NCBI GenBank assembly: GCA_043810285.1
Contig: JBDROH010000013.1
Coordinates: 1-46,152 of the forward strand
Source of the DNA: an archaeon
GTDB taxonomy: Archaea; Nanobdellota; Nanobdellia; Pacearchaeales; GW2011-AR1
DNA length: 46,152 nt
Direction of reading: 5' to 3'
A program made the translations under genes and the position numbers. The notes under the pieces were generated by a model. The model had not been told where the DNA came from. It searched no databases and was given only the letters and a program-made list of their open reading frames with translations. Positions 1 to 46,152 of this stretch are shown one piece after another (positions within the stretch are counted from its first letter, which is position 1; each line of letters begins with the position of its first letter).

Positions 1-145
1 GTGTCTAAAAAATGGACGAAAGAAGACAAGAACTATCATAACGTAATCCCGAGTTAATTATGTTATGGGAGCTCATAGATATCTTGTCTTGGTTTTTTTA
101 GTGTGAGCTAGTGAAGAAGGTTTGGGTTGCGGAGATACTGAGCTC

Positions 146-234
146 TGCTCTGTCCGAAGTTCCAAAATTTCAAGCGCAACCTTAGAAATTTATCTTAAAC
201 TTTACACGTAAAAAATCAAACTCCGGACAGCGCC
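146..234. mobile_element. Possible IS end or MITE-like remnant with imperfect inverted repeats
   Basis: TGCTCTGTCCGAAGTT (146-161) matches the reverse complement of AACTCCGGACAGCGCC (219-234) at 13/16 positions. The GGCNCTGT end motif resembles the IS end at 46012. No transposase is visible. Confidence 0.3.
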
Positions 235-242
235 GCTACCCC

Positions 243-2855
243 TTATTTGTTTAGGTCGCCCTTTCTCACTTTTAAAATATCAAAAACAACAATTATTGAT
301 AATGAGGCTACAAAAGCTAACAAGAAATTAAATGCCCCAATAGGTGCAGTTTCAAACGCTATGTTTAACGGTGAATAGATAATAAGCAATGTAGCTAATA
401 TCGAAATCACTGATGCATAAATTAGAGGTTTATTTGTAAAAGGTGAACGATTCAAAACCCTCTTTCTAAAAGACCTAAAATTAAAAGCATTTGCTATTTC
501 AAAAAATATAAGCGTTACTAATGCTGTTGTCCTAGCGATTACAAGCTCTTGTTTTAAAACATTAAGAACAAAGTAGAAAACTCCCAGAGCGACGAGACCC
601 ATAATAGTTCCAGCAATTAGAATTAAAATAATAAGTTTTTTATCTAAAATTTCAGATTTCTTTCTAGGCTTTGATTCCATAACATCTTGGGAAGAAGGAT
701 TAAATCCAAGGGTGATTGCAGGAAGATTATCTGTGACGAGATTCATAAATAAAATTTGTAATGCAAGTAGGGGCAAGGGCAATCCTAATAAAATACCTAG
801 AAAGATTATAAGAAGTTCTGCATAGTTACAAGAAAGTTGATAAGTAACAAATTTTTGAATGTTATTAAAAATTGTTCTTCCCTCCCTAATTGCAGAAACC
901 ATTGTGGCAAAATTGTTATCCTTTAAAGTTAGGTCTGCGACCTCTCTTGTTACATCTGTCCCCCCAAGACCCATAGCTACTCCAATATGTGCTTCCTTTA
1001 ATGCAGGGGCATCATTCACACCGTCGCCAGTCATTGTCACAATTTCTCCGTTTTGTTTTAGAGCTTTAACAATTCTCAACTTGTGTTCCGGTCGAACCCT
1101 CGCAAAAATAACTGCAGTTTTAACAATTCTTACTAAATCATCATCACTAAATCTATCTATTTCTTTACCCACGACAACCCGTCCTTTTTTAAGATTTATT
1201 TGTTTTGCAATAGCAATAGCAGTTTCTTTATTATCTCCTGTAATCATCTTTACATTTACTCCAGCAGCATAACAGAGTTCTATAGATTCCCTTACCTCTT
1301 TTCTCGGAGGATCTTCCATTCCCACTAACCCTAAAAAAATAAGTTCTTTTTCCAAGGAGTCTTTATTAGAACTGGATTTTTTATAAGCGATTGCAAGTGT
1401 CCTTAGAGACTTTGAAGTCAATTCTTCGCTTGTCTTTACTATAAGTTTTTTATCTTTTTCGCGAAGTGTAAAAATCCCATTTTCTCTCTGAATAAATTTA
1501 CAATTTTCCAACAGAATTTCTGGGGCACCCTTTACATATATATAATTCCCATTTTTTTCCTTAACCTCTACAGACATAATTTTTCTTTCGGAATTAAAAG
1601 GAAGTTCCCTTTTTCTTATAAAATTCAAATCTTCTGTAAAAATCCCAGCCTTAGCAGAAGCAATTAATAATGCTCCCTCCGTCGGAGTTCCTCTTAAATC
1701 ATATTCATTATCCATTCCTTTTCTTTCAATTTTTGAATCGTTACACAACGTTCCAGCTTTCAAAAGGAGACTTAACGAATTATTTTTTTTAATATCAATT
1801 TTTTCCTGATTATATAAAAAGTCTCCTGTTGCTTCATATCCTTCCCCAGAAACCTTAAAAATTTTATTGTCACAAAATATTTCTCTTGCAGTCATCTCTC
1901 CAGTAGTTATAGTTCCTGTTTTATCAGAACAAATAACAGTGGTTTCTCCAAGGGTTTCAATAATTGACATCCTATTAACAATCGCATTTTTTTGAGCCAT
2001 CCTATAGGCACCCGAAGCTAAGGTTGTCATTAATACTACGGGAAATCCTTCAGGGAATGCAGAAACCGATAAAGCAATTACCACAATTAAAACGTCAATG
2101 AATAATTCATAAGAGATTGGAATATTTCTTATGAGCATAACGAACCCAGTTAAGATAGAAACTGTTAGTGCTACAAAAACCATATATTTGGTTATGCTGT
2201 TTACTTTTTTTTGCAAAGGTAATTCTTTTTCAGCAGTTGAAATCATCCCGGCTATTTTTCCAAATTCACTATTCATTCCGGTATGCAAAACTTTAGCCAC
2301 ACATCTCCCATTAATAATAAGAGTTCCCATAAAAATCTGGTTTTCTTTATTGTAATCTTTCTCATCTTTGGCCTCAAGTTTTTTTACTTCGAGAGACTCT
2401 CCAGTTAAAACAGCCTCGTTAACTCTCAATTCTTTAGCTTCTAAAATCAAACAGTCTGCAGGAATTTTTTCTCCAGTTCTTAGAATAATTATATCTCCCG
2501 GAACAATCTCCGTAGATGGAACCTCAATTTCCTTACCCTCCCTTATAACTATAGATATAGGCATAATCATTTTTTTTAGGGCGGCAATAGCTTTTTCTGC
2601 CTTATATTCCTGAAAAAATCCCACACTTATCACGACAATTATAACTACTAAAATCGTATATGCAGTAACCGATTTACCGACGAAGAATGAAATAATCGCA
2701 GCTACAGATAATAAATAAATCACAAAATTATTTTTAATCTGTCTTAAAAGAATCTTTAATGGAGAAAGATGAAGAATCTCTTTTAATTCATTAGATCCAT
2801 ATTCTTCTAATCTTTCCTTCGCCTCTTTTTCCGTCAACCCCTTTAATTTTTCCAT
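243..2855 (-). CDS. Cation-transporting P-type ATPase (type IIA, Ca2+-ATPase-like)
   Basis: TGES, PEG, DKTGT phosphorylation site, KGAPE, MITGD and TGDGVNDAPAL motifs; multiple transmembrane segments. Confidence 0.95.
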   Translation of the reverse strand: MEKLKGLTEKEAKERLEEYGSNELKEILHLSPLKILLRQIKNNFVIYLLSVAAIISFFVGKSVTAYTILVVIIVVISVGFFQEYKAEKAIAALKKMIMPISIVIREGKEIEVPSTEIVPGDIIILRTGEKIPADCLILEAKELRVNEAVLTGESLEVKKLEAKDEKDYNKENQIFMGTLIINGRCVAKVLHTGMNSEFGKIAGMISTAEKELPLQKKVNSITKYMVFVALTVSILTGFVMLIRNIPISYELFIDVLIVVIALSVSAFPEGFPVVLMTTLASGAYRMAQKNAIVNRMSIIETLGETTVICSDKTGTITTGEMTAREIFCDNKIFKVSGEGYEATGDFLYNQEKIDIKKNNSLSLLLKAGTLCNDSKIERKGMDNEYDLRGTPTEGALLIASAKAGIFTEDLNFIRKRELPFNSERKIMSVEVKEKNGNYIYVKGAPEILLENCKFIQRENGIFTLREKDKKLIVKTSEELTSKSLRTLAIAYKKSSSNKDSLEKELIFLGLVGMEDPPRKEVRESIELCYAAGVNVKMITGDNKETAIAIAKQINLKKGRVVVGKEIDRFSDDDLVRIVKTAVIFARVRPEHKLRIVKALKQNGEIVTMTGDGVNDAPALKEAHIGVAMGLGGTDVTREVADLTLKDNNFATMVSAIREGRTIFNNIQKFVTYQLSCNYAELLIIFLGILLGLPLPLLALQILFMNLVTDNLPAITLGFNPSSQDVMESKPRKKSEILDKKLIILILIAGTIMGLVALGVFYFVLNVLKQELVIARTTALVTLIFFEIANAFNFRSFRKRVLNRSPFTNKPLIYASVISILATLLIIYSPLNIAFETAPIGAFNFLLAFVASLSIIVVFDILKVRKGDLNK

Positions 2856-2884
2856 GATAAATATATTTTGTTTCTTTGTTTAGA

Positions 2885-4591
2885 TTATCTATGCTTCTCT
2901 GCTTTTGGATGTTCATAACCTAATTTTTTCCGAGTTTTAAGATATTTTATGTGCTTCTCCTTTTCTTTCAAAAATTTGTTGATGTCTAGCTTATATTCAT
3001 CAATCATCATCGAGGCGTGGCTTCCTCCGAGGAAGTGAGGCATGATGACGTATGTTGCCCCTCGGCTATATAAGTCTCTTGCTTCTTCGATATTATGGGA
3101 CATCACCATTATAATTGCACTTTTATTCATCTGTCTGATTTTGCCAATTAATAACATATTTGTCTCGAACTCAGGTATTGTTGAAACAACCATTTTTGTC
3201 TCAGTTAAACTTAATCCGCTCAAGAATTCTTCATCATCTGCATCACCATATAAACAATCAACATTATCATTACATAATTCTAAATTTGTTTCAGGATTAT
3301 AATCTACAACTAGGAATCTCTTTTTTAATTTTTTGAAAGACTTCAAAAGGTCATAGCCGATTCTATTGTATCCAAATAATATGAGGTCATAACCTTTAGA
3401 TTCTGATCCTTCCTCTCTAAGTTTTTTTCTTTCAAATATCGAGAGGTATTTAGAAAGATAAGGATATATTTTATCAGAGTATGTTATAAGGTAGGTAGAG
3501 CCTGATATAGTTATCAAACCGACAATTGTAATAAGGGATAATATTTCTCCAGTTAAATGTCCGACACTAACTCCCAAAGTTATAAGGATCAAGGAAAATT
3601 CACTTATTTGAGCTACAGTAAGGCCTGCCTGAAAACTTACCCTCTTCTTATATCCTAAAAAACCCATTAATATCATAACGATAAGTGGATTCCCAATAAG
3701 AATAAACAATGAGAAAATAATTGCAGGGACGATAAGTTGACCTATACTTCCAAAGACCATCTGTGATCCGAGAAGTATGAAGAATAGGATGATGAAAAAA
3801 TCTCTTAAAGGTTTCATCTTTGAGCTAATTTCATAATTATAAGGAGACACGGAAAGTGCAATACCTGCAATTAATGCACCTATCTCCATTGAAAACCCTA
3901 AGTAATGGAACAATGCCGCTAATCCTAACCCCCATCCAATCGAGAATAAAAACAAAAACTCTTGAGACTTCGCAAAAAATTTCGAGAGATGAGGTAGAAC
4001 ATAAATGCTTATTAAAACGAATCCGGCGATTAATAAAATTCCACTTATAATCGTACCAAAAGAAATTGCAGTCATGCTTAGATCACTTGAAAAAGAAGAG
4101 ATTACCATTAAGAGGATTATCACAAAGATATCTTGAACTAATAAGAAACCTATAGAGATTTTCCCATATAATTTTTCTAAATCTTTTTTATCAGATAGCA
4201 GTTTCATGATTATGATTGTGCTACTGAACGTTAAAGCGATGGCAATGTAGATTGAGACAACTATCGAGAAACCGAATGCCCTGCTTATAAAAAAACCAAT
4301 CAGAGACGTAAAAACAATTTGACCAATACCTGTGACTAATGAAACTTTCCCCACCTCTTTTATAACCTTTGGGCTCAGACTTAAACCTATAATAAATAGA
4401 AGTAATGCTACACCTATTTGTGAGAATACTTTTATGGTTTCTGTGGAACTCACAATATTTAAAAAATAGGGGCTGACGATTATCCCCGTAAGGATGTATC
4501 CAATTATTAGGGGTTGTTTCAATAATCTAGTTATTCCAGCTATTAAAACAGTTATTCCGATGATGATGCTTAGTTCTACGAAAACTTCCAT
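2885..4591 (-). CDS. CPA2/Kef-type cation:proton antiporter with C-terminal TrkA-N (KTN) domain
   Basis: Many TM helices with FSSTIII, LLVQD and AQISEFS motifs; C-terminal GYNRIG Rossmann motif and YGDA. Confidence 0.92.
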   Translation of the reverse strand: MEVFVELSIIIGITVLIAGITRLLKQPLIIGYILTGIIVSPYFLNIVSSTETIKVFSQIGVALLLFIIGLSLSPKVIKEVGKVSLVTGIGQIVFTSLIGFFISRAFGFSIVVSIYIAIALTFSSTIIIMKLLSDKKDLEKLYGKISIGFLLVQDIFVIILLMVISSFSSDLSMTAISFGTIISGILLIAGFVLISIYVLPHLSKFFAKSQEFLFLFSIGWGLGLAALFHYLGFSMEIGALIAGIALSVSPYNYEISSKMKPLRDFFIILFFILLGSQMVFGSIGQLIVPAIIFSLFILIGNPLIVMILMGFLGYKKRVSFQAGLTVAQISEFSLILITLGVSVGHLTGEILSLITIVGLITISGSTYLITYSDKIYPYLSKYLSIFERKKLREEGSESKGYDLILFGYNRIGYDLLKSFKKLKKRFLVVDYNPETNLELCNDNVDCLYGDADDEEFLSGLSLTETKMVVSTIPEFETNMLLIGKIRQMNKSAIIMVMSHNIEEARDLYSRGATYVIMPHFLGGSHASMMIDEYKLDINKFLKEKEKHIKYLKTRKKLGYEHPKAEKHR

Positions 4592-4592
4592 T

Positions 4593-6011
4593 TTATTTTT
4601 TTTTAAAGAAATTAATTGCCTCCGACAATTCCTTATGAGTTTTAGAATATTTCTTAATATCTATTTTTTTTACGTAAGCTTCACATGATTGGAATAGAGC
4701 CGTAGCTCCAGCCCTAGTTCCCTTAGGATGTGCGTGGCATCCAGCACCCATTGTAGTTATAAAATCAACATTACCCATTATGTCAATAAATGGTTTCAAT
4801 AATGTTGGATTAAGTCCTCCAGAAATAATAGGACAACATTTTTTTATTCCCCTCCAACTATCTTCTTCAAGAATAACATGATGTGCGGAATCCTCATGGA
4901 CAAGTTTCAAAATATCTTCATCATTTTCTGGGACTGTTGCCCAAGATTGTTCAAAAAAATGACCTTTTGCTAAAAGCTTTAAAATATTATTAGCTGCAAT
5001 GATATCTTCTTCAGGAGTTCCTTCCATTTTTCCAACACCCGCAGTTCCAGTATGAATTCCAGAAGCCCCAGATAATCTTGCGAACTTAGAAAGAACTAAG
5101 ACCGTAAACCCAATCGGATTTTCAGGACGAGTAAAAGCTCCATGTGCAGCCCTGTGAAAATGGATAAATACGTTAGGATATTTTCTCCTAAGAGTTTGCA
5201 CAGCCATCCAACCAGCAGTAATACCATCGATTAAAAAAGCATAACTTCCAGATTCAAAACCTACATCCTTAATCATTTCGCACCTTTCAATCATTGTATC
5301 AAAATCCGAAGCAGAAACATTAAACGAATGAACTTTTTTCTTTCCAGTTTTTTTCACTGCTTTATCCATTGCTTCTTTCACGTGTTTCACCATTTTATCA
5401 TATGGACAAAAATCTTGATTTGCCTGAGGCTCATCATTTTTTACAAAATCTCCACCACCAACCCAAAAATCATAAGCCACTTCAGCATATTCTGCCGAGG
5501 TGAGCCCCATCTTTGGTTTCACAATAGTTCCAAGGATTGGACGACCGTAGACATTCAAATATTTTCTCATATCATCCAATGTATAACTTGGTCCATCGTA
5601 CTGTTCCAACATTGCCGGAGGGAACCAGACATCAAGAAGTTTCAGTGCACTTACTTGTTTCATTCCCAAAACATTTCCTACAATATAGGTTAAAATATTC
5701 TGAATATTTCCTCCCCTATCGAATAGTCTCCATGGAAATGCAATCCAAACTAAATTCTTTTTCAAATCAATTTTGTAAACTAAAGCATTTAGAGTTTTTG
5801 AAAAAGGGGTTTCTGTTTTTACCTTAAAATTTGTTCCCGTTGAAGATTCCGCCGCAACTTCCGCCGCCGCCTGCAATATGTTTAAAGTTTTATCTGGAAT
5901 CAAATGATAAACAGCGAGCATATATTCTCCATTTTTTGGATTAGGCAAATCTAGTTTTACATAAGATTCTTGGTGAGAATTCAATGATTTTGAGAATTTT
6001 TTTATCGTCAT
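4593..6011 (-). CDS. RuBisCO large subunit, form II/III
   Basis: AAESSTGT, GTIVKPK, DFVKNDE (form II-type carbamylation motif), HFHRA, IHTGT, GKMEG and ISGG; extra ~29-aa insertion before KKCCPIISGG that is typical of form II/III. Confidence 0.93.
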   Translation of the reverse strand: MTIKKFSKSLNSHQESYVKLDLPNPKNGEYMLAVYHLIPDKTLNILQAAAEVAAESSTGTNFKVKTETPFSKTLNALVYKIDLKKNLVWIAFPWRLFDRGGNIQNILTYIVGNVLGMKQVSALKLLDVWFPPAMLEQYDGPSYTLDDMRKYLNVYGRPILGTIVKPKMGLTSAEYAEVAYDFWVGGGDFVKNDEPQANQDFCPYDKMVKHVKEAMDKAVKKTGKKKVHSFNVSASDFDTMIERCEMIKDVGFESGSYAFLIDGITAGWMAVQTLRRKYPNVFIHFHRAAHGAFTRPENPIGFTVLVLSKFARLSGASGIHTGTAGVGKMEGTPEEDIIAANNILKLLAKGHFFEQSWATVPENDEDILKLVHEDSAHHVILEEDSWRGIKKCCPIISGGLNPTLLKPFIDIMGNVDFITTMGAGCHAHPKGTRAGATALFQSCEAYVKKIDIKKYSKTHKELSEAINFFKKK

Positions 6012-6078
6012 AGTTCACCTAAATTATATTAGAATTATGATTAAAATACTTTTAAATGTTCTTATGGGTGACAAACCC

Positions 6079-7932
6079 TCAATAAACCAATTCAAACTCG
6101 CCAAAATTTTTCTTCAAAGTTTCTAAAGCTTTAAAGTCTATTTTCGTTTCTTTGTTTTGATTCACTAAGAGCTGTTCTTGTAATTCTTTTGTATCTGACT
6201 TAATTAGTTTTTCTTCGTCAAGCTTTTGTATTTTTGAACCCTGGACGATGAAAACATCTTTTAGAAAAAATACCTCTGCGTTTGAATCTTTACCTTTCAA
6301 GACGAATCGTGTTCGTTCCATTGATGCAATATCCTGCCGTTGAGTGTATTCTATTAAAGCCGTAGTTATTTCTGCCGCAAATTTTCGTGCATTGTCGACG
6401 GCTCTGCTTTGTTTTGCTGTCAAATTATCCTTCTCTGTTTTTGTCCCTTTGGATTTTGCAATGTCATTCTTTGTCTTAGAGATTGCCCTTAGATTTTCTA
6501 AAAATCTTTGAGGAAACCTACCTGATTTGATTAATTTTTCTTCAAATTCCTTAAGTATTACTTCTTCAGATTTTTTCTTTAGAAGGGCACCAAGCATTCC
6601 AAAAACATCATCATGAATCCTTCCGATTGAGTTTTCCTGAGTTCGTTTTTCAATTTGTTCTCTTAGTTCTTTCAGTCTTTCAATATAGTCTATTGCGTTT
6701 TTTGCTAATCTATCCAAGTCTTTCCCATCAATATCTCCAGGCTTAACTTTCCCGTGTTCGTAACCTTTCCAAATTTTGATTAATATCTCTTCTAAGATGT
6801 CTGCATATCTCTCTTCAACTAATTTTTCTTTTACTACGAAAACTTCTCTAAATTGTTTTACTGTTTCAATCACATTTGGCGGAGCGAGTCCGTAAAGCAT
6901 AAGTAAACCCTGGGTTGGGGTAGAAATTCCCCAGAATAAATCTAATGTCGCTACATCAAAAATTCTTTTTTGGATTGTTTCCTTGAGCTTGTTTCCCGAA
7001 GACATAAACATATCTATCGCTTCAGGACTTGGTTTGATTTTCCCCATCCTAAGCAAAGATTTCCAAGGGAGAAATGCTCCTCGGTCATATAGGGGAATTC
7101 CATCTCTAATGAAAGAAAACATCACAGGATGCGCATCCTTTACCGCCTCCCAAAAATCAGTCATTAAATAAATTTGTGGGGATAATTTGTTTTTTACTCC
7201 TGCAATCGCCTCAGCTTCTTGAATATAAGAATAAATAATTCCTCGTAATTTTTCTTTGAGTTCTAATCGTGGCATTCGTTTAACATCGGTGTCGTCAATA
7301 ATTATGAAGACGTCTATATCTGATGTGGATTTTGTTTCTCCACGAACTAATGACCCTCCGATGACATAACTTGTTACATACTTCTCAAATTTTTTTAGGA
7401 CGAGGGATTTATGGATTTGTGTGACTCTTAGTGCTGCGAGAATTCCTTTGTCGAGAATTGGAAATGACATCGATAGCGCTTCCATAATATCAAATTTAGA
7501 ATCTAGTCCAAGATTCCAAATATCTACTGGAGTCATTACATGAACCCAAAATTTATCATTGATTTTTTTCGCAATTGTAATCATTTCAAGACGGATTTGT
7601 CCAATGTTTTTGAATTTTGTTTCTGGAATAACGATTAGAAGGTGAATTAATTCTCTTTTTGCATCCTCTTCTCTAATTTCGTATTCTTCCTCTATTTTTT
7701 TCGCAGCTTGTGCAGGAATAATCCCAATTGCCCTGATATCTTTGATTTTTTTCGCAATTTCTCCTTTGAATTTTTCAATCTCTTTTTGAGTTTTGTCCAT
7801 TTTTTTCTTTAATGCATCATCAGTTTGATTGGACATTGGAAGGTTCCTAATTTTGGATTTTGGAACATAATCATTTGCTAAGTTTTGTTCTACAGAATTT
7901 TCCTCAGAATCGTTTTTATGTGATACGTTCAT
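6079..7932 (-). CDS. Pol-beta-type nucleotidyltransferase domain protein with helical (HEPN-like) C-terminal region
   Basis: GGSLVRG...SDIDVFIIIDD motif; similar to 34365-35216. Confidence 0.8.
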   Translation of the reverse strand: MNVSHKNDSEENSVEQNLANDYVPKSKIRNLPMSNQTDDALKKKMDKTQKEIEKFKGEIAKKIKDIRAIGIIPAQAAKKIEEEYEIREEDAKRELIHLLIVIPETKFKNIGQIRLEMITIAKKINDKFWVHVMTPVDIWNLGLDSKFDIMEALSMSFPILDKGILAALRVTQIHKSLVLKKFEKYVTSYVIGGSLVRGETKSTSDIDVFIIIDDTDVKRMPRLELKEKLRGIIYSYIQEAEAIAGVKNKLSPQIYLMTDFWEAVKDAHPVMFSFIRDGIPLYDRGAFLPWKSLLRMGKIKPSPEAIDMFMSSGNKLKETIQKRIFDVATLDLFWGISTPTQGLLMLYGLAPPNVIETVKQFREVFVVKEKLVEERYADILEEILIKIWKGYEHGKVKPGDIDGKDLDRLAKNAIDYIERLKELREQIEKRTQENSIGRIHDDVFGMLGALLKKKSEEVILKEFEEKLIKSGRFPQRFLENLRAISKTKNDIAKSKGTKTEKDNLTAKQSRAVDNARKFAAEITTALIEYTQRQDIASMERTRFVLKGKDSNAEVFFLKDVFIVQGSKIQKLDEEKLIKSDTKELQEQLLVNQNKETKIDFKALETLKKNFGEFELVY

Positions 7933-7985
7933 AATTAGATGTTGAGATTTTAATATTTAAATGTTGTTACTTTTGAGAAGATTAA

Positions 7986-8056
7986 TGAGTCCGCCAAGGA
8001 TCGAACTTGGGTCATCTCGGTGTAAGCGAGAGGGTCTGCCATTAGCCTACGGACTC
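7986..8056 (-). tRNA. tRNA-Val(TAC)
   Basis: Reverse complement folds as a cloverleaf: acceptor GAGTCCG/CGGACTC, anticodon arm TCTCG-CTTACAC-CGAGA, T-loop TTCGATC; CCA not encoded. Confidence 0.95.
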
Positions 8057-8083
8057 ATATAAGTTATGGAGATTTTACTTATT

Positions 8084-8218
8084 TTAAAAGGTTTGGTTTA
8101 TCTGCTCTTTTTGAAAATTTTCTTTTGATTTATTGACATAACCACATTTAGCACACTTAAAATCACCATCGATTTTTTCATATCTGGTGCTGTTACATGC
8201 AGGACATTTTTTTGTCAT
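8084..8218 (-). CDS. 44-aa zinc-ribbon protein (not in ORF track)
   Basis: MTKKCPACNSTRYEKIDGDFKCAKCGYVNK... has CxxC...CxxCG; TTTATAAA box about 22 nt upstream. Confidence 0.75.
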   Translation of the reverse strand: MTKKCPACNSTRYEKIDGDFKCAKCGYVNKSKENFQKEQINQTF

Positions 8219-8280
8219 AATAATCTAAATATGCAAGGTTTTATAAATCAACTTTTTTGTTTAATTATGTAAATAAGTTA

Positions 8281-8309
8281 GAGTCCTTGGACGTGAGTCG
8301 TAGGGATTC
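8281..8309 (+). promoter_or_regulatory. GNRA-capped hairpin in the long 5' leader of the DEAD-box helicase gene
   Basis: GAGTCCTT-G-GAC-GTGA-GTC-GT-AGGGATTC lies between the TATA-like box near 8240 and the ATG at 8395. Confidence 0.4.
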
Positions 8310-8394
8310 AGTCCGAGATTTTTCTTGGAATTTATTAAAATGGTAACCATAAAGGTCACGAGAACCCTTTTCAAATAATTTCTCTAAATAGAAA

Positions 8395-9645
8395 ATGGAA
8401 CAATTTAAAAAATTGGGCATTTGCGAGCATATGTTGAAAACTATTTCAGCTAAAAAGTTCAAAAAGCCCTCAGAGATTCAAGAGAAAACGATACCGTTAA
8501 TTCTTGAAGGAAAGGATATCATAGCTGGGTCAGCGACGGGCTCTGGAAAAACTTTAGCTTTTAGTGTAGGAATTATTAAGAATACTGAAAAAGGAACCGG
8601 GGTTCGTGGATTAATTCTAACTCCTACTAGAGAATTAGCTGAGCAGGTTACTGGTGCTATTAGTGAACTCGCATACCATAAAGGACTTGAAACTGTTTCA
8701 GTATACGGAGGTGTTTCTATGAGTAATCAGATTAAGAAATTAACTTATGCAGACATTGTTGTTGCTACTCCCGGACGATTGCTTGACCATTTACAACGTA
8801 ATTCTGTTAATTTGTCGAAGGTGAAGTTTTTAGTTTTAGATGAAGCCGATAGAATGTGGGATATGGGATTTAAAGATGATGTTGCGAAAATTGTTAAGGC
8901 ATGTCCTAAAGATAGACAGACTCTTTTGTTTTCAGCGACGATTAACTCGGAACTTGCGGATTTTTCAGAAAAGTATATGAAATCTCCAGTTGAGATTTCG
9001 GTAGAGAGTTATGTCGATGCATCAAAATTAAAACAAATTTATTATGATGTTAGGGATGATGAAAAGTTTTCATTGTTGGTTCATTTATTAAATAATGAAA
9101 AGGCTCATTTGGTTATGATTTTTTGTAATACCCGAAGGAATACAGATTTTGTTGCAAAAAATTTAAATGATGCAGGAATTAGTGCTCAAGCGATTCATGG
9201 CGGAATGGAACAAAATAAACGGTCCCGTGTTATGAAAGGTTTCGACAATTCAAAGGTCAATGTTCTTGTTTGTACCGACGTCGCTGGAAGAGGTCTTGAT
9301 ATCTCAGGAGTTTCACACGTTTATAATTACGACTTGCCTTTGGACGCAAAAGATTATATCCATAGAATTGGAAGAACTGCTCGAGCAGGGGCAGAAGGTA
9401 TCGCAATAAATATTCTAGCAAGTAGGGATTATAAGAATTTTATGAATATTAAAAAGCATAATCAGAGTTTAGTTATTGAGAGGATTATGACTCCCCAGTT
9501 CAAGAAAGTTTATGTTAAATTTGATTCTCCGAGAAGACCTCGAGGTAATTTTGGTGGTCGAAATGAATCTAGGGGGAGAAATTTTCCTAGAGGAAATACG
9601 CGGGGCGGTAGAGATAATCGAAGTCCTAAGAGAAATAGACATTAG
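8395..9645 (+). CDS. DEAD-box RNA helicase
   Basis: Q motif, ATGSGKT, PTRELA, TPGRL, DEAD, SAT and HRIGRTAR; RGG-rich tail. Confidence 0.97.
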   Translation: MEQFKKLGICEHMLKTISAKKFKKPSEIQEKTIPLILEGKDIIAGSATGSGKTLAFSVGIIKNTEKGTGVRGLILTPTRELAEQVTGAISELAYHKGLETVSVYGGVSMSNQIKKLTYADIVVATPGRLLDHLQRNSVNLSKVKFLVLDEADRMWDMGFKDDVAKIVKACPKDRQTLLFSATINSELADFSEKYMKSPVEISVESYVDASKLKQIYYDVRDDEKFSLLVHLLNNEKAHLVMIFCNTRRNTDFVAKNLNDAGISAQAIHGGMEQNKRSRVMKGFDNSKVNVLVCTDVAGRGLDISGVSHVYNYDLPLDAKDYIHRIGRTARAGAEGIAINILASRDYKNFMNIKKHNQSLVIERIMTPQFKKVYVKFDSPRRPRGNFGGRNESRGRNFPRGNTRGGRDNRSPKRNRH

Positions 9646-9678
9646 AAAGTTTTATAATATCCTTGGCTATATTGTTTT

Positions 9679-10332
9679 ATGAAAAAAATTTTAGTGATGT
9701 TGGTACTTTTGGTTTTTGCCGTGAATGTTTCTGCAATGACTTCAAATGTTACAGTAATCAGCGACGAGGTTTATACTGGTGCTATCTTAGAATTGCGAAA
9801 TATTGATAGCGGAGAGGTTGGAGAAAAGCGTTATTACCCATTTTTTATTGGAAAGAATATTGGCGTAATTAAAATTGAAGTTGAAACGGGATTGTCAGAA
9901 GCGAATTTTAGTTTACAATTTACCAATCATGGCGAGGTTTGTCTTAATATAGAAAAAGGACCATTTGTAATTAATGGCTCGGACATTATATTGGATTTAG
10001 GAAAGGTTGAAGAAATCAGCCCTATTGAAGAACCTATAGAAAATTCAAGTGTTGATAATGTTTCTGAGGAAGTTAGTGAAGAAGTTGATTTTAAAATAGA
10101 TGAGAAAAGAAATATCCTAGTTAATAACCCTGGGTTAATTGGCTATGCTTCTCAATATTCAGGAAATTTACAAAATAATATTTATATCCTCATCGGGCTT
10201 GGTGTTCTTTTTGTAGGAATTTTTATGTTTTTTATTGTCCAAAAAGCTTACAAAAGTGGAGCGAAAGGGGTGGTAGAATTACTGGGACGAATGGAAATTG
10301 ATAGAAAGATTGATGAACTGGATAATCGGTGA
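9679..10332 (+). CDS. Hypothetical secreted, C-terminally membrane-anchored protein
   Basis: Signal peptide ending VSA, acidic linker and C-terminal TM helix. Confidence 0.7.
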   Translation: MKKILVMLVLLVFAVNVSAMTSNVTVISDEVYTGAILELRNIDSGEVGEKRYYPFFIGKNIGVIKIEVETGLSEANFSLQFTNHGEVCLNIEKGPFVINGSDIILDLGKVEEISPIEEPIENSSVDNVSEEVSEEVDFKIDEKRNILVNNPGLIGYASQYSGNLQNNIYILIGLGVLFVGIFMFFIVQKAYKSGAKGVVELLGRMEIDRKIDELDNR

Positions 10333-10396
10333 TTTGTTATGGAAGTAAATAAGAAATTAAGAAGAATTTTTATGAGTATTGTTGGGAGATTTAATA

Positions 10397-11248
10397 ATGG
10401 TTAGAATACGTTATAGTTTTGGGTCGCGACATACAGGGAATATTAAAAATATTAAGAAACAGCGAGGGAAATATCCAGATGTTATGGAGGAAGTTGTGCG
10501 AGTTTCAGATATTGTTTTGGAGGTTTTAGATGCGAGATTTATTGAAGAGACACGAAATTTGGCGATTGAGAAGAAGATTAAAAAATTAGATAAGAAGATA
10601 ATTTATGTTTTGAATAAGGCCGATTTAGTTGATGTAAAGACTATTGAAAAACGATTGCCAGAAGATTTAAGACCTCATATTTTTGTTTCAGTTCTTACGA
10701 AGCAAGGAGCAAAAGATTTAAGGGATAGGATTAGGATTGAGGCAAAACGTGTAAAATTAAAAGATGTTCGTCAAAGGGTACAAGTGGGAATTATAGGGTA
10801 TCCGAATGTTGGGAAGAGCTCGCTGATTAATTTAATTAGTCGGAGGGGAGCGGCTAAGATATCAAAGCAAGCAGGGTATACCCGGGGGATGCAGAAGATT
10901 CGAATGTGCGAAGGGATTTTAATTTTAGATACTCCTGGAGTAATTCCGGCGAATAAGTATGCCTCGAATGATGCAATGGCTTCCAGCAATGATGCGAGAC
11001 TTGGAGCCAGAACATATAGCGATGTTAAGAATCCTGAAGCGGTTGTTCAAGATTTAATGTCTTCAGATTATAAAGCGATTGAGAAATTTTATGGAATTGA
11101 GGTTAATGGAGATAGTGATTTATTGATTGAAAAACTTGGAAAATCTAAGGGACTTTTAATAAAAGGCGGGGAAATTGATTTGGATAGGACTTCTAGGATT
11201 ATCTTGAGAGATTGGCAGGAAGGTAAAATTAGGGCAAATGCTAAATAA
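10397..11248 (+). CDS. Circularly permuted GTPase, RbgA/YlqF family (copy 1)
   Basis: Motif order DAR, NKAD (G4), GYPNVGKSS (G1), DTPG (G3); C-terminal KGGEID...DWQEGKI. Start moved to the first ATG. Confidence 0.93.
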   Translation: MVRIRYSFGSRHTGNIKNIKKQRGKYPDVMEEVVRVSDIVLEVLDARFIEETRNLAIEKKIKKLDKKIIYVLNKADLVDVKTIEKRLPEDLRPHIFVSVLTKQGAKDLRDRIRIEAKRVKLKDVRQRVQVGIIGYPNVGKSSLINLISRRGAAKISKQAGYTRGMQKIRMCEGILILDTPGVIPANKYASNDAMASSNDARLGARTYSDVKNPEAVVQDLMSSDYKAIEKFYGIEVNGDSDLLIEKLGKSKGLLIKGGEIDLDRTSRIILRDWQEGKIRANAK

Positions 11249-11304
11249 AAAATTTAATTAGTGTTTAAGCACTTCTTGCACAAACTGTTTTGAGTTTTTT
11301 AATC

Positions 11305-11448
11305 CTATCTTCGAGCTATCCATCCTTCACCACTAGCTTCCCAACATGCCCCTTCCATTACTCTGTCGATTGCACGAATCACATCATCTCTTCCTCGTTC
11401 GCCTTTGCGATTAAGGTCATCATATAAAACTTGTAGTTTAACTATCAT
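11305..11448 (-). CDS. 47-aa hypothetical protein (not in ORF track)
   Basis: AAGGAGGT Shine-Dalgarno before ATG; MIVKLQVLYDDLNRKGERGRDDVIRAIDRVMEGACWEASGEGWIARR. Confidence 0.5.
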   Translation of the reverse strand: MIVKLQVLYDDLNRKGERGRDDVIRAIDRVMEGACWEASGEGWIARR

Positions 11449-11597
11449 TTCTACCTCCTTAACGACTAAGAGTCTCATTTCTTTATATAGAATTATAGAC
11501 TTAGAAGTATATTTAATATCATAATTTGATTTAAATACTGTTTGACTTAAGAGTGATAGTGGCAGTTTTAGACAATAAATAAAACGCTATAGGAATT

Positions 11598-12236
11598 ATG
11601 ACAGACGAAAATAAATACAATATTCGGACAAACTTTTTGCCGAGAGAAGGAATTATTTATGTAGATACTTGTGGTTTTGAATGGGTTTGTCAAATTGATA
11701 ACTGGGATGTGCAAAGTGAAATAGCTTCGTTAAGAAGATTAAAGAGTTTTTGTGAAACCTTTCAAAAAAGAGGTTACGTTTCTACAAATGAAGGAGTATT
11801 AGAAGAGATTAAGAAAAGTAAAGACTATTGGATTAAAAAAAAGAAAGGGATTAAAAAAATTAGAAGATATTTTATGTCTGGAGGGAATAGGAGAGTAAGA
11901 AAAGTAGATAATTCAATGGAAAGATATAAATTTTTTTCGGAGTGGTTGAAAGCAAATAATCGGATGTATGATATTTTAAAAAAAGGGATTGAACTTTATT
12001 CTCCAAGATATAACGGTCTTAATCATAACGGAGTAGAAAAATTTGTAGAGAATTATCCTGATTTATCTGGGGTTGATAAAGGTCTTGTTTGTATGGCCCT
12101 TAAATCTGGTTCGGGTAATGGTATACTTTCTGCAGACTCCTCTTTGCTCAAAGTGTATCGTTACGGAGTAAATGAATTTAATCTAAAGAAATGTTTTATA
12201 TGTGATTCAATGAATTCTAAAACTTTGTATTTGTGA
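11598..12236 (+). CDS. PIN-domain-like protein
   Basis: IYVDTC near the N-terminus, VLEE, LSGVDKGL and ILSADSSL match PIN acidic motif spacing. Confidence 0.6.
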   Translation: MTDENKYNIRTNFLPREGIIYVDTCGFEWVCQIDNWDVQSEIASLRRLKSFCETFQKRGYVSTNEGVLEEIKKSKDYWIKKKKGIKKIRRYFMSGGNRRVRKVDNSMERYKFFSEWLKANNRMYDILKKGIELYSPRYNGLNHNGVEKFVENYPDLSGVDKGLVCMALKSGSGNGILSADSSLLKVYRYGVNEFNLKKCFICDSMNSKTLYL

Positions 12237-12277
12237 AGATAAGGAAGATTTATAATTCTCTATGATATTACCTATGC

Positions 12278-13027
12278 ATGGGATTTTGGCCAATTGTTTT
12301 GAATGTTCTTAGAAACAGCGACGTCGTGTTGTTATTAGTGGATGCTCGGATGCCAGAACTTACGCGGAACTCGGAGATTGTTTCTAAGGTTGAATCTATG
12401 AAAGACAAGCGGTTGTTTATTGTTTTCAATAAAAGTGATTTGATTGGTCGGAAGGAGATGGATAAGTTGAAGGGGGAATACCTTGATGCGTTTTTTATTT
12501 CGGCTAAAAATAAAACAGGCGTTAGTAAATTAAAGGAAACCTTGGAAAATATGGCTGCTAATTGGTACCGACCTAGTCTGAGGGTCGGGTTGGTCGGGTA
12601 TCCTAATGTTGGGAAATCGACCCTGATTAATCTTCTTGCCCCTTCAGTTCAGGCAAAGGTATCTTCTATTCCAGGGACCACAAAGAAGACAACATGGGTT
12701 AGAAATGGAAAATTAAGAATTATGGATTCCCCTGGAGTAATTCCTTTTGGGGATAAAAATGTCCAGATGGGCATGTCAGCAGCCAAGGACCCCCATAAAG
12801 TTCGTCATCCAGAGAATGTTGCGATAAATATCATTAAATTTTTGATGGCTAAGGATAAAGATATTCTTAAGAAATATTATGGGGCTTCTGGAGAGGATTG
12901 TTATGAGATTTTTGAGGATATCGGGAGGAAGAAGGGACTTCTAATCAAGGGTGGCGAGGTTGACGAGAATCGGGTTGCGATTAAAGTGATTGATGATTGG
13001 CAGAAGGGAAAAATTAATTTGAAGTAA
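12278..13027 (+). CDS. Circularly permuted GTPase, RbgA/YlqF family (copy 2)
   Basis: DAR, NKSD, GYPNVGKST, DSPG and KGGEVD...DDWQKGKI. Confidence 0.93.
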   Translation: MGFWPIVLNVLRNSDVVLLLVDARMPELTRNSEIVSKVESMKDKRLFIVFNKSDLIGRKEMDKLKGEYLDAFFISAKNKTGVSKLKETLENMAANWYRPSLRVGLVGYPNVGKSTLINLLAPSVQAKVSSIPGTTKKTTWVRNGKLRIMDSPGVIPFGDKNVQMGMSAAKDPHKVRHPENVAINIIKFLMAKDKDILKKYYGASGEDCYEIFEDIGRKKGLLIKGGEVDENRVAIKVIDDWQKGKINLK

Positions 13028-13060
13028 TATTTATAAGGCGAATTTGTTAAATAGTTTTGT

Positions 13061-13131
13061 CCTCCCATAGCTCATCGGTAGAGCAGGCGGTTGTAGCCCG
13101 CTGTGGCCCAGTTCGATTCTGGGTGGGGGGA
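13061..13131 (+). tRNA. tRNA-Tyr(GTA)
   Basis: Acceptor CCTCCCA/TGGGGGG (archaeal C1:G72), D arm GCTC/GAGC, anticodon arm GGCGG-TTGTAGC-CCGCT, short variable loop, T-loop TTCGATT. Confidence 0.93.
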
Positions 13132-13216
13132 TGATACCTTCTTGGCATCCTCGAAAACTACTTTTTATGTTGAATCCGAACAGATTGTTTATTATAACTG
13201 TCTGATTTAATACAAT

Positions 13217-13576
13217 ATGAAACTAGATCCATATAAACATAAAGAAAAATACATGAAGTGGAAAGAAGAGGCTGAGAGAATGGGATGTATCGAAGGCATC
13301 TCCAAAGCTAACTCAGATTTAACCTTGAAGTATGTTTTTGATATGGAAATTGGTCTTAATGTCTCGGTAAAAAGTGTTAAAGGACCTCGAAGTTTTATCA
13401 GACTTAATAATTTAAAACAAAGAATGGTTTTTCTGTCCAAAAGATTCGGAGAATATTATGATATTGACGACCTCACCAAATTAACAGAATCTCAAGTGGT
13501 TAATTACTTCGCTAAAATTAGAAGCGGGGAAATTAGGAAGATAGATGGGGGATTTGATTTTTTTTTGGAATTCTAA
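13217..13576 (+). pseudogene. Truncated N-terminal part of a tyrosine recombinase/integrase
   Basis: Sits directly after a tRNA. DPYKHKE...NSDL...DME.GLN...KGPRS..RL resembles, from recall, the N-termini of DPANN integrases. It ends in a T-run with no catalytic domain. Confidence 0.6.
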
Positions 13577-13624
13577 ATAGGCTTAAAGTGAAAGATATAA
13601 AAATGTTAGGAACGATTATATCTA

Positions 13625-14308
13625 ATGGGAAATTTTTATTTAGACATTGAAACAACTGGACTTGATCCTGAAAAAGATAAGATCTTGACAATACAATATC
13701 AAGAACTTGAGAGGAATACTGGAGAAGCAAAAGGAGAATTAATAATTTTAAAAGAATGGGAATCCTCTGAAAAAGAAATTATTCAAAAATTCATTGCAAA
13801 TACAAGTATACTTGATGCTTATGCATTTAGTTTTGTTCCTGTCGGATATAATCTTGGTTTTGAACATAAATTTCTAAAGCAAAGAGCAATAGTACACCAT
13901 CTGCCACCGATAGATATTCTTAATAATCCTTTCATCGATTTAAGAGCTATAGGGATTTTAATGAATGGAGGAGAGTTTAAGGGTTCGGGACTCGATAAAT
14001 TAACGGGTAAAATAAGCGATGGAAAAAATATTCCAATATTGTATAATAATAGTGAATATGAATCGATAGTAAGCTATATCCAGATGGAAACTAGAGAATT
14101 TATCAAATTTAATTCGTGGCTTTACAAAAAATTACCAGATTTATTAAAGGAATTTGATGCTGCAATAGTCTATGGTAAAAAAGAGGAGAAAGTGGAGGCT
14201 CCCAAAGGACCTATTTCAGGAATTAGAATTTGTCCACTTTGCACAAAACAAATATTTCCCGAACAAGAACATTGTGCTGAATGTGGGGTAGAAACGATTA
14301 ACTATTAG
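13625..14308 (+). CDS. DEDD/RNase H-like 3'-5' exonuclease domain protein with C-terminal zinc ribbon
   Basis: YLDIETTG (ExoI), GYNLGFE (ExoII), FIDL; CPLC...CAECG. Confidence 0.8.
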   Translation: MGNFYLDIETTGLDPEKDKILTIQYQELERNTGEAKGELIILKEWESSEKEIIQKFIANTSILDAYAFSFVPVGYNLGFEHKFLKQRAIVHHLPPIDILNNPFIDLRAIGILMNGGEFKGSGLDKLTGKISDGKNIPILYNNSEYESIVSYIQMETREFIKFNSWLYKKLPDLLKEFDAAIVYGKKEEKVEAPKGPISGIRICPLCTKQIFPEQEHCAECGVETINY

Positions 14309-14498
14309 TAAAAAATTATATATTCAAACGAACACTTTTATTCCGTCCTAGAGAAACATAATATTTATGCACAGATTTTTAATCAACGCATATTTAAACA
14401 ACCATCTAAAATTTTTATAATTACCTTAAACAGTATTTTTGAAAACATAATCGTTCTTTTGACATAATCTTTATTAATCATCTAAAATTTGCAAAAAT

Positions 14499-15602
14499 AT
14501 GTTAGATATAGAATGTTCTGATTCAGCTTATTCTAGAATTAAAAATTCTAAGATTGAACAAAAGATTAATGAAAAATATGAAGAATGTAGTGGTTCTATT
14601 GAGAAATTTTTCTATAACAAAAAAGGTGAAAAAATAATAGAAGAAGCCAGAAAAGGCTTATTCACCAATAAGAAAATTTCAGAAACTTTGCGAGTACACA
14701 AAGACATTGCCAGATTAAGTTCTCTTATTGAGGATGAATTCTTATTGGATAGCCATATTAAAGAGATTTGTGTAGAGCACCCTTCTTTCCTTGCATATTA
14801 TATTTTAGGAAAAGAGTTGTTCGATTATAAAAAATTAAACTTTCCCTCATTGCATTCTTTAGAAGAGAGTATTGCAAGTTATTTTATAAAAGAATGCAGA
14901 GAAGAAAAAATATCCTATAGTCATGGAAGGTTAGTTTGGAGAAACAATGGTAAGAAAAACGTGCTTCATCGAGATGTTCATGGAGACATGTATGTTTCTC
15001 AAACAGATGTAATTGGTAATGAAAAAGAGGTAAGAACTTTATTTGGCAAGGAAATAAATTTCGATAGCGTCAAACACAAGCCAAGTTATGGAGGGTTATA
15101 TTCCTGCCAAGATTGGTCTACATATTTAATTACTGCTTTAAAATATGCTAAAAGATTAGGGAAAGAAAAAATAGAGGAGATTAATAATTGGAAAGGTTAT
15201 TATCAAAGAACCCACTCTACAGGATTTTATACTGAAGCAGGCGATGGGGCAAGTCTTGGACTTAAAAGTTATATAGAACGTCCAATTATTTCTAAAGGAG
15301 AAAAATTAGAGAGTTTTCCATTATATATTGGCATGGGAGACATGAAATGCAAATTTCCTTATTTTGAAGGAAATAAACTTTTTTATATAGCCGAAAATGA
15401 ATATGGAGACATAGATCTATCCAAAAAGGGTAATTGTTTCAAAGATAAAAAATATAAAAAAATAATAGAATATTCTGAATCAGACTTACCCAATATGTTA
15501 AAAGGATGTTATAAACTATTTTCTAGAGTTGTCAAGAATATGTTCTTTATTATGGATGACTTCAACAAAGAACATTTATCCAACAAATCTAGTAGAATTT
15601 AA
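14499..15602 (+). CDS. Hypothetical protein
   Basis: 367-aa ORF with an upstream TATA-like sequence; no recognisable motif. Confidence 0.7.
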   Translation: MLDIECSDSAYSRIKNSKIEQKINEKYEECSGSIEKFFYNKKGEKIIEEARKGLFTNKKISETLRVHKDIARLSSLIEDEFLLDSHIKEICVEHPSFLAYYILGKELFDYKKLNFPSLHSLEESIASYFIKECREEKISYSHGRLVWRNNGKKNVLHRDVHGDMYVSQTDVIGNEKEVRTLFGKEINFDSVKHKPSYGGLYSCQDWSTYLITALKYAKRLGKEKIEEINNWKGYYQRTHSTGFYTEAGDGASLGLKSYIERPIISKGEKLESFPLYIGMGDMKCKFPYFEGNKLFYIAENEYGDIDLSKKGNCFKDKKYKKIIEYSESDLPNMLKGCYKLFSRVVKNMFFIMDDFNKEHLSNKSSRI

Positions 15603-15626
15603 ATAATATAAATTTCTTATTAAAAT

Positions 15627-16004
15627 ATGACAACTCTTAATCAAGTTTGGAAATGTGAGGTTTGTGGGAATATAATCGAGGTTTTACATGAAGGCGCGAA
15701 TTCTTTGGTATGTTGCAATCAGCCAATGGTTTTCCAAAAAGAAAAATTAAAAGAATTGGAAGGCAATGAAAAACATATTCCAGTAATTGAAAAGACTGAG
15801 GAGGGAATTAAGGTTAATGTGGGAAGTGTTGAACATCCGATGACAGATGAACATTATATCGAATGGATTGAAGTAATTTCAGGTGAAAAAATTCTGAAAA
15901 AATTCTTAAAACCTAGAGATAAACCTTTTGCAGAATTTTGTGTTGAGGAAGAAAATATAATCGCAAGAGCCTATTGTAATCTTCACAGTTTATGGAAATC
16001 TTGA
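15627..16004 (+). CDS. dfx: Desulfoferrodoxin (2Fe superoxide reductase)
   Basis: CEVCGN...CCNQPM, EKHIP, HPM..EHYIEWI and YCNLH. Confidence 0.95.
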   Translation: MTTLNQVWKCEVCGNIIEVLHEGANSLVCCNQPMVFQKEKLKELEGNEKHIPVIEKTEEGIKVNVGSVEHPMTDEHYIEWIEVISGEKILKKFLKPRDKPFAEFCVEEENIIARAYCNLHSLWKS

Positions 16005-16042
16005 TTAGTTAGATTTTTAAGGCAGAGTTTGGTAACTACATT

Positions 16043-16180
16043 ATGGAAAAATATAAAGATTTAGCTTTCTTATCTTTCCTTGCATTTTTAGCATTTGTTA
16101 ATCCCCCTCAAACATCTGGATTTTTATTTTTCCTTTTCTTTCTGTTTTTCCTTTTTCCTAAAGAACTTCTAAAAAGATAG
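16043..16180 (+). CDS. 45-aa Phe/Leu-rich membrane peptide (not in ORF track)
   Basis: MEKYKDLAFLSFLAFLAFVNPPQTSGFLFFLFFLFFLFPKELLKR; TTTTTAA about 22 nt upstream. Confidence 0.55.
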   Translation: MEKYKDLAFLSFLAFLAFVNPPQTSGFLFFLFFLFFLFPKELLKR

Positions 16181-16231
16181 AGAAAATGAGTTCTGTGAAA
16201 GATAACTTGAATGAGAGTTAAATAAAAGAAT

Positions 16232-17008
16232 TTATTTTCTACTTTTTCTTCTTTCAATCAAAAGCAAAATTCCTAAGCCAAAGACGGCAAGAATGAAGGT
16301 TATAGCTACGTAAGATTTATTAGATGGAATAAATGCTTTGTCAATCTCCTTAGGATCTATCGGTCCACCCAATAATCCTGTAATCTGTTGAGTTTCACTC
16401 ATAGCCCCTATTGCATTACCTGTTCCAATACTCGTTAATCTAACATTATTTTTTTTAAAAGTATTTGTTCCGTCAGTGACTTCAATGTTATAATCTCCTT
16501 CAGGAGCGATTAGAATCCATACTTTTTGTCCCCCAATTGGAATACTTTGTACATATGATTCTGTTTCATCCCCTATCTTTATTTGAACTTCCTTTGTATA
16601 TCTCACATTTCCCTTGTTCTTAATTAGAAGATTCCCTCCCTCTAAAAAAAATTCTATTTCTGAATTTTCCTGAATCATAAAAGATCGTTTTACTTCTTTA
16701 TCTCCATAGGCTGCCTTGACATACCAACCAAGACTTGAAAAGTTTTCAGATACTCGCAAGGTATTCTCCTCATTAGATACTACATTTAATTTTATCTCTG
16801 AGATTCCTAACTCGTCTGAAAATATAACCCCAACATTTTTCCCTATGAGATTACCATCTTCCAATAAAATAACTTTATAATTTATCTCTTCTCCAACGGA
16901 GTAGGACTCTTTTAGCCCTGAAATATCAATTGAATACTCTGCTGAAACTAAATTTATAGATGCTAACAATAAGACACACATCATAACTAGACTGATTCTG
17001 TTTTCCAT
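16232..17008 (-). CDS. Hypothetical secreted, membrane-anchored beta-rich protein
   Basis: Signal peptide ending VSA, IKNKGNV Ig-like motif, C-terminal TM helix and basic tail. Confidence 0.75.
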   Translation of the reverse strand: MENRISLVMMCVLLLASINLVSAEYSIDISGLKESYSVGEEINYKVILLEDGNLIGKNVGVIFSDELGISEIKLNVVSNEENTLRVSENFSSLGWYVKAAYGDKEVKRSFMIQENSEIEFFLEGGNLLIKNKGNVRYTKEVQIKIGDETESYVQSIPIGGQKVWILIAPEGDYNIEVTDGTNTFKKNNVRLTSIGTGNAIGAMSETQQITGLLGGPIDPKEIDKAFIPSNKSYVAITFILAVFGLGILLLIERRKSRK

Positions 17009-17119
17009 AGGGCAATAAAGACTAAATCATATTTAAAGTTTTGCAATGAATTTAGTCTGTGTTATTCGATTAGTTCGAGTTAAAGTTAAATTTATAAACC
17101 AATTTTTCACATAATTGAT

Positions 17120-17386
17120 ATGGTCATCGCAAAAGTTATTCAGTTTCGAAGAGGACGAAAAACGTATACTCCAAGACATTTTCTTATTGAGATTCCAGAA
17201 GTAGATTCACGAGAAAAGGCGGAAGAGTTCGTAGGTAAAACTGCCGAGTGGAAAAGTTCTGGAAAAGAACCAACGATAATCAAAGGTAAAATAACCTCGA
17301 CTCACGGAGGGAATGGAGTAATTCGGGCAATTTTCGAAAAAGGTTTACCGGGACAAGCAATCGGAACCGATGTAGAAATTAATTAA
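17120..17386 (+). CDS. rpl35ae: 50S ribosomal protein L35Ae (eL33)
   Basis: FRRGRKT...GKITSTHGGNGVIRAIF.KGLPGQAIG. Confidence 0.95.
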   Translation: MVIAKVIQFRRGRKTYTPRHFLIEIPEVDSREKAEEFVGKTAEWKSSGKEPTIIKGKITSTHGGNGVIRAIFEKGLPGQAIGTDVEIN

Positions 17387-17387
17387 A

Positions 17388-17942
17388 ATGGCATTAAGAA
17401 AAAGTTCAGCATATAGTAAACGTTACGCAAGACCATATACTCGTAAGTCAAAAAAACGAGTAAAGTCTTATATTAAAACAATTCCAAATTCCCAAATTGT
17501 CAAATTCAAAATGGGCGACCTAAAGGGATTTAGCAAAGGAGAATATCCTACTCAGATCTATGTAATATCTAAAGAAAAATGTCAAGTCAGGGATAATTCT
17601 ATAGAGGCTGTAAGACAATATCTCAATAGATTCCTCCAAACAAAAGGGGGAGAAGGATTTTATCTTGAAGTAAAAGTTTGTCCACATCACATTCTAAGAG
17701 AAAACAAAATGCTTACAGGTGCGGGAGCTGACCGTATGCAGACAGGTATGAGTAAATCCTTTGGTAAAGCTATCGGTCGGGCAGCATTCGTAAAACCAAA
17801 TCAAACTATATTTATAATTGGAGTTAAAACTCTAAAACAAGAAATCAACGCGAGAAAGTTAATCCAAGCAGCAAAGTCACGACTACCCTGCAAGATTACA
17901 ACCAAAACAATTAGGACACCTAAACTCTTGCCGTCCAATTAA
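17388..17942 (+). CDS. rpl10e: 50S ribosomal protein L10e (uL16)
   Basis: RPYTR, PHHILRENKMLTGAGADRMQTGM..SFGK and KSRLP. Confidence 0.97.
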   Translation: MALRKSSAYSKRYARPYTRKSKKRVKSYIKTIPNSQIVKFKMGDLKGFSKGEYPTQIYVISKEKCQVRDNSIEAVRQYLNRFLQTKGGEGFYLEVKVCPHHILRENKMLTGAGADRMQTGMSKSFGKAIGRAAFVKPNQTIFIIGVKTLKQEINARKLIQAAKSRLPCKITTKTIRTPKLLPSN

Positions 17943-17946
17943 TTTT

Positions 17947-19068
17947 ATGGAAATACAGTGTGTCCCGACGAATAATAAAGGTAAATCTGACAAAATCTTT
18001 TTTATCTTAGGACGTAATCCTGAACTATCGCGTGCAGAAATTCTTGCATACATGTTAGCCAGAAATAGAACTTTTAAAGAAATCCTCTTCGATGAAAATC
18101 TCCTAGTTTTAGAAACAAACGAAGATGAAAAGTTTGATATTCAAGAGTTTGGTGGACTGATAAAATTAGGTAAGATATTTTTCGAAGGCACTGAAACGGA
18201 ATTAATCACTTATCTCCAGAAAAACGAAATTATTCCTGCTGACAAATTTTCCTATGCAATATTTGGAAATATAGATTCTGAATTATTAAAAGAAAAATTC
18301 AAATCAGAAAAGAAAAAAGCAATACTTAAACATGGACGAAAAAGAATTAAATTTCAAAATGGGAAAAAGCAAGAATTCCCAAACGCAGACTTTACTCTTT
18401 TTTATTATCAGTACCAAGATAGGATATACTTAGGAATCGCGACCCAAGAGTATAACTCTAGTTCTGTAAAAGAACGGGATATGGGCAAGCCTGTTCGAAG
18501 GGAACACCTAGCAATTTCCCCAAGACTTTCAAAAATCTTAGTTAATTTATCTGAAGCAAAACCTCATGATTTACTTTTAGATCCCTTTTGTGGAGTTGGG
18601 GGAATTCTTCAAGAATCACTTCTCAAAAGGATAAACGTCTACGGTATAGACAAAGACAAGCAAGCAATAAAAGATGCAGAGACAAATTTAAACTGGCTAA
18701 CCAAAAAATATCCAATTAACTCAAAGTATACCTTAGAGAATTTAGATTCAAGAAAAGCCCCAGATTTACAATTTAAAGCCATCGCTACAGAAACACCTCT
18801 AGGAAAAGTTCTAAGAAAAAAACCAAACGATAATGAAGCAAAAAATATAATTCAAAATTTCGAAGCATATATTATCCCTATTCTCATAAGAATGAAGAAA
18901 ATAAAAAAACCTAAGGCAAAGATAGCAATGACACTTCCAGTAATACGAACTTTTAATGTAGATGCACAAAAAATTGCAAACAAAACTGGATTAAAGATTA
19001 CACTAAATCCTATCCTTGAATCAAGACCTGACCAATTTATCTCTAGAAATTTTGTTGTTTTCCAATAA
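17947..19068 (+). CDS. SAM-dependent methyltransferase, Trm11/TrmG10-like
   Basis: LGRNPELSRAE N-terminus, ISPRLSKILVNLS and LLDPFCGVGGIL. Confidence 0.75.
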   Translation: MEIQCVPTNNKGKSDKIFFILGRNPELSRAEILAYMLARNRTFKEILFDENLLVLETNEDEKFDIQEFGGLIKLGKIFFEGTETELITYLQKNEIIPADKFSYAIFGNIDSELLKEKFKSEKKKAILKHGRKRIKFQNGKKQEFPNADFTLFYYQYQDRIYLGIATQEYNSSSVKERDMGKPVRREHLAISPRLSKILVNLSEAKPHDLLLDPFCGVGGILQESLLKRINVYGIDKDKQAIKDAETNLNWLTKKYPINSKYTLENLDSRKAPDLQFKAIATETPLGKVLRKKPNDNEAKNIIQNFEAYIIPILIRMKKIKKPKAKIAMTLPVIRTFNVDAQKIANKTGLKITLNPILESRPDQFISRNFVVFQ

Positions 19069-19145
19069 TTTAACTAATCTATGTTCTAACTATTTAGTAA
19101 CAACATATAGAAAAGTTTATAAAGTAAGAATTCCCTATTTTTTTT

Positions 19146-19592
19146 ATGGAAGAACATATTTCAACCGGAATAAGTCCGAAATACGATTCAGAAAATATCT
19201 GGAATACCATTTCAGACACTAAAAATAATTTCGAGTCAGTGGGAAAAGCTAAATTAGATTCTCTAAAAGAAACTGTAATTGAAATTGAAAAATTAATAAA
19301 AGAAAGGGGTAGTCTTAGCGAAAATTTTATCAATGAAGGTGAAAAAATGAAAAGAGATATTAAAAATTTTCTCTTAGAAAACACTCCAAGAGGAGAAGAC
19401 GATTCTGAATTCACAAGAGAAAGATCAGACTTAAGAAAAAAACAAATAGAAATCTCCGAACTTCAATTAAACGAAAAAGTGGGTTGTTGGAGAGATATAG
19501 CATTATTGAAAAAAGAATTAAGAGATCGGACTAAAGAACTAAGCGAAAAAATAAATCGAGCAGAAATATTCGAGCGTATACTTGACGAATAG
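19146..19592 (+). CDS. Hypothetical coiled-coil protein
   Basis: E/K-rich helical sequence; 16 bp upstream of the ATPase gene. Confidence 0.7.
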   Translation: MEEHISTGISPKYDSENIWNTISDTKNNFESVGKAKLDSLKETVIEIEKLIKERGSLSENFINEGEKMKRDIKNFLLENTPRGEDDSEFTRERSDLRKKQIEISELQLNEKVGCWRDIALLKKELRDRTKELSEKINRAEIFERILDE

Positions 19593-19608
19593 TTAAATAA
19601 TTTTTAAA

Positions 19609-21528
19609 ATGATACAAACAAGACCATTATCTGTAGAAGAAATTTGTAACAGCCTTAGACCAGTCTTTGGAAAAAAAATAGATGATATTTATTTTAGATA
19701 TTCTATTGCTGAAGGGAGAGAAGAAAGAGAAGAGATTGCACATGTTCTTAGTGCTCTTTATCAAAAGAATCTTAACCAACTATTAGATAAAGGTGTTTTG
19801 TTAGAGCCTCCAAGAGAAGAACTTATCGATGGAGATTATTCTTTAGCTACGGTAAGCTATGCAAAAAGACAACTATTCCCCTTTAAAATTAGAGAAAAAG
19901 ATTGGCCAAGACATATTTGCATTACAGGAATGTCCGGATCTGGAAAGACTACCTTAGCATTTCATCTCATTGAATCTCTTAATCAACATAATAAACCTTT
20001 TTTAATATTTGATTGGAAAAAATCTTTCAGACCTCTAATCTCAATAGATAACTCACTTATGATTTTTACCATCGGTGATGAAAAAGTTGCAAATATATTC
20101 AAGACAAATATTAATCAACCGCCAAAAGGAGTATCTCCAAAAGAATGGATAAATGTTTTGTCAGACTTATTGACTGAAAGTTTTTCGGCATCATTCGGTG
20201 TTCATAAAGTTATTTTAGAAACCTTAGACGAAGCATTCAAAGAATGGGGAATCTACAATGGTTCAGAAAATTATCCTACTTGGAATCATATAAAATGGAG
20301 ACTTGAAGAAAAACTAGGAAAAACTCAAGGGCGAGAAGGTGGATGGCTTGAATCAGCATTGAGAGTTGCAACAGTTTTGACTTTTGGAGAATTCGGGAGA
20401 ACAGTAAATTATAAGGGTAAAAATAGTATTTCAGTAGAGGACTTGTTAAAAAGCAAAGTTGTTATGGAACTTAACACTCTTGGAAACATTGAAAAAAAAT
20501 TCTTTTGCGAATTTATTCTTACTTATATATATAAAATGAAAAAGGCTCGACAAAGTGATGTAAGCCAAAAGTTTGACCATGCAATTTTAGTCGATGAAGC
20601 ACACAATATTTTTCTAAAAAAACCAACAAATTTTTCTAACGAATCAGTAACAGATATGATTTATCGGGAGATGCGAGAATATGGCACAAGTCTTATTTGT
20701 TTAGACCAGCATATTTCAAAAATTTCAGATACTGTGAAAGGAAATAGTGCGTGTCATATTGCATTTCAGCAGCAATTACCTTCGGACATTCAAGACATTA
20801 GTGATTTAATGCAACTGAGAGAAAAGAGACATTACTTTTCTCAGTTACCCGTCGGAAGTGCTATAGTAAAACTTTCTGAAAGATATACATCACCTTTCTT
20901 AATAGAAGTTCCCTATGCTGAGATTAGAAATCAGAGAATAACTGATGATAATATTAAAAGTAGGATGCAGGCAATGTTGATGAATCACGAGTTTGAAAAA
21001 AAAGTTGATCCAGAATTTAATGACGCCATTCAAAATCCTGTTCCAAAAACTATTCAAGAGACTAAACTTGTTAATGAAAAAATTCCAGAGTTTACCGACG
21101 TACAAGAGTTATTATATAATTTTGTAAAAGAATATTTAGAATCTGGAGTAGAACTTAGAGAAATAGAAAAGATTTTGGAACAAAGCAAGGTTCAAGGAAA
21201 TTATACTAACCAAGATATCGTCGCTGTAATTAATAAAGTGTTTAGAAACCCTGCAGTAGTAACATTTAAAAAGAAGGAATTCCCCAAAATAGTATCTGCA
21301 GGATTAACACCTGACCAGCAAGTCTTTATAAAATTCTTGCAACAAAATCCGAATCATACCTCGAGCACAGTAGAAGTATACCAACAAGTTGGACTCTCTG
21401 CAAGGAAGGGAACTAAGATTAAAAATGAATTGCAGGAAAAAGGATTAATCAAAATCGAAGAGATAAAATACGAAAAAGGCTGGAAAAAATTAATTCGCCT
21501 AAATCATTGTATGCCCCGCCGAATATAA
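19609..21528 (+). CDS. HerA/FtsK/VirB4-like (DUF87) ATPase with probable C-terminal winged helix
   Basis: RHICITGMSGSGKT (Walker A), ILVDEAH (Walker B), REMREYG and LDQH; C-terminal VYQQVGLSARKG...LQEKGLI. Confidence 0.85.
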   Translation: MIQTRPLSVEEICNSLRPVFGKKIDDIYFRYSIAEGREEREEIAHVLSALYQKNLNQLLDKGVLLEPPREELIDGDYSLATVSYAKRQLFPFKIREKDWPRHICITGMSGSGKTTLAFHLIESLNQHNKPFLIFDWKKSFRPLISIDNSLMIFTIGDEKVANIFKTNINQPPKGVSPKEWINVLSDLLTESFSASFGVHKVILETLDEAFKEWGIYNGSENYPTWNHIKWRLEEKLGKTQGREGGWLESALRVATVLTFGEFGRTVNYKGKNSISVEDLLKSKVVMELNTLGNIEKKFFCEFILTYIYKMKKARQSDVSQKFDHAILVDEAHNIFLKKPTNFSNESVTDMIYREMREYGTSLICLDQHISKISDTVKGNSACHIAFQQQLPSDIQDISDLMQLREKRHYFSQLPVGSAIVKLSERYTSPFLIEVPYAEIRNQRITDDNIKSRMQAMLMNHEFEKKVDPEFNDAIQNPVPKTIQETKLVNEKIPEFTDVQELLYNFVKEYLESGVELREIEKILEQSKVQGNYTNQDIVAVINKVFRNPAVVTFKKKEFPKIVSAGLTPDQQVFIKFLQQNPNHTSSTVEVYQQVGLSARKGTKIKNELQEKGLIKIEEIKYEKGWKKLIRLNHCMPRRI

Positions 21529-21824
21529 CCAAAATTATTTGGTAGGGTACTAAATCATATTTACATATAAAACAAACAACATCCACAACACCACAGAAAT
21601 CCATAGACAACAATTCAAATCCTTAAAAATTTGAATTCATCGACACACCAGAAACAACGTGGAAAAACAATCAGAAATACCTCGTAAAAAACTAAAAATT
21701 TTACGAAATAGGTAATTTCTAAAGAAAAAAATTCTAGAAAGAACTTTATCATAACTGTCAAAATTAACTGAAATACCTAATGAATGGTATTTCTAATAAC
21801 GGAATATGTAAAAAGGAGGAGAAA

Positions 21825-22214
21825 ATGAAAGGGAAATTCGTTTTATTGGTAAGTTTAATGTTATTGGTGGTAAGTGGATGTTCTACAACTAATATAGGGA
21901 GGCTAAATAAAATTCAATTAGGATTAACTTCTGAGAGAACTATTCAGATTCTTGGGAAAAATTTTACTCAGAGAGGTAGTTGGATAAATTCTAATGGGGA
22001 CAAGGTAGTTATCGGACTCTATAATGGGGAGGATGAAATAATACTTCATTTTTGTAATGGCATTCTAAAAGAATTCGGTTCCTATGAATTATTATCTGCA
22101 TCTAGAAATTGGTATAAACTCAATGAAAAACAAATTAACAATAATAAATGGGAAAAGCTATACAAGGACAATCCCTCATCCAAGAAATTGGAAGAAAAAG
22201 AACAGGAAGAATAA
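21825..22214 (+). CDS. Putative lipoprotein (BamE/SmpA-like or DUF3192-like fold possible)
   Basis: AAGGAGG before ATG 21825; signal peptide with lipobox VSGC; LNKIQLGLT...ILG. Confidence 0.65.
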   Translation: MKGKFVLLVSLMLLVVSGCSTTNIGRLNKIQLGLTSERTIQILGKNFTQRGSWINSNGDKVVIGLYNGEDEIILHFCNGILKEFGSYELLSASRNWYKLNEKQINNNKWEKLYKDNPSSKKLEEKEQEE

Positions 22215-22250
22215 TTAACACTAATTCTAAAACGAAAGCGGGTGAAAATC

Positions 22251-22415
22251 ATGTGGATAATATATTTATTGGTTTTATTGTTTTTCCCTAAGTTGAGTAT
22301 CCTAGCCTTAATATGCACATTTTTTTATTATCTTGGAGGAGCCGTAGTAAGACTTAGATTAAAAAAACAGTTGTGTAGTATAAAGAATTGTATGGAAAGA
22401 GACTCAATTAATTAA
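22251..22415 (+). CDS. 54-aa membrane peptide (not in ORF track)
   Basis: GGTGA leader; MWIIYLLVLLFFPKLSILALICTFFYYLGG... Confidence 0.5.
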   Translation: MWIIYLLVLLFFPKLSILALICTFFYYLGGAVVRLRLKKQLCSIKNCMERDSIN

Positions 22416-22473
22416 AACTGGTAAGGGAGTTCAAACAAAATTCCAAATAAAAATAATCAAGGAGGAAAGTAAA

Positions 22474-22947
22474 ATGAACTTACTTTTAATTAGTTCAATA
22501 GTCTTTTTAGTAGTATTAGGTAATTGGAAAAGCAAAAAACTCGGAGACAAATTCAGGTTAAATCTAGTTTTATTTTACATCTCAACTTCTTTAATGTTTA
22601 TCTATTATATTGCCATTCTTTGGAATATAAAAAATCTCACACTACTGTCTAACATTCTGTTTCTCTCACTCTTCCCAATCACCTACACTTCAATATCATT
22701 AGTCGCAATTTGCTTTTGTGCCTGGAAAAAAGGAGGTTTCAGGAATTTAAGTGATTCGCCTTCTAAGGGATTGAATTTTGGACTGGTATGTGGGATGGTA
22801 TCTGGAATGATAGGTGGAGTTGTTATGGGATTAATTGCCAGTCTGGCTGTTGGAATGATTTCTGGACTTGCTATTGGATTGACTTTTGGACTGGTATGTG
22901 GAATGATAGGTGGACTGATAAGTGGGGTTGAAGATGAATTGAAATAA
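22474..22947 (+). CDS. Membrane protein with Gly-zipper (Gxxx)n repeats
   Basis: AAGGAGG leader; 4-residue periodic glycine; TTTTGGACTGGTATGTGG occurs twice. Confidence 0.7.
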   Translation: MNLLLISSIVFLVVLGNWKSKKLGDKFRLNLVLFYISTSLMFIYYIAILWNIKNLTLLSNILFLSLFPITYTSISLVAICFCAWKKGGFRNLSDSPSKGLNFGLVCGMVSGMIGGVVMGLIASLAVGMISGLAIGLTFGLVCGMIGGLISGVEDELK

Positions 22948-22986
22948 TATCTCAAGGAAACTATTAACATTAAAAGGGGGAAATAA

Positions 22987-23196
22987 ATGAAGAAATCAAA
23001 TTCAAATAAAGAAGTCCATATAGTAGCATTTAGAATGTTCTTAGGATGTTATCTAATTGTTGAATTCAGTACTGGAACACCAACTCTTACTGGAAGAATC
23101 ATTTTGGCTTATTTATGTTTCATACTTATCCGTTATCTATGGGGGGAAGTTATTGAGAGATATAACTACTACAAAACCTCAAACGAATGTGCCTAA
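22987..23196 (+). CDS. Small hypothetical membrane protein
   Basis: AAGGGGG leader; two hydrophobic segments. Confidence 0.6.
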   Translation: MKKSNSNKEVHIVAFRMFLGCYLIVEFSTGTPTLTGRIILAYLCFILIRYLWGEVIERYNYYKTSNECA

Positions 23197-23221
23197 ATAA
23201 AAATTAAAAAGAAAGGAGGTA

Positions 23222-23884
23222 GTGATGGAAAGTTCTAAACTTTCAAAAATGAGTAGCCTGAAAAAAACTCTGAAAAAACATAGCAAGAAAATAATCACAA
23301 TAACTTCTGTTGTAAGTATCTTGCTAATTCTATATTTGCTTCACAGCACAGGCATTGAGAATATAATCACAAAGAGTCTAAATCCAATATTCAATATGAT
23401 AGATTTTGCGTTTAGCCAAACTTTCTTTACACTACCCTTAAAGTGGATGCCCTTGGCACTCGTAATTTTTCTCATTGGATTTGTTGCAATAGTTTTGATA
23501 CTTTGGCCTTACATTTTTATCGGAGTATCATTCGTTGCATTAATAGCAAAAACTCTTTGGAATAAAAGAAAAAAGAAAAAAAGAATTGCGATAGCTGTAT
23601 GGATATTCTTGTTTGGTTATGTGTTCACAGTCTGGTTTGCTATGGCTAATGATACCGCGAACTGGTTGCCTGGAAAAAGTCAAACAGAATATATTCTCTA
23701 CGAAAAAGCTAACCCTTGGGCTGAAAAATATACTCCAGAGGCAGTAAAAAAAGCGATAGGGGAAAATCTCGCCGATAACTTAAATACAATTTTAAACATC
23801 GCAGAAAAACAAAATAATTTCTGGAAATGGATTAATGTTATCCGGAGTGGTGCAAAGATTTTCCTTACAAAAGGAATTTTTTAA
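23222..23884 (+). CDS. Hypothetical membrane protein
   Basis: AAGGAGGT leader; 3-4 TM segments. Confidence 0.7.
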   Translation: MMESSKLSKMSSLKKTLKKHSKKIITITSVVSILLILYLLHSTGIENIITKSLNPIFNMIDFAFSQTFFTLPLKWMPLALVIFLIGFVAIVLILWPYIFIGVSFVALIAKTLWNKRKKKKRIAIAVWIFLFGYVFTVWFAMANDTANWLPGKSQTEYILYEKANPWAEKYTPEAVKKAIGENLADNLNTILNIAEKQNNFWKWINVIRSGAKIFLTKGIF

Positions 23885-23899
23885 TAGGGAGGAAATAAA

Positions 23900-24055
23900 A
23901 TGGGGAAGATAAAGATTCCAAAGAACCAACCCAAAGAAGAAACTTTCGAAGATATACGTAACAGATATTATAAGGCTCCAAGAGGTTCCGAGGATGAAAA
24001 GAACGCATTTAAGGACTGGATTAATAAATCAGAAAAAGAACATTCATCAAAATGA
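23900..24055 (+). CDS. 51-aa hypothetical protein (not in ORF track)
   Basis: GGGAGG leader; contains YYKAPRGSEDE, similar to YYIAPPYSDIE in 27179-27508. Confidence 0.6.
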   Translation: MGKIKIPKNQPKEETFEDIRNRYYKAPRGSEDEKNAFKDWINKSEKEHSSK

Positions 24056-24094
24056 ATCTTCTGATTATCCTTAAAAAAGAAAGGAGGTAGAAAC

Positions 24095-24607
24095 GTGACT
24101 GACTTTTTTAGTGAGTTAATAACACGAAATAATTTCTGGCATATTCCGCTGATTCTGATATTTTGGGGAGGATTTCTCAGTTTTTCGATTTGGTGGATTA
24201 ATGCAGTAACACGGTTTATAGAAGTGAAGATGAAGGAGCGATACGGAACTATCTGGTGGCCTATAATAACATGGAAAAGTTTACATCGATTTTTTTCCAA
24301 GCCAAAAAAATGGAAATGGGGACAGAAGGTTGTAGTTATATTATTATTGTTAATATTTCTTTTGCAACATTTCGGTTACGATTCAACCACAGGAACAAGT
24401 TTTTACGATGGATGCGAGAAGGTTAATAGGGTTCTAACTCTTCAAGCAGTATTGGAGCGCTTACATCAAAAAGCTCAAGCATCCAAAAAGAAACCTTGGT
24501 GGGAAACTCCAATTAAGGTTCTTTTAAACGTGGCGAAAGTTGCAGGAACAGTCAAGAAAGGGGCTGATGCAGTAAATACGATAAGAGATGCAAAAGATTC
24601 TATCTAA
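24095..24607 (+). CDS. Hypothetical membrane protein
   Basis: AAGGAGGT leader with GTG start; Trp-rich TM segments. Confidence 0.7.
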   Translation: MTDFFSELITRNNFWHIPLILIFWGGFLSFSIWWINAVTRFIEVKMKERYGTIWWPIITWKSLHRFFSKPKKWKWGQKVVVILLLLIFLLQHFGYDSTTGTSFYDGCEKVNRVLTLQAVLERLHQKAQASKKKPWWETPIKVLLNVAKVAGTVKKGADAVNTIRDAKDSI

Positions 24608-24649
24608 TCATGTAATGATTAATCAGATTATCAAAATGGAAGGAGTAAG

Positions 24650-24856
24650 ATGAAAGACAAATTTCAGGTTATTAGTTTATGGAACCAGAATGAGAAAAAA
24701 GAAACGTATCGAGATAAAATATCAGCAATACCCCTCCTAACGTTTATCAAAGGAAATAAAAAGGAAGTTTTAAAGAAATATCGGAGGATTAGAAAAGATT
24801 TTTTAGAAATAAACCCTAAAGGAAAAATTTACTTAGTGGAAGTAATCGAGGAGTAA
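24650..24856 (+). CDS. Small hypothetical protein
   Basis: AAGGAG leader; 68 aa. Confidence 0.6.
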   Translation: MKDKFQVISLWNQNEKKETYRDKISAIPLLTFIKGNKKEVLKKYRRIRKDFLEINPKGKIYLVEVIEE

Positions 24857-24884
24857 AACAATTACATAAAGAAAGGAGATTAGA

Positions 24885-26054
24885 ATGTACCAGATAAAGA
24901 CCTTAAATAAGATTTCACCTAAAGGTTTGGTGACTTTCCCCCTAGATGATTACTTCATTAGTTCTGGAGTAGGTTATCCTAACGCGATACTGCTTAGAAG
25001 CTATAATATGAACAATATGGTCTTACCAGAATCTTTGTTAGCAATCGGAAGAGCTGGAGTCGGAGTAAATAATATTCCTGTACAAAAATGTTCTGAAATA
25101 GGAATAGTTGTCTTTAACACACCTGGAGCAAATGCTAATGCAGTTAAAGAACTAACAATAGCCGGATTGTTTTTAGCATCTCGGGACATAGCAAAAGGAA
25201 TATCTTTTACAGAATTTATTAAAGGGGCAGGAGCAGAAATTCCTAATCTCATTGAGCAGAATAAAAAAAATTATGCTGGTCAAGAAATATTTGGAAAAAC
25301 TCTCGGTGTAATCGGACTTGGAAAAATCGGAATTGCCGTTGCCAACAGCGCGCTTGATCTTGGAATGGAGGTAATCGGTTACGACCCATTCATCTCAGTT
25401 GAATCTGCTTGGGGATTATCACGAAAAGTACAACACGCTGAAAGTTTAGAAATACTGATGGCTAAATTTGATTATATTTCTTTGCATACTCCGTTAACAG
25501 ATAAGACACGTGGTTTTATTAATGCAGAAAAATTTAATCGCATGAAAAAAGGCGTTCGTATTTTGAATTTTTCCCGAGGGGAAATTGTCAATAATTTTGA
25601 CTTGGGATTAGCAATCAAAAGTGGAGTTGTAGCAAAGTACGTAACAGACTTTCCTAATGATGAATTAATCAAGATGGAAAATGTTATCCCTATCCCGCAT
25701 TTGGGAGCATCTACGCAAGAAGCGGAAGACAATTGTGCAGTTATGATTGTCAAACAGATTCGCGATTTTATTGAGACGGGTAGGATTAAAAATTCCGTTA
25801 ATTACCCTGATTGTAAATTAGAGACAAACTCTGAATTCCGCTTACTGATTATGAATAAAAATATTCCTAATATGGTGGGACAGATATCTTCTATCCTTGC
25901 ACAGGCAAATATCAATATCGTAGAGATGCTCAATAAAAGCAAGGGTGATTATGCCTGTAACCTGATAGACATATCGAGCGCGCCGACTGAAAAGATCATA
26001 AAAAACCTGTATGGCATTGAAGGAGTATTGAAAGTTAGAGAGATCTGCTACTAA
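24885..26054 (+). CDS. serA: D-3-phosphoglycerate dehydrogenase with C-terminal ACT domain (bacterial type)
   Basis: RAGVGVNN, NTPGANANAV, GLGKIG, NFSRG, PHLGAST and ACT NKNIPNMVGQIS. Confidence 0.9.
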   Translation: MYQIKTLNKISPKGLVTFPLDDYFISSGVGYPNAILLRSYNMNNMVLPESLLAIGRAGVGVNNIPVQKCSEIGIVVFNTPGANANAVKELTIAGLFLASRDIAKGISFTEFIKGAGAEIPNLIEQNKKNYAGQEIFGKTLGVIGLGKIGIAVANSALDLGMEVIGYDPFISVESAWGLSRKVQHAESLEILMAKFDYISLHTPLTDKTRGFINAEKFNRMKKGVRILNFSRGEIVNNFDLGLAIKSGVVAKYVTDFPNDELIKMENVIPIPHLGASTQEAEDNCAVMIVKQIRDFIETGRIKNSVNYPDCKLETNSEFRLLIMNKNIPNMVGQISSILAQANINIVEMLNKSKGDYACNLIDISSAPTEKIIKNLYGIEGVLKVREICY

Positions 26055-26287
26055 GTTAGAAGATAATCGAAAATGAAAAATGTGAAAAATTATCTAATTA
26101 AAAATCAAGGGGGTGGTTGTATAAGACCTTCTAACAATTATTAAATTTTAATCAACACTAACCATTTAATTAAAAGGAGGTGTAATATGGCCTAAGTTGC
26201 AACAAGATATGACAACTGGAAAATTCTGGAGAAGTTTTTAAGAATTTAAATATTAACGTAACAAAAAATTAAAATGGAGGTAGTAAA

Positions 26288-27070
26288 ATGAAACGGATAC
26301 ATTTATTCATTTTGGTAATGGTAATTGCATTATGTTTTTCTGCAACAATTGTTAATGCTTCAAGTTTGAGTATCGGCGCGAAGGTAACTTCTTCTGAATG
26401 GGATGAAGTATACACGGGAGGAATAGAAATTCCGGATCCAACTTTTGAAAGTCTTACCTTTGCATCGAAAGCTAAGACCAATCAGAAGACGATTGAGTTG
26501 GGATATAATCCTTTCAGCTGGTTGAAACTTAATGCAGGATTTGGTATTGGAAGTATTAGTAGCGACATCGATTGGGTTGACACTTTAATCCCATACAATA
26601 TGGTTAGCACCGGGAAACTAACCTTTAAAGATAATTCTGGTAAGGTTATTACTCTAGGGGTAGGGATAGAGAAAGAGTTAAGTGGATGGATTTTGAATTT
26701 GTCTGCCCAGAAATTGATACAGAAGAATAATAAGTTAGAAGGAACATTCATTGTGGACAGTTATGGTTCGGAACCTGTAAGTGGCAGTGCAAAGATCAAC
26801 GAGGTGGCCGGGAAAGTTTCCATTGGAAGAAGAATGGGAAAATTCGTACCTTATGTCGGGGTAGGTTATGCGAAGGTCGATACAAAATACTTATGGGGAT
26901 GGGATGAACTGATTAATCAGGGAACTCAGGAATGCAACTTCGAATCCGACAAGAATATTGGAATGTTTATCGGCACCGATTGGAATTTGGATGATGCATG
27001 GAGTCTGAATCTTGAGGGCAGGTTCATCGATAAACAGGCGATAAGTCTTGCTGTTGGTTGTAAATTCTAA
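26288..27070 (+). CDS. Outer-membrane beta-barrel-like protein
   Basis: Signal peptide, alternating amphipathic strands, PYVGVGY, LNLEGRF, and terminal strand ISLAVGCKF ending in Phe. Confidence 0.75.
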   Translation: MKRIHLFILVMVIALCFSATIVNASSLSIGAKVTSSEWDEVYTGGIEIPDPTFESLTFASKAKTNQKTIELGYNPFSWLKLNAGFGIGSISSDIDWVDTLIPYNMVSTGKLTFKDNSGKVITLGVGIEKELSGWILNLSAQKLIQKNNKLEGTFIVDSYGSEPVSGSAKINEVAGKVSIGRRMGKFVPYVGVGYAKVDTKYLWGWDELINQGTQECNFESDKNIGMFIGTDWNLDDAWSLNLEGRFIDKQAISLAVGCKF

Positions 27071-27178
27071 AACTGATCTTGCGTGGCGATGATGGTTGGG
27101 TCCTTAATCTTGTTATTTAGCTTAAGGGCCCAATCGCCATCTTTCAAATTAAATTAAATATTCATTGGGGGAGGTAAA

Positions 27179-27508
27179 ATGAAAGGAATCAACATTGAAG
27201 GAATGTCAAAAGAGATATGCATCGCTCCGGAGAAAATCAGACAAGCTTGTAAAACCTTAGGTTGCCCTAACAAAGTATTTTGTCCTAAGGAAAGTATTAA
27301 AGAACTCAAGGCAATCTGCGATTCATTCACAAGTGATTCCGATGGTCGAATAGAGGCTGAAAGAAACTGGAAGATTAAGTGTTGTGATAAAATACTTGGG
27401 GAAGCAAAAACTAAAGGAAGCCTTATAGCAGCATATTATATAGCTCCCCCATATTCGGACATTGAAGATGAAGTTATCAGAAGACTAATTAAATTCTTTA
27501 GAAACTAA
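27179..27508 (+). CDS. Hypothetical helical protein
   Basis: GGAGGT leader; AAYYIAPPYSDIE motif. Confidence 0.65.
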   Translation: MKGINIEGMSKEICIAPEKIRQACKTLGCPNKVFCPKESIKELKAICDSFTSDSDGRIEAERNWKIKCCDKILGEAKTKGSLIAAYYIAPPYSDIEDEVIRRLIKFFRN

Positions 27509-27896
27509 CTATAGCAACCCCGAGAATCGGTGCTGAGGAATATAAACAATCTGACTTAACAACGGCACCGATTCTTAAAATAAGGGAACGCTAATCCACA
27601 AGGAGGTGATGCCCTAAATAATAAATGTCTTAGGACCCACCTACTAGTTACCAATTAAATAAAGAAACCATAAATAAAATTGCCGGGAAAAAGAAATCTT
27701 TAGAAAGGGAGGAAAGACGATTTAAGTTATACAACGAACAGAGTAAACAGATTATAGAAATAAAATAAGCATCATCTAAGATAGCTTAAGACATCTGCCG
27801 TTCCCTAAATGAGATACACCCAAAAAGAAATTCATCCTTCAAAGTAGGGAACGGCATTTCAACATTTATTTGAACAAATGGAAGGGGAAGTAAAAT

Positions 27897-28364
27897 ATGG
27901 AAAAAGATAATTATAGGGGAGAGATAATCGAGGGATTACGTAAAACCTATGGAAGCATTAGTAACGTTAAGGAGGTAGTGATGGAAAGTTCTTCGGGAAA
28001 AAGAGGAAAAAATAAGATTATTGAGCTTAAGGAACAAGCTGCAGAATTGAAGAAACAAGTTAATGAACTCAAATCATTCAAATCCTCAATGGATGGGATA
28101 AATGTGTATATCGAAGAAAGCGGAATTAAAGAAATAACTGGCGTAAGAAATTCAGCGGTTTTGTATCTGCATCATTTACAACTAATAGTAGAGACGCTAC
28201 AAACCAAAAATGAAAAACTTGAAAGGTTGCTTAACAAGAATAGGTTATTAGAATTGCTTAAAGGATTAACAAGTAATCGAAGTTTTCAAGAAAGAGGATT
28301 TTTGATGACAACAGAAAGCGTAAGAATAGATTTAACCGAAGCAATACGAAACGAAAAAATCTAA
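27897..28364 (+). CDS. Hypothetical coiled-coil protein (alternative start 27978/27981)
   Basis: Two in-frame starts with SD; the internal one has AAGGAGGT. Confidence 0.65.
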   Translation: MEKDNYRGEIIEGLRKTYGSISNVKEVVMESSSGKRGKNKIIELKEQAAELKKQVNELKSFKSSMDGINVYIEESGIKEITGVRNSAVLYLHHLQLIVETLQTKNEKLERLLNKNRLLELLKGLTSNRSFQERGFLMTTESVRIDLTEAIRNEKI

Positions 28365-28400
28365 ACATTTTGTAGACAAAATAAGAAAAGAGGAAGTGTA

Positions 28401-28778
28401 ATGAGTACTCGAAAATTAATTAAAAAGTTAATGCAAAGAGAAATTACTTCACTATGCGGGATAATTGTTCTTGTAGGAGTAGTAATAATCCTCTTTATGA
28501 TTGAAGCTTCAGCTCCAACAATCACAAAAATTTCAGCAGGATTAGTATTAATAGGGACAGTTTTAGGGGGCTTCTTTTTAGAAAAGCAAACAAAAAAGGA
28601 GGTTCTTAATGAGTTAGAAGAAAGAATAGGTAGTGAAAAATTCCAAATAGCAAAAACATATCTGAAGTATAGGACCTCTTTAAATATCTCTCTCTGTTAT
28701 CTATGTCCCCTGTCGATAAAAATAGAGGTCTTACAATATTTCAAAGATATTGGGTTTAAATGTAATATAGATTATTAA
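28401..28778 (+). CDS. Hypothetical membrane protein
   Basis: GAGG leader; two TM helices. Confidence 0.65.
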   Translation: MSTRKLIKKLMQREITSLCGIIVLVGVVIILFMIEASAPTITKISAGLVLIGTVLGGFFLEKQTKKEVLNELEERIGSEKFQIAKTYLKYRTSLNISLCYLCPLSIKIEVLQYFKDIGFKCNIDY

Positions 28779-28880
28779 CTATGTACAAAACACCTTTGAC
28801 TAAAAATTGTAAGGGCTAGGGGAATTTAAAAAATATTTAGTTACAAACATTTATCTAGAAAAAAGGAAAGGCATACGGAT

Positions 28881-29351
28881 ATGAATAAACAAAATAAAAA
28901 ACAGGAAGAGAATAATGGAATTAACCTTTCATGTACGGGGGTAGAAGGGTTGCGTGTAAGTATATTCAAACTCGAGGAAGATAAACTATACCTTTGCTCA
29001 AAAATAAATTTTGGAATAAAAGAAACCGATCCTGTACAGAGCGTAATTATTAAATGTACAGATGATGAAAAAGTTATAAAATTTTGCGAACAGAATGAAC
29101 TGAAAAACATAAGAAACTGTTCATTAAACGATGAGTTGCGCATAACTGCTGGAGTATTTACAAAGAATATTAGGTCCTTAGACCGAATAATAGAATTTGT
29201 CAGGGGCGAGGGTATTCAAGAGATAGAACCGGATAAAATTAAACAACCCGTTAAAGATACTAAACGTTTTCCGTATAATCCTCAAATAATAAAGAAACTC
29301 TATCGTCGAAAAAGAAATGAAATGGCTGATTATCTTAGAATGGTAGGTTAG
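28881..29351 (+). CDS. Hypothetical protein
   Basis: 156-aa ORF with a purine-rich leader. Confidence 0.65.
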   Translation: MNKQNKKQEENNGINLSCTGVEGLRVSIFKLEEDKLYLCSKINFGIKETDPVQSVIIKCTDDEKVIKFCEQNELKNIRNCSLNDELRITAGVFTKNIRSLDRIIEFVRGEGIQEIEPDKIKQPVKDTKRFPYNPQIIKKLYRRKRNEMADYLRMVG

Positions 29352-29380
29352 TTAACAAAATTTTAAGGAGGTGTATCATA

Positions 29381-29668
29381 ATGGAAAATAAACAACTAAC
29401 TATTAAAAAATTTAGGAAATACTGTTTTATTGGAGGTATAGTTACGATCATTATCTTTTGCAGAGTTGTATATTTTACAGGAATCCAATTAGTTACTAGT
29501 CCGCAAGATTCTACTTTGTATAAACTCCTAGTTACTCTCTGGGTCTTATTAGTAGTCATTGCCACAACCCTATTCGCAATGTCTTATGCCTGTTACAAAA
29601 TATTGAAGGATATGTTATTTGAACGACTTTATTATGAGGATCAAGAAGAATCTGTAACAATTAATTGA
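29381..29668 (+). CDS. Hypothetical membrane protein
   Basis: TAAGGAGGTG leader; two TM helices. Confidence 0.65.
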   Translation: MENKQLTIKKFRKYCFIGGIVTIIIFCRVVYFTGIQLVTSPQDSTLYKLLVTLWVLLVVIATTLFAMSYACYKILKDMLFERLYYEDQEESVTIN

Positions 29669-29829
29669 AAGTAATAGGGAATAGCCTAGGCGCCATTGTT
29701 AGCCCGTTCCGTGTTAGACCCCCTCTTTATGCGGATAAGGCAGATGGCGCCGTCTATTTTAATTTACTATAAAACCTTGGAAATTTAAATAGGAAAAATA
29801 TATAAAAAACTTGGAAAGAAGGTGAATAA

Positions 29830-30045
29830 ATGTTTAAATCTTTTTTGATTATATTCACTGTAATATGGTTATGGATATCTATTATAGTTACATCTTCAAA
29901 AATAGTGGAGATGATTGTTGCTAGTATAAATAATTCGGCGATGAAGAATACCGCTATAAGTAATAAGTTAAAGTATCCCAGAAATGTTGTTGCCTTTTTC
30001 TGGACAATCTGGTTCATACTAATGATGTTAATCCTAAAAAATTAA
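29830..30045 (+). CDS. Small membrane protein
   Basis: AGGTGA leader; two TM helices. Confidence 0.6.
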   Translation: MFKSFLIIFTVIWLWISIIVTSSKIVEMIVASINNSAMKNTAISNKLKYPRNVVAFFWTIWFILMMLILKN

Positions 30046-30050
30046 GGGAG

Positions 30051-30311
30051 GTGATGAATAATAAAGTCACGAAAATTGTAGCAAAAATTATTATTGGAAA
30101 ACATGAGGGAAGATATGGTATAGTCTACGAGTATGGAGGAGGTACAATAACTTTCTCATTAGAACCTCCTGTTTGGAAAGGAGAAGGTTCAACAAATTTA
30201 ATGAGGGGTGACTGGGTTACCTTGGGGAATATAAAAATGCATGGTAATCCTCCAAAAAAAAGGGCTGGTAGTGCTCGTTTAGCTATAGAAGAAGAGATAA
30301 TGCAGTATTAA
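30051..30311 (+). CDS. Small beta-rich (OB-fold-like) hypothetical protein
   Basis: GKH.G.Y...ITFSLEPPVW...GDWV.L pattern recalled from a Parcubacteria hypothetical family; not verified. Confidence 0.6.
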   Translation: MMNNKVTKIVAKIIIGKHEGRYGIVYEYGGGTITFSLEPPVWKGEGSTNLMRGDWVTLGNIKMHGNPPKKRAGSARLAIEEEIMQY

Positions 30312-30400
30312 AAAAATTGGAGAGCATTAGAAATAAAACTTGAAAAGAATAAGAAAATCAAATCAAAACCAGGCTAAATAGAGTAAAGGAGAATAGTTTA

Positions 30401-30574
30401 ATGGACAAAAGGAAAAAGAAATGTACTGGATGTGGTAAAAGAGAAGCCAAACCACATACAGATAATGGATTAGATTGTGGCGATGATTTATGTGATATTT
30501 GTTTTGAAAAGATGGTTAACGATTGTAGAAAAAAAGTTGGTGAGAAAGGTGGAAATAAATTGATAAATAAATAG
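30401..30574 (+). CDS. 57-aa zinc-finger protein (not in ORF track)
   Basis: AAGGAG leader; CTGC...DCGDDLCDIC. Confidence 0.65.
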   Translation: MDKRKKKCTGCGKREAKPHTDNGLDCGDDLCDICFEKMVNDCRKKVGEKGGNKLINK

Positions 30575-30699
30575 GGGGAGGAGGGAGCAACAAAAATTCT
30601 ATTTCTTAAGATCTTTGTTAACAAATTAGGGTTGGGGAAAATTTAGTAGGCTATTTCTCAGCCCTAATTTATTCTGAAATAATTTTAAAAAAGGATTTA

Positions 30700-30849
30700 A
30701 TGAAAATGAGAAAACAAATGAGAAAACAAAGAAATCGTCGGTGTTTTAGAAATAATAAATCAACAAATTCAACAAATGGCAGGAGGCATAAAGAGGTTAG
30801 ATCAAAAATAAATTCCGGTCAGGATGCAAGGGAGTTTAGGAGAAAATAA
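30700..30849 (+). CDS. 49-aa highly basic peptide (not in ORF track)
   Basis: AAGGA leader; MKMRKQMRKQRNRR...; in-frame 12-bp and 9-bp tandem duplications. Confidence 0.4.
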   Translation: MKMRKQMRKQRNRRCFRNNKSTNSTNGRRHKEVRSKINSGQDAREFRRK

Positions 30850-30906
30850 AATTTTTAGAGGGTTAATTATTAAAACTATTTGAAAGATTATTAAAAAGGG
30901 GGAAAA

Positions 30907-31263
30907 ATGTTTCATTCTGATAAAGAAGTTAACGAAGTAAATCAATTAATAAATGAAATAAAGAACTGTACCGTGTCACATGTGCAGAATATTGTAATAG
31001 ACATAATTACAGAATCCGAAATAAAATATATAAATATGGGTGTAAAGAAAATCCATAGTATTTATCTACCAATTTTAGATTCTGTCTTTAAGTTAGCGGC
31101 GGATAGTCTGACAAAGGAGATAGGGGCACTTAATGAAAAAGAGAAGGCTCATCTCAAGAGGATGCTGTTCAATCTATTGAAACCGATAGAGCTTCATCAA
31201 CCTATTAAACCTCTCCAGATAATAACATATAAAGAATTGCTAGATCGAATAAAATTATTTTAA
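30907..31263 (+). CDS. Hypothetical protein, paralogue of 31369-31734
   Basis: Starts MFHSDK; similar length and C-terminus to the next gene. Confidence 0.7.
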   Translation: MFHSDKEVNEVNQLINEIKNCTVSHVQNIVIDIITESEIKYINMGVKKIHSIYLPILDSVFKLAADSLTKEIGALNEKEKAHLKRMLFNLLKPIELHQPIKPLQIITYKELLDRIKLF

Positions 31264-31273
31264 ATAAAAACTC

Positions 31274-31315
31274 AAACAAAAAAGGACCTCTTCGTAATTT
31301 GAATGTCCTTTTTTT
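31274..31315. terminator. Intrinsic-terminator-like hairpin, copy 1 of a 42-bp direct repeat
   Basis: AAACAAAAAAGGACCTCTTCGTAATTTGAATGTCCTTTTTTT: A-tract, GGAC/GTCC stem, T-tract. Confidence 0.75.
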
Positions 31316-31368
31316 GTCAAACCGGGTTACAAAGAACTAATATGTTTACAAAAGAAGGAGGTAAGAAA

Positions 31369-31734
31369 ATGTGCCATTCTGATAAGGTTATTAAACTTAA
31401 AATAACTGAATTAGTGGAAAGATTAAAAGACTATAAAGTCGAGAATTTTTGTAAAGCTGTATTTGAAATCGCTGAAGAATTTCAGAGAAAATACATAAGC
31501 CGAGATGATGTACAGCATGTTTCTTCTATTATAGGTGTTGCGGCTCAACTAAGAGACCGGACTGAGGGCTTAAAGATAGAACAACTTGCACCTGAGGAGT
31601 ATGATTTTAAAGATATATTGTGGTTGATAAATTTCCTGATTATTCAAAGAAAAGTTAATCACCCAGTCGAGATGGTTACATATACTACCCTCGAAGAACT
31701 CGAGAAAAAAATAAGGGTGATAGAAAGAAGATAA
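31369..31734 (+). CDS. Hypothetical protein, paralogue of 30907-31263
   Basis: AAGGAGGT before ATG 31369; starts MCHSDK. Confidence 0.7.
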   Translation: MCHSDKVIKLKITELVERLKDYKVENFCKAVFEIAEEFQRKYISRDDVQHVSSIIGVAAQLRDRTEGLKIEQLAPEEYDFKDILWLINFLIIQRKVNHPVEMVTYTTLEELEKKIRVIERR

Positions 31735-31738
31735 AATT

Positions 31739-31782
31739 AAACAAAAAAGGACCTCTTCGTAATTTGAATGTCCTTTTTTTTT
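31739..31782. terminator. Intrinsic-terminator-like hairpin, copy 2 of the 42-bp direct repeat
   Basis: Identical to 31274-31315 with two extra Ts; closes the array. Confidence 0.8.
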
Positions 31783-31896
31783 GGTCTTAGGTATATACTA
31801 CAATATACTATATCCTAACATATATATTAAATAATCTCCTCTACATAATAAAAAATCTACAACAACATTTATATATTCTATCCTCTGAATAACCTT

Positions 31897-34329
31897 ATGG
31901 GTGACGATTATATCAGATGGCTTTCAAATATTTCTAAGGAGGATATAAAACTTACGGGAGGCAAGGGTGCAAATCTAGGAGAGATATTTAACGCAAAGTT
32001 CCCGGTCCCTCAAGCATTCGTAATAACAACAGATGCATTTTACTATTTTATAAAAGAAACAAAAGTAAAAGACCAAATCCGAGAAATTCTAAACAAAATT
32101 GACGTAGATGACACAGACAGCTTAACAAAAAAAGCAGAAGAAATAAGAAATATTATCATTGACACTAAAATGCCAGAAAATTTAAAAAATGAAATTCTTG
32201 AAGCATACGACCATTTCAATATTGATCTAGATGGGATGGGAAGTTCTCCTGGAGCATTATCTATATTAAGGTCATCACGAGAACCAGTTTTCGTTTCAGT
32301 AAGAAGTTCAGCGACGGCAGAGGACCTAGGCGATGCAAGTTTCGCAGGACAACAAGATTCGTTTATCAATGTCAAAGGAAACCCAGAACTAATCGAAAAA
32401 GTAAAACGATGTTTTGCTTCAATCTTCACAGCACGTTCATTATATTACCGTAAGAAAAAAGGTTTCGATGATTTTGTTGGAATCGCAGCAGTCGTTCAAA
32501 AAATGATAAACTCAGATAAATCTGGAGTAATGTTCTCGAGGCATCCTGTAAAAAATAACGATGAAATTTTAATCGAGGCAGTATTCGGTCAGGGTGAAGG
32601 AATCGTCTCAGGGAAAATCAAACCAGACCAATATATCGTCAAAAGAAATTTAGAAATCGTCGAGGAAAAAGTTTCAGATAAAAAATTAGCAATTATCCGT
32701 ACTTCAGGAGGACAAACAAAAACAATTCAGCTAACTCCTGAGAAATCCCATCAAAGAGTCTTGAAAACTTATGAGATAAAACAACTTGCAGAATACGCAA
32801 TAAAACTCGAAGACCACTATAAGAAACCCCAAGACATTGAGTTCGCAACTGAGGGAGAAGAAATCTATATATTGCAAACAAGACCAATAACAACACTAAA
32901 AGAAAATCAAGCCGAGGCTGTAGAATTAGAAGGTCAGATTTTAACTCAGGGTTTGGCAGCGTCGCCAGGAGTAGCCTCAGGAATTGTAAAAATAATTCGT
33001 TCAATGGATGACTTGGGAAAAATAAAACAAGGAGACGTCTTAGTTACTACAATGACAAATCCGGATATGGTTGTAACAATGCAAAAAGCCGCAGCAATCG
33101 TGACATCTGAAGGAGGAGTAACGGCACACGCAGCAATCATCTCACGAGAAATGGGAATTCCAGCAGTAGTAGGAACAGAAGATTGTCTAGACAAATTAAA
33201 AGATGGAGACGAAGTAACCGTTGATGGTTCAAATGGAAAAGTTTTTGCTGGAAGAGCCGAAAATAAAAAGATAGAAATTTTACCAATTGTCGAAACAAAA
33301 ACAAAAATCAAAGTACTAGTTGACCTACCACAATTTGCAGAACGAGCAGCAAAAACCAAGGCTTATGGAATCGGGCTTGTTCGACTTGAAGGATTAATTG
33401 CACTCGGAGGAAAACATCCATTAGCTTATGAAAAAGAAAATAAACTTGAAGATTACAAAGAAATGTTAAAGAAAGGTCTAAGCAAAATTGCCGATACATT
33501 CATAGGAAAACCAATCTGGGTTCGGTCTTCAGATATCCGTAGTGACGAATATTCAAATCTCGAAGGTGCACCTAAAGAAATTGAAAGAAATCCTATGCTT
33601 GGCGACCACGGAATTAGATTCTCATTAAAACACCTTGGAATATTCAAGGCAGAACTTGCAGCTATAAAAGAACTCGCTGATAAGGGCCATAAATTTGGAG
33701 TGATGTTCCCACAAGTTATTTCAGTAGAAGAAGTAAAACAAGCAAGAAAATTATTTAATGAAATGAAAATAGACAATGTCCAATTAGGAGTAATGATTGA
33801 AACACCTGCAGCCTCAATTTTAATTAAAGATATTTGTGATGAAGGTATAGATTTTATTTCATTCGGGACAAATGACTTGACGCAGTACACATTAGCAATC
33901 GACAGAGGAAATGAGGAAGTCCAAAATATTTATGACGAAACAAACTGGGCAGTTCTAAAACAAATCTCACGAGTCATAAGAGAATGTAAAAGCCATGGAG
34001 TCGAAACTTCAATCTGTGGACAAGCCGGCTCGAATAAAAAGATGGTAGAATTCTTAGTCAAACAAGGGATAGATTCAATCTCTGTCAACGCAGATGTAGC
34101 AAAAGAAATTTCAGAGTTAGTAAGAAAACTTGAAAGTGAAAAAACTGAAGAACCAAAAATCGAACCTCTCGACAATAAAGAATCTATCAAAGAAGAACTT
34201 CAAGAAAGACAAACACTAGAACAAGAAAGGATAGAAGAAATAAAAGAACCAGTAATTGAGAATTTAATAGAAGAACCTGCAGAAGAACCTTCCAAAAACA
34301 AACCAGCAAAAGAAGACATCTTTAATTAA
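31897..34329 (+). CDS. ppsA: Phosphoenolpyruvate synthase (pyruvate, water dikinase)
   Basis: GGKGANLGE, VRSSATAED, SFAGQ, phospho-His GGVTAHAAIISRE, NPMLG, FGTNDLTQ and SICGQ; acidic tail. Confidence 0.95.
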   Translation: MGDDYIRWLSNISKEDIKLTGGKGANLGEIFNAKFPVPQAFVITTDAFYYFIKETKVKDQIREILNKIDVDDTDSLTKKAEEIRNIIIDTKMPENLKNEILEAYDHFNIDLDGMGSSPGALSILRSSREPVFVSVRSSATAEDLGDASFAGQQDSFINVKGNPELIEKVKRCFASIFTARSLYYRKKKGFDDFVGIAAVVQKMINSDKSGVMFSRHPVKNNDEILIEAVFGQGEGIVSGKIKPDQYIVKRNLEIVEEKVSDKKLAIIRTSGGQTKTIQLTPEKSHQRVLKTYEIKQLAEYAIKLEDHYKKPQDIEFATEGEEIYILQTRPITTLKENQAEAVELEGQILTQGLAASPGVASGIVKIIRSMDDLGKIKQGDVLVTTMTNPDMVVTMQKAAAIVTSEGGVTAHAAIISREMGIPAVVGTEDCLDKLKDGDEVTVDGSNGKVFAGRAENKKIEILPIVETKTKIKVLVDLPQFAERAAKTKAYGIGLVRLEGLIALGGKHPLAYEKENKLEDYKEMLKKGLSKIADTFIGKPIWVRSSDIRSDEYSNLEGAPKEIERNPMLGDHGIRFSLKHLGIFKAELAAIKELADKGHKFGVMFPQVISVEEVKQARKLFNEMKIDNVQLGVMIETPAASILIKDICDEGIDFISFGTNDLTQYTLAIDRGNEEVQNIYDETNWAVLKQISRVIRECKSHGVETSICGQAGSNKKMVEFLVKQGIDSISVNADVAKEISELVRKLESEKTEEPKIEPLDNKESIKEELQERQTLEQERIEEIKEPVIENLIEEPAEEPSKNKPAKEDIFN

Positions 34330-34364
34330 TATAATTCCTATATCAAATTTAAAATACAAACTTA

Positions 34365-35216
34365 TTAAATCCTAGGCGTATCCTTTCTCTCATCAACCAA
34401 CTTATCCACCAACTTAGCCATCTCTCCTAAAAAAGAGTCTGCTTTATTAAACCAATCATCAAGTTCCTTTCCCCTAATAGAAACCAAAGTACTATGAACA
34501 ACATTTTTTGCAACAGAATGAATCTCCGAATAATAATCTACATATTTTCTATTTAACTTCTTAGTCTTTACAAAAGTCTCAATCAAAACATTAGGAATAG
34601 TTTCTGGAGAAGAAGGCATAACATCTGCTGCAATCAAAGCGGCATGTGCCGAATCAACCATAGTCCAATAAAGCCCGTCGACAACTGCCAACATAGATTG
34701 TTTTGCACGAGTCATATGTCCCGGTGCTCTCTGCAAAAGTGTATAGATAGATTCTGGAGTCGAACGAATTTTTCCTTCCTTCAATAAAATTCTCAACGGA
34801 TTAAAAAAACCACCAAAATCAATCAACGCATCACCATATCTCAAAACATTAATCACCACCGGATCTCCGCGCATTAAATCTTCCCACCACGTAGACAATT
34901 TAACAGAGTTAATATGTAACGATTTCCTATAGGGATTAGCTACAATCAACTTGCCAAGTTCCTCACGATACCATGCAATCAACTCTTGGTCCCACCTAAT
35001 TCCAACATCATCAATAATAACTATAATATCAATATCCGAATAGGGAGTCGAAACTCTTTTTGCCGACGACCCAAAAAGAACAACAGACTTTATCATCTGG
35101 TCAAACTTTTCATATACCTTCATTGCAAAATCCATAGCAATCTCTCTCTCGCCTGCAATTAAAAGTGTCGAAGCTTTTTCGAGTACTTTCTTAGTTACCT
35201 TTTTTTTATCAACCAT
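34365..35216 (-). CDS. Pol-beta-type nucleotidyltransferase with HEPN-like helical domain
   Basis: VLFGSSAK...SDIDIIVIIDD; YWTMVDSAHAALI helix. Confidence 0.8.
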   Translation of the reverse strand: MVDKKKVTKKVLEKASTLLIAGEREIAMDFAMKVYEKFDQMIKSVVLFGSSAKRVSTPYSDIDIIVIIDDVGIRWDQELIAWYREELGKLIVANPYRKSLHINSVKLSTWWEDLMRGDPVVINVLRYGDALIDFGGFFNPLRILLKEGKIRSTPESIYTLLQRAPGHMTRAKQSMLAVVDGLYWTMVDSAHAALIAADVMPSSPETIPNVLIETFVKTKKLNRKYVDYYSEIHSVAKNVVHSTLVSIRGKELDDWFNKADSFLGEMAKLVDKLVDERKDTPRI

Positions 35217-35304
35217 CCTCTCTTATTAATTCTTAGTAATTATATTTTATAAAACCTCCCTTCAGCATTCCAGGTCCACAGTATTATGAGCGAAGGTTTC
35301 GGGC

Positions 35305-37152
35305 CTAAGCCATCGGAGTTCCACCAAATCGTGATTGGTCCCCAGGCATCTGTCCTCCTAGGTCAATAGGCATAGTCGTAAAACCAGAACCATACATCGA
35401 ATGATGCTGTTGCGGATTAAGAGTGCCATAACCTCCAAAATAAGAACCTTGCATTTCGGTTGCTTGATTCCAGTGAGGGCCAGCACTCATTCCATAAATA
35501 GGTGAGCCAAAAGCCGCCAACGACATTCCATGTGGAGACTTCTTGAAATGCTGAACGAACCCTCCAGCCTCGACAATTTTCCGCATATCCTTCAATCGCC
35601 CGGTTTTCTCCAACTGCTCCATAATTTTTTTAAACGGAACATTTCCCATACCTGGAGCCAAATGAGAATCAGCAAAGCCAAAATTATCTGTCAGGTGTAA
35701 ATGTTTGACCATGGTCTTATCTTCACTAATTTTTTTTGTTTCTGCTAAAACATCAACATCGGTAAAACCTTTTTTCTTAATCATATTCAAATGACCAACA
35801 TCCCAAGTAACACCAAGTTGTTTCTCCGCAATCTTCTTAGCTTCAGCCTCACTCAATTTCTTCTCCCTAATCAATTGCTCAACAAAAACCTTCCGCGAAC
35901 TATTCACCAATTCTTTTAATTTCTCTGCCGAAGAGAATGCCGTTCCAGGCATAAAATTTTCAATTGCAATAATTGGGGCGCTCCCCCCGAATTCATTATA
36001 AGATCTCATAGCCAAATTCCCAAAGGTCTTAGCTGATTTATCTATCGCAAAAGTTTCAACTTCTTCAAAAATTTTAGGAGCACCATACCTCATCGCAATC
36101 TCCCGCAAGCTTCTGGAAGATTCCTCCAAAATTTCTTGCCTTATAGGGATATTCAAAACTGCGTTAGGGAGTAGCCCATCTATCTTATTAGAATATTTTT
36201 CAGCAAGATTCTTCAATTCTTTTTTCTGCGCAGGAGATCCATACTTATACGCTTTATGAAAAGAGTCAGTAAATTTTAATCCAGCATCTTCCACAAAAAT
36301 ATTTGTTCTTTGCAGAGCATTATAATCTTTAATTTGATTAGAATCAGGATATTTAAGCTCCTTACCAGTCTCCATATCAATAAATTGACCCTTATTATTT
36401 ATAACTGCATTCCCATAAACTTTTTTCAGTGATTCATATGAGTCTTTAATAATATCACGATCTTCTTTATTGGCTTTTGATAACTCAATCATTCTATTTT
36501 CCCATTCAGTTGCATTAATAGAATCTAATTGTACCTCAGGAGTATAAAGCTTCCCCCCCTTAGTAAGAGATTCCGGACTCCCCGGACGAAACTTATATTC
36601 TTTTTCAAGCGGAGCTAATTGCTTAGTTTCGCGATTAATTGCAAAAGTTTTTTCAACTTCAAATCTATTTTTACCTTTGCCTGGTTGAAACTCAGGACCC
36701 GGAGCACCAGCAGAACCATGAAAAACAATTGGAACATTACCATTAGGATCCAAAACATGTGCCTTTTCTATAGCATCAAACATTCTCCGTTCATTATCTT
36801 CCCGTTCCAAATTTCCTCCCCAACCTTTTTCACCGAAGCCCGCAGGATCGAGCATAGGCCCATGAACAGACGGTTTAACACCAGAAAGTTTCATCAAAGC
36901 TCGCATCTCTTTAAAATGTTCCTTAGGAATAGCTTCAGTAGCATCAGGCATAATCATAGAAACCTCAAAAGCTTTAACTCCTTGCTTTAAGGCAGTAACA
37001 GTTTCTCCAAGTTGATTTGCAGTCTGAGGAGAACCAGGGAAACCAAGTCCAGCCGCACTCATTCGATAGCCTACAAAACTTCCATGATCCGGATCAAGCG
37101 AAGACGTCCCTCCTTCATAAAATGATTCATAACTAGTATAATTATCTGCCAT
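35305..37152 (-). CDS. Xylose isomerase-like/AP endonuclease 2 TIM-barrel protein with a large insertion
   Basis: SVHGP, VFHGS, IAIEN, TWDVGH and HLHLTDNFG..DSHLAPG.GNV. Confidence 0.8.
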   Translation of the reverse strand: MADNYTSYESFYEGGTSSLDPDHGSFVGYRMSAAGLGFPGSPQTANQLGETVTALKQGVKAFEVSMIMPDATEAIPKEHFKEMRALMKLSGVKPSVHGPMLDPAGFGEKGWGGNLEREDNERRMFDAIEKAHVLDPNGNVPIVFHGSAGAPGPEFQPGKGKNRFEVEKTFAINRETKQLAPLEKEYKFRPGSPESLTKGGKLYTPEVQLDSINATEWENRMIELSKANKEDRDIIKDSYESLKKVYGNAVINNKGQFIDMETGKELKYPDSNQIKDYNALQRTNIFVEDAGLKFTDSFHKAYKYGSPAQKKELKNLAEKYSNKIDGLLPNAVLNIPIRQEILEESSRSLREIAMRYGAPKIFEEVETFAIDKSAKTFGNLAMRSYNEFGGSAPIIAIENFMPGTAFSSAEKLKELVNSSRKVFVEQLIREKKLSEAEAKKIAEKQLGVTWDVGHLNMIKKKGFTDVDVLAETKKISEDKTMVKHLHLTDNFGFADSHLAPGMGNVPFKKIMEQLEKTGRLKDMRKIVEAGGFVQHFKKSPHGMSLAAFGSPIYGMSAGPHWNQATEMQGSYFGGYGTLNPQQHHSMYGSGFTTMPIDLGGQMPGDQSRFGGTPMA

Positions 37153-37223
37153 ATAACACCTATAAATATCAAAGATAAAGATTATTTAAATTGTGCTGTC
37201 TCAAAAAGAAAAATAAACTTTAA

Positions 37224-38711
37224 TTAACTTCCGTCTTGTCCCTTAAATACATCCCTAAATTTTACCCTAGGCTCTTTACTAACTTCTTCATCAACTTTAT
37301 CGAAACCTTCACCTGGAGCCGAAGCCATCCCATGTGCCTTTTTATAAATATCATAAACAGTATATAATGTAGATCCTGCCGCACTAGCAGCCTCGGCTCG
37401 AACTGTTTGTTCAACAAAATTATCTTTTTTAATATCCTTAACATCACTAATTTCAGCCTTCTTTTCTTTCTCTGTATTTCCACCACCCGTAAATAAACCA
37501 AACAATGCCGCAAATGGATTAATATCTTCACTTTTCTCTACCTTGCTCTTTTCCAATTTCTTCTTCTCTTCATCATTCTTCAAAAAATAATCCAAATCTT
37601 CTTTCAATTCTTCAAGCGCTCCCTCCATAACATCTGCCGAAAAAGCCATACTATCTGCAATATCGTCGTTATCTAATTCCTTTCTAACCAAACTTAATTC
37701 TTCATCGTTCAAGGCATAAGAATCAAAAACCATATCAATTCTACCTCCCATCGCAAAACCGTAATCCCCTTTTTGCGTCATCCTCTGCGAAACATGCCCC
37801 CGATACTTTAACCCAATCACAATACACTGATTATAATTCCTCTTCAAATGATATCCCTTAAACTTTTCCGGAACCTTAACGGGCTTCTTTCCAAACAATT
37901 GCAACTCAAACATCGACGTAGAAAACGCATTAACCAACGCTGCATTCTTTTCAAAGCCTTTTTGTTTCAAATCTTCTGCTGCTTTCAAATAAGGTTTCAT
38001 CCAAGCCGAATACAACTTTATCGTCTCAACCTGCGACTTCAAATAACCCTTCTCAATATTAAAACGCTTTCGTAATTCTTTTTCCGAATAATTCATCCAC
38101 TTCAAATACTCGCTTATTCTAGGAACTAAAATTCTATAAACCTGATCGTTAATTAATCCACCCTCATCTTCATTATTCATCTTTTTCAAATCTTCCAAAG
38201 AATTCGCCATCATAAAAACCTCTCTTATGGTCGTGAAACCAAGCTCCGCTGCCATCTGATGAATAGAACCCCTCCCCCTCTTTAAATCAACATTATCCAA
38301 CCAAGTCTGTTTCAAAGCCAACATTCCAGCCTCTTTTTTAGCCTTATCCTCAGACAAAGCGTCATCGTAATGCGCCAACCTCATCTCAAACTCCTTCAAA
38401 TCATAAATCAAATTCAAAACAGACTTAACAACCTGATTCAATCCTCCAAGAATTTTCATCCCTTCCTCTTGCATCTTCGTCGCTTTCATATTCATCTCGG
38501 AAAATTGCCCAGACCCTGGACTTGCCGTAAAATTATCCACCAACTTTTCCATATTCCAACCCATATCCTGAATAAAATCCAACAACCAATAATAAATCGG
38601 CTCCAACTGCGCCTGTTGAGAATCGAAAGTTATTTTGTAAGATGCTACTGGTTCATTCCATTTTTTAGGAATAGTTTTAGTTATCACTTCTTTTATATCA
38701 CCCATAATCAT
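37224..38711 (-). CDS. Conserved hypothetical protein
   Basis: 495-aa ORF with backbone-like codon usage; no known motif recognised. Confidence 0.8.
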   Translation of the reverse strand: MIMGDIKEVITKTIPKKWNEPVASYKITFDSQQAQLEPIYYWLLDFIQDMGWNMEKLVDNFTASPGSGQFSEMNMKATKMQEEGMKILGGLNQVVKSVLNLIYDLKEFEMRLAHYDDALSEDKAKKEAGMLALKQTWLDNVDLKRGRGSIHQMAAELGFTTIREVFMMANSLEDLKKMNNEDEGGLINDQVYRILVPRISEYLKWMNYSEKELRKRFNIEKGYLKSQVETIKLYSAWMKPYLKAAEDLKQKGFEKNAALVNAFSTSMFELQLFGKKPVKVPEKFKGYHLKRNYNQCIVIGLKYRGHVSQRMTQKGDYGFAMGGRIDMVFDSYALNDEELSLVRKELDNDDIADSMAFSADVMEGALEELKEDLDYFLKNDEEKKKLEKSKVEKSEDINPFAALFGLFTGGGNTEKEKKAEISDVKDIKKDNFVEQTVRAEAASAAGSTLYTVYDIYKKAHGMASAPGEGFDKVDEEVSKEPRVKFRDVFKGQDGS

Positions 38712-38774
38712 TTACAGAATCAAGAATATATAAAGTTTAGCAAGACTTAAATAAACCACTCACTTATCAAGATT

Positions 38775-39152
38775 ATGATTTTCGGAAAGAAGAAAAGAAT
38801 GATTGATGTTAGGGAACTTCAAAGACGAGGCGTTGTGAGAATTCCTAGGCAAGAGAGAGTTATACCTACAGACTCAAGCGGATTCGTCGAACTCGGAACA
38901 AACTCTAAATCAACATCTTCGACATCGCCAACATCTTCAAACTCAAACTTCTTCAGTTTTATGGAGAATACTCCCTCGACAAAAGAAACCTTCGGCACAG
39001 AATCCGACGGCTACAATAAAAGAGAAGTAGATACAAAGATAACTGAACTTGATAATAAAATTTACAAACTCGAACAACGAACCGAACTTCTTGAAAAAAA
39101 ACTCGATGTCAATCAACCAAATAATTCTAATATTGGTTCTATGGGTTGGTAA
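38775..39152 (+). CDS. Hypothetical protein with C-terminal coiled coil
   Basis: Leaderless start after a TATA-like box; S/T-rich linker; heptad repeat. Confidence 0.7.
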   Translation: MIFGKKKRMIDVRELQRRGVVRIPRQERVIPTDSSGFVELGTNSKSTSSTSPTSSNSNFFSFMENTPSTKETFGTESDGYNKREVDTKITELDNKIYKLEQRTELLEKKLDVNQPNNSNIGSMGW

Positions 39153-39202
39153 TCTACATAGCAATCCAATATATTTAAAACTCTTAATACCTTCTAATTA
39201 AT

Positions 39203-40888
39203 ATGACTGAAATACCAAATGAAGTGATTGAAGCTCACGCTTTAGAAAATGCAATTAAGCACGAAGGCAAAGCAAATCAAGGTGCAGTTTTGGCAGGCCT
39301 CTTTGCAGAGGGATTAGAAAAATCAGAAGTAAAAGATACCATACCACTAATTCAAAAAGTTCTTCAAGAAGTAAACGCACTTTCTTTAGAAAAACAAAAA
39401 GAACAATTTTCTAAATTAGAATTTAAAACAAGCAAACGAAAGATTAGGGAAGGTTTACCTGAATTACCTAATGCGGAAAAAGGAAAGGTTGTGATGCGAT
39501 TCGCACCTTTTCCATCGGGACCGCTCCATCTTGGAAATGCACGAACAATGGTTCTCAACGACGAATATACAAAAATTTATGAAGGAAAATTAATATTAGT
39601 TATGGATGACACTATTGGTTCAGAAGCAAAACCAATCCAACCTGAGGCCTACAAATTAATTGAAGAAGGGGCAAAATGGCTCAATATCAATTATGAAAAA
39701 AATGTAATCTACAAATCCGACAGAATAGAAAAGTATTATGCTTATGCAGAAGAACTAATTAAAAAAAATTACATGTATGTCTGTGATTGCGAGAGAGAAA
39801 TAATGCACGACTTAAAAGTAAAGGGTATCGCATGTTCTTGTCGAGAATTCCCTCCAGAAATCCAAATCAAAAGATGGGAAAAAATGTTCAAAGCAAAAGA
39901 AGGTTCAATGTGCATAAGGCTAAAAACCAATATGCAAGATTCCGACCCGGCATTCCGTGATAGAATTATGTTTAGAATTTCAGACCGACCTCACGCAAAA
40001 CTAAAAAATAAGTATAGAGTATATCCTCTACTAGATTTCTCCTGGGCAATCGACGACCACGTCTTCGGTATCACCCACATTTTAAGGGGGATGGAATTAG
40101 CGATAGAAACACGAGTAGAGAAATTCATCTGGGACATTTTCAAATGGGAACATCCAGAAGTTATTTACAATGGACATTTTGCAATCGAAGGAGTTAAAAT
40201 CTCAAAATCAAAAGGTGCGCAAGAAGTTAAATCAAAAAATTATATTGGCTGGAACGATCCACGAACATGGTCATTACAATCTCTCCGAGATAGAGGAATC
40301 CAACCCGAAGCAGTCAGACAATTTATATTGAATACAGGAATTAAAAAAACAAATATTACAATTCCCGTCGACGTTCTCTATACCTTGAACAAAAAAATAC
40401 TCAACGAAGTTTCACGATATTTCTTTGTAGAAAATCCGACAAAAATAACAATCAAAGGTTGCCCTGAACTTACGGCCAAACTTCCTCGTCATCCAAACCA
40501 AAAAAACGGATACCGAATTTATCAAACAACACAAGAATTCCTAATCTCTGAACAAGACGCCGAACTTATGCAAGATGGAAATTATAGATTAATACATCTC
40601 CTTAATTTTAAATCAGATAAGATTGGGTTGAGACCTCGAGATTTTTCATTCCTCTCGGAAGAACCAGATAACAATATGAAAACCAAATTCATTCACTGGC
40701 TTCCACATTTACCTTATAATATCCAAGTAGAAGTAAGAATGCCTGACGGTTCTATCAAAAAAGGATTGGGAGAAGAAGAATTAGGAAAATTAAACATTGG
40801 AACTGTCATACAATTTGAAAGATTCGGTTTTGTAAAATTACATAAGAAAGATAAAGAGAAACTAGAATTTTGGTTTGCACACAACTAA
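39203..40888 (+). CDS. gltX: Glutamate--tRNA ligase (archaeal type)
   Basis: RFAPFPSGPLHLGN (HIGH), ITHILRG, KISKS (KMSKS), GWNDPR and QFERFGF. Confidence 0.97.
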   Translation: MTEIPNEVIEAHALENAIKHEGKANQGAVLAGLFAEGLEKSEVKDTIPLIQKVLQEVNALSLEKQKEQFSKLEFKTSKRKIREGLPELPNAEKGKVVMRFAPFPSGPLHLGNARTMVLNDEYTKIYEGKLILVMDDTIGSEAKPIQPEAYKLIEEGAKWLNINYEKNVIYKSDRIEKYYAYAEELIKKNYMYVCDCEREIMHDLKVKGIACSCREFPPEIQIKRWEKMFKAKEGSMCIRLKTNMQDSDPAFRDRIMFRISDRPHAKLKNKYRVYPLLDFSWAIDDHVFGITHILRGMELAIETRVEKFIWDIFKWEHPEVIYNGHFAIEGVKISKSKGAQEVKSKNYIGWNDPRTWSLQSLRDRGIQPEAVRQFILNTGIKKTNITIPVDVLYTLNKKILNEVSRYFFVENPTKITIKGCPELTAKLPRHPNQKNGYRIYQTTQEFLISEQDAELMQDGNYRLIHLLNFKSDKIGLRPRDFSFLSEEPDNNMKTKFIHWLPHLPYNIQVEVRMPDGSIKKGLGEEELGKLNIGTVIQFERFGFVKLHKKDKEKLEFWFAHN

Positions 40889-41274
40889 GTTTTTATCTCC
40901 CCCTTTCCAAAAGGAGTTCCATATTTCCAAATATTTTTAATCATTTCCTCATTTGACTTCAATCCCTTTCCCATTAGAACCATTACATTCCGTGCCTTCA
41001 AAATAGCATCGCAAACTTTCACACCCAACGGACACTCTTTCTCACATCCCTTACAAAGACAACATTCAAAAATTACATTATCCAAAATATTTTCTGACAA
41101 AATAATCGTCTTTCCCCTAGGAGAAACATGCTCTTCTCTCAAAACTCTAAAAACTGGACAAATACTTTTACATCTCCCACACTTAATACAAGGCTCCAAA
41201 ATCTCACTAACTTCTTCCATCAGATTGTCTGCCTCAATCTTATCTTGCTTTGTTGGTTTACCTTTCTCTCCCAT
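40885..41274 (-). CDS. 2x[4Fe-4S] dicluster protein
   Basis: CIKCGRCKSICP and CCLCKGCEKECP with SPRG in between; start uncertain. Confidence 0.85.
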   Translation of the reverse strand: MGEKGKPTKQDKIEADNLMEEVSEILEPCIKCGRCKSICPVFRVLREEHVSPRGKTIILSENILDNVIFECCLCKGCEKECPLGVKVCDAILKARNVMVLMGKGLKSNEEMIKNIWKYGTPFGKGEIKT

Positions 41275-41821
41275 TATATCCTCCAAAACATTTAACAATA
41301 TCTTGCTTTTTCAAAATCCAAAAACGAAACTCACCCTGTAACAACTCTCGAGAATAACCTTTCAAAACTGAAACTGTTAAAACTTCTTTCTTCGCCTTTT
41401 TTATTAATTGCATAACTGGAACAAAATCAGAATCCCCTGTAATCAAAATGCAACAATCACAGGAATTTTCCACCAAAGTTTTTCTCATCATATCTGTAGA
41501 AATCATCACATCAATCCCTTTCTCAACCCTAATCACCTTCCCACCAACTTTTATTTTTTTTAATTTTCGAGTTTTAACAGTTAAACCTTTTTGTTTCAAA
41601 CTCGCCAAAAAAACCATGTGCTTATAATAATTATCCTCTCCAAGTTCTATATCTGGCGTCGAATTATAATAACGAATCTCAATAACATTCAAATCAAAAT
41701 GCTCTGCAACCATACTCGCTAACTTCCGAAAATCAATCGCCCTAGGTTTTACAATAATCGACTTCACATTATGATACCAATTATTGCCATCAACGAACAC
41801 GATAGCCTTTTTTTTAACCAT
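41258..41821 (-). CDS. NYN (LabA/DUF88) domain nuclease
   Basis: VFVDGNN, YYN, EKGIDV and ITGDSDFVP; likely start ATG at 41821. Confidence 0.92.
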   Translation of the reverse strand: MVKKKAIVFVDGNNWYHNVKSIIVKPRAIDFRKLASMVAEHFDLNVIEIRYYNSTPDIELGEDNYYKHMVFLASLKQKGLTVKTRKLKKIKVGGKVIRVEKGIDVMISTDMMRKTLVENSCDCCILITGDSDFVPVMQLIKKAKKEVLTVSVLKGYSRELLQGEFRFWILKKQDIVKCFGGYNGRER

Positions 41822-41836
41822 TTTAGAAAATAAGAC

Positions 41837-41865
41837 TCCCGGCATTCCTTGCGTCATACCGGGGA
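41837..41865 (-). promoter_or_regulatory. GC-rich hairpin in the 5' leader of the NYN gene
   Basis: Minus strand CCCGGTAT-GACGCAAGGA-ATGCCGGG lies between the TATA box (41891-41900) and the ATG. Confidence 0.55.
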
Positions 41866-41914
41866 TGTAATACTTATTTTAATCCTCCAATATATTTAAA
41901 CCTTTCCATTATAA

Positions 41915-41940
41915 TACATTGTTAAGTTAAAGGGAGCTAT
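41915..41940 (+). repeat. Left terminal inverted repeat
   Basis: Exact reverse complement of 45976-46001. Confidence 0.95.
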
Positions 41941-41954
41941 CTAAATTAAAAAAA

Positions 41955-42098
41955 TTATTTCTTCTTCTTAGGTTTATTCCAGTAAGGAGATTTACATTTT
42001 GGACAGATGATTGGAGTTTCTTTTTTATTTCTTGGAATCCACTCGTGCTTACATCTCTCGCATTTGTAACCTCTTACTTTAATTTCTATTTCTGCCAT
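41955..42098 (-). CDS. 47-aa zinc-ribbon protein (not in ORF track)
   Basis: MAEIEIKVRGYKCERCKHEWIPRNKKETPIICPKCKSPYWNKPKKKK; TATA box about 22 nt upstream. Confidence 0.85.
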   Translation of the reverse strand: MAEIEIKVRGYKCERCKHEWIPRNKKETPIICPKCKSPYWNKPKKKK

Positions 42099-42129
42099 AT
42101 TATATTTAAGAAACTATACTTTATAAATG

Positions 42130-42208
42130 TTACCTATTGAGGTTATACTTAGAAACGAAAGGTTTATATAGTCTTTATTACTTAGATAGGTATAACCTTA
42201 CAAGGTAA
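42130..42208. promoter_or_regulatory. Divergent promoter region with paired operator-like sites
   Basis: TTACCT-n4-AGGTTATAC (42130-42148) and its inverted copy (42190-42208) flank GAAAGGTTTATATA (BRE/TATA). Confidence 0.6.
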
Positions 42209-42273
42209 TAATAAACACAAAAAGAAAACAAAGGGAGCTACGAACTCCCTCTTTTTGTATCCCACCGATTAAA

Positions 42274-43200
42274 ATGAAACACAATAATAAACAAGAAACC
42301 GAAGTTAAAAATGTTTGCTGTCCTAAATGCAACTCTAATAAAATAAAGAAAAGAGGATTTAGAAAGACAGAGAATAGAGGAAAGATACAGAGATACTTTT
42401 GTAATGAATGTAAGAAGGCTTTTGTTATTGATGACGGCTTTTATAGAATGAGAAATAACCCACAGAAAATAACTTGTGCTTTAGATTTATTTTATAGGGG
42501 TGTTTCTACTCGGAAAGTTCAAGAACACTTTAAGGCTTTCTTGCCACATAATTCTTCTAATGTTTCTATCTATAATTGGGTGGTTAAGTATTCTAAAATG
42601 ATAAGTGGATTTACTGACAACTTAAAAATTAATGGTGGCTCGGAAGTTCAATTAGACGAAATGGAATACCACCGAAGAATAAGCCACAAAACGAAAGGCG
42701 TTTCTAAAGATTGGTTTATTGATATTATTGATGTTAAAACTCGTTATATGGTTGGTTCTAAATATTTTAATTCAAGAGGACAAAACGAGCTAAAAGAAAT
42801 TATGAAGAAAGTTAAATATAAAACAGAAGGTCACATCACAACCATCACGACAGACGGCTACACGGCTTATGAGAAGATAATTAAGCAAACTTGGGGATAT
42901 AATAACAAAATAGGAAAACATAATATTTTTCATAATAAAAACATCGCTTCAAAAGGCGAAGGATTTAATATTTATGTTGAGAGAATGCACAACTCAATAA
43001 GAGAAAGAACGGTTACTTTTAGGGGCTTTCATGGTAAGATAGAATCGGCTCAAGCGATTATGAAAGGTTATGAGATATTTTATAATTTCATAAGAAAACA
43101 TCAAGCTATCGGAGTTTGCCCTTATGAAATTGCTACTGATTTAAAACTTGAGAATCCTAACAAGTGGTTGGAATTGATTGAGATGGCGAAAACCATCTAA
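42274..43200 (+). CDS. DDE transposase, IS6/IS240-like, with N-terminal zinc ribbon
   Basis: CPKC...QRYFCNEC, HTH STRKV...SIYNWV, LDEM, TDG..AY and N..VERMH..IRER...FRGF. Confidence 0.9.
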   Translation: MKHNNKQETEVKNVCCPKCNSNKIKKRGFRKTENRGKIQRYFCNECKKAFVIDDGFYRMRNNPQKITCALDLFYRGVSTRKVQEHFKAFLPHNSSNVSIYNWVVKYSKMISGFTDNLKINGGSEVQLDEMEYHRRISHKTKGVSKDWFIDIIDVKTRYMVGSKYFNSRGQNELKEIMKKVKYKTEGHITTITTDGYTAYEKIIKQTWGYNNKIGKHNIFHNKNIASKGEGFNIYVERMHNSIRERTVTFRGFHGKIESAQAIMKGYEIFYNFIRKHQAIGVCPYEIATDLKLENPNKWLELIEMAKTI

Positions 43201-43262
43201 TCTATTTTTTATATTTATTTGAAGGTAGTTAATCTTTTATAATGTGTTTTCTTGATATTTTT

Positions 43263-43511
43263 ATGGTTACATTACTAAAAGAGGCAGAAACAATACTTAG
43301 AAAAAATAAAAAGTCAATGACTGCAAAACAGATATATTCTGAAATAATGAAACGAGGAAAAATAACCTTCAAATCTGCTACACCTATTTCTTCTCTAAGT
43401 TCAAGATTATATTTAGATATAATGAAAAATAAAAACAAATCAAAATTTATTAAAGAGGATAAACTATCAAGTGTTTATAAAAGAGAGAGACATTATTCAC
43501 TTAGAAATTAA
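43263..43511 (+). CDS. HARE-HTH (winged helix) domain protein
   Basis: AETILR....MTAKQI...I...G......TP..SL.SRLY.DI...S.F; leaderless ATG 43263 after TTTTATAA. Confidence 0.8.
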   Translation: MVTLLKEAETILRKNKKSMTAKQIYSEIMKRGKITFKSATPISSLSSRLYLDIMKNKNKSKFIKEDKLSSVYKRERHYSLRN

Positions 43512-43512
43512 A

Positions 43513-45903
43513 TTATAAATACTTTGAGTAACTTAATCCTTTGATGTAGTCTTCAATCCAATCCCAATCTACTTCCCCATCTTTAAATGGTAATTTTATT
43601 TCTGTATCTCTTATTCTATCTTGATTAAATTTTCTACCATAAGAATATCTATATTGTTCTTTATTTATTATGGTTGCTAAAAATAAAGCTCTATAAACAT
43701 TCATCTCAATCTTAGGAACTAGCTTTTCTACATGGTCAGAAGCAGTAAAATTAAATGGTTGATATGAGCAAAAACCTACAACTGCACTATCAATAGTTAA
43801 AATATTTCCTTCATCTGTGAAAGTATCATACCAATCCCTAATTCCGTTATTACTTGTCTGTGTAGTAACATAGGGATATTTTAATTCTTCTGATTTATTG
43901 TTATCATCAAGTATTTTTTTATCTGTCGTTTTTGAGCCACCAACGACAAATAAACCATTCGGATTATCCACTTCATTAAATCCAATTTTTACTTTTTTCC
44001 ACTTATCAAAATCTATGTTTAATTTTTTAGAGTTTAAACTTTCACTTGAAACCTTATCTTTTAATTTATTAGAATATAAAAAAGTAGAATAATCCAATAA
44101 TGTTTTTTCAAAATCTTCATCTTTCAAATCTTTAAATTTTGTTTTAATATATGGTTCAACTAACCATTCATCACTTCCACTAACATTTTTCAATACAGAA
44201 AATCCCTCTATTTCTTTCTTCCCAAAATAACTATCCAACCATAACCCCTTTATTTTTTCTTGGTAGAGATGCCTATAATCAATTCTGCCATAAGGTCTAA
44301 CTTTAATATAACCATCATCTTTCCAGTATCCAAACAATGTTTTAGTATTATCTGTATGGGATTTATGTGCTTCAAAAACCATAATACAAGTAACTGCACT
44401 TTTTTCACTATCATCAAAAAGTTTATCGGGAACACTCATAACCGCCTTTAATGTATGGTGCTTTAGTATTCTGTCCTTAACGTTTTCATTTCCCTTTTTT
44501 GTATTCATTGCACAAGATTGAGGAACAATAGCGATACAAGTTCCATGAGGTTCTAAAAAGCTTAAAGCATTCCAAACAAATTCTAATTCTTTATGTCCGT
44601 TGTCTTTTGAATATGGCGGATTCAAAAAAGCTACTGTTGGTTTTAAGTTTTCTATATTTTCCTTTGGCATTTGAAAACAACTTTGTTGAGTTATATTTGA
44701 TTTCCCATCTCCTCTTAACATCATATTTGAACAAGCAAGACAAAACATAGCAGAATTATTTTCAATACCTATTAATTGTTTTGTATGAATTTCTTTTATT
44801 TTCTTTTTATCTCCTTTTGCTAAGTCTTCCATTTTTTTCATAGAACTAATTAAAAATCCAGCCGTTCCACAACAATTATCAATAACAACGCTATCTTTTC
44901 CTACTTCTCCTAATTCAACAAATAGTTCCGTTATGTGTTTTGGAGTTAAAACAATTCCCAAACCCCCATCACCATTCGCATATCTTAAAAATTCATTATA
45001 GAAAATTCCGATAACATCATATTGTTTATAATCTTGTAAAAATGGCTTTACATTTCTTTCAATTTCTTTTATTAAATCTTTTAAGCTTGTATTTGGCTTT
45101 CCTTTCTCGTTAAAATCGTTTATTATCTGCGTATTGTTTTTCAAAAAACCATAAGTGCTAACTATAGTATTTTGTTTTATACCTTTAATATTATCTCTAT
45201 CTAATCTTTCTTTAATTGTGCTAATTATCAACTCGGCAATTTCAAGAGGTTTTTCTTTTGTAGGATAAGATAAACAAAAACCTCTATCCTCAAGAGCCAA
45301 TAAAATACCACTAACAACTAAAGGTTTTAATTTGTCTTCAAACTCAAAATTATCTCTTAAATTTTGATTAAGAACTCTTGAATATTCCATTAATCTATGA
45401 AAATCAAATTTTTCTTTTATCTTATCTTTTTTCAATAATTCAAAATAACTTTCAAAATCATAAATTTCTTTTATATTTAAATCTCTTGCCTTTTTCTCTC
45501 CCTTAACTTGTAAAAAATTATCAATTAAAAGTTCTTTTTGCGTTTCCCCAGAAGCCCCTATTGAGATGACATTAAATTCTTTGGAGAGATATGAAGAATA
45601 TAATAAAGCCCCATCTACAGCATAATCCCTATAATTTTTCATAGTTTTACTTTTATGTTTTTTTAAATCAGCTTTACACTCAATAACAATCAATATATCA
45701 CTATTTGGAAAACTAATTATAAATTCGGGATAACCAGCACCATCCCCTCTTTTCGAAGCAGTTTTTAGAAGTTTATCTATTGTAGGATTATCAGATTTCT
45801 TTTCTTCAATTATAACAAAATTATTATCTTCGTCCTCAAAATCTTCCTTATATTTTTCTAAAATCTTCCTTACAATAATTTCCGTCTTTGCCTCATTAAC
45901 CAT
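43513..45903 (-). CDS. Fused restriction endonuclease / N6-adenine methyltransferase / specificity domain (BcgI-like, type IIB/IIG)
   Basis: GYPEF...IECK nuclease motif, LTPKHI, DNCCGTAGFL (motif I), LNPPY (motif IV); C-terminal HsdS-like TRD (PYVT...NNG...YQP...RYSYGRK...LP...DW). Confidence 0.9.
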   Translation of the reverse strand: MVNEAKTEIIVRKILEKYKEDFEDEDNNFVIIEEKKSDNPTIDKLLKTASKRGDGAGYPEFIISFPNSDILIVIECKADLKKHKSKTMKNYRDYAVDGALLYSSYLSKEFNVISIGASGETQKELLIDNFLQVKGEKKARDLNIKEIYDFESYFELLKKDKIKEKFDFHRLMEYSRVLNQNLRDNFEFEDKLKPLVVSGILLALEDRGFCLSYPTKEKPLEIAELIISTIKERLDRDNIKGIKQNTIVSTYGFLKNNTQIINDFNEKGKPNTSLKDLIKEIERNVKPFLQDYKQYDVIGIFYNEFLRYANGDGGLGIVLTPKHITELFVELGEVGKDSVVIDNCCGTAGFLISSMKKMEDLAKGDKKKIKEIHTKQLIGIENNSAMFCLACSNMMLRGDGKSNITQQSCFQMPKENIENLKPTVAFLNPPYSKDNGHKELEFVWNALSFLEPHGTCIAIVPQSCAMNTKKGNENVKDRILKHHTLKAVMSVPDKLFDDSEKSAVTCIMVFEAHKSHTDNTKTLFGYWKDDGYIKVRPYGRIDYRHLYQEKIKGLWLDSYFGKKEIEGFSVLKNVSGSDEWLVEPYIKTKFKDLKDEDFEKTLLDYSTFLYSNKLKDKVSSESLNSKKLNIDFDKWKKVKIGFNEVDNPNGLFVVGGSKTTDKKILDDNNKSEELKYPYVTTQTSNNGIRDWYDTFTDEGNILTIDSAVVGFCSYQPFNFTASDHVEKLVPKIEMNVYRALFLATIINKEQYRYSYGRKFNQDRIRDTEIKLPFKDGEVDWDWIEDYIKGLSYSKYL

Positions 45904-45975
45904 ATTAGATATATGGGACGGGCGTTCTTAAACCTTTGTTTTAACTGGATAGGAATAGCATTCCTATAATATCAA

Positions 45976-46001
45976 ATAGCTCCCTTTAACTTAACAATGT
46001 A
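45976..46001 (-). repeat. Right terminal inverted repeat
   Basis: ATAGCTCCCTTTAACTTAACAATGTA. Confidence 0.95.
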
Positions 46002-46011
46002 CCATTATAAC

Positions 46012-46152
46012 GGCTCTGTTGAAAAAGTCCTCAGGGAAAAATTACTTAATCCCTGAAGACCTTGTAATACTGAGAGGTATTACATGAAAAAAGAAGTGAA
46101 AATTCTTAAAAAGCTTAACGGCTTGCTAAAACAACTTTCTTGCCCGCATTAT
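46012..46152 (+). mobile_element. Left end of a probable second IS (partial transposase ORF from 46084)
   Basis: GGCTCTGTTGAAAA IS-like end, hairpin TCAGGGA/TCCCTGA, GAGGT leader; MKKEVKILKKLNGLLKQLSCPHY resembles, from recall, N-termini of DPANN IS5-like transposases. Runs off the window. Confidence 0.55.

Follow-up and report, generated by a model that had tools for sequence, protein, structure and literature searches.

The window, a 46,152-nt stretch of one contig from the 571-kb genome of a groundwater archaeon, the host (a MAG of 27 contigs), contains a one-directional array of small genes that lies between a HerA/FtsK-like ATPase gene and ppsA, with archaeal core genes on both sides of the same contig. 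Reading of the ORFs gave ~21 plus-strand ORFs between 21825 and 31734, in agreement with the first-pass annotation, which had described more than 20 consecutive plus-strand ORFs, nearly all Shine-Dalgarno (SD)-led. Crude greedy ORF calling placed two minus-strand ORFs inside the array (29754-30017 and 30358-30624), which overlap the plus-strand ORFs 29830-30045 and 30401-30574, so that the strand is ambiguous at both sites. The features of the locus are as follows.

19146-19592, + strand: charged protein of 148 aa, coiled-coil-like; its gene is a conserved partner immediately upstream of the ATPase gene
19609-21528, + strand: P-loop ATPase of the HerA/FtsK superfamily, 639 aa, C-terminal region winged-helix-like (profile matches)
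21529-21576, + strand: promoter-like stretch, an A/T box then GGTAGGGTACTAAATCATATTTACA (inferred from sequence)
21577-21798, + strand: conserved structured leader, ~225 nt (covariance model, fold score)
21582-21586 with 21659-21663, + strand: leader H0 (base pairing)
21612-21620 with 21629-21637, + strand: leader H1 (base pairing)
21674-21719, + strand: leader H2
21770-21793, + strand: leader H3
21825-22214, + strand: cargo 1, 129-aa lipoprotein-like protein with signal peptide and lipobox VVSGC (sequence reading)
22242-24856, + strand: cargo 2-8, SD-led, tightly packed ORFs with spacers of 15-58 nt (22242-22415, 22474-22947, 22987-23196, 23222-23884, 23900-24055, 24095-24607, 24650-24856)
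24885-26054, + strand: cargo 9, SerA-like D-3-phosphoglycerate / 2-hydroxyacid dehydrogenase with C-terminal regulatory part
26288-27070, + strand: cargo 10, 260 aa, signal peptide, OMP beta-barrel-like domain, C-terminal ...CKF
27179-31263, + strand: cargo 11-20, ORFs with longer spacers (5-388 nt)
27179-27508, + strand: cargo 11, 7 Cys
27897-28364, + strand: cargo 12, coiled coil
28401-28778, 28881-29351, 29381-29668, 29830-30045 and 30051-30311, + strand: cargo 13-17
30401-30574, + strand: cargo 18, Cys-rich, zinc-finger-like
30700-30849, + strand: cargo 19, 39% K+R
30907-31263, + strand: cargo 20
31276-31316, + strand: internal terminator copy, hairpin and T-run (40 nt identical to 31740-31779)
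31369-31734, + strand: cargo 21, paralogue of 30907-31263
31740-31782, + strand: closing terminator, 13-nt arms, 92% complementary, then T9 (inverted-repeat scan)
31790-31829, + strand: conserved AT-rich end motif GGTATATACTACAATATACTATATCCTAACATATATATTA, 40 nt (pattern search)

Cargo 1 likely starts at the ATG at 21825, after AAAAAGGAGGAGAAA, and had no family match in profile searches. Five of the seven cargo 2-8 products carry 1-5 hydrophobic segments. One of these genes (22474-22947) encodes a 5-TM glycine-zipper protein from the cargo family with the widest occurrence (7 genomes, 11 members), which is represented by 20 proteins, all named "[archaeon]", in a database of 5.8 billion sequences. 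Three others (22987, 23222 and 24095) are common to the two closest relatives, where they are collinear with ~58-62% identity. The SerA-like protein matched Pfam 2-Hacid_dh_C (E 3e-38) and, below the cut-off, NCBIfam PGDH (E 2.5e-75). Cargo 10 barely exceeded the Pfam OMP_b-brl cut-off (28.8 vs 28.7 bits), and the large database contains 15 members of its family, one of which (28% identity) is named outer membrane beta-barrel protein from Candidatus Omnitrophica; no Omp85/BamA was found in five genomes with OMP-like cargo. Profile searches of cargo 11-20 returned only weak family matches, and the 27897-28364 product has a 43-44% identical relative on the L042 contig. The true start of cargo 21 is probably the ATG at 31369, after AAGAAGGAGGTAAGAAA, given that the longer ORF, from 31303, starts inside the terminator copy.

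The ATPase matched DUF87 (E 1.9e-9) and Zot in Pfam, with weak matches to TraG, TrwB and FtsK, a partial match to NCBIfam CedD (E 3.5e-19), PADLOC mad8 (E 2.6e-15), a partial PHROG "terminase large subunit" match, and only a weak HerA match (4d2i) in PDB. Its Atlas cluster (77 members) is mostly from Nanobdellota, and the CedB family scores 0.92. Winged-helix matches at the C-terminus were all sub-threshold (phrog_11046, E 1.8e-4; RPA_C, E 0.006; LexA_DNA_bind, E 0.12). The ATPase was found in 16 of the 25 g1 genomes searched (G000 included) and has a patchy distribution in the family (15/191 genera). Within the genus it keeps its place beside ribosomal-protein genes and is about as conserved as these neighbors (65-75% vs 69-83% identity). 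The 148-aa partner, for which searches of Pfam, PHROG, NCBIfam and PADLOC gave no match, was recovered by tblastn upstream of the ATPase at same-genus loci (61-81% identity) and at three of four other-genus loci (46-53%). In one genome (G370), a methyltransferase gene runs straight into ppsA, and the 148-aa gene, ATPase and array are all absent.

The structured leader that the first-pass annotation had placed before the array was recovered both by folding (z-score -3.57) and by a covariance model (R1). Its conserved single-stranded stretch is GACACACCAGAAAC. The 8-mer GAAATACC occurs at 21674 and 21770, as the complement at 21786, and in degenerate form (GGAATATG) at 21801; among 19 occurrences of the 8-mer or its complement in the 571-kb genome, three (two direct, one inverted) are located within 120 nt at the leader. 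R1 gave 20 hits at the collected loci, and in 49 genomes of the genus it gave 25, spread over 22 of them; in the 23 of these 25 that were examined, 17 leaders directly follow the ATPase gene and six are located elsewhere (G443 after ppsA, G426 twice, G439, G003 and G441). The conserved frame in the genus is usually directly behind the gene pair of the 148-aa protein and the ATPase; the tie of leader and array to the ATPase is one of position only, and six copies lack it. These six carry a TTTAAAAA box and GTTACCACTA at the same distance, and five of their loci are closed by a T-run and the AT motif (the sixth is cut at 6 kb). Downstream of every leader copy examined lie plus-strand, SD-led ORFs whose products have signal peptides or TM segments.

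Both sides changed in 30 of 38 leader pairs (0/500 shuffles as high), and 90.2% of alignment cells were paired compared to 29-52% with partners slid, counts that come from an alignment fitted to R1 itself. G-U cells were barely ahead of A-C cells (38 vs 28), so the plus strand is a tentative choice for the leader structure; at the DNA level, the outer part of H2 together with H3 could be inverted repeats recognized by a protein. Rfam contained no matching family, even at E up to 10, and searches with R1 were negative both in 149 other genera and at 13 other-genus loci (best E 0.2). Both spacers read at other-genus loci carry several GAAATACC copies and an H3-like inverted pair, so that conservation of the leader at the family level would rest on the reading of two loci.

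A strict SD search, which required 5 nt or more of the consensus at 2-13 nt upstream of the start, picked out 69 of the 623 crude ORFs in the genome (11%) compared to 8/18 in the block; with a looser motif and refined starts, these numbers were 115/625 and 15/18, of which 10 were consecutive. Under the latter settings, the only other run of at least five SD-led genes in the genome is a ribosomal-protein operon (contig C27). Of 549 non-array ORFs, 164 have a TATA-like motif beginning at -24 to -36 (150 of the motif occurrences are at -29/-28), compared to none of 16 array ORFs, so the contrast drawn earlier between a TATA-led backbone and an SD-led array holds, at a distance of mostly 28-29 nt. 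The reading of SD-led genes as foreign is not supported: because the native ribosomal-protein operon is also SD-led, SD use by itself is no evidence of foreign origin. Codon usage in the array is host-like (distance 0.0187; contiguous gene sets drawn at random gave 0.0158 ± 0.0093, and 25% of them lay as far). GC content per array gene is 0.28-0.39 and block composition is not deviant. The long hairpins said to intersperse the array are not in excess (8 terminator-like sites vs 7.8 ± 3.0 in shuffles), and two perfect hairpins with 11-12-nt arms lie in the 27508-27897 spacer. The doubled terminator does exist: a 40-nt sequence at 31276-31316 recurs unchanged at 31740-31782. A loose 12-nt core of the AT motif has two matches in the 571-kb genome, with the full motif only at the array end; at the collected loci the core occurs in 25 places, nearly all directly after a T-run and some as tandem pairs.

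Between conserved ends, the ATPase gene and ppsA, content varies strongly among relatives, an outcome that the first-pass annotation had named as support for a gene-collecting locus, and almost no genes are shared. In 20 same-genus (Pacearchaeota-type) genomes, this interval ranges from ~0.4 to 15.9 kb (smaller ten: 0.4, 0.76, 1.4, 1.5, 2.0, 3.5, 3.6, 4.2, 4.3 and 4.4 kb; larger ten: 4.5, 4.8, 6.8, 7.4, 8.9, 10.4, 11.0, 12.6, 12.65 and 15.9 kb), a 40-fold length difference with gene numbers from 0-1 to >20. The 28 arrays comprise 388 crude ORFs, of which only 50 belong to shared families (17 in total), and a search of 400 genomes of the family gave no real match to the array DNA. The closest relative (G448; ATPase 88%, ppsA 90% identical) has five genes in common with the array of the window, collinear and with 29-62% identity, and in both G448 and G449 single genes are inserted between collinear shared genes. 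Because shared genes are collinear in the two closest relatives, part of the array descends vertically. These comparisons show a much faster turnover of the content than of the flanks, in which genes are gained, lost and duplicated in tandem, singly or a few at a time. Cargo is enriched in predicted membrane or secreted proteins (hydrophobic 19-mer in 137/235 array ORFs of at least 60 aa vs 183/607 in the G000 background), and Pfam offered no family for 105 of the 130 larger cargo ORFs. GC content reaches 45-59% in five arrays (G005, G009, G446, G426 and G081) compared to 33-40% in their flanks. In other genera, the ATPase is followed by long plus-strand arrays of small ORFs in 10/10 loci with downstream DNA, where array ends are undefined and some Pfam-positive "cargo" may be backbone genes.

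The cargo consists of lineage-only ORFans and a few bacterial-type genes. The SerA-like protein is 66-75% identical to Omnitrophota-type MAG proteins and in the tree its sister is a single further Pacearchaeota copy (SH-aLRT 99), the two being nested in a bacterial clade of 24 rows (99), which shows entry of this gene from Omnitrophota-type bacteria. Because the array is compositionally host-like and its commonest family is archaeal-only by names on record, collection of foreign genes in the host genome comprises one clear case (SerA) and one weak case (the OMP-like protein).

We favor, at somewhat better than even odds, a lineage-specific, fast-turnover and hypervariable cargo operon, combined with an expression platform that has a fixed frame: the promoter-like stretch, the leader with its GAAATACC 8-mers, SD-led genes, the terminator and the AT motif. 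This frame matches no described element. The array is neither an assembly chimera nor a recognizable provirus or attC integron. Bacterial DNA joined into an archaeal contig by assembly or binning is the least credible explanation; SerA, the OMP-like protein and the lipobox do look bacterial and the genome is a 27-contig MAG, but contigs from other studies span 21383-21848, 21656-21971 and 31760-31979 without differences, the array region is covered from end to end, both junctions included, by contigs free of errors that come from runs of four studies (an independent check of the junctions, for which the first-pass annotation had asked), archaeal core genes flank the array on one contig, its composition equals that of the host, and the same architecture occurs at the same locus in 20 genomes. 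Archaeal integrons, mostly integrase-less cassette arrays (CALINs), are described from nine phyla (75 MAGs), GTDB Nanoarchaeota among them (PMC9668308), and tandem, short same-strand ORFs, mostly of no known family and of variable content, would fit such an array. We nevertheless regard it as highly improbable here, given that 12 of 20 spacers are <60 nt (8 are <40 nt), too short for attC sites, that the inverted-repeat scan found no recurrent hairpin after ORFs, that the two tyrosine-recombinase matches in the genome are both on other contigs, that no recombinase or cassette-specific site was found in the array, and that what is conserved at the ends is a leader on one side and a terminator motif on the other, rather than attI and attC. 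The earlier impression of neither a prophage nor a classical integron is upheld, as is the reported lack of integrase, transposase, capsid, terminase and replication genes, none of which family profile searches found in the block.

A resident or domesticated mobile element (integrated plasmid, conjugative or virus-like element) made up of the 148-aa gene, ATPase, leader and array is a possible but unlikely alternative. Its FtsK/HerA-type ATPase would move double-stranded DNA, with the C-terminal winged helix recognizing GAAATACC repeats beside its own gene as Streptomyces TraB does clt, and the small membrane proteins would be a fast-evolving transfer or spread apparatus with passenger genes; DNA near the recognition site would be exchanged most between cells, hence the hypervariability. 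Archaeal plasmids and viruses contain many small TM ORFans in one direction, as does the array, and the kind of ATPase (HerA/FtsK/TrwB/CedB, with the partial terminase match), its patchy occurrence, the empty locus of G370, the clustering of 8-mers at the leader and their recurrence after the ATPase in other genera, the extra leader-array copies and the deviant GC of some arrays all point the same way. In contrast, integrase, replication, relaxase and capsid genes were not found, no tRNA was found at the junctions, within the genus the ATPase stays beside ribosomal-protein genes of similar conservation, array size varies from 0.4 to 16 kb, two cargo proteins have no IMG/VR relative, no leader was present in the 80 listed stretches of at least 116 motif matches in a viral collection, the winged helix is sub-threshold, and H0, H1 and inner H2 covary independently of sequence, which protein sites do not explain. 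Less probable still is an ordinary vertical operon of fast-evolving surface proteins, in which turnover is mostly undetectable divergence, bacterial-looking genes are rare accidents and nothing is collected. Host-like codon usage, collinear genes in the closest relatives, the archaeal-only commonest family, native SD use in host operons and the scarcity of Pfam families (expected of fast-evolving lineage proteins) agree with it, but the spread in length and gene number, a GC content that in several arrays exceeds that of the host by 10-20 points, SerA nested in a bacterial clade, the single-gene insertions in G448 and G449 and duplication of the leader-array frame at other loci do not.

Under the hypervariable cargo operon, the leader promoter would drive a polycistronic transcript and SD motifs would serve internal genes, as in the native ribosomal-protein operon; only insertions in the plus direction would therefore be expressed and kept. 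Promoter, single transcript and RNA nature of the leader are all putative, and the internal terminator copy argues for at least some internal termination; together with the 233- and 388-nt spacers, it suggests more than one transcription unit. The leader may act in cis on the transcript (read-through, stability or translation), and/or the 8-mer repeats may be binding sites for the winged-helix-like domain of the ATPase. The closest working analogy for the ATPase and 8-mers is TraB-clt-spd of Streptomyces, where clt is described as direct 8-bp repeats recognized by the C-terminus of the FtsK-like TraB (PMC4447253). The cell surface would be the site of action of the cargo products, where contact with a host or partner cell is plausible. 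One point counts against this overall reading: the PEP-CTERM-like tails of proteins in relatives may serve as signals for an archaeosortase, and PF09721 is present in G448 and G441, with a weak match in G005.

The genome that carries the array spans 571 kb in 27 contigs (33.5% GC), with the window being one entire contig of 46 kb, and archaeal backbone genes in the window include those for L35Ae, L10e, form III RuBisCO, and class I GluRS. As described in the first-pass annotation, the array is one-directional, with about 21 + strand ORFs at 21825–31734 between a HerA/FtsK-like ATPase gene (19609–21528) and ppsA. The contrast in start signals reported there was also recovered. Using a strict test, Shine-Dalgarno (SD) motifs were found in 8 of 18 block ORFs compared to 69 of 623 crude ORFs genome-wide; a looser test with start refinement gave 15/18 (including ten consecutive ORFs) and 115/625, respectively. 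A TATA-like word is located at −24 to −36 in 164 of 549 non-block ORFs, and in none of 16 block ORFs; outside the block, 150 occurrences lie at −29/−28. The block differs in this from the genome, which is mainly leaderless. Besides the block, the sole SD run in the genome is a ribosomal-protein operon (contig C27); therefore, SD motifs are the organism's native start for internal genes of long operons and, contrary to the earlier reading, do not mark foreign DNA. GC content and codon usage of the block are host-like.

Features with an assigned family in the array and in the rest of the contig include the following.

4593–6011, − strand: form III-type RuBisCO large subunit, adjoining Na+/H+ exchanger and P-type ATPase genes
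24885–26054, + strand (array): SerA-like dehydrogenase
26288–27070, + strand (array): outer-membrane-beta-barrel-like protein, borderline, bearing a signal peptide and ending in phenylalanine
42274–43200, contig end: IS240-type DDE transposase
43242–43511, contig end: HARE-HTH protein
43513–45903, − strand, contig end: fused type I restriction-modification M/S gene

The array had been described as interspersed with hairpins, and we found no such excess (8 terminator-like sites versus 7.8 ± 3.0). The doubled terminator proposed at its end is present as identical 40-nt copies (31276–31316 and 31740–31782), which bracket the last array gene, whose neighboring gene is its paralogue. Each of the array's two longest spacers, 233 and 388 nt in length, contains a strong SD with an ATG, a single further codon, and a stop codon behind it (26173–26196, M-A-stop; 27600–27617, M-P-stop); these sites could be start-stop elements or scars left by gene deletion. 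The gene-free 388-nt spacer also holds two perfect hairpins (27523–27575 and 27796–27856; 11-/12-nt arms, 31-/37-nt loops) with no T-runs after them.

Comparison with 20 same-genus genomes revealed the variable content between conserved ends that a gene-collecting locus had been expected to show. The upstream run (L35Ae, L10e, methyltransferase, a 148-aa protein, and the ATPase) and the downstream gene ppsA are conserved, and the ATPase–ppsA interval ranges from about 0.4 to 15.9 kb, filled nearly entirely by + strand ORFs with AAAGGAG-type SDs. Only 50 of 388 crude array ORFs (17 families) are common to relatives. In the closest relative (G448), the flanks are 88–90% identical and the array comprises 12.65 kb and about 24 genes, five of which match those of the window (29–62% identity); gene order is kept among the five, and further genes are inserted between these. 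Several relatives' arrays lie 10–20 GC points above their own genomes, and in one genome (G370) the methyltransferase gene runs straight into ppsA, with no 148-aa gene, ATPase, or array between. When the whole array was compared at the DNA level to 400 genomes of the family, chance-level matches of 23–63 nt were all that was found. Contigs from runs of four studies, which are short and none of which spans the array alone, tile the window's array without differences and bridge both the ATPase-leader-first gene and the terminator-ppsA junctions, where a chimera had been considered, with no break; therefore, the block is not an assembly artefact.

A conserved non-coding element of about 225 nt (21577–21798 in the window; helices H0, H1, H2, and H3) lies directly 3′ of the ATPase stop codon. 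A covariance model (R1), built from three of these leaders with a hand-set structure, matched 20 places in the fetched loci and 25 places in 22 of 49 genomes of the genus. In the alignment fitted to R1, both sides had changed in 30 of 38 pairs, and 90% of cells were paired compared to 29–52% with slid partners; none of 500 shuffles reached the observed values. The sequences of H0, H1, and H2-inner are wholly different between genomes, with pairing kept. The strand test (38 G-U versus 28 A-C cells) was not decisive. Stem misalignment kept RNAalifold from yielding a structure on 16 leaders aligned with MAFFT, and the model-based alignment was used instead. In the window, two tRNAs alone reached the gathering score of an Rfam 15 model, and a search of 21400–21900 with E up to 10 returned a single chance-level sRNA match (E 4.7) on the other strand. 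Within 120 nt, the leader contains the 8-mer GAAATACC as direct copies at 21674 and 21770 and as its complement at 21786, three of the 19 copies in the 571-kb genome. Relatives and two other genera conserve this 8-mer.

At the other end, the arrays close with a hairpin and T-run, and an AT-rich motif of about 40 nt (31790–31829) comes immediately after. The sole site of the full motif in the genome is the array end (a loose 12-nt core pattern matches twice), and 25 places in the collected loci contain its core. Six leader copies lack a preceding ATPase gene: one behind ppsA (G443), two in tandem (G426), and the others in G439, G003, and G441. These copies have their own TATA box and a conserved start region and are followed by SD-led genes for signal-peptide or transmembrane proteins, some with 49–56% GC; the end motif closes five of the six loci, and the sequence of the sixth ended early. 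It is the frame that forms the unit, rather than the chromosomal site. Leader and end motif are classed here as two new parts. A leader pattern scan of IMG/VR gave at least 116 chance matches, with no R1 match among the 80 listed stretches, and a literature search, excluding supplementary tables, found no description of the locus or the leader.

Beyond the genus, the ATPase was found in 15 of 191 sampled genera of the family (57–68% identity). The 148-aa gene lies upstream of it in three of four other-genus loci checked, and a long + strand array of small ORFs follows it in all 10 other-genus loci with downstream DNA. R1 had no significant match in 149 other genera and 13 other-genus loci; given that the model was built from three sequences and strict filters were applied, this result does not show leader absence. 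In two other-genus loci that were inspected, the spacer holds four or five GAAATACC copies and an H3-like inverted pair.

A Pfam family (E up to 1e-4) was assigned to 25 of 130 larger ORFs of other-genus and genus arrays, a count that may include backbone genes in other genera, as array limits were set within the genus only. Many of these Pfam-positive cargo genes are envelope-related (beta-barrel, OmpA, N-methyl pilin motif, Lcl_C, RHS, SbmA, Band_7, and PEP-CTERM-like tails). PF09721 matched in G448 and G441, with a weaker match in G005; the exosortase/archaeosortase-family genes of the former two genomes (G448:C2:13368–14099; G441:C28:43534–43905) coexist with arrays that encode PEP-CTERM-like tails, and no gene of this family was found in the window's own genome. 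PEP-CTERM was dropped as a bacterial marker because exosortase/archaeosortase homologues occur in two or three of the four genomes concerned, and the tails may be archaeosortase signals. No Omp85 was detected in five genomes whose cargo includes beta-barrel or OmpA proteins.

Of the 21 cargo ORFs in the window, a family was assigned to two alone, the SerA-like dehydrogenase and the borderline OMP-like protein. The first array gene encodes a lipobox protein, and hydrophobic segments occur in 10 of the 21; including relatives, 137 of 235 array ORFs have such a segment compared to 183 of 607 background ORFs. The beta-barrel-like family has only 15 members among 5.8 billion proteins (one named from Omnitrophica), and the glycine-zipper protein (22474–22947), representing the commonest array family, has about 20 members named ‘archaeon’ only. 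Thus, a few bacterial-type proteins are mixed with lineage-only ones in the cargo. PADLOC defence models matched none of the 21 cargo ORFs, nor the 148-aa protein (19146–19592).

SerA is 66–75% identical to Omnitrophota-type MAG proteins. In a tree of 58 sequences, it pairs with the sole other Pacearchaeota copy (SH-aLRT 99), and this pair is nested in a 24-row clade (SH-aLRT 99) of Omnitrophota, ‘Planctomycetia’-labelled, and similar bins; by this placement, SerA is a bacterial-to-archaeal transfer. No further array gene was found in 58 SerA neighborhoods of Omnitrophota, and the only collinear relative is a 5.5-kb contig of another Pacearchaeota MAG (L042). It encodes diverged collinear relatives (37–72% identity) of the genes at 22987 and 24650, SerA, the beta-barrel-like gene, and the gene at 27897. 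Neither a leader nor an ATPase gene lies on this contig, and its genome gave no ATPase match.

The ATPase itself matches known families at the superfamily level only (DUF87, TrwB, and, weakly, FtsK_SpoIIIE at E 0.008). Its PDB match is HerA (4d2i, E 0.001–0.005), the NCBIfam CedD match is partial (E 3.5e-19; 68.9 bits versus a cut-off of 600), and comparison to the Atlas CedB cluster gave 0.92, with its own Atlas cluster being mostly Nanobdellota. PADLOC assigned mad8 of the MADS anti-phage defence system (E 2.6e-15) and matched no partner defence genes next to it, and the PHROG ‘terminase large subunit’ match is partial, covering the P-loop only. Residues ~565–630 gave sub-threshold matches to winged-helix families only. 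These matches point to a DNA-pumping ATPase of the HerA/FtsK/TrwB/CedB type, possibly ending in a winged helix.

Among known systems, integrons and CALINs share with this locus a fixed platform and tandem, same-strand, short, mostly unknown genes, the content of which varies between relatives and includes cross-domain genes, as described, also for archaeal integrons, by Ghaly et al. 2022 (PMC9668308). The window array has this trait of short, same-strand, promoterless cassettes with variable content. Unlike integrons, it has no IntI, attI, or attC-like hairpins, many of its spacers are 5–60 nt, its frame consists of the ~225-nt leader with 8-mer repeats, the terminator, and the AT motif, and its neighbor is a HerA/FtsK-type ATPase rather than a tyrosine recombinase. 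PF00589 matched twice in the whole genome (C24 and C21) and not on the window's contig, and no recombinase was found among array or flank ORFs. With attC sites taken as imperfect hairpins of ~55–140 nt after each cassette, at least two within 4 kb, and judged by spacer length and inverted repeats, an inverted-repeat scan found no recurrent post-ORF hairpin, and 12 of 20 spacers are <60 nt. The initial view that this is not a classical integron is borne out; the array logic is common to archaeal integrons as far as these are covered in PMC9668308, and the parts are not. A prophage had likewise been dismissed, and our results agree. Pfam, PHROG, and NCBIfam identified no integrase, replication, capsid, or terminase gene among the array ORFs, as claimed, nor among 131 and 130 ORFs of relatives' arrays, and IMG/VR searches with alignments of the OMP-like and coiled-coil cargo proteins found no relative. 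In DNA searches of phage and plasmid collections, the SerA gene alone matched, and no tRNA was found at the window junctions or at the array junctions of 10 loci.

Several one-directional small membrane-protein genes of no known family are part of the TraB-clt-spd modules for double-stranded-DNA conjugation. In Streptomyces, the gene for the FtsK-like ATPase TraB lies beside a short non-coding locus (clt). The direct 8-bp repeats of clt are read by the TraB C-terminus (PMC4447253). Repeated 8-bp motifs in a non-coding locus beside an ATPase gene are present here as well, although the host is archaeal, the site is chromosomal and syntenic, replication/integration genes are lacking, the ATPase is distantly HerA/FtsK-like only with a putative winged helix, and spd operons are much smaller and less variable than this cargo. 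The combination of ATPase, 8-mers, and small membrane-protein genes recalls TraB-clt-spd as a resemblance, not membership. O-antigen and capsule operons, which are headed by a conserved JUMPStart/ops leader, are flexible genomic islands of the replacement type, and EAR is a leader RNA for processive antitermination. The former resemble the locus in that variable genes, often of deviant composition, form one long operon in a single direction between conserved flanks; JUMPStart/ops and EAR resemble it in a conserved non-coding leader that could sustain transcription through heterogeneous cargo. However, the cargo here is not for glycan synthesis, the system is archaeal, the frame itself is multi-copy, and the leader is a multi-helix element without a known relative, for which antitermination is purely hypothetical. 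The archaeal Ced DNA-transfer system, with CedB of the HerA/VirB4 kind, also has an ATPase of the same superfamily adjoining small membrane-protein genes, but no CedA-like partner was recognized and the partner genes at the window locus are not conserved at all. Conserved flanks with non-homologous content between them, as in flexible genomic islands, were found in 20 genomes. Based on these comparisons, the locus is therefore classed with the flexible-island or cassette-array kind, plus a candidate link to a DNA-pump-like ATPase.

DPANN archaea hold many bacterial-type genes, which a protein-family survey reads as lateral transfer (PMC8204110); in the available text of that survey, no island or hotspot is named (‘island’ and ‘hotspot’, 0 occurrences). 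Here, a conserved frame encloses fast-changing, same-strand, SD-led, envelope-biased cargo with at least one cross-domain gain, providing a locus with fixed, recognizable limits, rapid gene turnover, and entry of at least one bacterial gene. The leader is a new conserved structured element with strong covariation, and few cis-regulatory RNAs are, to our knowledge, known in archaea. One promoter and the leader, acting in cis, would drive the cargo as operon(s), which would explain the strict orientation and the SDs, and the cargo products would function at the cell surface. A candidate protein-site pair is formed by the ATPase and the GAAATACC repeats. A much bolder reading, which we regard as a long shot, would make the locus a DPANN system that captures and displays genes without an integrase. 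An FtsK/HerA-type DNA pump with a sequence-reading winged helix would act on the 8-mer-marked leader, DNA taken from or exchanged with neighboring cells, including diderm bacteria such as Omnitrophota, would land between leader and end motif, and the landed DNA would be expressed within one leader-controlled operon. Each strain would thereby acquire, over time, its own arsenal of envelope proteins that mimic those of the host (lipoprotein, beta-barrel, pilin-like, and sorting-tail proteins) for contact with a bacterial host. The envelope bias of the cargo offers a handle on the contact partners of these uncultured archaea, among which Omnitrophota is a candidate, based on the SerA gene and the beta-barrel family.

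In two other genera, the array genes are not SD-led in the manner of the window: in L246 (G189; 800–10100), a conserved AATTTAAnTTnAAAACnTC directly precedes each start codon and looks like a promoter for leaderless cassettes, and in L245 (G205; 700–12000), an identical 20-mer, AAATTTAGGAGGACAAAAAA, precedes many genes. Between the array end and ppsA, some relatives (L015, L022, L095, and L101) have a small conserved reverse-strand gene (~108–111 aa), missing in the window, between two copies of the AT-rich end motif. The ATPase genes of some genomes (G015, G018, G020, G021, G022, and several other genera) contain a 400–600-nt insertion between the core (residues 1–480) and the C-terminal domain, resulting in open frames of 690–810 aa.
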